A DNA stretch of 64,000 nt from an uncultured Actinomycetes bacterium (lineage in GTDB: Bacteria; Actinomycetota; UBA4738; HRBIN12): positions 609,650-673,649 of the forward strand of contig CAVZMG010000002.1 in NCBI GenBank assembly GCA_963776425.1. The letters run 5' to 3'. Positions 1 to 64,000 of the stretch are shown piece after piece. The notes beneath the pieces were generated by a model. That model searched no databases. It had not been told where the DNA came from and saw nothing but the letters and a program-made list of their open reading frames with translations. Made by a program: the position numbers and the translations under genes. How positions within the stretch are numbered: the first letter of the stretch is position 1; each line of letters begins with the position of its first letter.

Positions 1-288
1 GACACGACGTCGGAGCGGCTGGTGCAGGCCGCGCTCGAGCCGCTGATGGAGGGGCGAACCACGATCGCGATCGCGCACCGTCTCTCCACCATCCTGAAGG
101 CCGACGTGATCTTCGTGATCGATCGCGGGAAGGTCGCGGAGCGGGGGACGCACGACGAGCTCCTCGAGCTCGACGGTCTCTACGCGCAGCTGTACCAGCA
201 GCAGTTCCGCGGCGGCCTCGTTCAAGCCGAGTGCGAGGACGGCGTGATCCTGGCGTCGGGCGAGGTCATCCGCACGGCGAGCAGCTAG
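1..288 (+). CDS. ABC transporter ATP-binding/permease protein, C-terminal fragment (gene starts upstream of window)
   Basis: Frame-1 translation [55 protein letters not shown] is the ABC signature/Walker B/H-loop tail typical of MsbA-type exporters; stop at 286-288. Confidence 0.7.
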
Positions 289-294
289 TCCGGC

Positions 295-792
295 TCAGAC
301 TAGCTGCTTCGAGTAGCGGAGCAGGACGAAGCCGTCCGGGAACACCTGGTCGTCCCCTCGCACATAGCCGAGCTCCTCGTACATCCGCCGCGCAGCGGCC
401 ATGCGTGCGGTCGTGTCCAGGGTCATCAGGGAGCGTCCTGCAGCGATCGCCCGCTCCTCGCAAGCGCGCATCAGCGCGCGTCCCACGCCCCGTCCGCGTG
501 CGTCGGGATCTACGCCCAGCATCCGGATGTGCGCCTCGTGCGGCTCGAGCGTGCCGTGATGGTCGTCCGTGCGTCCGTCGAGCTCGAGCGTCGCCGAGCC
601 GAGGATCCGGCCGGATCCCGTAGCGATCAAGATCGTGGTCCGCGGCGCACGGTCGGCCACATCCTCGATCTTCCGCAGGTAGTCGTCCCAATCGGCGCTG
701 CCCTCGCGCGCGAACTCTCGGTAGGCCGCCGCGGTGATCGCGCCGGCGGTCGCGTATTCGTCGGGTTGGGCCACCCGCACCTCGATCGCCAT
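295..792 (-). CDS. GNAT family N-acetyltransferase
   Basis: 165 aa; acetyl-CoA binding motif region (RGRGVGRALM...YEELGY); convergent with the ABC gene, 6 bp apart. Confidence 0.7.
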   Translation of the reverse strand: MAIEVRVAQPDEYATAGAITAAAYREFAREGSADWDDYLRKIEDVADRAPRTTILIATGSGRILGSATLELDGRTDDHHGTLEPHEAHIRMLGVDPDARGRGVGRALMRACEERAIAAGRSLMTLDTTARMAAARRMYEELGYVRGDDQVFPDGFVLLRYSKQLV

Positions 793-845
793 CGGCGCAG
801 GCTAGCGGATGTCGATGGTCAGCCAGGTGGACCATCCGGGCATCG

Positions 846-1298
846 ATGCGGGAAGATGGGCCGATGTCGGACCAGGATCTGTCGCGGCTGCTGCTGGAGT
901 CCCATCGCGCGCTGTCTGCGGAGTTGCTCGCGGGGCTCACCGAACGCGGGTATCCCGATCTTCGGTCCGGTCATGCGGCCGTCTTCCTGCACGTGGACCG
1001 CCGATCGGGAACGCGACTCACGGAGCTCGCGAGACGGGCGCGCATGACCAAGCAGGGGATGATGCTCCTGATCGACGACCTCGAAGGGCGCGGCTACGTG
1101 CGGCGCGCACCCGACCCGGACGATGCACGGGCCAAGGTCGTCAAGCTCACGGCTCACGGCCGCCGCGCGGCCACCGAGACACGCCGCACCGTGCAAGCGC
1201 TCGAGACGAGGACCCGGCGGTCGCTGGGTGAGCGCCGGTTCGAGGCGCTCCGGGAAGCGCTCGATCAGATCGTCTCGGCCGGCAACGGTGGGGCCTGA
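846..1298 (+). CDS. MarR family transcriptional regulator
   Basis: 150 aa; winged-HTH pattern (LTELARRARMTKQGMMLLIDDLEGRGYVRR...DARAKVVKLT). Confidence 0.7.
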   Translation: MREDGPMSDQDLSRLLLESHRALSAELLAGLTERGYPDLRSGHAAVFLHVDRRSGTRLTELARRARMTKQGMMLLIDDLEGRGYVRRAPDPDDARAKVVKLTAHGRRAATETRRTVQALETRTRRSLGERRFEALREALDQIVSAGNGGA

Positions 1299-1301
1299 GT
1301 C

Positions 1302-2468
1302 CTACGCATCGAACGCGCGATCCAGGATGTGTCGCTCCGTCCAGTCGCGCCCGGCACGGAACGCGTCCAATCGCAGCGCGATCGGCCGATCGGTCGCCAG
1401 GTCCGCCAGCAGCTGCCCGATCAGCGGCGCGAACTTGAACCCGTGCCCGCTGCATGGCGAGCCGATCACGATCGGTCCCAGGCGGTCCAGCACGAACTCG
1501 CCGTCCGGGGTGTTCGTGTAGAGGCAGGTCTCCGGAGGCCGTGCCTCTACGAGCGGGAGGAACCGGCGCGACGCCCACCCCGCGAGGCGCTGGAGCCGTT
1601 CGGGATCAGGCTCGAACGAACGGGTGTCGGCGTCCACATCGGGTCCCGATCGGTCGAGCGCCATCTTGATCGATCCCGGCTCCTCGGGGTTCGGCAGTGC
1701 GTAGGGGAGACCGGTGACGCCGTCGCCGGCCGGCCCGGTCGTCGATTCGCCGGTCCAGTCCACGATCGTCGGGAACGTGAACGGCTCGCCCGCCAGCCGG
1801 CAGTACGTGACCTGCTCGAACGAGGGGACGAGCGGGAGATCGATATCCGCGGTGCGCAGCAGAGGAGCCGCCCACGGCCCCGCCGTCACCACGGCGATGG
1901 GTGCCCGGAACGCAGAGCCGTCGTCGGTCGTCACGTCGATGCCGTCGCCGAGCGGTGCGATGGTCCGCACGGTCGTGTCCTCCATGACGGTCGCGCCCGC
2001 CTCGCGTGCCAGCCGCGCCTGGGCCTTCACGGTGCGCTCAGCCATGCACACGCCGCCATCCTCCTGCACGAGGACCGGTGTGCCGGGCGCGATCACCAGC
2101 CCGGGCCAGCGTTCGACGGCGGCCCCGGCGTCGATCCACGCGAACGCCGTCCCGGTGGCATCCATGGCCGCACCCTGGTGCCTGGCTCCCTCGCCGATGT
2201 CGATCCCGGCGGTCGTGTACAGCAGGCGCTCGTTCGCGGCGTCTTCCAGCGCCCGCCAGGCATCCAGCGCCGGACCGGCCATCCGCACGTAGTCCGGATG
2301 TTCGTACGCGAACCGGAAGATCCGTGTCGGTCCTCCCGATGACCCGTGGGCATGTCCGAACGTGAAGCGTTCGAGCAGCAGCGTGGACCGGCCGCGTTCG
2401 GCGAGCTCCCGCGCCGTCGCCGTCCCCATCACGCCACCACCGATGACGATCGCATCGAAGGTCTCCAC
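1302..2468 (-). CDS. FAD-dependent oxidoreductase of the sarcosine oxidase / N-methyltryptophan oxidase (DAO) family
   Basis: N-terminal FDAIVIGGGVMGTATARELAERG dinucleotide-binding motif and HAHGSSGGPTRIFRFAYE pattern. I chose the GTG start (VETFDAIV) at 2466-2468; the ORF could extend to 2579. Confidence 0.65.
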   Translation of the reverse strand: METFDAIVIGGGVMGTATARELAERGRSTLLLERFTFGHAHGSSGGPTRIFRFAYEHPDYVRMAGPALDAWRALEDAANERLLYTTAGIDIGEGARHQGAAMDATGTAFAWIDAGAAVERWPGLVIAPGTPVLVQEDGGVCMAERTVKAQARLAREAGATVMEDTTVRTIAPLGDGIDVTTDDGSAFRAPIAVVTAGPWAAPLLRTADIDLPLVPSFEQVTYCRLAGEPFTFPTIVDWTGESTTGPAGDGVTGLPYALPNPEEPGSIKMALDRSGPDVDADTRSFEPDPERLQRLAGWASRRFLPLVEARPPETCLYTNTPDGEFVLDRLGPIVIGSPCSGHGFKFAPLIGQLLADLATDRPIALRLDAFRAGRDWTERHILDRAFDA

Positions 2469-2512
2469 GGCGCCGAAGTTTCCCACGAGACGCTCCTCGG
2501 TAGCATGGTTGC

Positions 2513-3004
2513 ATGCCGAAGGAAGCCGAGGGCAAGACCGGGCTCCCCACCGAGAAGCGGATGAAGCCCGAGCGCCCACGAGATCTGCTGGGCCGCCCGC
2601 AGCCGTGGGGTGCGCCGAACCAGCTGGAGATGCCGAACTTCGACGCCTTGACCCTGGAGGAGAACCACGAGCTGGGGCGACGCTTCGTCCGAGAGCGCCG
2701 GTTCTTCCCCGCGCACGAGGCGTGGGAGACCGCGTGGAAGCAGGCGCGCGGGACCGCCGACGCCGAGTTCTTCAAGGGCCTCTCCCAGATGGGAGCCGGC
2801 TACGTGCATCTGCTCCGCGGCAACCCCCACGGCACCGTGACGTTGCTCCGACGGGCATCGGGCCGGGTCGTTCGCTACCCGGAAGGACATCGGGGCATCC
2901 ACACGCAAGCGCTGCACGACAAGCTCGAGGCGGATGCCGCCCGCGTCGAGCGCGGGGCGCTCGTCCCGGGTGAGGACGCGGCGTTCGATCCGCCCGACGT
3001 GTAA
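2513..3004 (+). CDS. DUF309 domain protein
   Basis: 163 aa; FFPAHEAWETAWKQARG...FFKGLSQMGAGYVHLLRGNPHG matches the DUF309 conserved core as I recall it. Confidence 0.5.
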   Translation: MPKEAEGKTGLPTEKRMKPERPRDLLGRPQPWGAPNQLEMPNFDALTLEENHELGRRFVRERRFFPAHEAWETAWKQARGTADAEFFKGLSQMGAGYVHLLRGNPHGTVTLLRRASGRVVRYPEGHRGIHTQALHDKLEADAARVERGALVPGEDAAFDPPDV

Positions 3005-3018
3005 CCTACGGAAAGGAT

Positions 3019-3738
3019 ATGAGCCAGATCGCGTCGACGGAGATGGAGTGGAAGGGCCGCACCGGCCCCTTCACGATCCTGTTGAACCCCGGCGTGTTCA
3101 GCCCGACCCATACGAGCCGCACGCTCGCTGACGCGTTGGAGATCGGCCCCGACGACACCGTGATCGACGTCGGCTGTGGGAGCGGCGTTCTGTCCTTCGT
3201 AGCGGCCCGACTCGGTGCCAAACGGGTGATCGGCTGCGATATCTCCGAGGAAGCGGTCGAGGCCGCCGCCGCGAACGCCAAGCGGCTGGGGCTCGATGAC
3301 CGGGTGGAGTTCCGGGCCGGCAGTCTCCTGGAGCCCGTGCGCGACGTGCACGCCTCGGTGCTGATCGGCGACGTGTCCGGGATCCCGGACGAGATCGCGG
3401 AGGTCACCGGGTGGTTCCCCGACGGTCGCGCGGGCGGTCCGACGGGAGCCGAGCTCCCGCGGATGATGATCGAGAGCATCGGGGACACGCTGATCCCGGG
3501 CGGCCGACTCTACCTGCCGACGGGCACGATCCAGGATGAGAAGTCGATCCTCGAGGCCGCTCACCGCGTGTTCGGCGACAACATGGAATCCGTGATCGAA
3601 CGCGAGTTCCCGCTCCCCGACATCGTCGGGAAGTCCGTCGCCGCCGCCCGCATGATGAAGGAAGGGTTGCTCAACCTCCATCGTCGCGGGAGCCGGTGGC
3701 TCTGGCGTCTGCAGATCTGGCGCTGCATCCGAAACTGA
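3019..3738 (+). CDS. class I SAM-dependent methyltransferase (small-domain / HemK-like)
   Basis: Motif I VIDVGCGSGVLSF, followed by acidic motif II and LIGDVSG. Confidence 0.6.
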   Translation: MSQIASTEMEWKGRTGPFTILLNPGVFSPTHTSRTLADALEIGPDDTVIDVGCGSGVLSFVAARLGAKRVIGCDISEEAVEAAAANAKRLGLDDRVEFRAGSLLEPVRDVHASVLIGDVSGIPDEIAEVTGWFPDGRAGGPTGAELPRMMIESIGDTLIPGGRLYLPTGTIQDEKSILEAAHRVFGDNMESVIEREFPLPDIVGKSVAAARMMKEGLLNLHRRGSRWLWRLQIWRCIRN

Positions 3739-4496
3739 CGGGTCGTTCGGTGGCCGACGCCGAACCGATCCTGCCGCACAGCGAGCGTTCCTTCGCAGAG
3801 CGCGTCCGAGCACCCGACAGCTACGGACTCTTGCTCGTCCTGATCCTCGGGTCGATCATCGCGTCGGCCGCTGTCTCCGGGACGACGTTCGGCAGGATCC
3901 TCAGCCTCGTGCTCCTGGGCGGCATGCTGCTCTTCGCCATGTGGACCTCGCGGGCCGGTCCCCACCTCAGACGGATCGCCCTGGTCCTCGTGCCGACCCT
4001 CGTCGTCGTGGCGGCGGTCCTCGGATTGGTGTCGGATAGCGATCCGGCTCACGCCGTCGCGAGCGCGGTGGATGCGCTCCTCGTGTTCGCTGCGCTCATG
4101 GCTGTGTTGGGGCGCCTGAAGACCCACACGACGATCTCGTTCCAGACGGTCCTCGGCGCCCTATCGATCTACCTGCTCCTCGGACTGCTCTTCGCGACCA
4201 TCTTCTCGTTGACGGGGTCGGCTTCCGGTGACCCGTTCTTCGCGCAGGGCGCGTCCAGCGGAACCAGCGTGAACTACGTCTACTTCAGCTACGTCACGAT
4301 CTCCACGGTGGGCTACGGCGACCTGAGCGCCGCGGGCAACCTCGGGAAGATGCTCGCCGCGAGCGAAGCGTTGATCGGGCAGCTCTTCCTGGTCACCGTG
4401 GTCGCGCTCTTCGTCAGCAACCTCGGGAAGCCGACCCGTCGACCGAGGGACGAAGCGTCACCGGACGGAGGGGCGGAGGAACGCGCCTCCGACTAA
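3696..4496 (+). CDS. potassium channel family protein (TVGYGD selectivity filter)
   Basis: YFSYVTISTVGYGDLSAAG pore signature flanked by TM helices. The start is uncertain: the ORF overlaps the upstream gene by 43 nt. Confidence 0.55.
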   Translation: MALASADLALHPKLTGRSVADAEPILPHSERSFAERVRAPDSYGLLLVLILGSIIASAAVSGTTFGRILSLVLLGGMLLFAMWTSRAGPHLRRIALVLVPTLVVVAAVLGLVSDSDPAHAVASAVDALLVFAALMAVLGRLKTHTTISFQTVLGALSIYLLLGLLFATIFSLTGSASGDPFFAQGASSGTSVNYVYFSYVTISTVGYGDLSAAGNLGKMLAASEALIGQLFLVTVVALFVSNLGKPTRRPRDEASPDGGAEERASD

Positions 4497-4574
4497 GCCG
4501 CTCCAGGTTGCGGGCCGATAACGTTTGCTGCTACGAACACCCATGCGCCGCAGGCGCCCAGGCAGGAGGTCATC

Positions 4575-5975
4575 ATGGCGAAAGCCACAGACGCCACCGA
4601 GGTGAAGGACACGACGCAGCGCCAGCGGAAGGTCTCCGCCGAGGAGCGGGTCGCGCGCGGGAAGGCCGGGCGAGAGCGAGCGCCTCGCGCGAGCCACGCC
4701 GACTGGCAGCCTGCGCCCGACCGAGCGGACCTGGTGTCGCTCCTGGAGGAGCAGGCGGCGACGAGGCTCCCCGATCTGATCGCGATCAGGCACGGCCGGA
4801 TGTCGGTTTCGCCGTTCACGTTCTACCGCGGTTCGGCGATCGTGATGGCCGACGATCTGGCCGGCACACCCACCAGCGGGATCAAGGTCCAGCTCTGCGG
4901 TGATGCTCACCTGTCGAACTTCGGGGTCTTCGGCTCGCCTGAGCGCGCGATGCTGTTCGACCTGAACGACTTCGATGAGACGCTCCCTGGGCCGTGGGAG
5001 TGGGACGTGAAGCGGATGGCCGCGAGCTTCGTCGTCGGCGCTCGGGCGGTGGGCTTCCCCGCCGGCACCGGGCGGAAGGCGGCGATCGATTCCGTCGAGT
5101 CCTATCGGAGACACATGGCCGACTTCGCGCAGATGCGCGACCTCGATGTCTGGTACTCCCACATCACTTCGGAAGACATCCTGGCGGCGACGACAACAGA
5201 GCAGATGCGCAAGCGCACGGCAACGAACATGGCCAAGGCCAGGACGAAAGACAGCCTCCAGGCGTTCGCCAAGCTCACGACCGTGGTCGACGGCAAGCCG
5301 CGGATCGTGGACGATCCCCCGCTCGTCGTCCGTATCGACCCGAACGACCTGCCGGTCGACGTCGACACGTTGCTCAATCTGTACCGCCGAACCCTGCAGG
5401 ACGACCGCCGTCATCTGCTGGAGCAGTATGAAGTCGTTGACGTCGCGCGGAAGGTCGTGGGTGTCGGCAGCGTCGGTACCCGCTGCTTCATCGTCCTCCT
5501 CGCCGGTCGCGACGATGCCGATCCTCTCTTCCTCCAGGTGAAGGAGGCACAGAGCTCGGTGCTCGAACGGCATCTCCCCAAGAGTCGCTACCGGAACCAC
5601 GGGCAACGCGTGGTAGCGGGCCAGCGCTTCATGCAGGCGTCGAGCGACATCTTCCTGGGATGGATCCGGGGTCCGGGAGAGGGGATCGACTTCTACTGGC
5701 GCCAGCTCCGGGACATGAAGGGCTCCGCGGTCGTCGAAGAGATGGTCCCCGAGGGGTACCGAGCCTACGCCGGGCTGTGTGGCTGGGCGCTCGCCCGCGC
5801 GCACGCCCGTTCGGGCGACCGGATCGCGATCAGTGCCTACCTGGGGAAGAGCGACGCATTCGCGAGGGCGATCGCGGACTTCTCCGAGACCTATGCCGAC
5901 CAGACCGAGCGGGATCACCAGGTGATGCTCGATGCGATCGCGAGCGGGAAGATCCAGGCCGAGTCCGGGCTCTGA
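4575..5975 (+). CDS. DUF2252 domain protein
   Basis: 466 aa; sequence pattern (SPFTFYRGSAIVMADDLA...QLCGDAHLSNFG) recalled as DUF2252. Confidence 0.5.
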   Translation: MAKATDATEVKDTTQRQRKVSAEERVARGKAGRERAPRASHADWQPAPDRADLVSLLEEQAATRLPDLIAIRHGRMSVSPFTFYRGSAIVMADDLAGTPTSGIKVQLCGDAHLSNFGVFGSPERAMLFDLNDFDETLPGPWEWDVKRMAASFVVGARAVGFPAGTGRKAAIDSVESYRRHMADFAQMRDLDVWYSHITSEDILAATTTEQMRKRTATNMAKARTKDSLQAFAKLTTVVDGKPRIVDDPPLVVRIDPNDLPVDVDTLLNLYRRTLQDDRRHLLEQYEVVDVARKVVGVGSVGTRCFIVLLAGRDDADPLFLQVKEAQSSVLERHLPKSRYRNHGQRVVAGQRFMQASSDIFLGWIRGPGEGIDFYWRQLRDMKGSAVVEEMVPEGYRAYAGLCGWALARAHARSGDRIAISAYLGKSDAFARAIADFSETYADQTERDHQVMLDAIASGKIQAESGL

Positions 5976-5978
5976 GCG

Positions 5979-7337
5979 TCAGGTCGCCGGGGCGTCGGCC
6001 GAGGCGGGTCCCTCCGCGGTCACCCAGCGGATCCCCAGTTGGTAGAGCACGAGCACGGCGCCGACCAGGATGACCGAGAGCCAGGAGACCCCGACGAAGA
6101 AGAGCAGGACGACCGCGACGATCAGCCCGGTCGTCCGCAGGACGTCGGCGTGCTCGCGGATCCAGAGGGCGTACGGTCGGTCCGACGCGGCCATGTCCTT
6201 GCCCGTTCCGTAGGCGCGTGCCGCCTGCGACCGAGCCGCGCTGAGCCACTCGCGCTTGCCGATCAGGAACGCGATCAGAGCGACGATCAGTGCGATCGCG
6301 AACAGCCATCGCGTGAAGCCTCGCAGGCTCCCGAACGCATCGTCCAGGACGGCCCTCACCGCCGGTCTGTTCGACGATGCGATCGACGTCACGACGTCGC
6401 TCGAGATCTTCTTGATGATCAGACGAGCGATCAAGACGCCCACGATCGTTCCGATCGCGAGTTGCACGGCGGTTCGCCGCCTGTTCACCGAGAGCACGAT
6501 CGTGACCGCGATCAGCAGGAGGGAGAAGAGGATCAGGGCATAGGTGAGCGTGTCGAAGAGCTTGACCGCGCTCTGCGCCGAGGCGAGCTGATCCGACTGG
6601 AAGATCACGACCTGGCCGAAGTCCGGCGGCAGGGGTCGTCCCAGGGCGGACGAGAGCGCCGAGATCGCCTGGCTGACCTGCTCGGTGCCGGTGATCTGGG
6701 GCAGCGTGACCCGGTCGCCCAGGAGTCCCTGCGCGACGGATTCGATCTTCTGGAGCACGGTGGTGATGACGGGCAGGAGGTTCAGGGTGACTTCGCCGTT
6801 CGCCACGGTGAGCACGGTCCCCTGATGGCCCCGGAGGATGTTCACGGCCTGCTCGTGGGCGACCCGGTTCGCTTCTAGCCAGAACGTCTCCCACGCCGGC
6901 GAGTTGAAGAACTCCACCATCTTGTCGTGGACGAATCCCTGGATCGCGTTCGTGATCGGTCCTGCGAGGAACGCTGCCTGCGGCGCGGCCTGCGTGAGCG
7001 CGTCCTGTGCCCGCTGTTGCAGGTCGAGCTGCGTCACGATCTGATCCGTGACGTAGTTGGCGAGCGCGGCCGTCACCTGTGGGTTGGTTCCGAGCGGCGC
7101 AACGGTGTCGACCCACGCGTTCGTGTTCAGGAGCGTCCGGTGGGCCCAGGTGTCGATCGTGGTGACGGTGATCGACAAAGACGTGAGCACGACCAAGATG
7201 CCCACCAGGATCTTCCGCAGGTTGAGCCGTTTCGCGCGCTTCTCGCCTTCGAACTTCTCGAGCTTGTGGTGCAGCTCCTCGTTCTCGGCGACGACCTGCG
7301 CCGGATCCAGGGTTCCTCCCGTGGGCACGTCGCTCAT
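5979..7337 (-). CDS. hypothetical membrane protein with N-terminal coiled-coil
   Basis: ATG at 7335-7337 is preceded by GGAGGAG. The long ORF to 7493 has an arginine-rich, implausible N-extension. Contains several TM segments. Confidence 0.5.
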   Translation of the reverse strand: MSDVPTGGTLDPAQVVAENEELHHKLEKFEGEKRAKRLNLRKILVGILVVLTSLSITVTTIDTWAHRTLLNTNAWVDTVAPLGTNPQVTAALANYVTDQIVTQLDLQQRAQDALTQAAPQAAFLAGPITNAIQGFVHDKMVEFFNSPAWETFWLEANRVAHEQAVNILRGHQGTVLTVANGEVTLNLLPVITTVLQKIESVAQGLLGDRVTLPQITGTEQVSQAISALSSALGRPLPPDFGQVVIFQSDQLASAQSAVKLFDTLTYALILFSLLLIAVTIVLSVNRRRTAVQLAIGTIVGVLIARLIIKKISSDVVTSIASSNRPAVRAVLDDAFGSLRGFTRWLFAIALIVALIAFLIGKREWLSAARSQAARAYGTGKDMAASDRPYALWIREHADVLRTTGLIVAVVLLFFVGVSWLSVILVGAVLVLYQLGIRWVTAEGPASADAPAT

Positions 7338-7371
7338 GACTCCTCCGTTCGAATCGCTTATGCGGCCCGGG

Positions 7372-8121
7372 TCATGCGTTCCCCCGGATCCGGACCAGCA
7401 GGTACAGGATCTCCAGGTACAGCCAGACGAGCGTGGTCTGCAGTCCGAAGGCGGCGTACCACTCGAACGCCGCCGGCGCGCCTGACGATACACCGGTCTC
7501 CACCACGGCGAAGTCCGCGATCAGACTCATCGCGGCCACGATGCTGATCACCACACTGATCGCGATGCCCGTGGTCGAACCGTTGTAGAGGAAGTTCAGG
7601 CGCACGCCGAAGATGCTCACGAACCACCCGAAGAGGTACAGCAACATGATCCCGAAGATCGCCGTCATCAGGATCCTCACGAACTTGCCCGTGACGCGCA
7701 CGACCCTCAGCGAGTAGAGGAGCAGACAGGCGATGAACACGCAGACCGTCGTGAGGAGGGCCTGTCCGACGATGCCTTGGTAGTAGGTCTCGTAGATCCG
7801 GGAGATCGCTCCCATCCACGTCCCCATCAGCGCCGCGTAGACGATGCCGGCGACGGCGGCGATGCGCGGATTCCCCACCGCCGCGAACGTCAGCGCGATC
7901 AGCAGGATGTAGCCCAGGAAGAACCACATCCCCGACGTGGTCGCGACCTGAGCGGCCCACTGCCAGCCGATAGCGGCGAAGCCGAGGGTGATGACGATGA
8001 GGAAGAGCGAGCGCACGATCGTCCCGCCGTAGGTCATCGCGCGCGTAACGGGTTGGCCACCCGTCAACTGCTGCGTGTGTGCGGGGGAGAACGTCTGCTC
8101 GTTCAATACCTGCCTCGACAC
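7372..8121 (-). CDS. Bax inhibitor-1 / YccA family membrane protein
   Basis: 249 aa, 7-TM pattern typical of TMBIM/BI-1 proteins. Confidence 0.7.
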   Translation of the reverse strand: MSRQVLNEQTFSPAHTQQLTGGQPVTRAMTYGGTIVRSLFLIVITLGFAAIGWQWAAQVATTSGMWFFLGYILLIALTFAAVGNPRIAAVAGIVYAALMGTWMGAISRIYETYYQGIVGQALLTTVCVFIACLLLYSLRVVRVTGKFVRILMTAIFGIMLLYLFGWFVSIFGVRLNFLYNGSTTGIAISVVISIVAAMSLIADFAVVETGVSSGAPAAFEWYAAFGLQTTLVWLYLEILYLLVRIRGNA

Positions 8122-8196
8122 TCGCGGCTCCTCTCGTGGGTGCGCCCGTCCTTGCGCAGCGGTGTGAAGACTACGCGGCCGCGGCTCGAGGCAGCG

Positions 8197-8715
8197 TCAG
8201 CCCACGGGTCGGAGCACCGCGACCGCCGCTACGTCGTAGCCGGCCTGGCGGAGATGGTCGGCCCCTCCACGGTCGATCGCCAGCACGATCCGTGTCACGT
8301 GGGCGCCGGCGGCCTCCAACGCCTCCGCGGCCGCGAGCACCTGGTGTCCCGTGGTGCTGACGTCCTCGAGCAGGACCACCTGCGCGCCGGCCGGGGCATA
8401 GCCCTCCACCTGCGCCTTCGTGCCGTAGGCCTTCGCCTGTTTGCGAACGACCGCCACCGGGAGCCCGGTCTCGAGCGAGACAGCGGCCACGAGGAGCGTG
8501 GCCGCACCCTCCGGGGCCGCGAGATGGTCGGTCCCGTCCGGGAGCAGACCGGCGACCTCATGCGCCAGTTCGCGGAGCAGCTCCGGTCTGGTCAGGAAGC
8601 GGAACTTGTCGAAATACACGCTGGAGTGCCGGCCGCTCGACAGCACGAAGTCGCCGTGCAGCTCCGATGCCTCGATCAGGCGATCCACCAGCCTGTCGGT
8701 CGAGGGGGCGTCCAT
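8197..8715 (-). CDS. pyrE: orotate phosphoribosyltransferase
   Basis: PRPP-binding motif VVLLEDVSTTGHQVL; 172 aa. Confidence 0.8.
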   Translation of the reverse strand: MDAPSTDRLVDRLIEASELHGDFVLSSGRHSSVYFDKFRFLTRPELLRELAHEVAGLLPDGTDHLAAPEGAATLLVAAVSLETGLPVAVVRKQAKAYGTKAQVEGYAPAGAQVVLLEDVSTTGHQVLAAAEALEAAGAHVTRIVLAIDRGGADHLRQAGYDVAAVAVLRPVG

Positions 8716-8738
8716 GCGGCCGGTAGCATAGGCGGTCG

Positions 8739-9773
8739 ATGGGTTGGTACCCGGCCGTCGGTCGCCCGCTGTTCTTCGCTCTCCCGCCCGAGACAGCCCA
8801 TCGCCTCGCCGGCACGCTGCTAGGACTCCCGCTGCCGTGGCGACGGATCGGTCACGCCGCCGACGATGTCCGGCTGGAGGCCGAGCTCGCAGGCATCTCG
8901 CTCCGCAACCCGATCGGCCTTGCTGCTGGGTTCGACAAGACCTGCGCGCATCTCGACGCCTTGGGTGCCCTCGGGTTCGGGTACGTGGTCGGCGGCACCA
9001 TCACCCGGGCGCCTCGGTCCGGGAACCCGAAGCCCAGGATCGTCCGCTACCCGGCGAAGGGCTCGATGACCAACGCGATGGGGCTGCCGAACCCCGGCGC
9101 CGACCGCGCCGAGCAGATCCTCGCCGCGTCATCTCGCCGCACGGCTCCGCGCGTGATCAGCATCGCGGACGAGGCGCTCGACGACGCGCTCGTCGCGGTC
9201 GAACGGCTCGCGCCGCATGCCGACGCGATCGAGCTGAACGCGAGCTGCCCGAACGTCTCTTGGGGTCGGGACCGAGACAACGAGTCACATCTGCGGGACC
9301 TGGTCGGTGGTATCCGGGAACGCACCGGCGTGCCGCTCTTCGTGAAGCTCCCGCCGTTCGCGACCGCGGTGGAGCGGGACGTGATCCTCGCGCTCGCGGC
9401 GATCGCGCAGGGGGCGGGGGCTGAGGGCCTCACGTGCTCCAACACGCGGTTGGTCGGGGATCGAGGTCTCTCGGTCGGGGCCGGCGGGTTGTCGGGTCGC
9501 GCGTTGTGGGACCGGACGCCCTCGATCGTGGCCGACGTCCGGGCCGCGACGGGGGGCGCCATGGCGATCAACGCTTGCGGCGGGATCTCGACCTGGGAAG
9601 ACGTGCTGGCGTGCCTGGAGGTCGGGGCCACGACCGTGCAGCTCTACTCCGCGCTGATCTACGAGGGGCCGGGCTTGGTGGGCACACTCACCCGCGGGCT
9701 GGCTCGGGCGCTCGGGGAGCGCGGCACCTCGGTGCGCGCGCTCGCGGGAGCGGCCGAGCCAGCTGCAGGGTGA
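8739..9773 (+). CDS. pyrD: dihydroorotate dehydrogenase (quinone), class 2
   Basis: NPIGLAAGFDK and GGTITRAPRSGNPKPRIVR motifs; divergent from pyrE. Confidence 0.8.
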   Translation: MGWYPAVGRPLFFALPPETAHRLAGTLLGLPLPWRRIGHAADDVRLEAELAGISLRNPIGLAAGFDKTCAHLDALGALGFGYVVGGTITRAPRSGNPKPRIVRYPAKGSMTNAMGLPNPGADRAEQILAASSRRTAPRVISIADEALDDALVAVERLAPHADAIELNASCPNVSWGRDRDNESHLRDLVGGIRERTGVPLFVKLPPFATAVERDVILALAAIAQGAGAEGLTCSNTRLVGDRGLSVGAGGLSGRALWDRTPSIVADVRAATGGAMAINACGGISTWEDVLACLEVGATTVQLYSALIYEGPGLVGTLTRGLARALGERGTSVRALAGAAEPAAG

Positions 9774-9795
9774 AGGATCGTGCGCCGGCGAGACG

Positions 9796-10176
9796 TTAGA
9801 TCTGCATCATCGCCTTGTTCTTCATGTCCTCGTACTGCTCGGCGGTGATGTCGCCGGAATCGCGGAGCTTCGCGAGCTTCGCGACCTCATCGGCCGGCGA
9901 GTAGCCCTGGACCCGGCGCTGCGCCTCCGCTGCCTGCTCCATCATCTGCTTGTCCTGCTCCGTCATCTTCGGGCGAGCGATGATGTAGATCAGCGCACCC
10001 AAGAACGGCACGATGAAGATCAGGATGATCCAGAACGCCTTCATCCCACCGTGGATGTCGTTCCTCCGGAAGATGTCGGCGAAGATCGTGATGAAGATCC
10101 AGATCGCCATGAACCAGAAGAAGAAGACGAGCATCGCCCACATCACGCTGCCCAGGTTCCATTCCGTTGCCAGCAT
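9796..10176 (-). CDS. small membrane protein with PLD-nuclease N-terminal (PLDc_N) TM domain and C-terminal SHOCT domain
   Basis: Two TM helices followed by AKLAKLRDSGDITAEQYEDMKNKAM (SHOCT-like). GC is visibly lower than in the neighbouring genes. Confidence 0.55.
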   Translation of the reverse strand: MLATEWNLGSVMWAMLVFFFWFMAIWIFITIFADIFRRNDIHGGMKAFWIILIFIVPFLGALIYIIARPKMTEQDKQMMEQAAEAQRRVQGYSPADEVAKLAKLRDSGDITAEQYEDMKNKAMMQI

Positions 10177-10277
10177 GCATGCCCCTTTCAGCTGAACCTG
10201 CGGGACGTCCCGCTCGGGTCCCCCTCGGTGACCCGGGGCGCAACGCTAGCAGGATGTGGCCCCCAGCGTAACCCGGG

Positions 10278-11939
10278 TTGGCGTGGTCGCCTGTTGCCGG
10301 GGATGATGCCGCGATGATGAGCGTTCGCCCACCTTCCCGGCTGCGCCGAAGGCCCTCTGGGGAGCCGCCGCCTCTTCCTCGTGAACAGGGATGGATCAGA
10401 TGGGCGTGGGCCGTGGCAGGCGTCGTGCTGCTGGGGATCGTGGTGGCGTCGATCTTCGCCACCACCCAGGGATGGTCGCTGGACGATGACATCCTGCAGT
10501 GGTTCGCCGACCATCGCAGCACCCAGATCGTGGATCTCGCGAAGGCCGTGGTCGCGCCCGCAGATCTTTCGACCGTCCTGTTCGTGCGGATCGCCGTGGT
10601 GGTGGTCCTCGTCTCGTTCAAACGGTTCCGGCAACTCGTGGCGTTCCTGGCGACGTTCGTGGCGGTGGATTGGCTCGTGGTTCGCGCGCTGTCCGTACCG
10701 CTGACACCGCCGGACGTGACACCGGTCGTCGCGCCGGGTCCATGGGTGTTCCCTTCGAGACCCATCTCGACGATCGCGATCACGCTCATCCTGGCGGCGT
10801 ACGTGTTGGTTCCCCGCGGAGCCGCCCGACGGAACGTCCTGATCGTGATGAACGCGGTGATCGCGGTCGAGGTGCTGTCGCAACTGGTCCTGGCCACCGA
10901 CGTGCCGTCCGCGATGCTCTACTCATGGCTGCTCGCCGCCGTGGTCCCACCGCTCGTCTTCCGCTGGTTCGTCCCGGAGGAGGTGTTCCCCGTCAGCTAC
11001 TCGCGGGGTGGCAACGCCGCGCACCTCGATCTGGGGGGCGAGCGGCAGGTGGCCGTGACGGGCGCGATGGCCGATCAGTTGGGCTTGGAGGTGACGAAGG
11101 TTGAGCCGTTCGGGCTAGAGGGATCCGGTGGCTCGTCGCCACTGCGGATGACGCTCGCCGACGGATCGCGGGTGTTCGGGAAGATCTACTCGACGTCGCA
11201 CGTGCGGGCGGATCGTTGGTACCGCATCGGCCGGACGATCATGTACGGACAGCTCGAGGATGAGACGCCGATCGGATCGGTCCGGCGCCTGACGATCATC
11301 GAGGATCATGCGCTGCGGTTCCTCCGCGACGCCGGCATCCGCGTCGCGACGACCCGCGGGATCGTGGAGCTCACGCCCAACCAGGAGTACATGCTCGTCA
11401 CGGAGTTCTTCGAGGGGTCGAAGAACCTGGGCGACTCCGAGATCGACGATGTCGCGATCGACGAAGGGCTGGAGCTCGTGCGCACGCTGTGGGACGTCGG
11501 TGCCGCCCATCGGGACGTGAAGCCCGCGAACATGCTCATCAAGGACGGTCATCTCCAGTTGGTGGATGTATCGGGGCTCGAGATCCGCCCGTCGTCATGG
11601 CGACAGGCCGTGGATCTCGCCAACATGATGCTCACCCTGGCGCTGCGGACCGATGCCGATCGGGTCTACGCGCGAGCTACGGCCTTCTTCTCGCCCGACG
11701 AGATCGCCGAGGCGTTCGCCTCCGACGTCGGCCTGGCCGTGCCTACCGAGCTCTCCGCGAAGCTCAAGGCCGACGGCCGGCCCCTGCGCGAGCGCTTCAT
11801 CGAGCTCGCGCCGGCGCGCGATCCGATCTCGATCCAGCGGTGGAGCGGCCGCCGGCTCGCGCTCACGGCGGCGGCGGCGCTCAGTGTGTTCGTGCTGGCG
11901 GGGCTGTCCGTGGATGCCTTGCGCGCCGGCATCACCTGA
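10278..11939 (+). CDS. membrane-anchored protein with C-terminal atypical protein-kinase-like domain
   Basis: N-terminal ~200 aa contain 5-6 TM helices. The C-terminal domain has a Hanks-type catalytic loop HRDVKPANMLI and a D-V-S in place of DFG. The start could instead be ATG at about 10314. Confidence 0.5.
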   Translation: MAWSPVAGDDAAMMSVRPPSRLRRRPSGEPPPLPREQGWIRWAWAVAGVVLLGIVVASIFATTQGWSLDDDILQWFADHRSTQIVDLAKAVVAPADLSTVLFVRIAVVVVLVSFKRFRQLVAFLATFVAVDWLVVRALSVPLTPPDVTPVVAPGPWVFPSRPISTIAITLILAAYVLVPRGAARRNVLIVMNAVIAVEVLSQLVLATDVPSAMLYSWLLAAVVPPLVFRWFVPEEVFPVSYSRGGNAAHLDLGGERQVAVTGAMADQLGLEVTKVEPFGLEGSGGSSPLRMTLADGSRVFGKIYSTSHVRADRWYRIGRTIMYGQLEDETPIGSVRRLTIIEDHALRFLRDAGIRVATTRGIVELTPNQEYMLVTEFFEGSKNLGDSEIDDVAIDEGLELVRTLWDVGAAHRDVKPANMLIKDGHLQLVDVSGLEIRPSSWRQAVDLANMMLTLALRTDADRVYARATAFFSPDEIAEAFASDVGLAVPTELSAKLKADGRPLRERFIELAPARDPISIQRWSGRRLALTAAAALSVFVLAGLSVDALRAGIT

Positions 11940-12026
11940 AGACGCCTGCGAGGAGCTCGTGTTGCCGCCGGATACTTTCCCGTTCAGTATGTTTCGCATC
12001 CCAACGAGGTATCTGAGGGGGGCCGT

Positions 12027-13145
12027 TTGGCGGAAGCTGCCGTGCGTATGACCGATGCTGGTTCGATCGACCAACGTGTCGCGGTCCGGCTCGAGGGCGT
12101 CGTCAAGAGGTTCGGCGACACGACGGCCGTCGACGGCGTCGATCTGGACGTGTTCGAGGGGGAGTTCTTCTCGATGCTCGGCCCCTCAGGGTCGGGGAAG
12201 ACCACGTGCCTGCGGATGATCGCCGGCTTCGAGTCGCCGACATCAGGAGGGATCATGCTCGGCGGCCAGGATGTGTCGAAGCTGGCGCCGTACGAGCGCG
12301 ACGTGAACACGGTCTTCCAGGATTACGCGCTGTTCCCGCACATGAGCGTCGAGGAGAACGTGGAGTACGGGCTCCGGGTGAAGAAGGTCTCCAAGGCCGA
12401 GCGCCGGGATCGCGTTCGTGAAGCGCTCGCGATGGTGCAGCTCACGGAGTTCGGCGGTCGGAAGCCTGCGCAGCTCTCCGGTGGCCAGCGTCAGCGGGTC
12501 GCGCTCGCCCGTGCGTTGGTGAACCGACCGAAGGTGCTGCTGTTGGACGAACCGCTCGGGGCGCTCGACCTGAAGCTCCGCCAGGCGATGCAGATCGAGC
12601 TGAAGGAGATCCAGCAGGAGGTCGGCCTCACGTTCATCTACGTGACGCACGATCAGGAGGAAGCGCTCACCATGAGCGACCGTCTCGCCGTGTTCAACCA
12701 CGGGAAGGTCGAGCAGATCGGCAGCCCGGCCGAGGTGTATGAGCGTCCCGCAACCGGGTTCGTCGCGGGCTTCGTCGGGATATCGAACGTGCTCGAAGGC
12801 CCGGCCGCCGAGCGGATCGCCGGCGACGCGCGAGCGTTCACGATCCGCCCGGAGAAGATCTCGATGGGCGAGGCGGACGTCGAACCAGAGCCTGGCATGT
12901 GCACGGCAACGGGTCACGTCCGGGAGGTCGTCTACCTGGGTGCGGTGACGCGCTACGTCGTATCGCTCGATGTGGGTGGAGAGCTGGTCGTGATGCAGCA
13001 GAACCTCGCCACCTCGTCGATGGAAGCGCTCCAAGTGAAGGGGAAGCCGGTCCGGCTCACGTGGGATCGGAGGAACAACCGGCCCGTCGAACGGGCGGAG
13101 GGGGCCCTTGAGGGGTCTTTGGATCAGGAGGAGGGGCACGGATGA
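12027..13145 (+). CDS. potA: spermidine/putrescine ABC transporter ATP-binding protein (copy 1)
   Basis: Walker [25 protein letters not shown], and a C-terminal TOBE-like domain. TTG start is preceded by GAGGGGGG. Confidence 0.8.
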
Positions 13146-14410
13146 AGAGGGTCATGAGAGGCTTGGCGGCAGTCGGCGCGCTCGCGCTGATCGCCGCCGC
13201 ATGTTCGAACGGCAGCAGTAGCAGCAACGGTGGTGCGAGCGGTGGCGGTGCAACGCCCACGATCGTTCCAGCGAAGACCTACAGCACGATCGGGCAACCT
13301 GAGGGCGCGCTCAACCTGATCGCGTGGAACGGCTATACGGAGGATGGCTCGAACGACCCCAACTACGACTGGGTCACGCCGTTCGAGCAGGAGACGGGTT
13401 GCAAGGTGACGGTGAAGTACGCGGACACCTCCGACGAGATGGTGACCCTCATGCGGCAGGGTGGCGGCTCTATCTACGACGGCGTCTCGGCCTCCGGCAA
13501 CGCCACGAACCGCCTGATCGCGGGCCACGATGTCGCCGCGATCGACCCGTCGCTGTTCCCGGCGCTCTCCGACGTGATCGCGCCCCTCAACCCCACGACC
13601 GGCGACAAGACGAGCCACTACGTGGTGGATGGGGCCGTGTACGGGGTTCCGTACATGTACGGCCCGAACTTCCTGATGTACAACACGAAGGTCGTCAAGC
13701 CGGCGCCGACGAGCTGGGATGTCACGTTCGAGCCGCAGCTGAACGGCGCGGCCAACCCGTACTCGGGCAAGCTGACGGCATACAACGACCCGATCTACAT
13801 CGCCGATGCCGCCGTCTACCTGAAAGCGCACGACCCGAGCCTCGGGATCACCGACCCCTACGAGTTGACCGCGGCGCAATTGGATGCCGCCGTCAACCTG
13901 CTCAAGGGCCAGAAGCCGATGCTCTCGAAGTACTGGGCGCTCTACACGGACGAGATCGATGGATTCGTGAACGGCTCGATGGTTGCCGGAACCGCGTGGC
14001 CGATCAACCTCAGCCTCGCCGAGGCGGACGCACCCGTCGCGGCCGTCATCCCATCGGAGGGCGTCACGGGGTGGGCCGATACGTGGATGATCTCGACCCA
14101 CGCCCCACATCCGAACTGCATGCTGAAGTGGATGGACTACACGCTCCGTCCCGACGTGCAATCGCAGGTGGCGATCTGGTACGGAGCGGCCGGAAGCAAC
14201 ACGAAGTCTTGCGCGCTCATCAAGAAGTCCCTCGGCAAGGACGCCGACCTGGTGGATACGGTGCGCTACAGCTTCTGCGGCGACGCGCAGTTCCTCGAGT
14301 CGATCTACCTCTGGAAGACGCCACAGGTGAACTGCGGCGACGACCGAGGAGCGACGTGCGAGGACTACTCCGTGTGGCAGCAGAAGTGGACCGACATCAC
14401 GGGCGCGTAG
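13142..14410 (+). CDS. potD: polyamine ABC transporter substrate-binding lipoprotein (copy 1)
   Basis: Signal peptide plus lipobox LIAAAC; paralogous to the 45693-46964 gene. Confidence 0.7.
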
Positions 14411-14471
14411 CGTCACGAGCCCCGGGAGCGATCGTGGCTCCCGGGGCTCGTCCTCGCTCGGTGGGAGGACC

Positions 14472-15378
14472 ATGGCTACGGTGAGGCCGGATCAGGTTGA
14501 AGGGACCGCGGTGCACCGGACGTCCGCGTTCTTCTTCCGTCATCCGCGGTTGAAGCTCGGCGTCCTGTTGGGCGCCGCCGCTGGCGTGGTTCCTCGTCAT
14601 CTACCTCGGGGCGCTGGTCGTGTTGTTCTTCTCGGCGTTCTGGCACCTCGATGCGTTCAGCGGGCTGATCGTGAAGCAGTCCGCTCTCGCTCGTGAACTT
14701 CCAGAACGCTTGCTAACGACCCGGTGTATCGGACGATCGTCATCCGAACGCTCGGGATCTCGTTCGGGGTCATGATCACCGATGTCGTCTTGTCGTTCCC
14801 GCTCGCGTACTACGCGGCGCGTCTCGCGACCCCCAGGAGGCGCAACGTGATCCTGGTCCTCGTCGTGATCCCCCTCTGGGCCAACTACGTGGTCCGCGTG
14901 TTCGCTTGGAAGCTGATCCTCACCCCTCAGGGATTCCTCAACTGGCTGGTGCACTTCTCCGGCGCTCACCTGCAGATCGGGAACTCGAATTGGGCGATCT
15001 GGCTGACGTTCGTCTACCTGTGGCTCCCCTTCACGATGCTGCCGATCTTCGGTGCGCTCGAGCGCGTCCCGCCCTCGTTCCTCGAGGCCTCCAACGATCT
15101 CGGGGCGAAGGGGTGGAAGACGTTCCGGAGCGTCGTGTTCCCGCTGATCGTTCCCGGGATCGTCGCCGGCTCGATCTTCGCGTTCTCCCTCACGCTCGGG
15201 GACTACATCACGCCGCAGCTCGTCGGGAACACCCTGTTCATCGGCAACGTGATCTACGACGAGCGTCGGGGTCGCCAACAACGTGCCGTTCGCGGCGGCA
15301 TTCGCGTTGGTCCCGGTGGCGATCATGGCGGTCTACCTCTTGATCGCGAAGCAGCTGGGCGCGTTCGAGGCGCTCTAG
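14472..15378 (+). pseudogene. potB: polyamine ABC permease PotB-like, interrupted by about 4 frameshifts (or sequence errors)
   Basis: PotB-like sequence, co-linear with the intact paralog at 46996-47919, runs through frames 0->1->2->0 between 14570 and 14720. It then shifts again near 15262, so the C-terminal SVGVANNVPFAAAFALVPVAIMAVYLLIAKQLGAFEAL ends at a TAG about 15376. Confidence 0.6.
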
Positions 15379-15386
15379 GAGGACGG

Positions 15387-16234
15387 GTGGAGTCGAGGAT
15401 CGCGCGCGTGCTCATCAAGACGGGATCCGTGCTGACCATGCTCTTCCTCTACATCCCGCTCGCGATCGTCGTGGTGTACGCCTTCAACAACAGCATCGGG
15501 CAGAAGTGGCCGATCCAGAGTCTTCACGTCGCGGTGGTTCGGGGTGGCCTGGCACAACCCCGACGTCCGGACGGCTCTCGGCAACTCCGTGAAGGTCGCG
15601 ACCGTGGCGACGATCTTCGCGTTGCTGCTGGGGAGCGCCGGTCGCGTTCGCCGTTCATCGATACCGGTTCTTCGGGCGCAACGCCGTGTCGTTCCTGCTG
15701 GTGATGCCGATCGCACTTCCCGGGATCGTCACCGCGATCGCATTGAACTCTGCCATCAACAACTACAAGATCCCGTTCAGCCTCTGGACGATCATGATCG
15801 GGCACACGACGTTCTGCATCGTGGTCGTCTTCAACAACGTGGTGGCACGACTTCGAAGAACCCCAGGTTCGCTCGTCGAAGCCTCGGCGGATCTCGGCGC
15901 GGACGGGTGGCAGACCTTCCGCTACGTGACGTTCCCGGCCATCAGGACGGCGATCATCGCCGGGGCGCTGCTCGCCTTCGCGCTGTCGTTCGACGAGATC
16001 GTCGTCACGAACTTCACCTCTGGCACCCAACTCACGCTTCCGAAGTTCATCTACAACAACATCCGACAACCTCGGAACCGGCCGGTCGTGAACGTCGTGG
16101 CGCTCGTCGTCGTGCTTGCGATGGTGATCCCGGTGTACATCGCTCAGCGGCTCGCCGGCGCTGGACAGGCGGTCGGAGCCGCGAGCAGCGATGTCGCCAC
16201 GCCGGTGGAGGCGCTCGAGGAGGCGATGCCCTAG
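15387..16234 (+). pseudogene. potC: polyamine ABC permease PotC-like, interrupted by 2 frameshifts (or sequence errors)
   Basis: PotC N-terminus in the frame of 15387, middle part in the frame of the 15544 ORF, C-terminus in the frame of the 15686 ORF. Co-linear with the intact paralog at 47916-48821. Confidence 0.6.
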
Positions 16235-16728
16235 AGGTACTGCCCGCTCCGCGGGCCACCGTCTGGGGAGGCCGCCTCTTGGGAGCCGGGGAGCCCACGG
16301 CGTCGGAGCTCTTCGAACTGGGCGCGAGCCGCCGCTTGCTGGGCGAACATCGCCGCCTGGATCCCGTGGAAGAGCCCTTCGAGCCATCCGACCAGTTGCG
16401 CCTGCGCGATGCGGATCTCCGACTCGGTCGGCACCTCATCCACGGGCGGCGTCAGCGCCCCGAGCTCGGCTCGCAGATCATCGGAGATCGAGTCGGAGAG
16501 CTCTTCGACGGATCGTTGGTAGACGTCGGCGAGGCGCCGCCGGCCGTCCTCGTCGAGCGGTGCCTGGCGCGTCTCCTCCAGCAACTCGCGAACCATGCTC
16601 GCGATGCGGAGGAGCTTCGCCGGTGCGGTGATCGTCTCCTGCAGCCCCGCCGGAACCGGAGCGGCATCAGGTGAGATCGGTTCTTCCACCACCTCGACCC
16701 GAGCTTCAGGTTCGCTCATACGCACCAA
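16231..16728 (-). CDS. bpa: bacterial proteasome activator (Bpa/PafE-like, DUF2587)
   Basis: About 165 aa, acidic, helical, ending in GQYL. That C-terminal motif is the 20S-proteasome gate-opening tail of mycobacterial Bpa. Start could be TTG 16728, GTG 16725 or ATG 16719. Confidence 0.55.
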   Translation of the reverse strand: MVRMSEPEARVEVVEEPISPDAAPVPAGLQETITAPAKLLRIASMVRELLEETRQAPLDEDGRRRLADVYQRSVEELSDSISDDLRAELGALTPPVDEVPTESEIRIAQAQLVGWLEGLFHGIQAAMFAQQAAARAQFEELRRRGLPGSQEAASPDGGPRSGQYL

Positions 16729-16745
16729 CGTAGCACCGCGAACCC

Positions 16746-18095
16746 CTACTCCTCGCCGGCGAGCAACTCCAGGAATCGCGCCTCGGCGACGGCCATCCGC
16801 TCGATCTCGCCGAGGTCAACGCTCTCGTTCACGGAGTGGATGTTGGATCGTTCGTCCATAGCCCCCCACATGAGGACGGCGATCCCGGGGAACGTGTCCG
16901 CGAGCATCGGCACGAGCGGGATCGACCCGCCCGAGCCCATCTCGATGACCTCGCTGCCGAACGCCTCCGCCATGGCGCGGAGGCCGGCCGCGTAGCCGGG
17001 CGTCGCCGTGTCGACCATGTAGCCGTCGCCGGCCTCGAAGGCACCGTCTTCGATCGTCGCCTCCACGCCCCAGGGGGCGGCCGCGAGCAGGAACGAACGG
17101 AGCGTCTCGCTCGCCGCCCCTGCGTCGTCGTCGGGCGCCAAGCGGAGGCTCACGCGCGCGCGGGCCTCGGGAACGATCTGGTTCGACGACCCCTCGATCG
17201 ACGGGGCGTCGATCCCCACCACCGCGACGGCCGGCCCGCCCCACACGCGATCCGCGATCGACCCGGCGCCCGTGAGCTCGATGCCGCGCACGGCACGGAC
17301 CTCTCGGATGAATTCCTCTTCGCTCCACCCGGTGCCCACCCACGGAGACCGTGCGAGTCCGGGGATCGCGACGTTGCCTCGGTCGTCGTGCAACCGGGCG
17401 ATGATCTTGGCCAGGGCGGTGATGGCGTCGGGCATCGGCCCCCCGAACGAGCCGCTGTGCTGTGCCTGTTCCAGGACGCGCACCCTGATCACGCAGTCCG
17501 TCACTCCACGCGTGCTGAGCGTGATCGTGGGAACGCCGGTGCGGTAGTTGCCGGAGTCGGCGACGACGGCGACGTCGGCGCGGATCAGGTCGGCGTTGCC
17601 CCGAACGAGCTCCGGCAGGTGGGCGGTGGAACACTCCTCCTCGCCCTCGACCAGGACCTTCACCGTCACGGGAACCGAGCCGGCGAGCGCCCGGATCGCC
17701 GCCGCGTGGATCACGATGCCCGACTTGTCGTCGGCCGCGCCCCGTCCGAAGAGACGCCCGTCGCGGATCTCGGGCTCGAACGGCGGGGAGTCCCAGGCGT
17801 CGAGCGCGCCTTCCGGTTGCACGTCGTGGTGGGCGTACAGCAGCGCCGAGGGGGCGCCTTCGGGACCATCGATCTGCCCGAACACGGCCGGGTGTCCGCC
17901 GTCGAGCTCCAGCAGGCGGACATCCGAGAACCCCGCGTCCGCGACGATGTCGCGGGTCGCCTCCGCCGAAGCGCGGACGTTCGCGGGATCGTAGCCCGGG
18001 TAGCCCAGCGAAGGGATGCGCACGAGACGCTCCAGCTCGCCGGTGGCCCGCGGCATGTCAGCCGCTACGCGCGCTCGAAGTTCCTCTGTGCTCAC
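16746..18095 (-). CDS. M20 family metallopeptidase (dipeptidase/ArgE/DapE-like)
   Basis: 449 aa; HHDVQP, GRGAADDKSG and EGEEE metal-binding motifs. Confidence 0.7.
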   Translation of the reverse strand: MSTEELRARVAADMPRATGELERLVRIPSLGYPGYDPANVRASAEATRDIVADAGFSDVRLLELDGGHPAVFGQIDGPEGAPSALLYAHHDVQPEGALDAWDSPPFEPEIRDGRLFGRGAADDKSGIVIHAAAIRALAGSVPVTVKVLVEGEEECSTAHLPELVRGNADLIRADVAVVADSGNYRTGVPTITLSTRGVTDCVIRVRVLEQAQHSGSFGGPMPDAITALAKIIARLHDDRGNVAIPGLARSPWVGTGWSEEEFIREVRAVRGIELTGAGSIADRVWGGPAVAVVGIDAPSIEGSSNQIVPEARARVSLRLAPDDDAGAASETLRSFLLAAAPWGVEATIEDGAFEAGDGYMVDTATPGYAAGLRAMAEAFGSEVIEMGSGGSIPLVPMLADTFPGIAVLMWGAMDERSNIHSVNESVDLGEIERMAVAEARFLELLAGEE

Positions 18096-18118
18096 GGGCG
18101 CGAACGATATCGCACGCC

Positions 18119-19153
18119 TCAGGCCTGCGGCTCGCTCTCGGACATCCGCCAGTCGTACGGACTGACGAACGACGTGACGAGCTGCGCGTAGTTCGACCGG
18201 GAGAACGCGATCGGGTTCGGGATGTTCTCCTGGCTCATCGACCCCCGCAACTGGTCGATCGACCCATAGTCGCGCTCATCCAACCAGGAGCGGATCTCGT
18301 CGAGCACGACGCCGACGTGTTCGGGTCCCTCATGGAGCAGGGCTGACGCCATCATGGCAACGTCCGCGCCGGCCAACAGCACCTTGAGCGCGTCGGCGCC
18401 TGAATGGACGCCCGTGGTCGCGGCGAGCGACGCGCGGATCCGCCCTCGCAGGATCGCGATCCATCGGAGCGGCAGCAGAAGCTCGTCGGGAGACGACAGG
18501 TGCAGGGTCGGATCGACGCGCAACCCTTCGAGATCGATGTCGGGCTGCATGAACCGGTTGAAGAGCACGAGCCCGTCGGCCCCGGCGTCGATCAGCTGGC
18601 GAGCGACGTGACCCACGGAACTGAAGAACGGACCGATCTTCACCGCCAGCGGGATCGTGATCTCCGCCCGGACCGCACCCACCAGATCCACGTAGCGTCG
18701 CTCGACGGCCTCCCCGGGCTCGTCCGGGTCGGCGGCGATGAAGTAGACGTTCAGTTCGAGGGCATCGGCCCCCGCCTCCTGCATCCGACGCGCGTACGTG
18801 GTCCAGCCGCCGATCGAGATCCCGTTCAGGCTCGCGATCACCGGGATGCTGAGTTCCTTCTTCGTCTCCTCCAGGTGGCGGAGGTACACGTCGCTGCCGG
18901 TGTTGTACTCCTCGAAGGAGGGGAGGTACGAGAGCGCCTCCGCAAAGCTGTCGGCTCCGGCCTCGAACGCACCGTGGATCTGGAGCTCCTCGTGCTCGAT
19001 CTGCTCTTCGAACAGTGAGGGCAACACGACGGCGCGCGGCGCCTGCGTCCTCCAGCCGGCGCAGCGTGTCGATCCGCTGGCCGAGCGGCGAGGCCGACGG
19101 CACGATCGGGTTCGCGAGCTCCAGTCCCAGGTAGGACGTGCGCAGATCCGCGG

Positions 19154-19157
<4 letters not shown>
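18119..19157 (-). pseudogene. dihydroorotate dehydrogenase-like protein (PFOR-associated), with one frameshift
   Basis: N-terminus [25 protein letters not shown]...LEDAGAA reads in the frame of ORF 18330-19484. The remainder ([13 protein letters not shown]...) reads in the frame of ORF 18119-19027. The ATG at 19155-19157 overlaps the PFOR stop (ATGA) and is preceded by GGAGGAGGA. Confidence 0.55.
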
Positions 19158-22797
<3,640 letters not shown>

Positions 22798-22895
22798 GCG
22801 GACATGCTCGCGGCCGCTCGGAGCCGCGAGCAGGGTCGTTGGTCCCTGACGGAAGGGGTCTAACCGAGCCCGCGCCGAGCGTTCGATGTCGGACG

Positions 22896-23384
22896 ATGTC
22901 GGTGGACGACTTCGAGCGAGGAGCCACGGTGCAGATCCGCGTGATCCACGAGGAGGTCGACCGGTTCCGAGTGACCGTCGGTACTCACGAGTTGGTCGTC
23001 GACCAACCGGATACCGGCGACGCCGGTCCTACGCCGACTGACCTGTTCGTGGCGTCGCTCGCCGCGTGCGTCGCGTTCTACGCCGGGCGCTTCCTCGATC
23101 GTCACGCGATCGCCACTGAGGGGCTCGCCGTCGAGTGTAGCTTCGAGATGGCCGAGGATCGACCGGCTCGGGTCGCCTCGATCGACGTCAGGGTGGTTCT
23201 GCCGGCAGGGTTCCCCGACAGCTTGTCCGAACGCCTCCAGGCGGTCGTCGATCACTGCACCGTTCACAACTCGCTCGCCATCCCGCCTACGGTCCGGATC
23301 GGGCTCGAGGCTCCGTCGTCGGTGGTCTACGGAGAGAGCCTTTCGACGAACCACGCGCCCGGATCGTCGTCTCGCCTCGTGTAA
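22896..23384 (+). CDS. OsmC/Ohr family protein
   Basis: 162 aa from ATG 22896; PTPTDLFVASLAACVAFYAG and CTVHNSL motifs typical of OsmC-like peroxiredoxins. Confidence 0.65.
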   Translation: MSVDDFERGATVQIRVIHEEVDRFRVTVGTHELVVDQPDTGDAGPTPTDLFVASLAACVAFYAGRFLDRHAIATEGLAVECSFEMAEDRPARVASIDVRVVLPAGFPDSLSERLQAVVDHCTVHNSLAIPPTVRIGLEAPSSVVYGESLSTNHAPGSSSRLV

Positions 23385-23950
23385 CGGAACCGGTCGTGCA
23401 GCCGGAACGCCCGCGCCTGCCAGAACTCGACGGTGTCCGGGATGATCCGGAACCCACCCCAGAAGGGTGGCCGGGAGACCTCAGCCGGATGCGTGGCGTC
23501 GATCTCGACGAACCGAGTCATCAACTCGTCCCGTGATCCGAGGACCGTGCTCTGCCGGGATGCCCAGGCGCCGATCTGTGCCTCGCGAGGACGCGACGCG
23601 AAGTACGTATCCGATTCCTCATCAGATGTTCGCTCGGACCACCCCGTCACGCAGATCTGCCGGTCGAGCTCCCTCCACAAGAGCGCGAATGCCGCGTAGG
23701 GGTTCTCGGCCAGTTGTCTCGCCTTGCGGCTCTCGAAGTTCGTGAAGAACACGAACCCTCGGTCGTCGAACCCGCGCAGGAGGACGTGGCGCGCCGCCGG
23801 GCGGCCGTCCGTCCCTGCCGTCGCCAGGGCGATCGCGTTGACGAGATGGATGCCCTCGGCCTCGGCATCCTCGAACCACCGCCGGAACTGGATCATCGGA
23901 TCATGGGATAGATCGTCAGCCTCGAGCGAAGGATCGAGCTTGCCACTCAT
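23327..23950 (-). CDS. pdxH: pyridoxamine 5'-phosphate oxidase
   Basis: 207 aa; RHVLLRGFDDRGFVFFTNFESRKARQL and the C-terminal WGGFRI...EFWQ motif. Confidence 0.8.
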   Translation of the reverse strand: MSGKLDPSLEADDLSHDPMIQFRRWFEDAEAEGIHLVNAIALATAGTDGRPAARHVLLRGFDDRGFVFFTNFESRKARQLAENPYAAFALLWRELDRQICVTGWSERTSDEESDTYFASRPREAQIGAWASRQSTVLGSRDELMTRFVEIDATHPAEVSRPPFWGGFRIIPDTVEFWQARAFRLHDRFRYTRRDDDPGAWFVERLSP

Positions 23951-24011
23951 CAGAACGCGAGCCTACCCGGCCCTCCGCCCGCTGCCGCCTATCCAGGATG
24001 AGCGACAGCGA

Positions 24012-24086
<75 letters not shown>

Positions 24087-24174
24087 GCGATCCACCCCGG
24101 CGACCGAGTCTAGCAACGCGCTCTCGGCGGCCTCGCCTCATGGGTGCGCCGCCCACGCCCGCTATCCTCCGGGT

Positions 24175-24585
24175 ATGTCCGAGAGTGACGAGATCCCCGC
24201 GCCGCGTGCCCCGGTCGTCCTGTTGGTGGACGACGACCCCGTGATCACCCGGCTCCTCGAGGTCAACTTCCGGCTCGAGGGCTTCAAGGTGGGGATCGCA
24301 TCGCGGGGCGACGCCGCGTTGGAGCGGGCGCGGGCCGTGCCGCCGGACGCGATCGTCCTCGACGTCATGCTGCCCGGTCTCGGTGGGTTCGAGGTCGCCC
24401 GGCAGATGCGGCGGATCCCCAACCTCGCCGATGTGCCGGTGGTCTTCCTCACCGCGCGGCCCCCGGAGGATCAGGAGGCGGAGGCGAGCGACCTCGGTGA
24501 GATCGACTTCATCGCGAAGCCCTTCGAGCCGGCGGACATCGTCGCCCTCGTTCGGCGACGGGTCGGAGAACGAGACGCGACGTGA
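24175..24585 (+). CDS. response regulator receiver-domain protein (single-domain, CheY-like)
   Basis: VLLVDDDP...DAIVLDVMLPGLGGFEV...FLTA...KPF receiver motifs; 136 aa. Confidence 0.65.
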   Translation: MSESDEIPAPRAPVVLLVDDDPVITRLLEVNFRLEGFKVGIASRGDAALERARAVPPDAIVLDVMLPGLGGFEVARQMRRIPNLADVPVVFLTARPPEDQEAEASDLGEIDFIAKPFEPADIVALVRRRVGERDAT

Positions 24586-26255
24586 TCGAAGAACGGCTGC
24601 TGGCGCTGATCCGCGCGGCGCTCGAGGCGGCCGCCCCCGGTCTGGGGATCGACGGGGAGCTGCCCGAACCCGAGCTGCTCGCTCCGAAGCAGAAGGATCA
24701 CGGCGACTTCGCCACGAACGTGGCACTCGCGCTCGCGTCCAGGGCCGGCCGCAACCCGCGTGAGGTCGCCGAGGCGATCCGAGCGGCGTTCCCCGACGCG
24801 GCGTTCCTCGCGCGGGTCGAGGTGGCCGGACCCGGATTCCTCAACCTGTTCCTCACCCATGAGTGGCTCCACGACGCCCTCCGCGATGTGATCGAACGAG
24901 GCGCCGAGTTCGGGCGCTCGGCGCCCAACGGGAAGCGTGTGCAGGTCGAGTTCGTGAGCGCCAACCCGACTGGCCCTTTGACGGTGGCCCACGCACGGAA
25001 CGCCGCGATCGGTGACGCACTCGCCCGGCTCCTGGAGCGCACGGGCTGGTCGGTGGAGCGCGAGTATTACTTCAACGACGCCGGCGGTCAGATGGATCGG
25101 TTCGGCCTATCGGTCGAGGCGCGGTTCCTCCAAGAGCTCGGCCGGCAAGCCGAGGTGCCCGAGGATGGCTATCACGGCGCGTACGTCGCGGATATCGCTC
25201 GCGACATCCTCCGAGCGGAAGGGCCGGAACTCGCGGAGCTTCCCGAGCCGGACCGGCTGGTCCGTTTCCGCGATCTGGGGGCGGAACGCGCTATGGCGTC
25301 GATCCAGGCGACGCTCGATCGCTTCCACGTCCGGTTCGACGTCTATCGATCCGAGAGCGAACTGGCCGATGCCGGCGAGATCGACGAGGCGATCGACCGG
25401 CTGCGGAAGGCCGGGTGCATCTACGAGGCCGAGGGTGCCGTCTGGTTCCGTTCGACGGCCTTCGGCGACGACAAGGACCGGGTCGTGATCCGTTCGAACG
25501 GCGTCCACACGTACTTCGCGGCCGACTGTGCGTATGTCATCGACAAATTCTCTCGAGGGTTCGACCACCTCGTGTACGTCTGGGGCGCTGACCATCACGG
25601 CGACATCGCGCGGGTGAAGGGTGCAGCCGAAGCGCTGGGGTACGAGCCCGACGCGGTGGAGCTGCTGATCCACCAATGGGTGGCGTTCCTGCGTGAAGGC
25701 GTCCCGGTCCCCATGGGTAAGCGCAGCGGCAACTTCATCACGCTCGACCAGCTGATCGACGAGGTCGGGACCGATGCCGCCCGGTTCACGCTCCTCCAGT
25801 ATTCGAGCGACTCCGCGTTGAACTTCGACATCGAACAGGTGAAGCAGCAGACGATGGAGAACCCGGTCTACTACGTCCAGTACGGCCACGCGCGGATCGC
25901 GTCGATCCTCCGGAAGGCGGATGCGGAGGGAGTGGCGATGGCTCCGTTCTCCGATGCCGACCTCGCGCTCCTCGAGCACGAGGCCGAGCTGGAGCTCCTC
26001 CGGGGGATCGAGGAGGTTCCGGGTCAGTTGCGACTGGCCGCAGACCAGCGCGCCCCGCATCGGATCACGCATGCGGCGCAAGGGCTCGCGGCGCGGTTCC
26101 ACCGCTTCTACAGCGAATGCCGCGTCGTCTCCGAGGACGAAGCGCTGACCCAGGCCCGCCTGTGGCTGTGCGCCGGGACGAAGCAGGCCCTGGCGAGCCT
26201 CCTCGGCGTGCTCGGGGTATCGGCGCCCGAGTCGATGGAGCGTGAGGATGGATGA
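24582..26255 (+). CDS. argS: arginine--tRNA ligase
   Basis: 557 aa; HIGH-like motif SANPTGPLTVAHARN and the C-terminal anticodon-binding domain. Confidence 0.9.
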   Translation: MIEERLLALIRAALEAAAPGLGIDGELPEPELLAPKQKDHGDFATNVALALASRAGRNPREVAEAIRAAFPDAAFLARVEVAGPGFLNLFLTHEWLHDALRDVIERGAEFGRSAPNGKRVQVEFVSANPTGPLTVAHARNAAIGDALARLLERTGWSVEREYYFNDAGGQMDRFGLSVEARFLQELGRQAEVPEDGYHGAYVADIARDILRAEGPELAELPEPDRLVRFRDLGAERAMASIQATLDRFHVRFDVYRSESELADAGEIDEAIDRLRKAGCIYEAEGAVWFRSTAFGDDKDRVVIRSNGVHTYFAADCAYVIDKFSRGFDHLVYVWGADHHGDIARVKGAAEALGYEPDAVELLIHQWVAFLREGVPVPMGKRSGNFITLDQLIDEVGTDAARFTLLQYSSDSALNFDIEQVKQQTMENPVYYVQYGHARIASILRKADAEGVAMAPFSDADLALLEHEAELELLRGIEEVPGQLRLAADQRAPHRITHAAQGLAARFHRFYSECRVVSEDEALTQARLWLCAGTKQALASLLGVLGVSAPESMEREDG

Positions 26256-26787
26256 GCCGCGGGTCGCGCCTCCCGCGGGGATCGCCCTGCGGCCCGCGCG
26301 GCCGCGCGACGCCGGCTCGTTCCAAACGTTCTGGCGCGGGATCGTCTCGGAGGGGCGCTACGTGCGGAGCGAAGAGGTCAGCACGCCCGCCCGGGTCTAC
26401 CGCTCCCGGTTCCGCCGCTCGTGGACCGAACAGGAGGCGCAGATCGTCGCGCTGGACGGCGAACGTGTGGTCGGGCACATCTACGTGCAGCGCGAGCAGC
26501 ACCCGGTGACGCAACACGTCGCCACCATCGGCCTTGCCGTGGCCGAGGATCATCGTGGGCGGGGGATCGGCGCGGCGCTCATGACCGAAGCGTTCCGCTG
26601 GAGCAGGAGCGTCGGCGTCGAGAAGATCGTGCTGTCCGTCTATCCCTACAACGAGGCCGCGATCGCGCTCTACCGGCGGTTCGGGTTCGTGGAGGAAGGC
26701 CGCCTCGTGGGACACTCGAAGAAGTCTTCGGGGTATGAAGACGAGCTCCTACTGTCGGCGTGGATCGGGGAGGACCGGGCCTCGTGA
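26242..26787 (+). CDS. GNAT family N-acetyltransferase
   Basis: RGRGIGAALMTEAF...ALYRRFGF motif. Occupies the position taken by lysA in the Mtb argS-lysA-hom arrangement. Confidence 0.65.
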   Translation: MRMDEPRVAPPAGIALRPARPRDAGSFQTFWRGIVSEGRYVRSEEVSTPARVYRSRFRRSWTEQEAQIVALDGERVVGHIYVQREQHPVTQHVATIGLAVAEDHRGRGIGAALMTEAFRWSRSVGVEKIVLSVYPYNEAAIALYRRFGFVEEGRLVGHSKKSSGYEDELLLSAWIGEDRAS

Positions 26788-28073
26788 GCGAGCGGATCGT
26801 GCGGGTCGGGCTCCTGGGATGCGGCACCGTCGGATCGGCGGTCGTGCGCATCGTGCACGACCACGGCGACGACATCGCCGCCCGCACCGGCTGCAGATTG
26901 GAGATCGCGCGTATCGCGGTCCGCGACCCCGGACGCAGCCGAGATGTGCCGTTGGATCCCGCCGTGTTCACCGGGGACGCCGAGGCGGTGGTCGACGACC
27001 CGACGATCGATGTCGTGTGCGAGCTGATGGGTGGGATAGAACCCGCGCGATCGCTGATCCTGCGAGCGTTCGCCGCCGGGAAGCCGGTCGTTACCGGGAA
27101 CAAGGAGCTGCTGGCGAACTCCGGCAAGGAGCTGTTCGACGCGTCCGATGCCGCGGAGGTCGACCTCGCGTTCGAAGCGGCCGTCGCCGGCGGGATCCCC
27201 TTGATCCGCCCTCTCAAAGGATCCCTTGTGGGGGAGCGAGTGTCACGGCTGCTGGGCATCGTGAACGGGACGACGAACTACATCTTGACGCAGATGTCCG
27301 AGCACGGGTGGTCGTTCGCGGACGCGCTCGCTGAAGCGCAACGATTGGGGTATGCCGAAGCGGATCCAGCGGCGGACGTGGATGGCTCGGACGCTGCGGC
27401 GAAGTGCGCCATCCTGGCGTCGATCGCGTTCAACACGCGGGTCGTCGCCGCCGACGTCTTCCGAGAAGGCATCACGGACATCCAGGCCCAGGACATCGCG
27501 GACGCCGCCCGGCTCGGCTACGTGGTCAAGCTGCTCGCGATCGCCGAACTGGAGGACGGTGAGGTGTCCGCCCGCGTCCATCCGGCGATGGTGCCGATCG
27601 CGCATCCTCTCGCGTCGGTCCGTGACGCGTTCAACGCCGTCTTCGTCGAAGGGGAGCGCGTCGGCCAACTGATGTTCTACGGGCGCGGGGCCGGGGGTGA
27701 TCCGACCGCCACGGCGGTCGTGGGAGATCTCGTCGACGTGGCGCGCAATCGGCTGGCCGGCACCCGGGGGATCGGTTGCACGTGCGTGTACGAGCGTCGG
27801 ATCCGTTCGATGGATGACACCCATGGCCAGTACTACCTCAACCTGCACGTCGAAGACCGGCCGGGCGTGCTTGCTGAGATCGCGGATCACTTCGGCCGCA
27901 ACGGCGTGTCGATCGAACGCGTCTGGCAGGAGGGGTTCGGCGACGAGGCGGCGCTCGTCTTCGTCACGCACCGAGCGCAGGAAGGCGCGTTCCAGGAGAC
28001 GCTCCAGCAGCTTCGCGAGCTCTCGGCCGTTCGCGCGGTCTCGAGCGTGCTGCGCGTGGAGGGCGAAGAGTGA
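26760..28073 (+). CDS. hom: homoserine dehydrogenase
   Basis: [15 protein letters not shown]-binding N-terminus and a C-terminal ACT domain. The start may be the GTG near 26784. Confidence 0.85.
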
Positions 28074-29143
28074 GCGAAGGCAGGGGGGAGGCGAGACCCC
28101 AATGGCGCGGCGTCATCGAGGAATACCGACGCCGGCTCCCCGTGTCCGACGCGACCCCGGTGGTGTCGTTGCAAGAAGGTGGAACGCCGCTCGTGCGCTC
28201 CGGCCCGCTCTCCGACGAGACCGGCTGCGACGTCTGGCTGAAGTTCGAGGGGGCGAACCCGACGGGCTCGTTCAAGGATCGTGGCATGACGCTCGCCATC
28301 AGCAAGGCCGTCGAGGAAGGCGCGAAGGCCGTCGTGTGCGCCTCGACCGGCAACACGTCGGCAAGCGCCGCCGCCTATGCCGCCAAGGCCGGATTGACCT
28401 GCGCCGTGCTCGTGCCGAAAGGCAAGATCGCTATGGGCAAGATGGCGCAGACGCTCATCCACGGTGCGCGCGTCCTTGAGGTCGACGGGAACTTCGACGC
28501 GTCGTTGGAACTTGCCAAGGATCTGGCGGAACGCTACCCGGTGACGCTCGTCAACTCCGTCAACCCGTTCCGGCTGCAAGGACAGAAGACCGCGGCGTTC
28601 GAGATCTGCGACGCGCTTGGTCGCGCGCCCGACATCCATTGTGTCCCGGTCGGCAACGCAGGGAACATCTCCAGCCACTGGCTCGGATATTCGGAGTACC
28701 TCGCGGACGGGGTGATCGCCGAGCCGCCGCAGCTGTTCGGGTTCCAGGCTCAGGGGGCCGCCCCGATCGTGCTCGGCGCACCCGTGAAAGACCCGCAGAC
28801 GATCGCCACCGCGATCAGGATCGGCAACCCGGCGTCCTGGGACAAGGCGGTCGCCGCGGCCACCGAGTCCGAAGGTGCCATCTCGGCGGTCACCGATCGC
28901 GAGATCCTGGCCGCCTACCGCCGGGTCGCCCGCGAAGGGCTCTTCGCGGAGCCGGCGTCGGCCGCGAGCGTCGCAGGGCTACTCCAGCTCCACGCGAAGG
29001 GCACGCTCCCCAGCCGGGCCACCGTGGTCTGCGTCCTGACGGGTCATGGATTGAAGGATCCGGAGTGGGCCATCTCCGGGGCCCCGCATCCCGCCGCGGT
29101 TCCCGCGGATCCGGTCGCGGTCGCCACCGAGCTGGGACTGTAG
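28070..29143 (+). CDS. thrC: threonine synthase
   Basis: PLP motif [14 protein letters not shown]. Confidence 0.85.
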
Positions 29144-29145
29144 AG

Positions 29146-30003
29146 GTGCGGCTCACCGCCCGCGTCCCGGCGACGTCGGCCAACCTCGGCCCGGGGTTCG
29201 ACTGCTTCGGCCTCGCGCTGGATCTGTGGAACGACGTCGTGATCGACACGGAGGGTGATCCGGGCGTCACGTGGGAAGGTGAGGGCGCCGACGAGCTCCC
29301 GACCGACGGCTCCGACCTGGTGAGCCGAGCGATGGCGCACGCTGCGCGAGCGGGCGGCGCTCCGCTCCCGCCGCTCGCGCTCCGTGGCGTGAACCGGATA
29401 CCGCTCGAGCGTGGGTTGGGTTCGTCGGCCGCGGCCACCGTGGTCGGGATCGCGGTCGCCGATCGCCTGCTGGGCCTGGGGTTCGAGCCGGAGGAGACGC
29501 TCGAGCTGGCCGGCGAACTGGAGGGTCACCCGGACAACGCCGCCGCTGCGATCGCGGGCGGGTTCACGTTGGCGTTCGGAGACGGGGTGATCCGCCTGGA
29601 CGCGCATCCGTCGCTCAACCCGATCGCGCTGATCCCGCTCGACATCCGGTTGTCGACCAGCGAAGCGCGCGCGGCGCTCCTCGACGTGGTGGGACGTCCC
29701 GAGGCCGTCTTCAACGCCGGTCACGCGGCGGCAACGGTCGTTGCGCTCACATCGGAGCCGGCGCTGCTGACGCAGACGCTCCGGGATCGGCTCCATCAGG
29801 AAGCGCGGCTCGCGCTCGTGCCCGAGGTGAAGACGGTGTTCGACGACCTCACGCGGGCGGGCATCCCCGTCTGCGTGAGCGGTGCGGGACCCACGCTCCT
29901 CGCCTTCGAGCTCCCGGGGACTCCGGTGCCCGACCTCGGAGAGCGGTGGCGTATCCTCCGGCTTGCCGTGGCGCCGACCGGTGTCGGTGTCGGAGAGGCG
30001 TGA
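29146..30003 (+). CDS. thrB: homoserine kinase
   Basis: GHMP kinase motifs PATSANLGPGFDCFGLAL and PLERGLGSSAA. GTG start sits directly after the thrC stop. Confidence 0.8.
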   Translation: MRLTARVPATSANLGPGFDCFGLALDLWNDVVIDTEGDPGVTWEGEGADELPTDGSDLVSRAMAHAARAGGAPLPPLALRGVNRIPLERGLGSSAAATVVGIAVADRLLGLGFEPEETLELAGELEGHPDNAAAAIAGGFTLAFGDGVIRLDAHPSLNPIALIPLDIRLSTSEARAALLDVVGRPEAVFNAGHAAATVVALTSEPALLTQTLRDRLHQEARLALVPEVKTVFDDLTRAGIPVCVSGAGPTLLAFELPGTPVPDLGERWRILRLAVAPTGVGVGEA

Positions 30004-30006
30004 GCC

Positions 30007-30798
30007 ATGACCGAACTTGAGGGCAGGGCGGCGCTGATCACCGGCGGCACGACCGGTATCGGGTTCGCGATCGCCGAAGCGTTCCTTCGCGAGGGGGCGC
30101 GGGTCGTGATCACCGGTCGCGACACGGAGCTCGGGGCGCAGGCGGAGTCCAGGCTCCGCGCGTGGGGTGAGGCTCGGTTCCTGAAGGCGGACGCCGCCGA
30201 TCCGGCTCAGGTGACCGATTCGGTCGACCGCGCCGTTACGCTGCTCGGTGGGATCGACGTACTGGTGAACAACGCCGGCATCGGCGTCCTCGCGACGCCG
30301 CTCGAAACACCGCTCGGTGACTACGATCGCGTCATGTCGGTGAACGTCAGAGGGTGTCTGCTCTACGCGCAGGCATGTATGTCGTTCCTGGAAGCCCGGA
30401 ACGGAGTGATGATCCATATCTCTTCCGACGCAGCGGTCATGGGCCAGGTTGAGATCGGGATCTACTCCGTCTCGAAGGCCGCTGTGAACATGCTGTCGGC
30501 GATGCTGGCGATCGAATGCGGTCGACGAGGCGTCCGGTCGAACGTGATCGCGCCGGGCGACATCGAGCCCGGGATGCGGCACTTCGGTGTGCCCGGAGCC
30601 CCAGATCGCCCCGAGGACGACCCGGCCGGGTGGGACCGGCCCCCGCTCGGGCGGATCGGCCGCGCCGACGACGTGGCGCAGGCGGCCGTCTACCTCGCGA
30701 GCGACCGAGCGGCCTTCGTGAACGGGGTGACCCTCCTCGTGGATGGCGGCATGCGCGCCGGCTTCAACACGGCCACGCCCGCACCGGAACCCGACTAG
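30007..30798 (+). CDS. SDR family oxidoreductase
   Basis: TGGTTGIGFAIA Rossmann motif, NNAG, and the YSVSKAA catalytic motif. Confidence 0.75.
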   Translation: MTELEGRAALITGGTTGIGFAIAEAFLREGARVVITGRDTELGAQAESRLRAWGEARFLKADAADPAQVTDSVDRAVTLLGGIDVLVNNAGIGVLATPLETPLGDYDRVMSVNVRGCLLYAQACMSFLEARNGVMIHISSDAAVMGQVEIGIYSVSKAAVNMLSAMLAIECGRRGVRSNVIAPGDIEPGMRHFGVPGAPDRPEDDPAGWDRPPLGRIGRADDVAQAAVYLASDRAAFVNGVTLLVDGGMRAGFNTATPAPEPD

Positions 30799-30825
30799 CC
30801 CATCTCCCGGCCTTACACTGCCGGT

Positions 30826-31611
30826 GTGGTCACGATCGCCCACATCTCCGATCCGCACGTCGGGTCGCCGTACTTCGTCCCCAACCTGATGAACCGTGTC
30901 ATCGCCGAGCTCAACGAGCTGCGACCCGATGCTGTGGTCGTCTCCGGAGATCTGACGAGCGAGGGCTTCCGTCAGGAGTACAAGAGCTGGGTCGCCTACG
31001 CGGAGCGGATCGAGGCGCCTGTCTACACCGTGCCCGGCAACCACGATTCCCGCAACGTCGGCTACCTGCATTTCGAGGATCTGATCGGTCCGCGCAACTG
31101 GTCGGTCGACATCGGCGGCGTGCGCGTGGTCGGCATGGACTCGTCGGAACCCGATCAGAACGAAGGCAAGATCGGGCGTGGTCACTATGAGTGGATCTCC
31201 CGCGAGTTCCTCCAGCCAGCGGACCTGAAGGTCTTCGTGCTCCACCATCACCTGCTGCCGATCCCCGGCACCGGCCGAGAGCGAAGCACGGTGATGGACG
31301 CGGGCGACCTCTTGGAGGTGCTCGTGCATGCCGGGGTCGATGTGGTGCTCTCGGGACACAAGCATGTGCCGTACGTCTGGCACCTCGAAGACCTCTACAT
31401 CGCGAACGCCGGCACCGTTTCGTCGCTGCGGGTGCGCGGCTACACGAAGCCTTGCTACAACGTGTTGGAGTTCGCGGGAGGCGAGGTGAAGATCCACCGG
31501 AAGTTCCCGTTCGGGGACGATCAGGTCATGACGCATTTCTCGCTCGCGGGGACCGAGCTCCATCGGGAGCAGGAGCGCTCTGTGCAGGAACGCGTCGTCC
31601 CGGTCGAATAG
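30826..31611 (+). CDS. metallophosphoesterase (calcineurin-like)
   Basis: ISDPHVG, GDLTSEG, GNHD and GHKH metal-binding motifs. Confidence 0.7.
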   Translation: MVTIAHISDPHVGSPYFVPNLMNRVIAELNELRPDAVVVSGDLTSEGFRQEYKSWVAYAERIEAPVYTVPGNHDSRNVGYLHFEDLIGPRNWSVDIGGVRVVGMDSSEPDQNEGKIGRGHYEWISREFLQPADLKVFVLHHHLLPIPGTGRERSTVMDAGDLLEVLVHAGVDVVLSGHKHVPYVWHLEDLYIANAGTVSSLRVRGYTKPCYNVLEFAGGEVKIHRKFPFGDDQVMTHFSLAGTELHREQERSVQERVVPVE

Positions 31612-31670
31612 CGATACGCCGACGCCCAACCATCACATCCGCACACGACGAGAGAGGGGTCTCCCGAGCC

Positions 31671-33017
31671 ATGCGGGTCGTCGTCCTGGTGGACGGAGAG
31701 CACTATCCACCGGTCACACGGTGGGGGATCGAGACTGCCCGCGAGCGCGGTTACGACGTGGCGGGCGCGCTCCTGGTCGGTGGGACCGAGAAGCTAGATC
31801 CCGGTTCCACACCCGACTTCGGCGTCTCGACACGGGCAGCCGGCCCAGATCGGATGGCGGCCCTCGCGGCAGCGATCGCGGAGTTCTCGCCCGAGGCCGT
31901 CCTCGATCTCTCCGACGAACCCGTGCTCGGGTATCGGGAGCGTATGGAGCTCGCGGCCGTCGCGCTCATCCATCGGCTGCCCTACATCGGTGCTGACTTC
32001 CGGCTGGACCCACCGATCGCTGGACCACCGCTCGTGGGGCCCACGCTCGCTGTGATCGGGACCGGCAAGCGGACCGGCAAGACGGCGATCGCCGGGGAGG
32101 TTGCGCGTCTCGCGGACCGGCGGGGTCTCGCTCCCGTCGTCGTGGCGATGGGTCGAGGAGGGCCTGAGGATCCGCAGGTCGCGGAGGCGGGATCCGTGGA
32201 TGTTGCCGGGCTGGTCGAACGGGTCCGCCGAGGGGAGCACGCGGCGTCGGACTACCTCGAGGATGCGATCACCACCGGCGTGACGACGATCGGTGCGCGA
32301 CGCGTCGGGGGAGGGCTCGCCGGCGCACCGTTCGTCACCAACGTGCGGGAGGCGGCCGAGCTCGCGGCGGCCCGGGACCCCGGGGTCGTGATCTTGGAGG
32401 GGAGCGGCGCCTCGGTGCCTTCGATCCCGTGGGATGCGGGCGTGTTGGTGGTGCCGGCGTCGGCGCCCCCCGAATACCTGGGCGGCTACCTCGGTCCGTT
32501 CCGGCTCTTGTTGTCGGACCTGGTGGTTGTTACCATGGCAGCCGGCCCAGTCACTGGGCATGAGAACCTCTCCGCACTTCGCTCCCACGTCCGCCGCTTC
32601 CTCGATGACCCGCGGCAGATCATCCTGACCGACTTCATCCCGGTACCGCTGGAAGACGTGAAGGGCGAACGGGTGTTCTTCACCACGACGGCACCCGGGG
32701 CCGTGGCTGCGAGGCAGGTCGAACATCTCGAGGCCACGCACGGATGCACGGTGGTGGGGTGGAGCGCCCGGCTGGCCGAACGGGCCGGTCTGGCGGAGGA
32801 CTTGGAGGGAGCCGAGGGGTTCGACATCCTCCTGACGGAGCTGAAGGCTGCCGCCGTCGACATCGGCGTCGAGCGTGCCCTCGCCCGCGGAGCGGGGGTC
32901 GTGTTCGTCGACAACCGGGCGATCGTGGTCGAGGGCGACACGGATCTCGACACGGCGCTCGGTCGGGTGATCGACCTGGCCATCGAACGAGGCCGAGGGA
33001 CGAGGGAGCAAGCGTGA
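31671..33017 (+). CDS. cpgS: cyclic 2,3-diphosphoglycerate synthetase-like protein
   Basis: 448 aa. N-terminus MRVVVLVDGEHYPPV and the overall pattern match my recollection of the methanogen cDPGS family. ATG at 31671 is preceded by GAGAGAGGGG. The 608-aa ORF from 31191 is an arginine-rich artefactual extension. Confidence 0.55.
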   Translation: MRVVVLVDGEHYPPVTRWGIETARERGYDVAGALLVGGTEKLDPGSTPDFGVSTRAAGPDRMAALAAAIAEFSPEAVLDLSDEPVLGYRERMELAAVALIHRLPYIGADFRLDPPIAGPPLVGPTLAVIGTGKRTGKTAIAGEVARLADRRGLAPVVVAMGRGGPEDPQVAEAGSVDVAGLVERVRRGEHAASDYLEDAITTGVTTIGARRVGGGLAGAPFVTNVREAAELAAARDPGVVILEGSGASVPSIPWDAGVLVVPASAPPEYLGGYLGPFRLLLSDLVVVTMAAGPVTGHENLSALRSHVRRFLDDPRQIILTDFIPVPLEDVKGERVFFTTTAPGAVAARQVEHLEATHGCTVVGWSARLAERAGLAEDLEGAEGFDILLTELKAAAVDIGVERALARGAGVVFVDNRAIVVEGDTDLDTALGRVIDLAIERGRGTREQA

Positions 33018-33994
33018 TGGAGAAGGGAACCAAGACCCCCCATATCGTGATCTCGGATCGCGAGCCGGGGCTGCCGTATTCCAAGGGACTCATGGCGTCC
33101 CAGGTGATGGTGACCGGTCTGTCGCCCTTCCGGGCCTACCAGGTGGCGGAGGAGATCGAGGACCGCTTGCGCGAGCGGGGCTCCACGTCCCTCACGACGC
33201 ACGAACTCTCCGAGCTCGCACTCGAGGTCCTGACGCAGGTCGCCGGCGACCGGTACGCCAAGAACTTCCTACGGTGGCGGGAGGTCGAGAAGCTGGACGT
33301 GCCTATCGTGATCCTGATCGGTGGCGCGACCGGCGTCGGGAAGTCCACGATCGCCACGCAGCTCGCGGCGCGCCTCGGCATCGTGCGGTTCGTCGCGACC
33401 GATGCGATCCGCGAGGTCATGCGCTCGATGTTCTCGCCCGAGCTGATGCCCACCCTGCACACGTCGTCGTTCGAGGCCGACGCCGCGCTCCGCGAGCCAC
33501 CGACCCGTGAGGTCGATCCGTTGATCGTCGGCTTCCGCGAGCAGACCGCCGCGGTCGCCGTGGGGATCCACGCGCTGATCGAGCGAGCGGCCCTCGAGGG
33601 AACGAGCATCATCATCGAGGGTGCCCACGTCGTGCCCGGGTTCTTCGACCTGGAGGCGTTCGCGGGGCGGATCCTGGCGGTGCCGTTCGTCATCTCCGTC
33701 GACGACGAGGAACGTCATCGCTCGCACTTCGGCGCGCGGGAAGACTCCATCGCCGCACGCCCGGCGCAGCGGTACGCCAACGGCTTCGCGAACATCCGCC
33801 GGCTCCAGACGTACGTGAAGAGCCAGGCACTGTCCCACGACGTGCCGGTGATCCCGAACTACGGCTTCGATCAGTCGATCGCTGCGGTGATCGACCTGGT
33901 GATGGAACGGGCCACGGCGCGTGCCGAGGAGGTCGCCGACGGCGCCCACCCCGCCGAGCCGGCCCAGCCCGCACTGAAAGGACGGACGACATGA
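33017..33994 (+). CDS. 2-phosphoglycerate kinase-like protein
   Basis: Walker A GGATGVGKSTIA preceded by a ~100-aa N-terminal domain, the architecture of archaeal 2PGK. The start overlaps the cpgS stop (GTGATG, with GAGGGAG as RBS). Confidence 0.55.
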   Translation: MEKGTKTPHIVISDREPGLPYSKGLMASQVMVTGLSPFRAYQVAEEIEDRLRERGSTSLTTHELSELALEVLTQVAGDRYAKNFLRWREVEKLDVPIVILIGGATGVGKSTIATQLAARLGIVRFVATDAIREVMRSMFSPELMPTLHTSSFEADAALREPPTREVDPLIVGFREQTAAVAVGIHALIERAALEGTSIIIEGAHVVPGFFDLEAFAGRILAVPFVISVDDEERHRSHFGAREDSIAARPAQRYANGFANIRRLQTYVKSQALSHDVPVIPNYGFDQSIAAVIDLVMERATARAEEVADGAHPAEPAQPALKGRTT

Positions 33995-34653
33995 GGCTGT
34001 TCCTCGACACCGCGAGCATCGAGGAGATCCGCGAGATCAACCGCTGGGGCGTCCTGAAGGGTGTCACGACGAATCCGTCGCTCGTGGCGAAAGAGAACGA
34101 GGACCCCGACGCGGTATGGAAGCTGATCCTGGACGAGGTCGACGGCGACATCTCGCTCGAGACCACTGCGCCGCAGGCGGACGCGATGTACCAGGAAGGG
34201 CTCCGGCTCGCTGAGAAGTCGCCGAAAGCGGTCGTGAAGGTGCCGATGACACCCGACGGGCTTCAGTGCGGCAAGCGACTGACCGATGAGGGGATACGGA
34301 TCAACGTGACGCTGGTGTTCTCACCGGCGCAGGCGATCCTCGCCGCCGAGATCGGCGCGTACATCGTCTCTCCGTTCCTCGGACGCCTCGATGACGTCGG
34401 GAGCGATGGCATGTACATGCTCCGGCAGATCTGCGAGGTCTTCCAGATGCAGGGATACGAAACCAACGTCTTAGCGGCATCGCTCCGCCATCCGATGCAC
34501 GTGATCGATGCAGCGCTCGCGGGCGCCGACATCGCGACGATGCCGTACGACGTCTTCACCAAGCTGGTGAAGCATCCACTGACCGACAGCGGTCTGGAGA
34601 AGTTCCAGGCCGATTGGACGAAGCTCCAGAACGAGTTGAAGGGAGAGGCATAG
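33991..34653 (+). CDS. tal: transaldolase / fructose-6-phosphate aldolase (short TalC/Fsa type)
   Basis: 220 aa; [11 protein letters not shown]...GVTTNPSL...VKVP motifs with a Schiff-base lysine context. Confidence 0.8.
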
Positions 34654-34657
34654 CCTC

Positions 34658-36259
34658 ATGGATACGACGATGGACCGCAGCGCCCTCGAGGGGAAATTGA
34701 TCCCCGAGCTGCAACAGATCGCGCAGGGCATGGGTATCGAAGGTGCTCAGAAGCTGCGCAAGGCCGGCCTGATCGACGCGATCGTGTCGAACGCCGACGG
34801 CGGCTCGCCCGCCCCGACGCCGACGAGCGAGCCCGCGTCCGTTCAGACGACGGAGGTCGACGCGCCGTCGAACGGCGAGCTGAAGACCGAGGATCGCCCT
34901 CGCGACGACCGTCCACGCGACGACCGTCCACGCGACGACCGTCCACGCGACGACCGTCCACGCGATCAGCGTCCCCAGGGTGATCGCCCACAAGGCGAGC
35001 GCTCCGAGGTCCGCGAGGATCGCGCCGACGGTCAGGGGGGACGTGAACGACGCCAGCGTCCCTCGCGCGAGGATCGTCGGCGGACCCGGGAGGAACGTCG
35101 GATCCGCGAGGAGGCCGAGCGGGCGGAGGAGATGCAGAACGCACCGGTCCTGACCGGATTGCTCGACATCCTGCCCGAGGGCTATGGGTTCCTGCGGACC
35201 TCTGGCTATCTGCCGGGTCCCGAGGACATCTATGTCTCCCTGTCGCAGGTGCGCCGGTTCGCCCTGCGGAAGGGCGACACCGTGACCGGCAAGGTGCGCC
35301 GTCCGAAGGACAGCGAGAAGTACTTCGCGTTGCTCGAGATCGAGACCGTCTGCGGGATGGACGTCGAGGCGGCGCGAGCGCGTGCGAACTTCGACAAGCT
35401 CACCCCGCTGTTCCCGGATGAGCGGTTCCGCCTGGAGAACGGCCCTCTCGAGGTGGCGCAGCGGATCATCGACATGATCGCACCGATCGGAAAGGGTCAG
35501 CGTGGCATGGTGGTCTCGCCACCGAAGGCCGGGAAGACGACCATCCTGAAGCAGATCGCGAACGGCATCCTGGCCTCGAGCCCGGAGACGCACGTGATCG
35601 TGCTGTTGGTCGACGAGCGTCCCGAGGAAGTCACCGACTGGCAGCGGACCGTCCAGGCCGCCGAAGTCGTGTACTCCACGTTCGACAAGCCCGCTGATCA
35701 GCACATCCAGATCACGGAGCTGGTTCTGGAGCGTGCCCGCCGGCTGGCGGAGATGGGTCAGGACGTGGCGATCCTCCTCGACAACATCACCCGGCTCGCT
35801 CGCGCGTACAACCTGGCGGCGCCGGCCTCCGGCAAGATCTTGTCGGGTGGTGTCGACTCCACGGCCCTCTACCCGCCGAAGCGGTTCTTCGGCGCTGCGA
35901 GGAACCTCGAGGAAGGCGGATCGCTCACGATCATCGCGAACGCGCTCGTCGAGACCGGGTCCCGGATGGACGAGGTCATCTTCGAGGAATTCAAGGGAAC
36001 CGGGAACATGGAGCTGCGCCTGGATCGTTCACTGGCAGAGAAGCGGTTGTTCCCGGCGATCAACGTCGACGCCTCGAGCACCCGGAAGGAAGAGCTCTTG
36101 ATGCCGGTCGAAGAGCTGGCGCTCGTCGTCAAGCTCCGCCGCGTGCTCCACGCACTGGAGCCCGGTGCCGCGCTCGAGCTCCTCACGGACAAGATCCGCG
36201 CCACGAAGTCGAACGAGCAGTTCCTGAAGGAGATCGCGAAGGCGCCTTCTGGCAGCTAG
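34658..36259 (+). CDS. rho: transcription termination factor Rho with R/D-rich N-terminal insertion
   Basis: RNA-binding and RecA-like ATPase domains ([20 protein letters not shown]). The N-terminal insertion is a (RDDRP)n repeat, as in actinobacterial Rho. Confidence 0.9.
34901..34960 (+). repeat. 4 x 15-bp perfect tandem repeat (cgcgacgaccgtcca) inside rho, encoding (RDDRP)4
   Basis: Read directly in the sequence; a fifth degenerate unit follows. Confidence 0.8.
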
Positions 36260-36290
36260 TACGCTGGCGCGCCCCGAGAGGAGAACCACG

Positions 36291-36509
36291 ATGAAGCAAG
36301 GCATCCACCCGGACTACCAGATCGCGAACGTTCACTGCTCTTGCGGCAACGCGTTCCAGACCCGGTCCACGGTCAGCGAGATCCGTTCCGACATCTGCTC
36401 GAACTGCCACCCCTTCTACACGGGCAAGCAGAAGCTCATGGACGCCGGTGGACGTGTCGAGCGCTTCCAGCGCCGCTACGCGAAGACGCAGCAGGGTGCA
36501 GGCAACTGA
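36291..36509 (+). CDS. rpmE: 50S ribosomal protein L31
   Basis: 72 aa; the Zn-ribbon type CxxC...CxxC motif (CSCGN...[12 protein letters not shown]). Confidence 0.9.
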
Positions 36510-36525
36510 GCCTGCGTCCTGATCC

Positions 36526-37434
36526 GTGAGCGAACCCGCACCGGCTCCGCCGGCGACACACCTCTACGGCGGACAGGCGGTCGTGGAGGGCGTCATGATG
36601 CGTGGCGCCGACCACTGGGCGGTCGCCGTCCGGAGGTCCGACGGGGACATCCACGTCGAATCGCACGACATCGACTCGATCGCCAGGCGGCATCCCGTGT
36701 TCGCCAAGCCGTTCCTGCGCGGGATGATCGTCCTCGGTCAATCGCTCGCGATCGGCACACGCGCTCTCCTGATCGCGACGAATCAGTCGGTGGAAGAAGA
36801 TGAGCAGCTCACCTCGCGCCAGGTCGGTCTCGCGCTCGCCCTCGCGCTGGTGGCGTTCACCGCTGTCTTCGTCCTCGGCCCGACCCTCCTGTTCGCGTGG
36901 GTCCAGCATCGCGTCGGCGACGGGGTGCTGACGAACGTGCTGGAAGGACTCTTCCGCGTCGCACTCTTCGTGGGCTATCTCTGGCTGATCGGCAGGACGA
37001 AGGACATCCACCGGGTTTTCGAATATCACGGCGCCGAACACAAGACGATCGCGGCGTACGAGCACGGTGAGCCGCTCGACCCCGAGCACGTGGATCGGCA
37101 TTCGACCCTGCATATCCGGTGCGGCACCAACTTCCTGATCATCGTCATGATCATCACCATCTTCGTCTTCACGCTGTTCGGGACACCCGGGATCTGGTGG
37201 CGCATCGGCTCACGGGTACTCGCGATCCCCGTCATCGCCGGCCTCGCGTACGAGGCGCTGCGGTTGGGGGCGAGGTTCCACGGTTCGCTGGTCATGCGGG
37301 CGCTGATGGCCCCCGGGCTCTGGCTCCAACACATCACCACGCAGCCACCCGACCGGAGCCAGATCCAGGTGGCGATCGCCTCGTTCGGCGAGGTCCTTCG
37401 CCGCGAAGCCGAGGCCGCCGGCACCTCCAGCTGA
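36526..37434 (+). CDS. DUF1385 (YqhQ-like) membrane protein
   Basis: 302 aa; contains the EYHGAEHKTI motif and TM segments. This family often sits beside rpmE/prfA. Confidence 0.5.
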   Translation: MSEPAPAPPATHLYGGQAVVEGVMMRGADHWAVAVRRSDGDIHVESHDIDSIARRHPVFAKPFLRGMIVLGQSLAIGTRALLIATNQSVEEDEQLTSRQVGLALALALVAFTAVFVLGPTLLFAWVQHRVGDGVLTNVLEGLFRVALFVGYLWLIGRTKDIHRVFEYHGAEHKTIAAYEHGEPLDPEHVDRHSTLHIRCGTNFLIIVMIITIFVFTLFGTPGIWWRIGSRVLAIPVIAGLAYEALRLGARFHGSLVMRALMAPGLWLQHITTQPPDRSQIQVAIASFGEVLRREAEAAGTSS

Positions 37435-37463
37435 CGGCCTGACCTGCCGATATCCCCCTGCGA

Positions 37464-37481
37464 GGGTCGTTGCAACGGCCC
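37464..37481 (+). terminator. GC-rich hairpin GGGUCG-UUGCAA-CGGCCC after the DUF1385 gene (possible intrinsic terminator or operator palindrome)
   Basis: 6-bp stem with one G-U pair and a 6-nt loop, 30 nt after the stop at 37434, followed by CUGUUCG. Confidence 0.3.
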
Positions 37482-37534
37482 TGTTCGCACCCGAAGATTG
37501 GGTCCGTTCCCCGACCACCCGGGAGGTTGTCGTC

Positions 37535-38311
37535 ATGGCCACCGATATCGATCTGCCGTTCCTGCCGAGCTCCGCTCAGATCCGTCGACGGGAGTTCGCG
37601 TCCGTGCGTCGCGGCTACGATCCCGATCAGGTCCGCGACTACCTCGCGCAGGTGGCCGAGCAGGTCGACAACCTCGAGAGTCAGCTCCGGGAGGTCCGGC
37701 TCGAAGGAGGCGGAGCGGCTTCGCCTCCCGGCCCGCCGCCATCAGAGGATCCCTACGAGCGGTTGTCCAAGCGGCTCACGACGCTCCTCGCCACCGCCGA
37801 TCAGGAAGCCGAGGGGATCTTGGCCGAGGCACGGGCCGACGCGGCCCGGATGCTGAACGAGGCGCGGACCGAGGCAGACCGGATCCGCGTCGACGCCCAG
37901 GCCCATGCGGAGGAGCTCCGCCAGGAGAGCAACGAACTCCTCGAGAAGGCGAAGGAGGAGTCCGATCGCGTGCTGGTTGGACTCTCCGCTCGTCGCCAGG
38001 ACATGGTGCAGCACCTACAGGACATGCAGGACCGGCTGATCGGCGTCGCGAAGGAGCTGGAGGTCGCGATCGGCGACCCGACCGCCGAGGAGGCCGCGGC
38101 ATCGCCTCCCGAGGTTCCGGCCGCGAAGCAGGCGACGCAGGTCGCGCCGCTCGCGACACCCGCCGACGCGGACCGCGCGAGCGAGGACGCGGTCGACAGC
38201 CTCGAAGGCATGCTCGGTGATGACGGTGATGACGGTGATGACGGGGACGACGGTATGGATCTTCCCGATCTGCCCCCCCTCGAGTTCGACTTCGACGACG
38301 ACGAGGAGTAG
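37535..38311 (+). CDS. DivIVA domain protein with acidic D/G-repeat C-terminus
   Basis: N-terminal RRGYDPDQVRDYL DivIVA motif and coiled coil; C-terminus DDGDDGDDGDDG...FDFDDDEE. Confidence 0.6.
   Translation: MATDIDLPFLPSSAQIRRREFASVRRGYDPDQVRDYLAQVAEQVDNLESQLREVRLEGGGAASPPGPPPSEDPYERLSKRLTTLLATADQEAEGILAEARADAARMLNEARTEADRIRVDAQAHAEELRQESNELLEKAKEESDRVLVGLSARRQDMVQHLQDMQDRLIGVAKELEVAIGDPTAEEAAASPPEVPAAKQATQVAPLATPADADRASEDAVDSLEGMLGDDGDDGDDGDDGMDLPDLPPLEFDFDDDEE
38216..38251 (+). repeat. 9-bp tandem repeat (ggtgatgac x3 + ggggacgac) encoding (GDD)n
   Basis: Read directly in the sequence. Confidence 0.7.
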
Positions 38312-38372
38312 CGCGTAGGGCGCGATCCGCGCCTGATCGAACGACGTCGCGCCGGTCCGGGATAATCCCGGC

Positions 38373-39470
38373 ATGGCCACCTCACTCGATGACCGTCTCG
38401 CCGAGATCGGTTCGCGCTACGAGGCCGTCTCGGCCGAGCTCGCGCTCCCCGAGGTCGCCGGCGATCAGGAGCGGATGCGGACGCTCGGCAAGACGTTCTC
38501 CGAGCTCGCCGAGATCGTGCAGCCGTACCGGGAGTATCTCGAGGTTCGGCGCCAAGCCGAGGAGGCTCGCGAGATGGCCGACGCCGAGTCCGATCCGGAG
38601 ATGGCTGCGTTCCTGCGGGATGAGGCGGAGCGTGCCGAAGCGAAGGTCGCCGATCTACGAGACCGGCTCGAACATCTCCTCGTCCCGAAGGATCCGAACG
38701 ACGGCAAGGATGTGATCGTCGAGATCCGAGCGGGCGCCGGGGGACAGGAGGCCGCACTCTGGGCCGGTGAGCTGTTCGAGATGTACCGGCGGCTAGCGGA
38801 ACGGCACCGATGGAAGGTGGAGGTGCTCTCCTCGTCGGAGTCCGAGATGGGGGGGTTCAAGGAGATCGTGACCGAAGTCCGAGGGAAGGATGCGTTCACG
38901 CGGATGAAGCATGAGTCCGGGGTGCACCGCGTTCAGCGGGTCCCGGTCACCGAGTCGTCCGGCCGGATCCACACCTCCACGGCCACGGTGGCGGTGCTCC
39001 CGGAGGCCGAGGAGGTCGAGGTCGAGATCCGGCCCGAGGACATCCAGATCGACGTGTACCGATCATCGGGACCCGGCGGGCAGGGCGTGAACACCACGGA
39101 CTCCGCCGTTCGCATCGTGCACAAGCCGACCGGCATCAAGGTGGAGTGCCAAGAGGAGCGATCCCAGCTCCAGAACCGAGAGAAGGCGATGCGCTACCTC
39201 CGGGCGCGGCTGCTCCAGCGCGCGCAGGACGAAGCGCAGGCGAAGGAAGCCGCCGACCGCCGTTCCCAGGTGGGAACCGGCGAGCGCGCCGAGAAGATCC
39301 GCACGTACAACTTCCCGGAGGGGCGAGTGACCGACCACCGGATCAAGCAGGTTGACGGCCGTACCTCCCATCAGTTGCAGGACGTTCTCGCCGGCGGCGA
39401 GGAGCTCGATGCCTTCATCGACCGGCTGCGCGCGGCCGAACGCAGCGAGCAACTCGCCGGTCCCGGTTGA
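38373..39470 (+). CDS. prfA: peptide chain release factor 1
   Basis: GGQ motif SGPGGQGVNTT and the PxT-containing domain; 365 aa. Confidence 0.9.
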   Translation: MATSLDDRLAEIGSRYEAVSAELALPEVAGDQERMRTLGKTFSELAEIVQPYREYLEVRRQAEEAREMADAESDPEMAAFLRDEAERAEAKVADLRDRLEHLLVPKDPNDGKDVIVEIRAGAGGQEAALWAGELFEMYRRLAERHRWKVEVLSSSESEMGGFKEIVTEVRGKDAFTRMKHESGVHRVQRVPVTESSGRIHTSTATVAVLPEAEEVEVEIRPEDIQIDVYRSSGPGGQGVNTTDSAVRIVHKPTGIKVECQEERSQLQNREKAMRYLRARLLQRAQDEAQAKEAADRRSQVGTGERAEKIRTYNFPEGRVTDHRIKQVDGRTSHQLQDVLAGGEELDAFIDRLRAAERSEQLAGPG

Positions 39471-39473
39471 GTC

Positions 39474-40310
39474 ATGCGTCCCGCCGTGGTCGTTCGCCGT
39501 GCCGCCGAGTACCTGGAGCGCCACGACGTCGAGAGCCCGATCCCCACCGCGGAGGTGCTCCTGGCGAACGTGCTCGGGGTCGATCGATCGAGCCTGTACA
39601 CGCGCGACGAGGGGCTCTCCTCCGCGGAGGCCAGGGCCTTCGGTCGGGCGCTCTGTCGCCGGTGTGCGGGGACGCCGCTCCAACACCTCACACGGGAGCA
39701 AGCGTTCCGCAGGATCGCGTTGGAGATCCGCCCAGGCGTCTTCATCCCTCGACCCGAGACCGAGGTCGTGGTCGAGGAGGCGCTCGCGACGATCTCCGGC
39801 ATCGGAACGCCGTCCGTCGTGGACGTGGGAACGGGGACCGGGGCCATCGCCCTTGCGATCAAGGACGAGCGTCCGGATGCGCAGGTCGTCGCGATCGATG
39901 CGTCGGAGGAGGCGGTAGCGCTCTCGAGGGCGAACGCCGCCCGGCTGGGGCTCGCGATCCGGATCGAGCAGGGCGACCTGCTGCACCCACTCCCTCCGTC
40001 GCACGTCGGGTGCGTCGATCTGGTCGTCAGCAACCCCCCCTACCTCCCGGAGGACGCGGTGACGTCGTTGCCGGCAGACGTTCGCGCGGATCCTCCGACC
40101 GCGTTGTTCGGGGATATCGGTGTGTACGACCGGTTGTTCTCGCAGGCGCGTACGGTGCTCCGTCCGGGCGGCGCCGTCGTCGTCGAGATCGAGGAGACCA
40201 GCGGGGAAGCGGTCAGGCAAGCCGCTGTATCTGCAGGGTTCGAGCGGATCCGCGTGATGACGGATCTGGCCGGGCGCGACCGAGTGCTCATCGGCCGGAG
40301 TCCCGGATGA
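39474..40310 (+). CDS. prmC: release factor glutamine N5-methyltransferase
   Basis: VVDVGTGTGAIA motif I and the NPPY catalytic motif. Confidence 0.85.
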   Translation: MRPAVVVRRAAEYLERHDVESPIPTAEVLLANVLGVDRSSLYTRDEGLSSAEARAFGRALCRRCAGTPLQHLTREQAFRRIALEIRPGVFIPRPETEVVVEEALATISGIGTPSVVDVGTGTGAIALAIKDERPDAQVVAIDASEEAVALSRANAARLGLAIRIEQGDLLHPLPPSHVGCVDLVVSNPPYLPEDAVTSLPADVRADPPTALFGDIGVYDRLFSQARTVLRPGGAVVVEIEETSGEAVRQAAVSAGFERIRVMTDLAGRDRVLIGRSPG

Positions 40311-40948
40311 CCGCGGTCGAGGACGCGGTCGACGCCGCGCGACGAGGTGAGCTGATCGTCTTCCCGACGGACACCGTCTACGCCCTGGCGTGTCGCCCCG
40401 ACGACCCCGTCGCCACGTCACGGGTATTCGATACCAAGCGGCGCCCCGCGAGCCTGACGCTGCCGGTGCTGGCCCCGACCAACGCTGCGGCCCGGGCGTT
40501 GGCGGTCTTCGACGAGCGCGCCGAGCGATTGGTGGCAGCGCTGTGGCCTGGTGACCTCACGATCGTCGTACCTCGCGCAGCCCTCAGCCAGCGGTGGGAG
40601 CTGGGCGGCGAGCCCGACACGATCGGTGTCCGGGTGCCCCGTCATCCCTTGGCGCTCGCGGTCTTGGAGGCGACCGGCCCCCTCGCGGCGACGAGCGCGA
40701 ACCGTTCGGGGGAGGCCCCGGCCCGAACGTGCGACGAGCTCAACGCGGCGTTCGGCGACCTGGTGTCGATCTACCTCTGCCAGGAAGGGTCGCTCGACGC
40801 TGAGCCGTCCACGGTGATCGACCTCGCCCACGGTGACGCTCGTCTCATCCGCACCGGTGCCGTCGATGCCGATCGACTGCGCGAGCTACTTGGCGTGGAA
40901 GGTCCACTGCTAGACTCGCCGCTCCCGAAGGTGACGCGCTCGCGATGA
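40307..40948 (+). CDS. tsaC: L-threonylcarbamoyladenylate synthase (YrdC/TsaC domain)
   Basis: FPTDTVYALAC and ATSANRSG motifs; ATGA overlap with prmC. Confidence 0.8.
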   Translation: MTAVEDAVDAARRGELIVFPTDTVYALACRPDDPVATSRVFDTKRRPASLTLPVLAPTNAAARALAVFDERAERLVAALWPGDLTIVVPRAALSQRWELGGEPDTIGVRVPRHPLALAVLEATGPLAATSANRSGEAPARTCDELNAAFGDLVSIYLCQEGSLDAEPSTVIDLAHGDARLIRTGAVDADRLRELLGVEGPLLDSPLPKVTRSR

Positions 40949-41526
40949 CCTCCATCCTCGTGGTCTGCACAGGCAACATCTGCCGCTCGCCCATGGCCGA
41001 GGGGCTCCTGCGGGCAGCCCTCGACGCTCGGCTCGGCGTCGACGCCCCCCAGATCTCGTCCGCGGGAACGATGGGGATGGAGGGTTCTGGCGCCACGCCG
41101 GAGGGGATCGAGGCGGCAGGCGAGCTGGGCGTCGACATCCAAGAGCACGTCGCTCGGCGACTCACGGTTCCCATGGCGGAGGCGTCGGACCTCTTGCTCT
41201 GCATGGCGAGCGACCACCGCCGCTTCGTGGCGGGGGCTTCCCCGATGCTCGCGTCGCGCACGTTCACGCTGAAAGAGCTGGTACGGCTGCTGGAGACGCT
41301 CGATGCACCCACCACCGGGAACCTCGCCGACCGGCTGGCGGCCACCGACGCCGCGCGCGCCGCGGGCGCGGTGCAGCCGTCGCACGACGATGACATCGCC
41401 GACCCGCTCGGTCAGCCGATGGAGGCGTATCGGGCGATCGCCTGGGAGCTCGAGACATGGATCGACCGGCTGGTTGTCGGGCTGTACGGAGAGGCGCCGG
41501 GCGCGACCTTGGCTGGAGAGATGTGA
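40945..41526 (+). CDS. low-molecular-weight protein tyrosine/arginine phosphatase
   Basis: P-loop VCTGNICRSPMAEG. Same position as ywlE in the Bacillus prfA-ywlC-ywlE-rpiB-glyA cluster. Confidence 0.75.
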   Translation: MTSILVVCTGNICRSPMAEGLLRAALDARLGVDAPQISSAGTMGMEGSGATPEGIEAAGELGVDIQEHVARRLTVPMAEASDLLLCMASDHRRFVAGASPMLASRTFTLKELVRLLETLDAPTTGNLADRLAATDAARAAGAVQPSHDDDIADPLGQPMEAYRAIAWELETWIDRLVVGLYGEAPGATLAGEM

Positions 41527-41528
41527 GG

Positions 41529-41975
41529 ATGAAGATCGCGATCGCGTCCGATCACGCCGGGTTCGTGTTGAAGGAGGAGCTCAAGACGTTCCTGGCCGAA
41601 GAGGGACATGACGTGGTCGACCTCGGCACCGACTCCGAGGTGCCGGTCGATTACCCACCCTTCTGCGCGGCGGCCGCACGCCAGGTCTCCGATGGACGCA
41701 CCGACCGAGGCATCGTCCTGGGCGGCTCGGGGCAGGGGGAACAGATCGCCGCGAACAAGGTGGACGGTGTCCGCGCCTCGCTCTGCCATGACCTCTACAC
41801 CGCGCGACTTGCGCGCGAGCACAACGACGCGAACGTCTTGAGCATGGGGGCGCGGGTCATCGCGCCCGCCTACGCGAAGGAGATCGTCCAGGTGTGGCTC
41901 GCCACGCCGTTCGCGGGCGGACGTCACGAACCGAGGATCGAACAGATCGCGATGATCGAGCGAGGGGAGTTGTAG
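41529..41975 (+). CDS. rpiB: ribose-5-phosphate isomerase B
   Basis: [12 protein letters not shown]...[17 protein letters not shown]; 148 aa. Confidence 0.85.
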
Positions 41976-41977
41976 AG

Positions 41978-43246
41978 ATGAGGGACTACGCCGCGAGTTG
42001 GGATGCCCTGAAGGCGACCGATCCGGAGGTGGCGACGGCGATCGCCAGCGAACTCGAGCGCGAGCGCACCACGCTCCGGTTGATCGCCTCGGAGAACTAC
42101 GCGAGCCCCGCGGTCCTCGCCGCGATCGGCTCGACGATGAACAACAAGTACGCGGAGGGTTACCCGGGCCGGCGCTACTACGGGGGGTGCGAGTTCGTCG
42201 ACGTGACCGAGCGGCTCGCGATCGATCGCGCGAAAGAGCTGTTCGGGGCCGAACACGCCAACGCCCAGCCGCACGCCGGCGCCCAGGCGAACCTGGCCGT
42301 GTTCGGCGCGTTCCTCGAGCCGAACAACCCGAACGACAAGGTCCTCGGGATGGCGCTCGCACACGGCGGCCACCTGACGCATGGCTCGCCGGTCAACGTG
42401 AGCGGCATGTGGTTCAACTTCGTCGCGTACGAGGTGGACCCGGAGACCGAGCAGCTCGACATGGACAAGGTTCGGGATCTGGCCAAGGAGCACCGGCCGA
42501 CGATCATCTTGGCCGGCTACACGGCGTACCCGCGAGAGATCGATTTCGCCGCGTTCCGGACGATCTGCGACGAGGTCGGCGCGCTCCTGTGGGTCGACGC
42601 CTCACATTTCATCGGATTGGTCGCCGGCGGCGCGTATCCGTCGCCGGTTCCGCATGCGGACGTCGTCACGTTCACGACCCACAAGGCGCTCCGCGGGCCG
42701 CGCGGCGCGATGATCCTCTGCCGTGAGGAGCATGCGAAGGCGATCGACAAAGCGGTGTTCCCGATGATGCAGGGCGGGCCGCTCGAACACTGCATCGCGG
42801 GGAAGGCGGTCGCGTTGAAAGAGGCGATGACCCCGGCGTACAAGGAGTACGCGCATCGGGTCGTCCGAACCGCCCGGGCGCTGGCCCAGGGGCTGAGTGA
42901 CGAAGGGCTCCGGGTCGTGTCTGGAGGCACCGATTCACATCTGGTCCTGGCCGACGTACGTCCGCTCGGGGTGACCGGGAAGGACGCCGAGGCCGTGATG
43001 GACGAGGTCGGCATCTCGATCAACAAGAACGCGATCCCGTTCGATCCGCAGCCGCCGGGAACGCCGTCGGGCATCCGTGTGGGGACGCCTGGCCCGGCCA
43101 CGCTGGGCATGGACGAATCGGAGATGAAGGAGATCTCGGGCGTGATCGGCGACGTCCTGCGCCACCCGGAGGACGCGGCGATCAAAGAGGCCGCCCGCGG
43201 CCGGGTCCGTGAGCTGATGGCGCGGTTCCCCGTCTACCCGGACTGA
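41978..43246 (+). CDS. glyA: serine hydroxymethyltransferase
   Basis: Motif around [11 protein letters not shown] (PLP lysine) and LIASENY. Confidence 0.9.
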
Positions 43247-43295
43247 CCCGTCGCTTGCGACCGGCTCGAGCCGGCCGCAGACTGGTCGCAGACCG

Positions 43296-44468
43296 ATGGG
43301 CTACCTCTGGGTGTTCCTGGCCTCAGCCGGGGTAACGTTCGCACTGACCCCGCTCGTCCGTCGTCTCGTGGTCCGGTTCGGCGCGATCGACCAACCGTCC
43401 GACCGCAAGGTGCACCCGCAGGCGACCCCGACGATGGGCGGCCTCGCGATGTACGGCGGGTTCCTGGTCGGGCTCGGCCTGTCGCAACTCCTGCCGTTCT
43501 TCTCCGACATGAACCGCGGGAGCGCGGAGCCGCTCGCGGCGTTGGTGACCTGTACCGCGATGGTTGCCCTCGGCGCGATCGACGACAAACGCGGCACGTC
43601 CGCTCTCGCGAAGCTCACCGCGCAGATCCTGATCGGCGGCCTGCTGATCCTGCTCGGCGTACAGGTGTTGTACTTCTGGCTCCCCGGCGCGGGCATCGTC
43701 TCCGTGAGCGCGGATCTGGCCGTGCTGCTCACCTTGCTCTGGCTCGTCCTCGTCGTGAACGCGGTGAACCTCGTCGACGGGCTGGATGGGCTCGCGGCAG
43801 GCATGGTGGCGATCGCCGCCACCTCGTTCTTCATCTACATGTCGCGAACGCCCAGCCCGTTCGCGTTCGATGCCTCCTCGGCGGCGCTGATGTCGGCCAT
43901 CACCGTCGGCATCTGTCTGGGCTTCCTCCCCTGGAACTTCTACCCAGCCAAGATCTTCATGGGCGACTCCGGCTCGATGCTCTTGGGCATGCTCCTGACG
44001 ATCGCCACGATCTCGGGGGTCGGCCGCAACCCTTATCGACCGAGCGGCGGCGACCTCGCCGCCGTCGCCGGGACCTTGCTCGTTCCACTCCTGGTGCTGG
44101 CCATCCCGTTCCTGGACGTGGTCCTGGCCGTCGCGCGGCGGACGTGGCGTGGGAAAGGGATCGGCCAGGCCGACAAGGAGCACATCCACCACCGGCTCAT
44201 GGACATCGGTCACAGTCATCGTGGCGCGGTCTTGCTGATGTACCTGTGGAGCGCCCTGATCTCGGCGAGCGCGCTCGCGGTGGGGTTGATCGATGGTCGG
44301 CTCGCGGTGGGGGCGATCATCCTGGCAGCCGGGATCCTGTTCGCGATCACCGCGTATCCGCGCCTCGATCGGTGGCGCGCGAGGGAGGAGGCTCCGCCGG
44401 TGTCCGCGCCGGAGCCAGCGTCCCGGACGGCATCGGGCGGAGAGGGAGCGCACCAGACCGAGGGCTAG
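43296..44468 (+). CDS. wecA: undecaprenyl-phosphate GlcNAc-1-phosphate transferase (WecA/Rfe, MraY-like GT4)
   Basis: Polytopic; NAVNLVDGLDGLAAG and FMGDSGS motifs. Same position as rfe (Rv1302) in Mtb. Confidence 0.75.
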   Translation: MGYLWVFLASAGVTFALTPLVRRLVVRFGAIDQPSDRKVHPQATPTMGGLAMYGGFLVGLGLSQLLPFFSDMNRGSAEPLAALVTCTAMVALGAIDDKRGTSALAKLTAQILIGGLLILLGVQVLYFWLPGAGIVSVSADLAVLLTLLWLVLVVNAVNLVDGLDGLAAGMVAIAATSFFIYMSRTPSPFAFDASSAALMSAITVGICLGFLPWNFYPAKIFMGDSGSMLLGMLLTIATISGVGRNPYRPSGGDLAAVAGTLLVPLLVLAIPFLDVVLAVARRTWRGKGIGQADKEHIHHRLMDIGHSHRGAVLLMYLWSALISASALAVGLIDGRLAVGAIILAAGILFAITAYPRLDRWRAREEAPPVSAPEPASRTASGGEGAHQTEG

Positions 44469-44568
44469 GCTGTTCGGGTGACCGTTCCCTGGTCACTGTG
44501 GCATGATGCGCGCCTAGGTTCGGTGATGCCGGGGTTCGGCAACGCCTGGTTGCGCAGGGGGGTGGGAC

Positions 44569-45696
44569 GTGCCGGAGATCGATGTTCGGCTCGAGCGTGT
44601 CTCCAAGCTCTTCGGAGACTCCGCCGCGGTGGACGATCTGTCGCTCGATATCGCGGAGGGTGAGTTCTTCTCCATGCTCGGGCCATCGGGGTGCGGCAAG
44701 ACCACGACGCTGCGCATGATCGGCGGCTTCGAGGAGCCGACGTACGGGATCGTCTACCTCGGCGGACGCGACGTCACCTCGCTCCCTCCCTACAAACGGG
44801 ACGTCAACACGGTGTTCCAGTCTTACGCGCTCTTCCCGCACCTGGATGTGTACGAGAACATCGCCTTCGGGCTGCGTCGGAAGAAGGTGGACAAGGGTGA
44901 CATCGAATCCCGGGTCCGCGACGCGATGACCCTTGTGGACCTGGTTGGCTTCGAGCGACGGAAGCCCCCGCAGATGTCGGGCGGGCAGCAGCAGCGGGTC
45001 GCGCTCGCGCGAGCGCTCGTGAACCACCCGAAGGTGTTGCTGCTCGACGAGCCGCTCGGTGCCTTGGACATGAAGCTCCGCAAGCAGATGCAGCTCGAGC
45101 TGAAGCGCATCCAGCAGGAGGTCGGGATCACGTTCATCTACGTGACGCACGACCAGGAAGAGGCGATGACCATGTCGGATCGCCTCGCCGTGATGCGGCA
45201 CGGCAAGATCGACCAGATCGGTGCCCCCGAGGCGGTGTACGAGTCTCCCGCGACGGAGTTCGTCGCGGGGTTCCTGGGCGCGTCGAACATGCTCGACGGC
45301 GAGGTCCAGCAGGTGAACAACGGGAGAACGACGATCGCGCTCGCGACCGGCGGCTCGGTGACCGCCAGGACGGAGGCGGTGCCCGCCGGGATCACGAAGG
45401 TGCGGGTCGGTGTCAGGCCGGAGAAGATCTCGATCGTTCCCGACGAGGGTTCGCCTCCGGCCGATCGCAATGCGGTGAGCGGCATGCTGCGGATGTCCAC
45501 GTATATCGGCGTCAACTACCAGTACAAGGTGGAGGGACCTGGCGGTCACGAGCTCACGGTCTACGTGCAGAACTTGGGCGGCACCGAGAGCCATCCGCAT
45601 CCGGGCCAGCACGTCCGTCTGGAGTGGTCGCCCGACCACACGTTCGTGGTCGAGCCGTCGGCCGCTCCGATCTCCGAGGAGGAAGACGAAGTATGA
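44569..45696 (+). CDS. potA: spermidine/putrescine ABC transporter ATP-binding protein (copy 2, intact)
   Basis: Walker [25 protein letters not shown]; 375 aa. Confidence 0.85.
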   Translation: MPEIDVRLERVSKLFGDSAAVDDLSLDIAEGEFFSMLGPSGCGKTTTLRMIGGFEEPTYGIVYLGGRDVTSLPPYKRDVNTVFQSYALFPHLDVYENIAFGLRRKKVDKGDIESRVRDAMTLVDLVGFERRKPPQMSGGQQQRVALARALVNHPKVLLLDEPLGALDMKLRKQMQLELKRIQQEVGITFIYVTHDQEEAMTMSDRLAVMRHGKIDQIGAPEAVYESPATEFVAGFLGASNMLDGEVQQVNNGRTTIALATGGSVTARTEAVPAGITKVRVGVRPEKISIVPDEGSPPADRNAVSGMLRMSTYIGVNYQYKVEGPGGHELTVYVQNLGGTESHPHPGQHVRLEWSPDHTFVVEPSAAPISEEEDEV

Positions 45697-46964
45697 CCGA
45701 TCCCAAGCACGACCTTCTGAACGACCCCGCGTTCATCCGCGGCCTCACGTCACGCCGGATGTCCCGCCGCGACCTGTTCCGGTCGGCAGGCGTCGGCGCG
45801 GGCGCCCTCTCGCTGGGAGCCATCCTGGCCGCCTGCGGGGGAACGAGCGGCGGCGGCGGGAGCGGCGGCGGCGGGAGCAGCGGCGGCAGCGGGATCGACT
45901 GGAACGCGAAGCCGAACGGCCAGCTGATGTTCGCGAACTGGCCGCTCTACATCGACAAGAAGAAGGTGAACGGCAATATCACGTACCCGTCCCTCGAGAA
46001 GTTCACGCAAGACACCGGGATCAACGTCACGTACCGGGAGGCGATCAACTCGAACCCGGAGTTCTTCGGCAAGATCCAGCCGCAGCTCCAGGCGGGTCAG
46101 CCGACCGGGTGGGACATCATCGTGATCACGAACGGCGACACGCTGAGCCAGCTCCTCCGCCTGAACTACCTGGTGGAGCTCCCCGCCGACAAGCACCCGA
46201 ACTTCGACAAGAACGCGAGCGTCGCGGTGAAGAACCCGGCGTACGACCCCGGCAATAAGTTCACGATGGCTTGGCAGTCCGGTCTCACCGCGATCGGCTG
46301 GAACCCCGCGCTCGTGAAGGAGCTCCGCCCGAGCAACCCCACGATCACGAGCATCAAGGACCTGTTCGACCCGGCGTTCAAGGGCAAGGTCGGCATGTTC
46401 GCGGACAACGCCGACCTGCCGTGCCTCACGATGGTGGGGATGGGCATAGACCCGACGACGTCGACGCCGGACCAGTGGCAGCAGGCCGCCGATCTCCTCA
46501 CCAAGCAGAAGACCGACGGGATCGTGCGGCAGTACTACACCCAGAACTACACGAGCGCGCTACAGAACGGTGACGTCGCGCTCACCATGGGGTGGTCCGG
46601 CGATATCTACCAGCTCAACTCCGAGGGCGACGCGTCGGGCCTCCAGTTCTGCATGCCGACCGAGGGCGCTGTCATCTGGACGGACAACATGTGCATCCCG
46701 AACGGTGCTGCGGATCCTGTCGACGCCATCACGTACATGGACTACATCTACCAGCCGGACGTCGAGGCCGCGATCGAGACGTACGTGAACTACATCTGCC
46801 CGGTCCCCGGCGCGAAGGATGTCATCGACCCCGCGCTCGCCAGCAGCCCGCTGATCTTCCCATCTGCGGCGGACCTCGCGAAGACGTACACCTACTACGT
46901 GTTCAAGACGCCTGCGGAGCAAGAGCAGTGGAACGCGTTGTTCCAGCCGATCTACCAGGGCTGA
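45693..46964 (+). CDS. potD: polyamine ABC substrate-binding lipoprotein (copy 2), Tat signal plus lipobox
   Basis: SRRDLFRSAGVGAGALSLGAILAAC followed by a G/S-rich linker. Confidence 0.75.
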   Translation: MTDPKHDLLNDPAFIRGLTSRRMSRRDLFRSAGVGAGALSLGAILAACGGTSGGGGSGGGGSSGGSGIDWNAKPNGQLMFANWPLYIDKKKVNGNITYPSLEKFTQDTGINVTYREAINSNPEFFGKIQPQLQAGQPTGWDIIVITNGDTLSQLLRLNYLVELPADKHPNFDKNASVAVKNPAYDPGNKFTMAWQSGLTAIGWNPALVKELRPSNPTITSIKDLFDPAFKGKVGMFADNADLPCLTMVGMGIDPTTSTPDQWQQAADLLTKQKTDGIVRQYYTQNYTSALQNGDVALTMGWSGDIYQLNSEGDASGLQFCMPTEGAVIWTDNMCIPNGAADPVDAITYMDYIYQPDVEAAIETYVNYICPVPGAKDVIDPALASSPLIFPSAADLAKTYTYYVFKTPAEQEQWNALFQPIYQG

Positions 46965-46995
46965 TCGCCATCACGGAGCGGGGGGAGGGAGCGAG

Positions 46996-47919
46996 GTGAG
47001 CGCGCCGTCGGTCGACGAGATCGTCAAGGCTGGCACGCCGCTCATCGAACGCCGCAAGCCTAGCCGGGCCAAGAAGCTCGCTCCCTACGGGTTGCTCGGC
47101 CCCGGTGCTCTGTACCTCGCGATCTTCTTCCTGGTCCCCATCGCCTACATGTTCTACACGTCGTTGCAGTCGGGGTTCATCGGCGACTTCCACTTCACGT
47201 GGCATTTCGCGAACTACTCGGACGCGATCAAGCAGCACGGGGCGATCTACATCCGTTCCCTGAAGTACGCCGGCATCGTCACGATCCTCGCGCTCGTACT
47301 CGCGTACCCGGTCGCGTACTGGATCGCCTTCTACGGGGGGAAGAGGAAGTCGGTCTTCTTGTTCCTACTGCTCCTGCCCTTCTTCGTGTCGTTCATCATC
47401 CGCACCGTGCAGTGGGAGTTCCTGCTGCGGGACGACGGCATGATCCTGGGAACCCTGAAGAACCTCGGCTTGATCCCGCAGAACTACCATGTACTCAGCA
47501 CGCCGGTCGCCGTGATCGCAGGCATCACGTACAACTTCCTGCCGTTCACCGCCCTGCCTCTCTACGTGGCGCTCGAGCGGATCGACAAGCGCTTGGTCGA
47601 AGCCGGGAAGGATCTGTACGCGAGCCGGTTCACGACGTTCCGCAAGGTCGTCTGGCCGCTCGCGCTCCCCGGGGTGTTCGCGGCGTTCCTGTTGACGTTC
47701 GTACCGGCGGTCGGCGACTACGTCAACGTGCAGGTCCTCGGCGGTCCGGGAACGACCATGATCGGCAACGTGATCCAGAGCGAGTTCCTGACGAACTTCA
47801 ACTACCCGCTCGCGGCGGCGATGTCGTTCATCTTGATGGCAGCGTTGCTCATCGGCGCGTCGATCTACGCGAGGGTCCTCGGCACGGAAGACGTCACGAG
47901 AGGGGCGGCCGCCGGATGA
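46996..47919 (+). CDS. potB: polyamine ABC permease PotB (copy 2, intact)
   Basis: 307 aa, 6 TM, EAA-like loop. Confidence 0.8.
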   Translation: MSAPSVDEIVKAGTPLIERRKPSRAKKLAPYGLLGPGALYLAIFFLVPIAYMFYTSLQSGFIGDFHFTWHFANYSDAIKQHGAIYIRSLKYAGIVTILALVLAYPVAYWIAFYGGKRKSVFLFLLLLPFFVSFIIRTVQWEFLLRDDGMILGTLKNLGLIPQNYHVLSTPVAVIAGITYNFLPFTALPLYVALERIDKRLVEAGKDLYASRFTTFRKVVWPLALPGVFAAFLLTFVPAVGDYVNVQVLGGPGTTMIGNVIQSEFLTNFNYPLAAAMSFILMAALLIGASIYARVLGTEDVTRGAAAG

Positions 47920-48821
47920 GCGCCGTCTTGACCAGAGAGACGCCGGTGACGACCGAGGGGCCTCCTCCGATCCCGAAGTCGAGCAAACGGTGGACCCGCT
48001 TCATCTTGCCGACGTACACCGCGCTGTTCATCGTCTACCTGATCATCCCGATCGCCGTGATGATCGTGTTCTCGTTCAACACGCCGGTCGGGCGCTACAA
48101 CATCAAATGGGAGCACGCGTCGCTCGACGCTTGGCGGAACCTCTTCTCGTTCCCGGATCTCACGACGTCGCTCAAGCTGACGCTCGAGGTGGCCGTCCTC
48201 GCGACGATCTTCTCCACGCTGCTCGGCACGTTCATCGGACTGTCGCTCGGCCGGTACCGCTACCGGGGCCAGGGCATCATGAACTTCGTGATCTTCTTGG
48301 CGATCGCGTCACCCGAGATCGTGCTCGGATCGTCGATGCTCACGATGTTCGTGAACGCCCGGGTACCGCAGGGGTTCATCACGATCCTGCTCGCGCACAT
48401 CATGTTCTGCATCGCGTTCGTGTCGATCACGGTCCGGGCGCGCGTCTCGGGGATGGACCGCTCGCTCGAGGAGGCGGCGGGCGATCTGGGAGCCGACCCC
48501 AGGACGACGTTCTTCAAGGTGACGCTGCCGTTGATCCTGCCCGGCGTGATCGCGGGCGCGCTGCTCGCGTTCGCGCTCTCGATCGACGACTACGTGATCA
48601 CGAACTTCGTGGCCGGCTCGAAGACCACGTTCCCGCTGTGGGTGTACGGCGCGACACGCCAGGGGATCCCGGTTCAGGTGAACGTCATGGGGACGCTGCT
48701 GTTCACGTTCGGCATCCTCGTGGTCGTGGGCCAGTTGCTGGTGTCGCAGTTGAAGACGCGCTCCGACGAGCGACGGGTGGCCGAGGACAAGGCCCGCATC
48801 GCCACCGCCCAGACTTCGTGA
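47916..48821 (+). CDS. potC: polyamine ABC permease PotC (copy 2, intact)
   Basis: ATG 47916 overlaps the potB stop; 301 aa. The ORF track's longer ORF from 47199 is an upstream out-of-gene extension. Confidence 0.8.
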   Translation: MSAVLTRETPVTTEGPPPIPKSSKRWTRFILPTYTALFIVYLIIPIAVMIVFSFNTPVGRYNIKWEHASLDAWRNLFSFPDLTTSLKLTLEVAVLATIFSTLLGTFIGLSLGRYRYRGQGIMNFVIFLAIASPEIVLGSSMLTMFVNARVPQGFITILLAHIMFCIAFVSITVRARVSGMDRSLEEAAGDLGADPRTTFFKVTLPLILPGVIAGALLAFALSIDDYVITNFVAGSKTTFPLWVYGATRQGIPVQVNVMGTLLFTFGILVVVGQLLVSQLKTRSDERRVAEDKARIATAQTS

Positions 48822-48835
48822 AAGTTTTCACGAAG
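48814..48835 (+). promoter_or_regulatory. perfect 10-bp inverted repeat CTTCGTGAAA-gt-TTTCACGAAG overlapping the potC stop (terminator-like hairpin or operator)
   Basis: Read directly; AT-rich relative to the genome; sits between the pot operon and the atp promoter. Confidence 0.4.
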
Positions 48836-48882
48836 TCACAAGGAAACAGCCTCTGACCTGCGGAAACAGCCACGCCCGAGCT

Positions 48883-48912
48883 TTGACGGACCTCGGAGGC
48901 CCCGCCTATACT
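48883..48912 (+). promoter_or_regulatory. candidate sigma-70/SigA-type promoter of the atp operon (TTGACG-18 nt-TATACT)
   Basis: -35 at 48883-48888 and -10 at 48907-48912. The predicted TSS falls 2-3 nt before the atpZ ATG, giving a leaderless transcript. Two GGAAACAGCC direct repeats lie just upstream (about 48843 and 48862). Confidence 0.4.
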
Positions 48913-48921
48913 GTTGCGCCC

Positions 48922-49152
48922 ATGGCCGCCAACGAGCAGCGGAACGACCGGTGGTCGGGGATGGGCACCGGGTGGGCGATCACCTCGACGATGATCGCTG
49001 GGATCGCCACCCTCGGGATGTTGGGGTATCTGTTCGACCGGCTGCTCGGCATCGAGCACGTGTTCCTGCCGATCGGGTTCATCCTGGGCGGAGCGACCGG
49101 CGTCTACATCATCTGGCTGCGATACGGGAGGGGAGACGGTGGCGAGACCTGA
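48922..49152 (+). CDS. atpZ: AtpZ/AtpI family small membrane protein (atp operon leader gene)
   Basis: 76 aa from ATG 48922, two TM helices. The track's TTG start at 48883 would coincide with the -35 hexamer. Confidence 0.5.
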   Translation: MAANEQRNDRWSGMGTGWAITSTMIAGIATLGMLGYLFDRLLGIEHVFLPIGFILGGATGVYIIWLRYGRGDGGET

Positions 49153-49554
49153 GCCCGAGCGGGAACTGATCCGTCGCGTGTCTCCGTTCGCCATCCCGGC
49201 CGCGGTGCTCGCGTACGTGGTCGGCGCGCTGTTCGGTGGGGCGCCTGCCGGGTGGTCCGCCGTGATCGCGATCGTCCTGGTCTACCTGAACTTCCTCGCC
49301 AATGCCTACTCGTTGGCGTGGGCCGCCTCGATCTCGCCGACGCTCGTCACCCTCGTGGCGCTCGGCGGGTACGCGGCCCGCCTGATCATCTACACGCTGG
49401 CGCTCGTGGGCCTGAATCAGCTGGCGTGGTTCTCGCCGCTCGCCTTCGCGCTGGCGCTCGTCCCCGCCATCATCGCGCTCCTCATCTTCGAGACCAAGGC
49501 GCTCTCGGGACGGATGCAGGTCGATCTCTGGACGTTCGATGGGGCCCGCCGGCC

Positions 49555-49558
<4 letters not shown>
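49139..49558 (+). CDS. ATP synthase protein I-like hydrophobic protein
   Basis: 139 aa with 4 predicted TM helices, immediately upstream of atpB. Confidence 0.4.
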
Positions 49559-50611
<1,053 letters not shown>

Positions 50612-50622
50612 GGAGGGGATCC

Positions 50623-51171
50623 ATGGTGGGCAGCATGCTCGGACTCCTCGCCGCCGGCTCGAGCGACAAGGAGAACCTCTACCCGCACGCCGCGGAGTTG
50701 ATCGTCGGCGCGGCGGCGTTCGCGATCATCTTCATCTTCATGCGCAAGTGGGCGCTCCCACGCGTGAACACGTTGCTGGAGGCGAGGCGGGAACAGATCC
50801 AGGGCGAGATGGAGAAGGCTGAACAGGCGCACCAGGAAGCCGACGCCGAGCTCACCCAGTACCGGTTGAAGCTCGCCGACGCGCAAGGGGAGTCCAACCG
50901 GATCATCGAGGAAGCGCGTCGAACGGCCGAACAGCTGCGTCTGGATCTGCAGTCGAAGGCTGAGCAGGAGTCGCAGTCGATCGTGCAGCGCGCGCAGGAA
51001 GAGATCCGCGCCGAGCGCGACCGCGTCTTCCAAGAGCTCCGGGCGCAGGTGGCCGAGATCGCCGTGGAGCTGGCGGGCAAGGTCGTCGGAGCCGAGCTCG
51101 ACCCGTCGGCCCATTCTCGATTGATCGACGAATACATCGACCAGGTGGCTTCGGGGAACGGACAGAACTGA
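50623..51171 (+). CDS. atpF: F0F1 ATP synthase subunit b
   Basis: N-terminal TM helix plus a long charged helix. Confidence 0.8.
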   Translation: MVGSMLGLLAAGSSDKENLYPHAAELIVGAAAFAIIFIFMRKWALPRVNTLLEARREQIQGEMEKAEQAHQEADAELTQYRLKLADAQGESNRIIEEARRTAEQLRLDLQSKAEQESQSIVQRAQEEIRAERDRVFQELRAQVAEIAVELAGKVVGAELDPSAHSRLIDEYIDQVASGNGQN

Positions 51172-51172
51172 C

Positions 51173-51712
51173 GTGACGAGCGACGGGCTGATCGGCGGCT
51201 ACGCCCAGGCGATGTTCGCCGTCGCGCAGGCCGAGGGCGTGCTGCCCACCGTCGAGGACGAGCTCTACGCGTTCGGCAAGGCGCTGGAGCAGAACAACGA
51301 ACTCCGAGAGGCGCTCACCGACGCTACGCTCCCTCAGGAGAACAAGAAGGCGATCATCCAGGAGTTGCTCGGCGAGCGGGCGAACCCGGTCACGATCAGC
51401 CTCTTGGGCTTCATGATCGACACGGGCCGGGCGCGAGAGATCCCGAAGATCGTCACCGAGTTGGCCGAGACGGCCGCGCGCGAACGCCAGCACGCGCTGG
51501 CCGAGGTGCGAGCGGCCGTAGACCTCACCCCAGCACAGCGCGATCGACTCGCTGAGGCGCTCTCGCGTGCCACCGGACGACAGGTTGACCTCAAGGTCGT
51601 GGTCGACGCCTCCGTGGTCGGTGGCGTGGTCGCGCAGGTGGGCGATGAGATCTTCGACGGTTCGATCGCGAGCCGGTTCGCGGACGCCAAGCGAGCATTA
51701 GGGAGCGTGTGA
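51173..51712 (+). CDS. atpH: F0F1 ATP synthase subunit delta
   Basis: OSCP-like; position between atpF and atpA. Confidence 0.8.
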
Positions 51713-51713
51713 G

Positions 51714-53384
51714 ATGACCCTGAACCTTGATCCCGCGAGCATCGCGGAGGCGCTCCGACGCAACGTCGAGAGCTGGACCCCGACGGTCGACCGCGAAGAG
51801 GTCGGCCGCGTGCTGGAGACGGCCGACGGCGTGGCGCTCGTCCAGGGTCTCCCGCGCGCGATGGCCAACGAGTTGCTCGAGTTCCCGAACGGGATCCTCG
51901 GGATCGCGTTCAACCTGGATGAGGATCACATCGGCTGCGTGGTCCTGGGCGACGCGGCGGAGATCGAGGAGGGTGACCCGGTCAAGCAGACCGGCCGGAT
52001 CCTCTCGATCCCCGTGGGCGACGGCTTCCTGGGCCGGGTGGTGGATGCGCTCGGCCGTCCGATCGACGGCAAAGGCCCGATCGCGTCCACCGAGGCGCGC
52101 AACCTGGAGGTGCAGGCCGCGAACGTCGTCTCGCGCCAGCCGGTGAAGGAGCCGCTCTACACCGGGATCGCCGCGATCGACGCCATGACAGCGATCGGTC
52201 GGGGGCAGCGCCAGCTGATCATCGGCGACCGGCAGACCGGGAAGACGGCGGTCGCGATCGACGCGATCATCGCGCAGCGCGAGAACTGGGCGACCGGCGA
52301 CCCCGTGAAGCAGGTCAAGTGCATCTACGTCGCGGTGGGCCAGAAGGCATCCACCGTCGCCGAGGTCGTCGAGTCGCTCCGCGAGAACGGTGCGCTCGAG
52401 TACACGGTCGTGGTCAACGCATCGGCGTCCGACCCCGCTCCGTTCCAGTACCTGGCTCCGTACGCCGGCGCCGCCCTCGGGGCGTACTGGATGTACAACG
52501 GCCAGCACGCGCTCGTCGTGTACGACGATCTCTCGAAGCAGGCGACCGCCTATCGGTCGGTCTCACTGCTCCTGCGTCGTCCGCCCGGTCGCGAGGCGTA
52601 TCCGGGCGACGTGTTCTACCTGCACTCCCGGTTGCTGGAACGAGCCGCGAAGCTCTCGGACGAGCTCGGCGCCGGGTCGCTGACCGCGCTGCCGATCATC
52701 GAGACGAAGGGGGGCGACGTCTCCGCGTACATCCCCACGAACGTGATCTCGATCACGGACGGGCAGATCTACCTGGAGCCCGAGCTCTTCTTCTCGGGCG
52801 TCCGGCCGGCGATCAACGTCGGGATCTCGGTGTCGCGGGTCGGGGGCAACGCCCAGGTGAAGGCCATGAAGAAGGTCGCGGGTCGCCTCCGGATCGACTT
52901 GGCGCAGTTCCGCGCACTCGAGGCGTTCGCGCAGTTCGGCTCGGAACTGGACAAGGCGTCGCAGCAGCAGCTGGCGCGCGGCGCCCGGGTCGTCGAGATC
53001 CTGAAGCAGCCGCAGTACCGGCCGGTGCCGGTCGAGCGCCAGGTGGTCGCGATCTGGACCGCGACGGGTGGGTACCTGGACGACTTCCCGGTGGAGGATG
53101 CGAAGCGGTTCGTCGACGGGTTCGCCGAGTACCTGGACTCGCGTAACCCCGAGGTGTACACGGGCATCCGCGACTCCGGCGACATGGCCGACGACATCGA
53201 GGAAACGTTGAAGCGTGCCGTCGAGGCGTTCGCGGCCACGTTCGTGCCGACGGCGGCCGCCGGCGGCGAGGCCGCGCCCGGCGTGACCACGCCTCCGGAC
53301 GAGGTCAAGGCCGACGTCGGCTGGGACCGGATGTCTTCGGCAGATGGCCCGGAAGCGACCGGGACCGACGAGCCTGCGCCGTAA
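51714..53384 (+). CDS. atpA: F0F1 ATP synthase subunit alpha
   Basis: GDRQTGKT Walker A; 556 aa. Confidence 0.95.
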
Positions 53385-53387
53385 CCG

Positions 53388-54278
53388 ATGGGCGCCCAGC
53401 TCCGTGTCGTTCGCCGACGGATCCGTTCGGTCCAGTCCACGAAGAAGATCACGCGCGCCATGGAACTGATCGCGTCCTCGAGGATCGTGAAGGCGCAGCA
53501 GCGCGTCGAGGCGGCTCGGCCGTACGCCATCCAGCTGACCAAGGCGATGGAAGACGTCGCGCGCCAGACGGGATCGCTCGCACATCCGCTCCTCGAGGAG
53601 CGAGAGCAGCCCGCGAAGGTCGGGGTGCTCGTGGTGACGTCGGATCGAGGGCTCGCCGGGTCCTACAACGCCAATGTGCTGAAGGTGGCCGAAGGGCTGC
53701 AACGGGAGATCGTGTCCCGCGACCTCCAACCCGTGCTCTACGTGATCGGGAAGAAGGGTGTGGGCTACTACCGGTTCCGTGGCGTGCCCATGCAGGCGTC
53801 GTGGCAGGGATTCAGCGAGGTCCCGACGTATGAGAAGGCCGAGGAGATCGGCCGGGCCTTGATCCGCGGGTTCGCCGAAGGTGACATCGACGAGCTGCAC
53901 TGCGCGTACACGGACTTCCGATCCGCGTTCACGCTGCGCGCGACATCGCAGCGGTTCCTGCCGATCGCGCCCGAGGAAGTCCTGGGCTCGGGGCCCGAGC
54001 TGGTCCAAGCCGAATACCTGTTCGAACCGGAACCGCAGGAGATCTTGGACGAGCTGCTCCCGCAGTACCTGGTGACCAAGGTGTTCGCGGCGCTGTTGGA
54101 GTCGGCAGCGTCGGAGAACGCCTCGCGCCGACGGGCGATGAAGGCGGCGACCGACAACGCGGACGACCTGATCAAGGTGTTGACGCGCCAGGCGAACCGC
54201 GCGCGGCAGGACGAGATCACGACGGAGATCCTGGAGATCGTCGGAGGGGCGGAAGCCCTCTCACAGTCGGGAGAGTGA
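53388..54278 (+). CDS. atpG: F0F1 ATP synthase subunit gamma
   Basis: 296 aa; ITTEILEIVGGAEAL C-terminus. Confidence 0.9.
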   Translation: MGAQLRVVRRRIRSVQSTKKITRAMELIASSRIVKAQQRVEAARPYAIQLTKAMEDVARQTGSLAHPLLEEREQPAKVGVLVVTSDRGLAGSYNANVLKVAEGLQREIVSRDLQPVLYVIGKKGVGYYRFRGVPMQASWQGFSEVPTYEKAEEIGRALIRGFAEGDIDELHCAYTDFRSAFTLRATSQRFLPIAPEEVLGSGPELVQAEYLFEPEPQEILDELLPQYLVTKVFAALLESAASENASRRRAMKAATDNADDLIKVLTRQANRARQDEITTEILEIVGGAEALSQSGE

Positions 54279-54284
54279 ACGTAG

Positions 54285-55709
<1,425 letters not shown>

Positions 55710-55711
55710 CC

Positions 55712-56110
55712 ATGCCTCTGGAGGTCCATCTCGTCACGCCCGAACGAGAGGTGTGGTCCGGCGAGGCCGAGATGCTGATCGCGCACGGGGTCGACGGTGA
55801 GGTCGGCATCCTCGGTGGACATGCACCGCTCCTGGTCCAGCTCTCGATCGGATCGATCCGGATCCTCTTGCCCGACGATCAGGAGATGGTTGCCGTCGTC
55901 GACGGCGGGTTCCTCCACGTCGGGACGCACGATGGTGTGACGCGGGCCGACATCCTGGCGTCGCAGTCACAGCTGCGCGACGAGATCGACGTCGCGGCGG
56001 CGCGTCTGGCCGTGGAGCGGCTGCTCGGCGAGACCGCGTCGGCCGCCGACGACGCGGTCCTCAAGGCCGAGCTCCGCAAGGCGCAGGCGCGCGTCACGAT
56101 CGCCGGCTGA
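55712..56110 (+). CDS. atpC: F0F1 ATP synthase subunit epsilon
   Basis: 132 aa; position and beta-sandwich/helix pattern. Confidence 0.85.
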   Translation: MPLEVHLVTPEREVWSGEAEMLIAHGVDGEVGILGGHAPLLVQLSIGSIRILLPDDQEMVAVVDGGFLHVGTHDGVTRADILASQSQLRDEIDVAAARLAVERLLGETASAADDAVLKAELRKAQARVTIAG

Positions 56111-56193
56111 GGTTCGGCGGTCGCTGGGCCGCCATGAGAACGTCACGACGGCTCCGTCGCCGCAGGTCATCGCGACGATAGCATCCAACGATC

Positions 56194-57462
56194 ATGGATC
56201 GACTCTTCGTGACCGGCGGCGCCCGATTGGCGGGATCCGTCCGGATCTCCGGCGCCAAGAACTCGGCGCTCAAGCTGATGGCGGCATCCCTCCTTGCTCC
56301 CGGGACGAGCGTCGTGCGCAACGTTCCGCGGATCCGGGACTGCGCGGTGATGGTGGAGATGCTCGAGCACTTCGGGCTCCGGGTGCGTTTGGAAGACGGC
56401 GTGGCCGAACTCGACGCCCGCGAGGTGCACGATGTCGAAGCACCCGATGAGCTGGTCCGGCAGATGCGGGCCTCGATCGTGGTGCTCGGACCGTTGCTCG
56501 CTCGGTGCGGACGCGCTCGCGTGTCGATGCCGGGAGGCGACGAGATCGGCGCGCGTCCGGTGGACCTGCACGTTCGAGGTCTGGAGCGCATGGGCGCGGA
56601 GATCCGGTCGGAGCACGGATTCCTCATCGCGGAGGCGACCGAGCTCCGTGGTGCGGCGATCACGCTCGACTATCCGAGCGTGACCGCGACGGAGAACCTG
56701 CTCATGGCCGGCGTCCTCGCGCGTGGGGTCACCGTGATCGATAACGCCGCACGAGAACCGGAAACGGCGGATCTCGCGGCGTACCTCGTGTCGATGGGCG
56801 CGCGCATCGGCGGCGCCGGCTCGAGCACGATCGAGATCGAGGGCGTCGATGAGCTCACCGCCGCCGAGCACACCGCCGTCCCGGATCGGATCGAGGCCGG
56901 TACCTGGGCCGCGGCCGCCGTCGCGACGATGGGGGATGTCACGATCGCGAACGCGCGACCCGAGCACCTCGAGCTGTTCCTCACGAAGATCTCGGACGCG
57001 GGGGCGGACGTCTCGATGAGCGACGCCGGGCTGCGGATCCGGCAGGAACGGCGTCCGCTGGCGGTCGACTTCGTCACGTTGCCCTACCCGGGGATCGCGA
57101 CGGATTTCCAGCCGATCCTGCTCGCGATGCTCGCCACGGCCGAGGGCACCGCGATCGTGACGGAGAACGTGTTCGAGGGGCGGTTCCTCTACGTGGGCGA
57201 GCTCGCGAGGATGGGCGCGGATATCCGCACCGAGGGCCACCACGCCGTGATCCGCGGGGTTCCCCGGCTGTCGGCGGCCCCCGTGCGTGCGCTGGACATC
57301 CGGGCCGGCGCCGCGATGGTGATCGCCGGGCTCTGCGCCGAAGGCGTGACCGAGGTGGCGGATATGCAGCATGTCGACCGCGGCTACGAGGACTTCGAGG
57401 CGAAGCTCGGATCGCTCGGCGCCGAGGTCCGGCGCGAACGCGAGCTCGTCACGCTCCCGTGA
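56194..57462 (+). CDS. murA: UDP-N-acetylglucosamine 1-carboxyvinyltransferase
   Basis: ISGAKNSALKLMAA N-terminus and an active-site loop with C (LARCGRARVSMPGG). Confidence 0.9.
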   Translation: MDRLFVTGGARLAGSVRISGAKNSALKLMAASLLAPGTSVVRNVPRIRDCAVMVEMLEHFGLRVRLEDGVAELDAREVHDVEAPDELVRQMRASIVVLGPLLARCGRARVSMPGGDEIGARPVDLHVRGLERMGAEIRSEHGFLIAEATELRGAAITLDYPSVTATENLLMAGVLARGVTVIDNAAREPETADLAAYLVSMGARIGGAGSSTIEIEGVDELTAAEHTAVPDRIEAGTWAAAAVATMGDVTIANARPEHLELFLTKISDAGADVSMSDAGLRIRQERRPLAVDFVTLPYPGIATDFQPILLAMLATAEGTAIVTENVFEGRFLYVGELARMGADIRTEGHHAVIRGVPRLSAAPVRALDIRAGAAMVIAGLCAEGVTEVADMQHVDRGYEDFEAKLGSLGAEVRRERELVTLP

Positions 57463-59189
57463 GGGGTCCGAGGCAACGGATCCTCCGCGCGATGCTCGCC
57501 GGTGCGCTGACCCTCGCTCCCATCATCGCGTGGACTCCTCCGGCGGCCGCCCAGACGGCTCCTCACGTCTACGTCTACACGATGGAAGGAGCCGATCTGC
57601 AGGCCCTGCTGGCAAGTCCCGGATTCTTGGGGCTCGCGCAGCAAGGAGGTGGCGCTCTCATGGTCGTCTCCACGCCCGAAGACCCGCTCTTCGAACTCCG
57701 GCATGCCTTCGGGGGCGTCCGTGGCATCGGGTGCGTGGTAGATGCTGGCGGGCGGACCAGCCAGCAGCGATTGGATGTCGCGGCGCGCCAAGTCGAGGGC
57801 GACCTCGCGTCATCAAGGGACGATGTGGTCGTCTTCGTCGCGTCCGGTCCCTTCCCGCGTTGTGGAGGTCAGCACGCTCAGCTCGGTGCGCTCGTGATGG
57901 CCGAAGGGGTGGGGAGTGAGCTCGCTGCCGCCATGGCGGAGCCAACGGCGACCGTGGCCGGCTCTTTGACGAGCGACTCGACCCGGCGGGACGGGGTCGT
58001 GACGTCGGCGGACATGGCGTACACGGCGATCGACGCCGCGGGGACCTCGGGCGAGGCGCTCGCAGCGACCGGCGGATCCGAGATCCGCGTGGTTCCAGGC
58101 CCACCGCCGCTCGACCTGTACGACCGGTACGTCCAATCCAAGCGCCTGAGCGTGCCGATCGGCACGGCGGCGGCGCTCTTCGTCACGGTCGCCGGACTCA
58201 TCGCGCTCGTGCTCCTCCTCTGGACGGGGTCGCCACGTTGGTCGCGATCGCTGATGGCGTGGGTCGCGATCTCATCGCCGTTCCTGGCTCTGTCTCTGCT
58301 GCTGGCCGGGCATCTCGCGTCGATCACCTATGCGACGGTGATCCCGTTCGTGATCGCGGTGACGGCGTTGGGAACCCTGGCACTGTTGCCCGTGGCACGT
58401 CGACGCGGCACGCTCGACGCCATCGCCGCAGCGGGCGCGATCGTGCTGGCCGCCCTCGCGCTCGAAGGCGTGCTCGGATGGCCGGCCGCGCTGACGCCGC
58501 TCCTCGGCGGATCCCAGCTCGATGGCGGACGCTTCTTCGGTCTGCCGAACGCCTTCATCGGCCTGTTGCTGGGAGGTTCGATCTACGTGGCGCAGCGCCT
58601 GTCACGGACCGCGGGCACGGTGGTGATCGCCGTGACCGGCCTGTTCGCTGGCCTGCCCTGGACCGGATCCAACATCGGGGGAGCGGTGACGCTCTTCGCG
58701 GGAGCAGGCATCTGGTGGGGACTCCGAGGAAGGGCTGGGTGGGTCCGCACGACGATCGCCTCGCTCATCTCCGTCGCAGCGGGCACCGCGCTCGTCGTGA
58801 TCGCTCACCGCTTCCTCACGTCCGCTCCGACCCACATCACGCGGTTCGCCGAACACTCGGGCGGACTTTCGGGGGTGTGGACGAAACTCGTCGACCGGCT
58901 GGAGGTCGGCACGGATCTCATCGCACGGAACCCGTTCGGGCTCGCTCCCGTGATCGGCGTCTTCTTCACGCTGCTGCTGGTCCTGCGGCCCCCGACCGTC
59001 GTTCGGGTCACGTTCACCGAGGCTCCCTGGTGGCGGGCGGCGTTGCTCGCGATCGTGCTCGGGAGCCTCGTGGCCTACGTCGTCAACGACTCGGGGGCCG
59101 CGGCGATCGGGGAGGGCTTCACGACATCGTTCGCCGCGTTGCTCTACGTGTCGTTGCTCCGCCGGAACGACATCATGGAGGAACGGTGA
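57459..59189 (+). CDS. large hypothetical membrane protein (signal peptide, ~220-aa extracytoplasmic domain, ~9 TM helices)
   Basis: 576 aa; no motif I can assign. Translationally coupled to murA and to the downstream CPBP protease. Confidence 0.5.
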   Translation: MRGPRQRILRAMLAGALTLAPIIAWTPPAAAQTAPHVYVYTMEGADLQALLASPGFLGLAQQGGGALMVVSTPEDPLFELRHAFGGVRGIGCVVDAGGRTSQQRLDVAARQVEGDLASSRDDVVVFVASGPFPRCGGQHAQLGALVMAEGVGSELAAAMAEPTATVAGSLTSDSTRRDGVVTSADMAYTAIDAAGTSGEALAATGGSEIRVVPGPPPLDLYDRYVQSKRLSVPIGTAAALFVTVAGLIALVLLLWTGSPRWSRSLMAWVAISSPFLALSLLLAGHLASITYATVIPFVIAVTALGTLALLPVARRRGTLDAIAAAGAIVLAALALEGVLGWPAALTPLLGGSQLDGGRFFGLPNAFIGLLLGGSIYVAQRLSRTAGTVVIAVTGLFAGLPWTGSNIGGAVTLFAGAGIWWGLRGRAGWVRTTIASLISVAAGTALVVIAHRFLTSAPTHITRFAEHSGGLSGVWTKLVDRLEVGTDLIARNPFGLAPVIGVFFTLLLVLRPPTVVRVTFTEAPWWRAALLAIVLGSLVAYVVNDSGAAAIGEGFTTSFAALLYVSLLRRNDIMEER

Positions 59190-59986
59190 GCGCCATCCCC
59201 ATCCCCCCGCGGCCCGACACCGGCGCATCGGTCGGCGCCGGTCCGGACCTGTCTGACGGCCGGATCCGCTCGACCTGGGGCTGGTTCGAGGCCGTCGGTG
59301 TCTACTTCCTCGCGTTCCTGATCGCGGGGTTCGCCACGCTCCCGATCATCGCGGTGCTCGGCGATACCAGCGTCAACGGCGGGGTCGGCCCGACGGAGAT
59401 CATCGCCACGATCGCGGCGGATGTCGTCATCACGGCCATCTTGGTGAGCTGGCTCGCGCGCTGGCACAAGGAGTGGCGTGGGGCGATCGTCCTTGTCCCG
59501 ACCGGCGAGGGCGCTTGGCGACACGTGGTGTTCGGAGCGATCGGCGGCGTGATCCTGGTGCCCGCGGTCGGGATGATCAGCTTCGCGATCCAGACGCTGC
59601 TCGAACAGGCGGTCGGTCATACCGTGACCGCGCCCGAGCAGATCGCCCCGGGGCTCAGCGGGAAGGCGAAGCTCGCACTCGTCCTTCTCGCCGTGGTCGT
59701 GGCGCCGATCAGTGAGGAGTTCTTCTTCCGCGGCGTGCTCTTCCGCACCGTCCGCGACCGACACGGGTTCTGGGCGGCGGCGCTCGCATCGGCGATCCCG
59801 TTCGGGATCGTGCACTACGTGCCGGCTCCGGCGATCGACGCACTCCTGCTGCAAGCCACCATGGTCTTCACCGGGCTGGGGCTCGCGTGGATCTACGAGC
59901 GGCGGGGCACGCTCGCCGCGAACGTGGCCGCACACATGGCGTTCAACGTGATCGGCCTGGTCACGATCATCGGCCTGGTCCGGTAG
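59186..59986 (+). CDS. CPBP (CAAX/Abi) family intramembrane metalloprotease
   Basis: EEFFFRG and FGIVHY motifs; GTG start overlaps the upstream stop. Confidence 0.7.
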   Translation: MSAIPIPPRPDTGASVGAGPDLSDGRIRSTWGWFEAVGVYFLAFLIAGFATLPIIAVLGDTSVNGGVGPTEIIATIAADVVITAILVSWLARWHKEWRGAIVLVPTGEGAWRHVVFGAIGGVILVPAVGMISFAIQTLLEQAVGHTVTAPEQIAPGLSGKAKLALVLLAVVVAPISEEFFFRGVLFRTVRDRHGFWAAALASAIPFGIVHYVPAPAIDALLLQATMVFTGLGLAWIYERRGTLAANVAAHMAFNVIGLVTIIGLVR

Positions 59987-60017
59987 CGCATCTTCGTGGT
60001 CCGTATGCTGTGCCTCG

Positions 60018-60458
60018 TTGCCGAGAGGGGTGGCGTCCGTGCCCAGGTTCCCGACCGACCCATGGTTCCAAGCGTTCGTGGCGGCGATCAACGCGTCCGA
60101 TCGATACCGGGAGGCGGCGGCCGACTGGGAGGGCGATGTCGCGTTCCAGATCGAGGCCGAACCCGACAAGGGCGTGCCCGAGACCGTGTACGGATGGCTC
60201 GACCTGTGGCACGGCGCATGCCGATCCGGCGGCGTCGTGAACCAGGAGAGGGCGACCGCCTCCCGATACGTGATCAGCGCCCCCTACACGCGCTGGCGCG
60301 AGGTGCTGGAGGGCGATCTCGATCCGATCCGCGGCATGATGCAGGGCAAGCTTCGCGTGAAGGGTGACCTCCCCACGATCATCCGTTACGTCAACGCCGC
60401 GAACGAGCTGGTCCACCTGACCGGCACGGTCGACACCGAGTTCCCCGACGGGGACTGA
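60018..60458 (+). CDS. SCP2 sterol-binding domain protein
   Basis: MMQGKLRVKGDL motif typical of SCP-2. Confidence 0.6.
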   Translation: MPRGVASVPRFPTDPWFQAFVAAINASDRYREAAADWEGDVAFQIEAEPDKGVPETVYGWLDLWHGACRSGGVVNQERATASRYVISAPYTRWREVLEGDLDPIRGMMQGKLRVKGDLPTIIRYVNAANELVHLTGTVDTEFPDGD

Positions 60459-60462
60459 CCCC

Positions 60463-61503
60463 GTGCGTGCCGTCGTCTTCGAAGGCATCGGGGCGGTGCG
60501 GGTCACCGACGTGCCCGATCCCGTGGTGGAGGAGCCCGGAGATGCGGTCGTCCGCGTGACCAGGACGGCGATCTGCGGTTCGGACCTTCACTTCTTCCAC
60601 GGGAAGACCCCGATCGACGTCGGCGGCGTGTTGGGACACGAGGCCGTCGGGGTCGTCGAAGCCGTCGGGGCGGGCGTCGCGGGGTTCCGGGCAGGAGATC
60701 GCGTGGTCGTGGCGTTCAACATCGCGTGCGGATCGTGCTGGTTCTGCGCGCGCGGGGAGACCCAGCTCTGTGAGGAGTTCCGCAACCTCGGCGCCGGGGC
60801 GTTCGGCGGCGGACTGGCAGGTGCGCAGGCGAGCTCCCTCCGCGTGCCGAACGCCGACGTGAACCTCCTCGCGATCCCCGACGACATCGAGGACGAACGA
60901 GCCCTGTTCGTCGGCGACGTCCTCACGACGGGCCTGTACGCGGCGTCGATCGCAGGGATCGGCCCGGACGACACCGTGGCGGTTCTCGGATGCGGCCCGG
61001 TCGGCTTCTTCTGCATCCAGGCAGCACGCGCACTAGGTGCGACACAGGTGTACGGCATCGACCGCGAGCCGACGCGTCTTCACCTGGCGGCGATCGCCGG
61101 CGCCTCTCCCGTCGATGCACGCGAGCGACATCCCCAGACGGCGCTCGCCGAGGCGACCGAGGGACGCGGCGCCGACGTCGTCCTGGAAGCCGTCGGAACG
61201 CCGGAGGCGTTCGAGGATGCGGTGGGCGCCGTGCGACGGGGTGGGCGAGTCGTCGTCGTCGGCGTGTACGCGGGCGAATCCGTGGAGGTGCAGCTCGGGG
61301 TCTACTGGGCCCGCGCCCTCACGATCCGGTTCGCAGGCATCTGCCCGGTCCACGCATGGTGGGAGCGCGCGATGGCCGAGGTTCGCGCCGGGACGATCGA
61401 CCCGGTCCCGTTGATCTCGCACCGGCTCCCGCTCGAGCGAGCCGCCGAGGGATATGCGCTGTTCGACCGGAGGGAAGCCACGAAGGTGGTGCTCACCCCA
61501 TGA
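60463..61503 (+). CDS. zinc-dependent alcohol dehydrogenase family protein (MDR)
   Basis: GHEAVG, the structural-Zn CGSCWFC cluster, and GCGPVGF NAD motif. Confidence 0.8.
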   Translation: MRAVVFEGIGAVRVTDVPDPVVEEPGDAVVRVTRTAICGSDLHFFHGKTPIDVGGVLGHEAVGVVEAVGAGVAGFRAGDRVVVAFNIACGSCWFCARGETQLCEEFRNLGAGAFGGGLAGAQASSLRVPNADVNLLAIPDDIEDERALFVGDVLTTGLYAASIAGIGPDDTVAVLGCGPVGFFCIQAARALGATQVYGIDREPTRLHLAAIAGASPVDARERHPQTALAEATEGRGADVVLEAVGTPEAFEDAVGAVRRGGRVVVVGVYAGESVEVQLGVYWARALTIRFAGICPVHAWWERAMAEVRAGTIDPVPLISHRLPLERAAEGYALFDRREATKVVLTP

Positions 61504-61907
61504 CGGTCGAGTTCGACGACGAAGAGCCGAGCGGCCTGGCGAGCATGGTGGGTGGCTTGATCGAGCAGAACCTGGAACGCGATCCGGCACGCCTGCGTCT
61601 GCTCCGCCCTGGCGTCGCGACGATCTCGGCGCCGGACGCGGGCGTCTCGATCACGATCCGAACCGCGCCCGGTCATGTGGTGATCGAGGACCATGCCGCG
61701 TCCGACGCCCACGTGGCGATCACCGCCGACTCCACGGCTCTGCTCGCGCTGACCGCGGCTCCGCTGCGGTGGGGACTGCCTGACCTCTTCGACCCCTGTG
61801 GCCGAGCTGTCCTCGGGGATGTCCTGGCTCGGCGGACCAGGATCCGCGGCCTCCTCATCCACCCGCGGCGCCTGGCGCGCCTGTCGGCGCTCCTCTCGGT
61901 GGCGTGA
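61500..61907 (+). CDS. small SCP2-like / hypothetical protein
   Basis: 135 aa; ATGA overlap with the ADH; weak SCP2-like pattern. Confidence 0.4.
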   Translation: MTVEFDDEEPSGLASMVGGLIEQNLERDPARLRLLRPGVATISAPDAGVSITIRTAPGHVVIEDHAASDAHVAITADSTALLALTAAPLRWGLPDLFDPCGRAVLGDVLARRTRIRGLLIHPRRLARLSALLSVA

Positions 61908-62518
61908 GCGACGTGACGGATCCCCGCGACGAACGACCGGAACGCCCCGACCTCCCATCGGGTACGCGCGCGGCGTCCCGTGGCGGGTGGGCGACCGTGG
62001 TGGTCGTCGGCGTGATCCTCGCGGTCGTCCTGGGGGGCTACGTCGTCGCGGGTGCCCTGTCGGAACCGGCGGGAGCGCCCGTCGACGTCGCGGGGGTGGT
62101 GCGGGTCCATCCGCTCTCCGGATGGGCCCTCGCCCGCCGCGGCTCCATCGCGGGTGTGCCGTTCGCGCAGGTCACCCGGGGAAGCGGAACGCTCCTGATC
62201 GCCGCGCTCCCGGGGCGCGGCGGCGACGCCGAGCGGCTGGCGACCGACTACGCGCGCCTCGTGCTCTCCAAGGAGCTCAGCCAGCTGTCCACGTCGAAGG
62301 AGCTGGATCCCGTAACCCTTCGCTCGGGGCTCCACGGCGTGCGTTTCGCCTATGTCGGGGTCGTGGCCGACACCGGTGCATCCGTCGAAGGGGAAGTCAC
62401 GGCGGTGGTCTCGCCGGCGGGGAACGGTGTCGTGTTCGATGGCTGGGGGCCGGCTGGGTTGTTGTCCTTCGTCCGCGCGGACATCGACACGATGATCGCG
62501 AACGCGGAGGTGACGTGA
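61904..62518 (+). CDS. hypothetical single-pass membrane protein
   Basis: 204 aa; N-terminal TM then a soluble domain; coupled to neighbours. Confidence 0.4.
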   Translation: MSDVTDPRDERPERPDLPSGTRAASRGGWATVVVVGVILAVVLGGYVVAGALSEPAGAPVDVAGVVRVHPLSGWALARRGSIAGVPFAQVTRGSGTLLIAALPGRGGDAERLATDYARLVLSKELSQLSTSKELDPVTLRSGLHGVRFAYVGVVADTGASVEGEVTAVVSPAGNGVVFDGWGPAGLLSFVRADIDTMIANAEVT

Positions 62519-63720
62519 GCAGCGTCCCCGCCCGACACCGGTCCCCGATCCACGACGGGACGCTGTTCCAGCCGCGCCGTCCGGCGTTCTGGGTCTACGC
62601 GGTGATCCTGGCGCTGACCGGCTTCGTGCTGATCGCCGAGCAGAGCGTCTTCCGCAGGATCGAGCCCGCCGGGTGGCTCCTGTCGTGGGTCCTGCTCGCC
62701 ATCTACGCACTGCCGGTGTTCCTGCTCGTGTATGCGCTCGACCTGTACGAGCGAGAGCCACTGTCCCTGGTGATCGGCGCGCTCCTGTGGGGTGGGATCG
62801 CCGCCACGACCCTCGCCGGCTACGCGAACGACGGATGGGGGGTGGTGGTTGCCCGGGTCGGGGGGCCGGAGTTCGCCGCTCGATGGACCGCCGCGCTCAC
62901 CGCGCCGTTCGTCGAGGAGACGTTGAAGGGACTCGGCGTGGTCTTGATCTATCTGATCGCGCCCGACGAGTTCGACGACATGATGGACGGCTTCGTGTAC
63001 GGAGCCGTCTGCGGACTCGGGTTCGCGGTCGTCGAGGATGTCTTCTATTTCATGGGCGTGTTCGGCGGGAGTCCGAGCGGCGTCCTCAAGGGGTTCTTCG
63101 TCCGAGTCGTCGCGAGCGGCCTCTACTCGCACGTCCTCTACACCGGGTTGGTGGGGATGGGGATCGGCTATTTCGTGTCTCGCCGTGAGCGCCGTTCGCT
63201 CGAGCGACGGATCGCGGTCGTGGTGGGGCTGTGCGCCGTCGCCGTGCTCGGACACTTCCTGTGGAACTCTCCGCTGCTCGATCTCTTCCCGGCTCGACCG
63301 TGGTCGGGCGCCGACCTGTTGTTGATCCCCGTGGCGACGGCGGTGAAAGGATTGCCACTCCTCCTGTTCGTGACGCTCGCGGTCGTGCTGGCCCGCCGCC
63401 AGGAGCGGCGTTGGCTCCACGGTGCGCTCGACCTGGAGATCGGGACGGGGGGGATCTCGGCCGAGGAGTTGGCGATCCTCGAGGAGCCGCGTCGCCGGCG
63501 CGCGACCGTCCGGCAGATGCGTCTCCGCGCGGGGAAGGGAGCCGCTGCGCTCCTGCGCCGACTCCAGCGGGAGCAGGTCAACCTGGCGATGGTCCGCTCC
63601 AAGGTGGCGGACGGGGATCCGGCCTTGATCGACCAACGCGCGTACTGCGCGTCGCTGCGAGACGCCCTCGGTGCGATCCCCGGCGCGGCACCCGCCGACG
63701 CGCCATCGCTCGACCGTTAG
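62515..63720 (+). CDS. PrsW family intramembrane metalloprotease
   Basis: Multi-TM with FVEETLKG and HxxxN-like motifs characteristic of PrsW (anti-sigma-cleaving protease family). Confidence 0.6.
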   Translation: MSSVPARHRSPIHDGTLFQPRRPAFWVYAVILALTGFVLIAEQSVFRRIEPAGWLLSWVLLAIYALPVFLLVYALDLYEREPLSLVIGALLWGGIAATTLAGYANDGWGVVVARVGGPEFAARWTAALTAPFVEETLKGLGVVLIYLIAPDEFDDMMDGFVYGAVCGLGFAVVEDVFYFMGVFGGSPSGVLKGFFVRVVASGLYSHVLYTGLVGMGIGYFVSRRERRSLERRIAVVVGLCAVAVLGHFLWNSPLLDLFPARPWSGADLLLIPVATAVKGLPLLLFVTLAVVLARRQERRWLHGALDLEIGTGGISAEELAILEEPRRRRATVRQMRLRAGKGAAALLRRLQREQVNLAMVRSKVADGDPALIDQRAYCASLRDALGAIPGAAPADAPSLDR

Positions 63721-63730
63721 GCTTCGCGGC

Positions 63731-64000
63731 GTGGACGTTCAGCTGCTGGTCGCCGACGTGCTTGCGGGCGATCGTCGGGCGGTCGCCCGTGCGATCTCGC
63801 TCGTCGAGGACGGCGATCCCGGGTTGGAAGCCCTCTCCGCAGGCATCTACGCCCGGACGGGCCGGGCCGCCACGATCGGATTGACCGGAGCCCCCGGCGT
63901 CGGGAAGTCCACGCTCGCCGCGGAGCTCGTCCGGGTGCGACGCGAGGCAGCTCGTTCGGTCGCGGTGTTGGCCATCGACCCCACATCGCCCTACACGGGG
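63731..64000 (+). CDS. meaB: methylmalonyl-CoA mutase-associated GTPase MeaB/ArgK, N-terminal fragment (continues past window)
   Basis: DVLAGDRRAVARAISLVEDG followed by P-loop GLTGAPGVGKST. Confidence 0.7.
   Translation, partial: MDVQLLVADVLAGDRRAVARAISLVEDGDPGLEALSAGIYARTGRAATIGLTGAPGVGKSTLAAELVRVRREAARSVAVLAIDPTSPYTG

Follow-up and report, generated by a model that had tools for sequence, protein, structure and literature searches.

Phosphatases of the PAP2 superfamily (PF01569), such as PgpB/YodM of Bacillus subtilis, PgpB of Escherichia coli, and LpxE, have a lipid-phosphate-binding fold in which one lysine (in motif C1) and two histidines (in motifs C2 and C3) are required for catalysis. 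In eukaryotes, the PLPPR (plasticity-related gene) proteins have the PAP2 fold but have lost the catalytic residues, and are reused for non-enzymatic or signaling roles. Among kinase-like folds, the RIO and Bud32/PRPK proteins are compact, lack a real activation loop, and are soluble and ribosome- or KEOPS-associated; RIO kinases are recognized by a STGKEA P-loop, a HxDLSxxN catalytic loop, and an IDxxQ motif. The HRDxK form of the catalytic loop is that of Ser/Thr protein kinases, including Hanks-type receptor kinases such as PknB of Mycobacterium tuberculosis, in which the kinase domain is N-terminal and soluble. The activators of bacterial Ser/Thr kinases are largely unknown. GlnH-GlnX-PknG is a signaling module of the Corynebacteriales (PMC6069109, PMC9769921), and the MviN/MurJ-pseudokinase of M. 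tuberculosis, of the ActPs3 family, is paired with PknB (PMC12599244). A 2026 preprint reports an unrelated PIK-like kinase neighboring PAP2 in Segetibacter. Our literature search returned no paper combining PAP2, RIO1, and bacteria and no characterization of the family described below, and a PAP2-kinase fusion is not mentioned in the Lipocone paper, the bacterial pseudokinase review, or the phosphosignaling review.

The window analyzed here (the whole 64-kb stretch of DNA) encodes a protein in which this lipid-phosphate-binding enzyme fold, its chemistry lost, is hard-wired to an apparently active kinase. The protein is a member of a large, unstudied family in uncultured Acidimicrobiia, and the arrangement recurs across thousands of proteins and within conserved operons in which an active phosphatase is encoded as well. 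An exact-sequence look-up of the window protein returned no record. The 553-codon plus-strand reading frame of the preliminary description is real, given its more than 7,400 homologues in a database search and its GC3 of 0.865. Translation probably begins at ATG 10314 rather than TTG 10278, since in an alignment with the closest orthologues (L001 and L002) their start codons, GTG and ATG, coincide with the former. These orthologues share the upstream sequence GG(G)GATGATGCC, the conserved upstream element GGGGATGATGCC also backs ATG 10314, and 542-aa homologues start at the same point. Residues are numbered here from TTG 10278, and subtracting 12 gives the numbering from ATG 10314. A promoter and terminator scan over positions 9600-12300 gave nothing useful. 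The features of the locus are listed in Table 1.

Table 1. Coordinates of the pseudo-PAP2/kinase gene, its domains and motifs, and the adjacent SHOCT gene within the window.
Feature	Position	Strand	Details
PLDc_N + SHOCT small membrane protein	9796-10176	-	Pfam SHOCT 28.2 bits, PLDc_N 27.0 bits
Longest open reading frame version	10278-11939	+	553 aa, start TTG 10278
Coding sequence of pseudo-PAP2/kinase fusion	10314-11939	+	541 aa, most likely start ATG 10314
N-terminal linear motif RRRPSGEPPPLP	10344-10379	+	Residues 23-34, predicted cytoplasmic, just ahead of TM1
Six-TM pseudo-PAP2 domain	10389-10973	+	Residues 38-232; PAP2 fold, catalytic residues replaced
Motif C1 vestige	10689-10712	+	KX6RP replaced by LSVPLTPP; profile alignment, column counts
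Motif C2 vestige	10749-10763	+	F-PSGH replaced by FPSRP; profile alignment, column counts
Motif C3 vestige	10878-10913	+	SRX5HX3D replaced by SQLVLATDVPSA; profile alignment, column counts
Protein-kinase-like domain	11040-11837	+	About residues 255-520; predicted cytoplasmic; compact, RIO/Bud32-sized
Gly-rich P-loop-like hairpin GLEGSGGSSP	11112-11141	+	Residues 279-288; model and alignments
Lys302, beta3 ATP-anchoring Lys in VFGK	11181-11183	+	Strand 298-305 of model
Beta3-helix C insertion TSHVRADRWYRIGRTIMYGQLEDETPIGS	11193-11279	+	Residues 306-334; family signature
Glu342, helix-C Glu	11301-11303	+	Helix 335-351; predicted salt-bridge partner of Lys302
Catalytic loop AAHRDVKPANMLI	11502-11540	+	Residues 409-421: H411, R412, D413, K415, N418
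Metal-binding motif D430-V-S (DFG equivalent)	11565-11573	+	Residues 430-432
C-terminal seventh TM helix	11847-11924	+	Residues 524-549; hydropathy, model helix

The N-terminal half had been described as 5-6 TM helices with no placeable motif; it is indeed polytopic, but it comprises six TM helices in which vestiges of the PAP2 motifs can be recognized, and structure comparison identifies the six-TM core fold of the PAP2 superfamily, with the predicted topology of PAP2 phosphatases. Pfam gives no PAP2 match in the window protein at E ≤ 1 (gathering score 27.2 bits); among the relatives, P0125 (32.6 bits), P0133 (29.5 bits), and P0213 (29.0 bits) exceed this score, and at E ≤ 1e-3 the model matches 14 of 47 members. 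The motif positions were set by profile alignment to B. subtilis PgpB together with family column counts, and remnants of C1 (..P), C2 (FPS..), and C3 (S....D...) lie at the aligned positions. At C1, L138 and P144 occupy the Lys and Arg positions and P145 is kept. At C2, P159 and S160 are kept, with R161 for Gly and P162 for His, and close homologues show no variation at F158, P159, or S160. At C3, S201 is kept, and the Arg, the nucleophile His, and the Asp are replaced by Q202, the invariant D208, and A212, respectively.

These replacements are family-wide: the catalytic PAP2 residues are absent from 94 of 94 family members (81 loci and the window) and from the library representatives. The C1 Lys is never present in the family, the C2 His is absent from every full-length member (a partial third-type paralogue, L034_12696, has SFH), and the canonical C3 His is almost always Asp or Glu. 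Judged by its sequence, the domain has thus lost the Lys and both His of the phosphatase chemistry and is catalytically dead, and it further differs from PAP2 phosphatases in being fused to a kinase. In the members termed A-type, four motif residues survive (the Arg of C1, the Ser of C2, and the Arg and Asp of C3) and position +1 is a His, whereas the window clade (the window, L001, and L002) has also lost the Arg of both C1 and C3, the +1 His, and the C3 Asp. Because these phosphate-binding Arg residues are lost, lipid-phosphate binding is less well supported for the window copy than for the A-type. The residues invariant in the B-type clade, to which the window copy belongs (R104, D131, W132, F158-P159-S160, and D208), are placed by the model at the outer ends of TM2, TM3, and TM4 and in the TM5-TM6 loop, which is the PAP2 active-site region. 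The likeness to the PLPPR proteins is conceptual only, as the lineages are unrelated and no kinase is fused there.

The C-terminal half has the full Hanks core set (Gly-rich loop, beta3 Lys, helix-C Glu, HRDxKxxN, and metal-binding Asp), and in the model these residues sit on the expected secondary-structure elements. The canonical Ser/Thr-kinase catalytic loop and the D-V-S in place of DFG were correctly read in the preliminary description; the Gly-rich loop, which it could not recognize, forms a beta1-beta2 hairpin that joins strands 272-277 and 287-293 in the model, with G282, S283, G285, and S286 all invariant or close to it. Position 302 is Lys in 120/120 close and 115/121 distant homologues, Glu342 is invariant in the homologue alignments, and position 430 is Asp in 120/120 close and 121/125 distant homologues. 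Overall, K302, E342, H411, R412, D413, K415, N418, and D430 each show more than 95% conservation in a set of about 270 homologues. Nor is a reading of D-V-S as degeneration supported, since it retains the metal-binding Asp, and Phe-Gly is likewise missing from RIO kinases (IDxxQ). The domain is apparently an active, Ser/Thr-type, atypical kinase.

Its resemblance to Hanks receptor kinases such as PknB extends to the HRDxKxxN loop, the beta3 Lys, the helix-C Glu, and membrane anchoring (and, in A-type relatives, to an extracytoplasmic C-terminal domain following a TM helix). In contrast to those kinases, the window protein reads DVS for DFG, its kinase domain is preceded by a six-TM domain, and a full DFG...APE activation segment with a P+1 loop is absent: D430-V-S is followed by a very short segment, GLEIRPSSW (about 9 residues), and then by helix 440-456. 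The Pfam Pkinase model (PF00069) matches residues 384-430 only, with 19.1 bits (E = 9.4e-4) against a gathering score of 31.7, which agrees with the earlier remark that this is not a standard Pkn kinase. A structure search places RIO (RIOK3, Rio1, and Rio2), Bud32, and APH closest, and the window protein has the compact, RIO-type kinase fold without an activation loop as well as a beta3-helix C insertion. This insertion, modeled as a helix over residues 306-323, is among the most conserved stretches of the protein, with H308, R310, D312, R313, W314, Y315, R316, R319, Y323, G324, Q325, L326, E327, D328, E329, and T330 invariant in close homologues and many of these conserved in distant ones too. 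However, the RIO signature motifs are absent from the window protein, which has GSGGSS, HRDVKPAN, and VDVSG in place of STGKEA, HxDLSxxN, and IDxxQ, and which is a membrane protein. It has no match to Pfam RIO1 (PF01163), although the relatives P0128 (27.7) and P0137 (28.2) pass the cut-off of 22, and it misses the curated NCBIfam cut-offs by an order of magnitude (15.3 vs. 480 bits for Rio1; at best 18.9 vs. 246 bits for the Bud32 equivalog). The RIO/Bud32 likeness is also seen in the automated names of relatives: NCBI calls them 'RIO1 family regulatory kinase/ATPase', and the JGI label 'Bud32' is a COG-level name only. These names and 'phosphatase PAP2 family protein' can now be corrected, as each either names only one half of the protein or implies an activity that is wrong.

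In the structure model, the protein is a seven-TM protein, comprising the six-TM pseudo-PAP2 domain, a cytoplasmic kinase, and a C-terminal TM helix. This seventh helix, found by hydropathy and in the model, was absent from the preliminary description; it is followed by only 4 residues in the window protein, and in the longer, A-type relatives it leads to an extracytoplasmic, Cys-containing domain of ∼160 aa. An almost invariant N-terminal motif, RRP[S/T]GExPPLP, had also been missed. Across close and distant homologue alignments, R24, R25, P26, and G28 are invariant and P32, L33, and P34 nearly so, and nearly every sequence has Ser or Thr at position 27. The motif is a candidate phospho-acceptor or docking site; its model confidence is low (pLDDT 57-74), as expected for a short linear motif.

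The earlier proposal was to look for the same fusion in other genomes, and at its gene neighborhoods; relatives were found in operons that include true PAP2 genes, ABC1 kinases, and pseudokinase-flippase-like fusions, in addition to the parts described next. The flanks of relatives were surveyed by targeted tblastn, which replaced de novo clustering of open reading frames because of noise from spurious high-GC frames. The A-type operon comprises an OpuAC-like binding protein, the kinase, and a Cys-rich extracytoplasmic domain (fused, or separate as a lipoprotein), and its parts were found in 55-61 of 81 loci. The family as a whole is linked to true PAP2 genes and to signaling domains: about half of the loci have the former within a few kb, and P0142 has one as a fusion, while N-terminal REC + LuxR HTH fusions occur in P0137 and P0145 (a 9-member cluster on separate contigs) and STAND NTPase + TPR fusions in P0125, P0129, and P0213. 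ABC1/UbiB kinase and MprF-flippase-like genes share the same clusters, and 13 loci encode a pseudokinase (HR[A/G/S]LRAxN) fused to a MprF-flippase-like domain. The window copy is B-type, a shorter and more degenerate paralogue class that is without the extracytoplasmic domain and operon partners of the A-type; within the 64-kb window, no true PAP2, OpuAC, CTD-like, ABC1, or flippase-like genes were found.

In co-encoding a solute-binding protein, a polytopic membrane protein, and a Ser/Thr kinase, the A-type relatives resemble GlnH-GlnX-PknG, and by this analogy their layout suggests that an extracytoplasmic signal is relayed via the membrane domain to the kinase. They differ in having the kinase and a PAP2-derived membrane domain on a single polypeptide, and in the OpuAC type of their binding protein; the B-type window copy has no binding-protein gene. 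The MviN/MurJ-pseudokinase is likewise a fusion from the Actinomycetota, of a polytopic membrane domain that handles lipids with a kinase-like domain, but its true analogue in the related loci is the pseudokinase fused to the MprF-flippase-like domain. For the window protein, a pseudokinase of the MurJ/MviN type was rejected, as the membrane fold is that of PAP2 and the kinase catalytic residues are all intact. The preliminary description had also allowed for a known family with a standard PAP2 or MurJ membrane domain, and the PAP2 fold is indeed found, but it is catalytically dead and the full-length family is uncharacterized.

We give an even chance to the reading that the protein is a membrane signaling kinase in which the dead PAP2 domain serves as a sensor or scaffold. 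A competent, atypical kinase domain would be held at the cytoplasmic face, between the pseudo-PAP2 domain and the C-terminal TM helix, and the dead PAP2 domain, whose predicted pocket toward the outer leaflet is still polar and conserved, may control the kinase, either as a scaffold or as a module that binds lipid without hydrolyzing it or senses the state of the membrane. The output would probably be protein phosphorylation, with two kinds of candidate substrate: the RRP[S/T]G motif at the protein's own N-terminus, and partner proteins that reside in the membrane or are regulatory. If the dead PAP2 domain is a sensor, it offers a directly testable model for the sensing of lipid intermediates by phospho-signaling, and a bacterial example of a pseudo-phosphatase as a receptor. 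Only tentatively can this be narrowed to a Ser/Thr kinase whose sensory input is an outer-leaflet phosphorylated lipid bound by the dead PAP2 domain, in a system that controls the recycling or flipping of envelope lipids. Here, a phosphorylated carrier or membrane lipid, e.g., polyprenyl (pyro)phosphate, would be bound without hydrolysis and its level relayed by the pseudo-PAP2 domain to the cytoplasmic RIO-like kinase, with the true PAP2 phosphatases, pseudokinase-flippase fusions, binding protein, and lipoprotein encoded nearby as putative partners; if true, this would be a previously undescribed phospho-signaling system in Acidimicrobiia.

The PAP2-derived domain could instead hold a substrate for the PKL domain, which would transfer phosphate to a lipid of the membrane (such as a polyprenol, polyprenyl phosphate, diacylglycerol, or a glycolipid head group); the protein would then supply the kinase activity of a cycle whose phosphatases are the neighboring true PAP2 enzymes. 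The lipid-phosphate-binding nature of the fold, the nearby or fused true PAP2 genes, the ABC1/UbiB and MprF-flippase-like genes of the same clusters, and the missing activation loop are all consistent with a lipid or small-molecule kinase, as are the profile matches: some A-type members pass the Kdo/WaaP cut-off (PF06293; 27.1 vs. 21.3 bits), and at E ≤ 1e-3, the Kdo and APH models each match 11 of the 47 members. We nonetheless consider such an enzyme unlikely. APH, choline, and Kdo kinases are without the catalytic-loop Lys of HRDxK, whereas the loop here has the Ser/Thr protein-kinase form; by the predicted topology, the PAP2 pocket faces the outer leaflet while the kinase and ATP are cytoplasmic; and the REC-LuxR and STAND-TPR fusions, together with the invariant Ser/Thr-containing N-terminal motif, fit signaling better than metabolism. 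A switch driven by RIO/Bud32-like ATP binding and hydrolysis, with transient autophosphorylation, would regulate a membrane partner (a PAP2 phosphatase or flippase-like protein) through a conformational cycle, without phosphorylating substrates. This is decidedly improbable given the absent RIO motifs and Pfam RIO1 match and the distance from the Rio1 and Bud32 cut-offs, even though the closest solved structures, the missing activation segment, the NCBI naming, and the relatives above the Pfam RIO1 cut-off point that way.

The remaining readings concern which half of the protein is catalytic. That Asp or Glu, rather than a random residue, nearly always takes the place of the C3 His, and that the A-type keeps several motif residues and the +1 His, could indicate a bifunctional enzyme whose PAP2-like domain is a phosphatase or phosphotransferase with a non-canonical nucleophile (Asp208, or an Asp-His pair in the A-type). 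However, the C1 Lys and the C2 His, the general acid, are never present in full-length members, the further losses of the window clade include both Arg, the +1 His, and the C3 Asp, and separate, intact PAP2 genes beside many family members make sense if the fused copy no longer does the phosphatase job; we regard this reading as very improbable. The converse, that the kinase-like domain is catalytically inert, as the preliminary description suggested, is barely credible. The sub-threshold Pkinase match, the DVS in place of DFG, and the existence of true pseudokinase paralogues in related loci would favor it, but those paralogues degenerate to HRALRAAN, a change that the window protein does not show, and its catalytic residues and Gly-rich loop are all present and highly conserved.

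The window neighborhood (pyrE, pyrD, and an ABC transporter) is syntenic only in L001 and L002, so that no functional hint was drawn from it, and a link to the window neighbors was dropped, as the SHOCT gene is missing at this position in those two loci. The SHOCT gene is, as previously described, a low-GC gene for a PLDc_N/SHOCT membrane protein; it lies upstream on the minus strand, however, so that it and the kinase gene are divergent rather than convergent. Its GC content is 58.5%, against 67.8% for the window, and is attributable to amino-acid composition given a GC2 of 0.33 and a GC3 of 0.93; a foreign origin was rejected on the same GC3. The SHOCT gene is a loosely recurrent neighbor rather than a fixed partner, with the same divergent pair in L014 and L020 and a copy within a few kb in L021, L079, and L080.

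The open reading frame for the window protein is a real gene, because its GC3 (0.865) is similar to that of the neighboring genes and its set of homologs is large. Of 8,000 candidates scored, more than 7,400 proteins matched at E ≤ 1e-3, and full-length sequences (540–565 aa) make up most of the 120 best homologs listed. Among 1.84 billion cluster representatives searched, 1,331 matched at E ≤ 1e-3, including 329 at E ≤ 1e-30. Alignment suggests that the annotated start (TTG 10278) is probably too far upstream, and favors ATG 10314. This codon lines up with the start codons (GTG and ATG) of the orthologs in the two closest related loci (L001 and L002), the upstream sequence GG(G)GATGATGCC is common to all three, and the 542-aa homologs start at the equivalent position. 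Residues are numbered here from TTG 10278; subtracting 12 gives numbering from ATG 10314.

Coordinates of the pseudo-PAP2 kinase gene, its protein features, and associated genes in the window and in related loci (L063, L066, L081)
Feature	Location	Strand	Details
Membrane protein gene	window 5979-7493	-	504 aa, no Pfam domain
BaxI-like gene	window 7372-8121		
PLDc_N/SHOCT gene	window 9796-10176	-	upstream of kinase gene
Pseudo-PAP2/kinase ORF	window 10278-11939	+	553 codons
ABC transporter genes	window 12027-16234	+	PotA-like ATPase (ABC_tran + TOBE_2), SBP_bac_8 binding protein, two permease ORFs
N-terminal motif	residues 24-34		R-R-P-[S/T]-G-E-x-P-P-L-P
Six TM helices	residues 38-230		hydropathy and AlphaFold2 model
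Motif C1 (canonical KX6RP)	L138...P144-P145		Lys to Leu, Arg to Pro, Pro retained
Motif C2 (canonical PSGH)	P159-S160-R161-P162		Gly to Arg, His to Pro
Motif C3 (canonical SRX5HX3D)	S201-Q202...D208...A212		Arg to Gln, His to Asp, Asp to Ala
Protein-kinase-like domain	residues ~255-520		compact
Seventh TM helix	residues 524-549		C-terminal to kinase
Example A-type operon region	L063 4959-8911		equivalents in about 55-61 related loci
Third paralog example	L066 10083-12521	+	LPG_synthase_TM (MprF-flippase-like), Pfam 115 bits
Kinase homolog P0130 and adjoining genes	L081 5044-11349		guanylate-cyclase-domain gene; Prim-Pol/DUF3987/resolvase block

The window protein joins a PAP2-fold domain that lacks the phosphatase residues to a kinase domain that has all of its catalytic residues. 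Sequence comparison assigns the membrane domain to the PAP2 fold: across the full domain, the profile of the family matches B. subtilis PgpB/YodM (E = 1.8e-14). Several relatives pass the Pfam PAP2 gathering score, although the window protein itself has no Pfam PAP2 match. All three PAP2 motifs (C1–C3) are recognizable in the window protein, yet are predicted to be catalytically dead. The comparison covered 120 close homologs, 150 cluster representatives, and the 94 copies in the 81 related loci and the window. In every full-length member, the C1 Lys and C2 His are absent, and so is the canonical C3 His, whose position is occupied by Asp or Glu in most sequences. Distant relatives retain the C1 Arg, C3 Arg, and C3 Asp, often with a His at the +1 position; the window, L001, and L002 form a clade in which these are also gone. 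Residues R104, D131, W132, F158-P159-S160, and D208 are invariant in this clade, and in an AlphaFold2 model (built from a 47-sequence alignment; mean pLDDT 88.6, pTM 0.81) all map to the outer helix ends or outer loops, where they would coincide with the expected location of a PAP2 active site. The Lys and Arg counts per loop of the membrane half (6, 2, 3, 0, 3, 0) put both the N-terminus and the kinase on the cytoplasmic side, and in the predicted topology the vestigial PAP2 pocket faces outward and the kinase inward. Two elements were absent from the preliminary description: a seventh TM helix, with only four residues beyond it outside the membrane, and an almost invariant motif in the cytoplasmic N-terminus. 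Model confidence is low across this RRP[S/T]G motif, which would suit a linear motif that serves in docking or as a phospho-acceptor.

The kinase half had been described as having no recognizable Gly-rich loop, and as a possible pseudokinase. Such a loop is present as GLEGSGGSSP (279–288) on the β1–β2 hairpin, with G282, S283, G285, and S286 invariant or nearly so among homologs. Each of the catalytic residues is conserved at >95%, namely K302 (strand β3), E342 (helix C), H411, R412, D413, K415, N418, and D430 of the D-V-S motif; with these and the Gly-rich loop in place, sequence conservation makes a pseudokinase identity very unlikely. The insertion TSHVRADRWYRIGRTIMYGQLEDE... between β3 and helix C is one of the best-conserved segments in the protein. 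The helix after D-V-S begins only ∼9 residues later in the model, which leaves the domain with no real activation segment. The window protein scores 19.1 bits against Pfam Pkinase, under the 31.7 cut-off, and far under the cut-offs of NCBIfam Bud32, Rio1, and RfaY; of 47 family members, 39 match Pkinase at E ≤ 1e-3, 13 RIO1, 11 Kdo, and 11 APH. The domain resembles RIO/Bud32 in its size and shape and carries a catalytic loop of Hanks-like type.

The 78 genome loci retrieved were all MAG contigs, most of them labeled Actinomycetota, Acidimicrobiia, Ilumatobacteraceae, or Microthrixaceae. Active PAP2 enzymes, signaling domains, and membrane proteins that handle lipids are repeatedly linked to the family. 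The window copy belongs to one of two paralog classes, the B-type, whose members have 53–82% identity to it, are ∼541 aa long, and stop directly after the final TM helix. A-type members (42–49% identity to the window protein) occur within a conserved operon. In 55 loci an OpuAC-like binding protein gene (Pfam 129.5 bits) lies 5′ of the kinase, and in 61 the kinase is followed by a ∼160-aa Cys-containing extracytoplasmic domain lacking any Pfam match. This domain is either fused behind the final TM helix, giving A-type proteins of ∼715 aa, or encoded as a separate lipoprotein gene that overlaps the kinase stop codon. Next comes a true PAP2 (His motifs intact) and/or an ABC1/UbiB kinase, and an MprF-flippase-like membrane protein gene (LPG_synthase_TM) is close by in 50 loci. 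A-type and B-type genes lie ∼4 kb apart in 11 loci. In 13 loci (L066, L034, L052, L054, L059, L062, L064, L065, L067, and L070–L073), a third paralog type unites a kinase-like domain with a weak pseudo-PAP2 region and a C-terminal LPG_synthase_TM; its catalytic loop reads HR[A/G/S]LRAxN, and with the catalytic Asp and Lys gone it is a pseudokinase, resembling the M. tuberculosis MviN flippase-pseudokinase. About half of the loci have separate true PAP2 genes within a few kb, in several arrangements, and in L079 one overlaps the start of the kinase gene. In long family members from independent contigs, N-terminal fusions place ahead of the pseudo-PAP2 kinase module an intact PAP2 (P0142), a REC (response-regulator receiver) domain with a LuxR-type HTH (P0137, P0145), or a STAND NTPase with TPR (P0125, P0129, P0213).

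These features suggest that the dead PAP2 domain may act as a lipid-binding sensor or scaffold governing an active atypical Ser/Thr kinase. Its output would be protein phosphorylation, with the N-terminal motif, the pseudokinase-flippase paralogs, and fused or neighboring regulators as candidate substrates. GlnH-GlnX-PknG offers a precedent for a sensor-kinase (PMC6069109, PMC9769921), and PknB and the MviN pseudokinase for a kinase/pseudokinase pair (PMC12599244). The sensor idea is weaker for the clade of the window than for the A-type, because the phosphate-binding arginines are lost. The main rival, a lipid kinase acting opposite PAP2 phosphatases, would fit the lack of an activation loop and the resemblance to APH and Kdo, but the HRDxK catalytic loop, the location of pocket and kinase on opposite sides of the membrane, and the fusions to regulators argue against it. 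An ATPase switch in the manner of RIO/Bud32, and a non-canonical phosphatase activity of the PAP2-like domain, are minor alternatives.

Relatives carry database names such as “phosphatase PAP2 family protein,” “RIO1 family regulatory kinase/ATPase,” and “Bud32/membrane-associated phospholipid phosphatase,” and the PAP2 and kinase combination is therefore already visible to annotation pipelines; a literature search found no published description of the fusion. We classify the family as membrane Ser/Thr kinases bearing a new type of membrane module, and in this uncharacterized family the window copy is an ordinary representative.

The kinase gene in the window neighbors pyrE, pyrD, the SHOCT gene, and the PotA-like ABC transporter operon, an arrangement kept in L001 and L002 only; in both, no SHOCT gene separates pyrD from the kinase gene. 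The transporter genes follow after an 87-nt gap in which no terminator-like site was found, and this adjacency is likewise retained only in those two loci. The 64-kb window has no second paralog, true PAP2, OpuAC, ABC1, flippase-like, or CTD-like gene at E ≤ 1e-4. The SHOCT gene, previously read as convergent with the kinase gene, is in fact divergent, being upstream on the minus strand. Its low GC content does hold (58.5%) and reflects amino-acid composition, since GC3 is 0.93; it does not point to transfer. PLDc_N/SHOCT genes recur near B-type genes, as a divergent pair in the more distant L014 and L020, and a few kb away in L021, L079, and L080. Other genes associated with the B-type encode a Pfam-less membrane protein of ∼460–500 aa (window 5979-7493), Transgly_assoc, BrkB-like, and DUF7144 proteins.

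Several further observations concern the surroundings of family members. In L063, three intact PAP2 genes lie inside 6 kb. Members in ∼20 related loci (e.g., L025, L011, L003, L077) are found within the conserved region of infB, a DHH-family phosphoesterase (NrnA-like), and truB, in some loci close to rpsO and pnp; this association is probably inherited synteny and not a functional link. The Prim-Pol/DUF3987/resolvase block in L081 may be a mobile element. Counterparts of the 504-aa membrane protein are encoded within a few kb of the B-type kinase in L001, L014, L079, and L080, where they lie directly downstream on the same strand. Its ORF in the window shares 122 nt with the BaxI-like gene, so the listed start is probably too far upstream. 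In L079 and L080 (the flanks of homologs P0043 and P0052), the B-type kinase genes lie amid genes for small stress-type membrane proteins, including PLDc_N/SHOCT (two copies in L079), DUF7144, Transgly_assoc, BrkB-like, and ion-channel genes, and L079 also has a MalT-like LuxR regulator gene.

Follow-up and report, generated by a model that had tools for sequence, protein, structure and literature searches.

A probable methanogen-type cyclic 2,3-diphosphoglycerate enzyme pair encoded in the thr-rho-prfA locus of an uncultured soil-type actinobacterium

Cyclic 2,3-diphosphoglycerate (cDPG) is said to occur only in hyperthermophilic methanogens (PMC10690619) and is treated in the literature as an industrially interesting extremolyte that protects against heat. 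The closest described enzyme for its synthesis is the cDPG synthetase (cDPGS) of Methanothermus fervidus, a two-domain protein of 460 aa that has been crystallised and assayed (PDB 8ORK/8ORU; PMC10690619) and that has a 2-phosphoglycerate kinase (2PGK) as its partner. A cDPGS-type protein from Thermococcales is likewise available as PDB 9SXB, and in the archaeon Pyrococcus yayanosii the cDPGS and 2PGK genes are adjacent and co-regulated, as part of a regulated cluster of the genome in which CRISPR-cas genes and what looks like an anciently integrated element are also found (PMC4890121). As for breakdown of the compound, a cDPG hydrolase activity was described in Methanothermobacter in the 1990s (reviewed in PMC1224877); no gene assigned to it was found in the searched literature. 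A distant homologue of cDPGS, ArcE (TK2200), belongs to the same P-loop superfamily and couples conversion of ATP to ADP and Pi to a condensation, acting on a different substrate (PMC11032458). For bacteria, the searched literature yielded no report of cDPG.

The window analysed here, 64,000 nucleotides from an uncultured Actinomycetes bacterium, carries homologues of both archaeal enzymes in the gene order argS-GNAT-hom-thrC-thrB-[SDR-MPE-cpgS-2pgk-fsa]-rho-rpmE-DUF1385-DivIVA-like-prfA-prmC, with the bracketed block and its two boundary genes all on the plus strand. Upstream, the block is bounded by the homoserine kinase gene thrB (29140..30003; TIGR00191, 195 bits against a cut-off of 168), which ends 3 bases before the SDR oxidoreductase gene (30007..30798; Pfam adh_short_C2, 1.4e-54; NF005559, 219.8 bits, cut-off 215). 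A calcineurin-type metallophosphoesterase (MPE) gene follows (30826..31611; Pfam Metallophos, 8.6e-22), and then come cpgS, which encodes a cDPG synthetase homologue of 448 aa (31671..33017; homology to PDB 8ORU/8ORK), and a 2PGK-like gene for a protein of 325 aa (33017..33994; matches to NF003259 and NF008994). These two genes overlap by a single base in the sequence TGATG, the stop TGA lying at 33015-33017 and the start ATG at 33017-33019, and are translationally coupled. The kinase gene in turn overlaps by 4 bases (ATGA) with a gene for an FSA/TalC-type transaldolase of 220 aa (33991..34653; TIGR00875, 266 bits, cut-off 246), which ends 4 bases before the downstream boundary, rho (34658..36259; TIGR00767, 600 bits). 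Every feature that an earlier note on this DNA had described, quoted motifs included, is present where that note had placed it, and a GC3 of 0.82-0.90 together with thousands of homologues per gene indicates that the genes of the block are real rather than chance open reading frames. The block is probably co-transcribed with the thr-rho-prfA locus, as suggested by intergenic spacings of -4 to 59 bases; promoter and terminator scans at the locus returned nothing for or against co-transcription.

The 448-aa protein, whose translation starts with MRVVVLVDGEHYPPV, is a clear cDPG synthetase by sequence, predicted fold and active-site residues, and its activity is predicted from these. A phmmer search matched it to the M. 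fervidus enzyme (8ORU/8ORK) with E=6e-93, aligning residues 2-442 with residues 5-456 of the chain and thus covering both domains, at 37-38% identity; the Thermococcales protein 9SXB scored similarly (E=8.7e-90). In agreement with the alignment, the AlphaFold model (pLDDT 90) superimposes on 8ORU in Foldseek with TM 0.94/0.92 and an rmsd of 2.1 A, and other folds reach TM values of at most 0.41 (LpxK, the next best, TM 0.40). Precomputed Pfam annotation assigns PF27272 (CpgS_N) to the identical protein P0001 and to 120/120 top homologues; a Pfam/NCBIfam profile search of the protein gave no match with sets that lacked the CpgS_N model, and the N-domain is spanned by both the PDB alignment and the predicted model. 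The earlier identification of this protein as a cDPG synthetase homologue therefore holds, the PDB match and the fold ruling out another ATP-grasp or ligase enzyme.

The residues that contact ligands in the archaeal enzyme are kept almost without exception. The N-terminal VVLVDGEHYPPV motif (31680..31715) contains D8, G9, E10 and H11, each at least 90% conserved across 57 diverse family members, and in the GGTEK motif (31779..31793) E40/K41 align with M. fervidus E45/K46, which extend to where the partner subunit binds 2,3-diphosphoglycerate (2,3-DPG) (PMC10690619). The Walker A sequence GTGKRTGKT (aa 130-138; 32058..32084) conforms to the GTGKRxGKT common to both enzymes and corresponds to M. 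fervidus K145, R146, K149 and T150: the 57 sequences show no variation at K133, R134 and G136 and a conservation of at least 90% at K137/T138, the counterparts of K133/R134 binding 2,3-DPG and those of K137 and T138 binding phosphate and Mg (PMC10690619). Further along, D194 in HAASDYLEDA (32238..32267) aligns with the Mg ligand D208 (PMC10690619), T340 is the conserved equivalent of T353, and E390/K392 in LTELKAAAVD (32832..32861), both invariant in the 57 sequences, match E404/K406, to which a role in ATP binding and charge shielding was ascribed (PMC10690619). Taken together, E40/K41, K133/R134, K137/T138, D194, T340 and E390/K392 are invariant or nearly so across the 57 diverse members. 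The exception is the nucleotide-contacting E305 of the archaeal enzyme, which is an alanine (A291) in the window protein; the latter also differs in the level of identity noted above and in its bacterial, high-GC host.

The same residues bear on whether the protein could be an ArcE-type arginine synthetase, which converts citrulline, NH3 and ATP to arginine, ADP and Pi. ArcE homologues reportedly occur widely in bacteria, Actinomycetota among them, and are related to cDPG synthetase (PMC11032458), and related genes are annotated merely as 'predicted GTPase'. Nevertheless, the similarity between ArcE and cDPGS is described as 'low' in the same paper, whereas the window protein aligns with cDPGS over its full length with a TM of 0.94 and keeps the 2,3-DPG-binding residues. 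Moreover, cpgS is coupled to a 2PGK-like kinase gene, and the ornithine transcarbamoylase and carbamate kinase genes (arcB/arcC) of the ArcE neighbourhood are missing near it. On this indirect comparison, an arginine synthetase is most improbable here.

The assignment of the 325-aa protein to the 2PGK models, also proposed earlier, is upheld by its NCBIfam scores of 296 and 291 bits, as compared with 143 and 70 bits for sister families. Specifically, the match to NF003259 runs from position 5 to position 298 of a profile of 306 and scores 295.8 bits, short of the curated equivalog cut-off of 343, and that to NF008994 scores 291.1 bits, short of its cut-off of 603; the sister models PRK12338 and mevalonate-3-phosphate 5-kinase reach 143 and 70 bits, respectively, so that the full-length 2PGK match scores about twice the next model. 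In common with the M. fervidus 2PGK and these models, the protein has a P-loop, GGATGVGKST (aa 102-111; 33320..33349), invariant in 30 homologues, and a cDPGS as its partner. The P-loop follows an N-terminal domain of about 95 aa that may be ATP-cone-like, the Pfam ATP-cone match being weak (23.4 bits; cut-off 25.8). The structural model (pLDDT 79) resembles NMP kinases in fold; for a comparison of substrate residues, the 2PGK family offers no solved structure. The kinase is thus closely related to the 2PGK models, and phosphorylation of 2-phosphoglycerate at O3 is its predicted reaction. The wider kinase family also acts on other substrates, with mevalonate-3-phosphate 5-kinase (NCBIfam) and plant LPA1 (from the literature) as examples.

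The functional partnership of kinase and synthetase is borne out by the one-base overlap of their genes, by their adjacency in 76/77 related loci and by their recurrence side by side in three other bacterial lineages, Streptomyces, Acidimicrobiia and Cloacimonadota. In Streptomyces, the overlapping cpgS-2pgk pair stands isolated in a chromosome arm. Other members of the family adjoin genes for phosphoglycerate mutases: in Bipolaricaulota, cpgS overlaps an iPGM gene, and in Acidimicrobiia it is preceded by an ApgM-type mutase-like gene. These contexts also bear on the substrate. A diverged bacterial clade might use another phosphorylated hydroxy-acid or polyol and form a different cyclic pyrophosphate, as could be argued from the kinase score below the curated 2PGK cut-off, from the other specificities within the kinase family, from the modest identity to the archaeal synthetase and from the loss of E305. 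Against this, the 2,3-DPG contacts (E45, K145, R146) and the Mg contacts (T150, D208) are all kept and almost invariant family-wide, and independent phosphoglycerate mutase neighbours occur in two other phyla, which makes a different substrate very unlikely.

The overlapping pair is thus likely to encode, in a bacterium, the two ATP-driven steps of cDPG synthesis, a reading based on homology and gene context. In the proposed route, the kinase would convert the glycolytic intermediate 2-phosphoglycerate to 2,3-DPG, and the synthetase would then move the gamma-phosphate of ATP onto the 2-phosphate of 2,3-DPG; attack by the 3-phosphate, with departure of phosphate, would close the ring as an intramolecular pyrophosphate. 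The cycle of synthesis and breakdown would be closed if the upstream MPE hydrolysed cDPG (or 2,3-DPG).

Several observations make this MPE a candidate hydrolase of cDPG or 2,3-DPG, all of them from its gene neighbourhood. In 65/72 related loci it is the gene immediately before cpgS, and a Cloacimonadota MAG has, in tandem after its cpgS-2pgk pair, an MPE that is 35% identical to that of the window (E=3.5e-44), an association independent of the actinobacterial one. The conserved neighbourhood could largely be attributable to shared ancestry, and the MPE is absent from the contexts of the Streptomyces pair and of cpgS in Methanobacteriales. In the latter (Methanothermobacter, Methanobacterium), cpgS is adjoined by neither kinase nor MPE, unlike the window gene, which has the MPE upstream and shares a predicted operon with the kinase. 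The enzyme carries the motifs DxH, GD, GNHD and GHxH at aa 9-11, 41-43, 71-74 and 177-180. Its nearest solved relatives, the class III phosphodiesterases Rv0805 and GpdQ, to whose branch it belongs, share these motifs and a similar size (~260-280 aa) but match only with E~1e-12, whereas the window MPE is of a subfamily found in the company of cpgS-2pgk. No mention of a conserved MPE next to cpgS-2pgk was found in the searched literature.

The origin of the block was previously interpreted in a different way: as an acquired, archaeal-type cassette of five genes inserted at the thrB-rho junction of a thermophile, taken here as recent and archaeal-derived. Adjacency across related GTDB loci (2PGK in 76/77, FSA in 69/71 and rho in 59/64, in addition to the MPE) shows instead that almost all of the related genomes analysed have the block at the thrB-rho junction. 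The order metallophosphoesterase-cpgS-2pgk-FSA-rho recurs in nearly all of the closest 80 GTDB species representatives, all uncultured Actinomycetota and mostly labelled as soil or groundwater MAGs, and its conservation reaches down to Ca. Aquicultor (45% identity) and also into Acidimicrobiia. Conservation across such a deep, mostly uncultured actinobacterial radiation marks pair and block as old components of the thr-rho-prfA locus that were passed on by vertical descent, in a housekeeping setting distinct from that of the P. yayanosii pair. Of what the earlier note had set against its own reading, one half was found, namely the presence of the pair at this locus throughout related actinobacteria; the other half, a known different function, did not emerge.

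What could still speak for a cassette is that the first characterised members of the family are archaeal and that in Streptomyces a variable chromosome arm hosts the pair, suggesting that transfer does occur, as well as the direct succession of thrB and rho in Mycobacterium tuberculosis. Yet the block, with GC of 0.62-0.70 and GC3 of 0.82-0.90, is indistinguishable in composition from its flanks (hom, thrC, thrB and rho, GC3 0.85-0.86); neither an integrase or other mobility genes nor a tRNA gene borders it, and a search for direct repeats there gave nothing meaningful; and a neighbour-joining tree failed to show a recent archaeal origin. Nor does the SDR gene, previously counted as a member of the unit, behave as one, being present in only 12/69 evaluable related loci, with unrelated genes such as an opposite-strand CvpA/trypsin-like protease in its place in other relatives; it is a variable neighbour outside the conserved module. 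The FSA/TalC-type transaldolase gene, directly after the kinase gene in 69/71 loci, is a conserved member of the block without an established link to the cDPG pair. Synteny largely refutes the cassette interpretation, and a recent acquisition is highly improbable.

By inference, cDPG would accumulate in these actinobacterial cells, where it may act as an anionic solute and as a reserve of phosphate, carbon and energy, or as a stress protectant, rather than specifically as a protectant against high temperature. The same chemistry could also serve another purpose, with low levels of 2,3-DPG or cDPG acting as an intermediate, as a phosphate or energy buffer or as a cofactor source (for example, for 2,3-DPG-dependent phosphoglycerate mutase), in which case neither bulk compatible solute nor thermoprotection would be involved. 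In line with such a role are the housekeeping location of the block with a transaldolase alongside, the soil and groundwater labels of the relatives, the presence of the family in mesophilic Streptomyces, Methanobacterium and Methanobrevibacter, the storage role proposed in Methanothermobacter (PMC1224877) and the reversibility of the M. fervidus synthetase (PMC10690619). On the other side, sequence does not distinguish bulk from trace production, and an amino-acid index gives a thermophile-like nominal temperature of ~49 C for the window and 49-67 C for the window with its relatives, as compared with 29 C for one Streptomyces locus under the same script, so a heat-related role may yet apply. 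A purely low-level role is accordingly a possibility of secondary weight.

An uncultured soil-type actinobacterium thus carries a methanogen-type cDPG enzyme pair, the genes of which are already named by public pipelines. The view that such a system is unusual in bacteria stands as far as the literature is concerned but not for the databases, where JGI and NCBI already name bacterial homologues; the NCBI threshold nonetheless under-calls the kinase ('AAA family ATPase' or 'hypothetical'), although its context is decisive. A relative is encoded in at least 577 GTDB species representatives, and the genes are spread more broadly than the literature suggests: the closest 80, all Actinomycetota, have the pathway in a core locus, and cultured, mesophilic Streptomyces carry the pair. 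A bolder and quite speculative proposal is that cDPG, far from being confined to hyperthermophilic methanogens, belongs to the core metabolism of a large radiation of Actinomycetota from soil and groundwater, most of them uncultured. Three genes embedded in a housekeeping locus would make it and break it down, with the upstream MPE as the cDPG hydrolase that has long lacked an assigned gene, and this turnover would buffer phosphate, carbon and energy. If cDPG is indeed made, its production could draw on mesophilic enzymes and on bacteria that are easy to grow, the neighbouring MPE would be a concrete candidate gene for the cDPG hydrolase activity, and the biological role of cDPG would have to be rethought.

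Five co-directional genes on the forward strand lie between thrB and rho, confirming what the earlier note had observed. An SDR gene (30007-30798) stands between thrB and a gene for a calcineurin-type metallophosphoesterase (MPE; 30826-31611), which lies directly upstream of cpgS (31671-33017), a 448-aa ORF whose protein has the N-terminus MRVVVLVDGEHYPPV. These are followed by a 325-aa ORF for a 2-phosphoglycerate kinase-like (2PGK-like) protein (33017-33994), in which the motif GGATGVGKST occupies residues 102-111 after an N-terminal domain, and by an FSA/TalC-type transaldolase (FSA) gene (33991-34653) upstream of rho. The stop codon of cpgS and the start codon of the kinase gene have one base in common (TGATG), the kinase and FSA genes overlap by 4 bases, and intergenic distances from hom through rho range from -4 to 59 bases. 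The flanking genes were identified as thrB and rho by curated profile models, and rho is followed by a small rpmE ORF, a DUF1385 gene, a DivIVA-like gene, prfA and prmC. A promoter and terminator scan of positions 24000-37000 returned no match, and no rRNA was found in the 64-kb window. Within rho itself (34658-36259), a perfect 15-nt tandem repeat (34888-34977; 4.3 copies, 100% identity), with degenerate copies on either side, codes for RPRDD repeats in an N-terminal insertion of Rho; because its copies are perfect, it may have expanded or contracted recently. Further upstream, the gap between argS and hom holds the GNAT part alone (26242-26787; 181 aa), as in the closest relative (L006), and the same gap in several other relatives holds a longer gene (~600-630 aa) in which lysA (diaminopimelate decarboxylase) and GNAT are fused (L001 3197-5068, L003 666-2558, L004 827-2647).

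In a PDB sequence search, the 448-aa protein matches the cyclic 2,3-diphosphoglycerate (cDPG) synthetase (cDPGS) of Methanothermus fervidus (8ORU/8ORK) over residues 2-442 (E=6e-93), as well as a Thermococcales-type entry (9SXB; E=8.7e-90). Its AlphaFold model (pLDDT 90, pTM 0.89) superposes on ligand-bound 8ORU with a TM of 0.94, an rmsd of 2.1 Å and 37% identity, the second fold being LpxK (TM 0.40). The residues holding 2,3-DPG, Mg and ATP are listed for the M. fervidus crystal structure (PMC10690619), and their equivalents in the window protein are E40/K41, K133/R134, K137/T138, D194, T340 and E390/K392. Across 57 aligned, diverse members of the family, K133, R134, E390 and K392 never vary, and conservation is at least 90% at most of the other ligand residues; the nucleotide-contacting E305 of the archaeal synthetase is replaced by alanine in the window protein. 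Additionally, Pfam PF27272 (CpgS_N) is already assigned to an identical protein in a public collection. Pfam and NCBIfam profile scans gave no match, which is not evidence against membership because the library copies used hold no cDPGS model. Collectively, the PDB matches, predicted fold, ligand residues and PF27272 are decisive for placing this predicted synthetase in the family. The most important rival is ArcE, an arginine synthetase discovered in 2024 and distantly homologous to cDPGS (PMC11032458). However, the authors of that study call the ArcE-cDPGS similarity low, whereas full-length identity between the window protein and true cDPGS is 37-38%, the residues for 2,3-DPG are retained, a kinase gene is its partner and no arc genes lie nearby; on this indirect comparison, the ArcE reading is rejected as extremely improbable. 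A weak 15-nt tandem repeat in the interior of cpgS (32003-32052; 3.2 copies, 75% matches), just 5' of the Walker A coding region, is probably compositional.

The kinase aligns end to end with both 2-phosphoglycerate kinase models of NCBIfam, with scores (295.8 and 291.1 bits) that lie under the curated equivalog cut-offs of both, and sister models of the kinase superfamily reach only 143 and 70 bits. Homologues are named 2-phosphoglycerate kinase by JGI and AAA ATPase or hypothetical protein by NCBI. In the structure predicted for it (pLDDT 79), the core resembles that of NMP/gluconate kinases, and a Foldseek search of the PDB returned generic NMP, gluconate and adenylate kinases only; no solved structure of the 2PGK family exists in the PDB. 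Given the sub-threshold scores and this structural gap, the 2PGK assignment rests on family similarity and context. Most likely, the window pair runs the two-step route from 2-PG via 2,3-DPG to cDPG described for the archaeal enzymes (PMC10690619): the kinase would phosphorylate 2-phosphoglycerate to 2,3-DPG, and the synthetase would cyclise 2,3-DPG to cDPG, spending a second ATP. This chemistry is favored because the active site is conserved, because the two genes are translationally coupled, because the pair travels together through unrelated genomic contexts, and because cpgS is independently linked, by gene neighborhood, to phosphoglycerate mutases of two kinds. That the substrate specificity of the synthetase or kinase has diverged is an unlikely alternative to cDPG synthesis.

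The synthetase family is compact: of 1.84 billion representatives, those matching at E<=1e-30 make up 236 clusters (50% identity). A GTDB scan (one genome per species; profile from a 10-sequence alignment) found relatives in at least 577 species. The closest 80 of these are all uncultured Actinomycetota MAGs, labeled mostly as coming from soil and groundwater and in one case from a hot spring, and they include Ca. Aquicultor at 45% identity. Most related loci carry hom-thrC-thrB upstream of the block, and its internal order is largely maintained: among evaluable loci, the 2PGK-like kinase lies directly downstream of cpgS in 76 of 77, the MPE directly upstream of cpgS in 65 of 72, FSA after the kinase in 69 of 71, and rho after FSA in 59 of 64. 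The SDR lies upstream of the MPE in just 12/69 and is outside the block. The block has the same GC and GC3 as its flanks, the repeat search found none bordering it, and no tRNA or mobility genes were seen at its borders in the window. The proposal of an acquired cassette therefore does not hold: this synteny, the flank-like composition and the plain borders show that the block is old and has been inherited vertically in this actinobacterial radiation, and is not a recent insertion. A neighbor-joining tree of ~60 family members is star-like and does not separate a bacterial from an archaeal origin, and no direction of transfer is claimed.

Outside this clade, synthetase family members are present in Eremiobacterota and Gaiellales, and in Archaea among Methanobacteriales (mesophilic genera included), Thermococcus and Asgard. 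In Streptomyces, an overlapping cpgS-kinase pair lies isolated in a chromosome arm; in the cultured, mesophilic Streptomyces sp. WAC 01529 (CP029617.1, ~154-156 kb; L086 8001-10270), the cpgS-2PGK-like pair (WP_125510701.1 and the protein encoded next to it downstream) is near the chromosome end, with a 4HFCP synthase-like gene and an LCM methyltransferase nearby. S. anatolicus is another carrier in culture. The gene order in Acidimicrobiia is hom-thrC-ApgM-like-cpgS-kinase-FSA-rho. In two MAGs of this class (L090 4782-5969, L084 6628-7974), the gene directly upstream of cpgS resembles ApgM-type cofactor-independent phosphoglycerate mutases, and in L090 it fills the place held by thrB in the window; its product could provide the pathway with 2-PG, or the gene could instead encode a non-orthologous homoserine kinase. 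In a Bipolaricaulota MAG (L089 6001-8908), cpgS overlaps the gene for a bacterial iPGM (2,3-bisphosphoglycerate-independent phosphoglycerate mutase), and no 2PGK-like gene is adjacent to it. At another locus (L081 5782-7995), a GDE_N_bis + MGH1-like glycoside hydrolase lies directly upstream of cpgS; mannosylglycerate and glucosylglycerate hydrolases form this family, and the gene would thus encode another enzyme of a glycerate-derived solute. In Pyrococcus yayanosii, the cDPGS and 2PGK genes are adjacent (PMC4890121). Unlike the window, Methanothermobacter and Methanobacterium have neither kinase nor MPE beside cpgS. In these Methanobacteriales (L087 and L088 7400-7990; Methanothermobacter and Methanobacterium paludis), cpgS has a UPF0058 gene on its upstream side, a RimB-like gene on its downstream side and a thermosome gene in the vicinity, a conserved archaeal neighborhood that differs from the bacterial one.

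The MPE belongs to the branch of Rv0805/GpdQ phosphodiesterases and accompanies the cpgS-kinase pair in two phyla. In Cloacimonadota, cpgS-kinase-CBS is followed by a tandem double MPE homologous to that of the window (35% identity, E=3.5e-44). In the MAG concerned (L091), this 499-aa protein (8733-10232), both of whose domains are homologous to the window MPE, is encoded downstream of cpgS-2pgk past the CBS-domain gene, and a UshA-like Metallophos/5'-nucleotidase (4260-5888) lies upstream, so that phosphoesterases flank the pair. A cDPG hydrolase activity was documented in Methanothermobacter (PMC1224877), and no gene is assigned to it in the literature searched. We therefore suggest, from gene neighborhood only, that the MPE may be a hydrolase of cDPG or 2,3-DPG. 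An Eremiobacterota MAG also has a Metallophos gene close to cpgS, but this gene shows no detectable relation to the window MPE and was dropped as support.

The IVYWREL amino-acid temperature index gives the window a nominal 49 C, and controls run with the same script behave sensibly (Streptomyces locus 29 C, Methanothermobacter 63 C, hot-spring relative 82 C); however, soil-MAG relatives score 59-67 C at the same housekeeping locus, and the index is therefore not decisive. A strict tie between cDPG genes and thermophily is disfavored by the habitats given for the relatives and by the existence of mesophilic carriers. A role other than that of a solute, with the same cDPG chemistry, is a tentative possibility that overlaps the main explanation.

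The enzymes themselves belong to known families, and their bacterial homologues have already been named by public pipelines. The literature searched appears to contain no account of bacteria with a cDPG pathway, of the way it has become fixed within the thr-rho housekeeping locus across a large, uncultured radiation of Actinomycetota, or of the MPE as a conserved partner of the cpgS-kinase pair. The account of an acquired cassette in a thermophile fails, and no new mechanism is shown. Both bacterial cDPG, in an organism as tractable as Streptomyces sp. WAC 01529, and the hydrolase candidate can now be tested directly.
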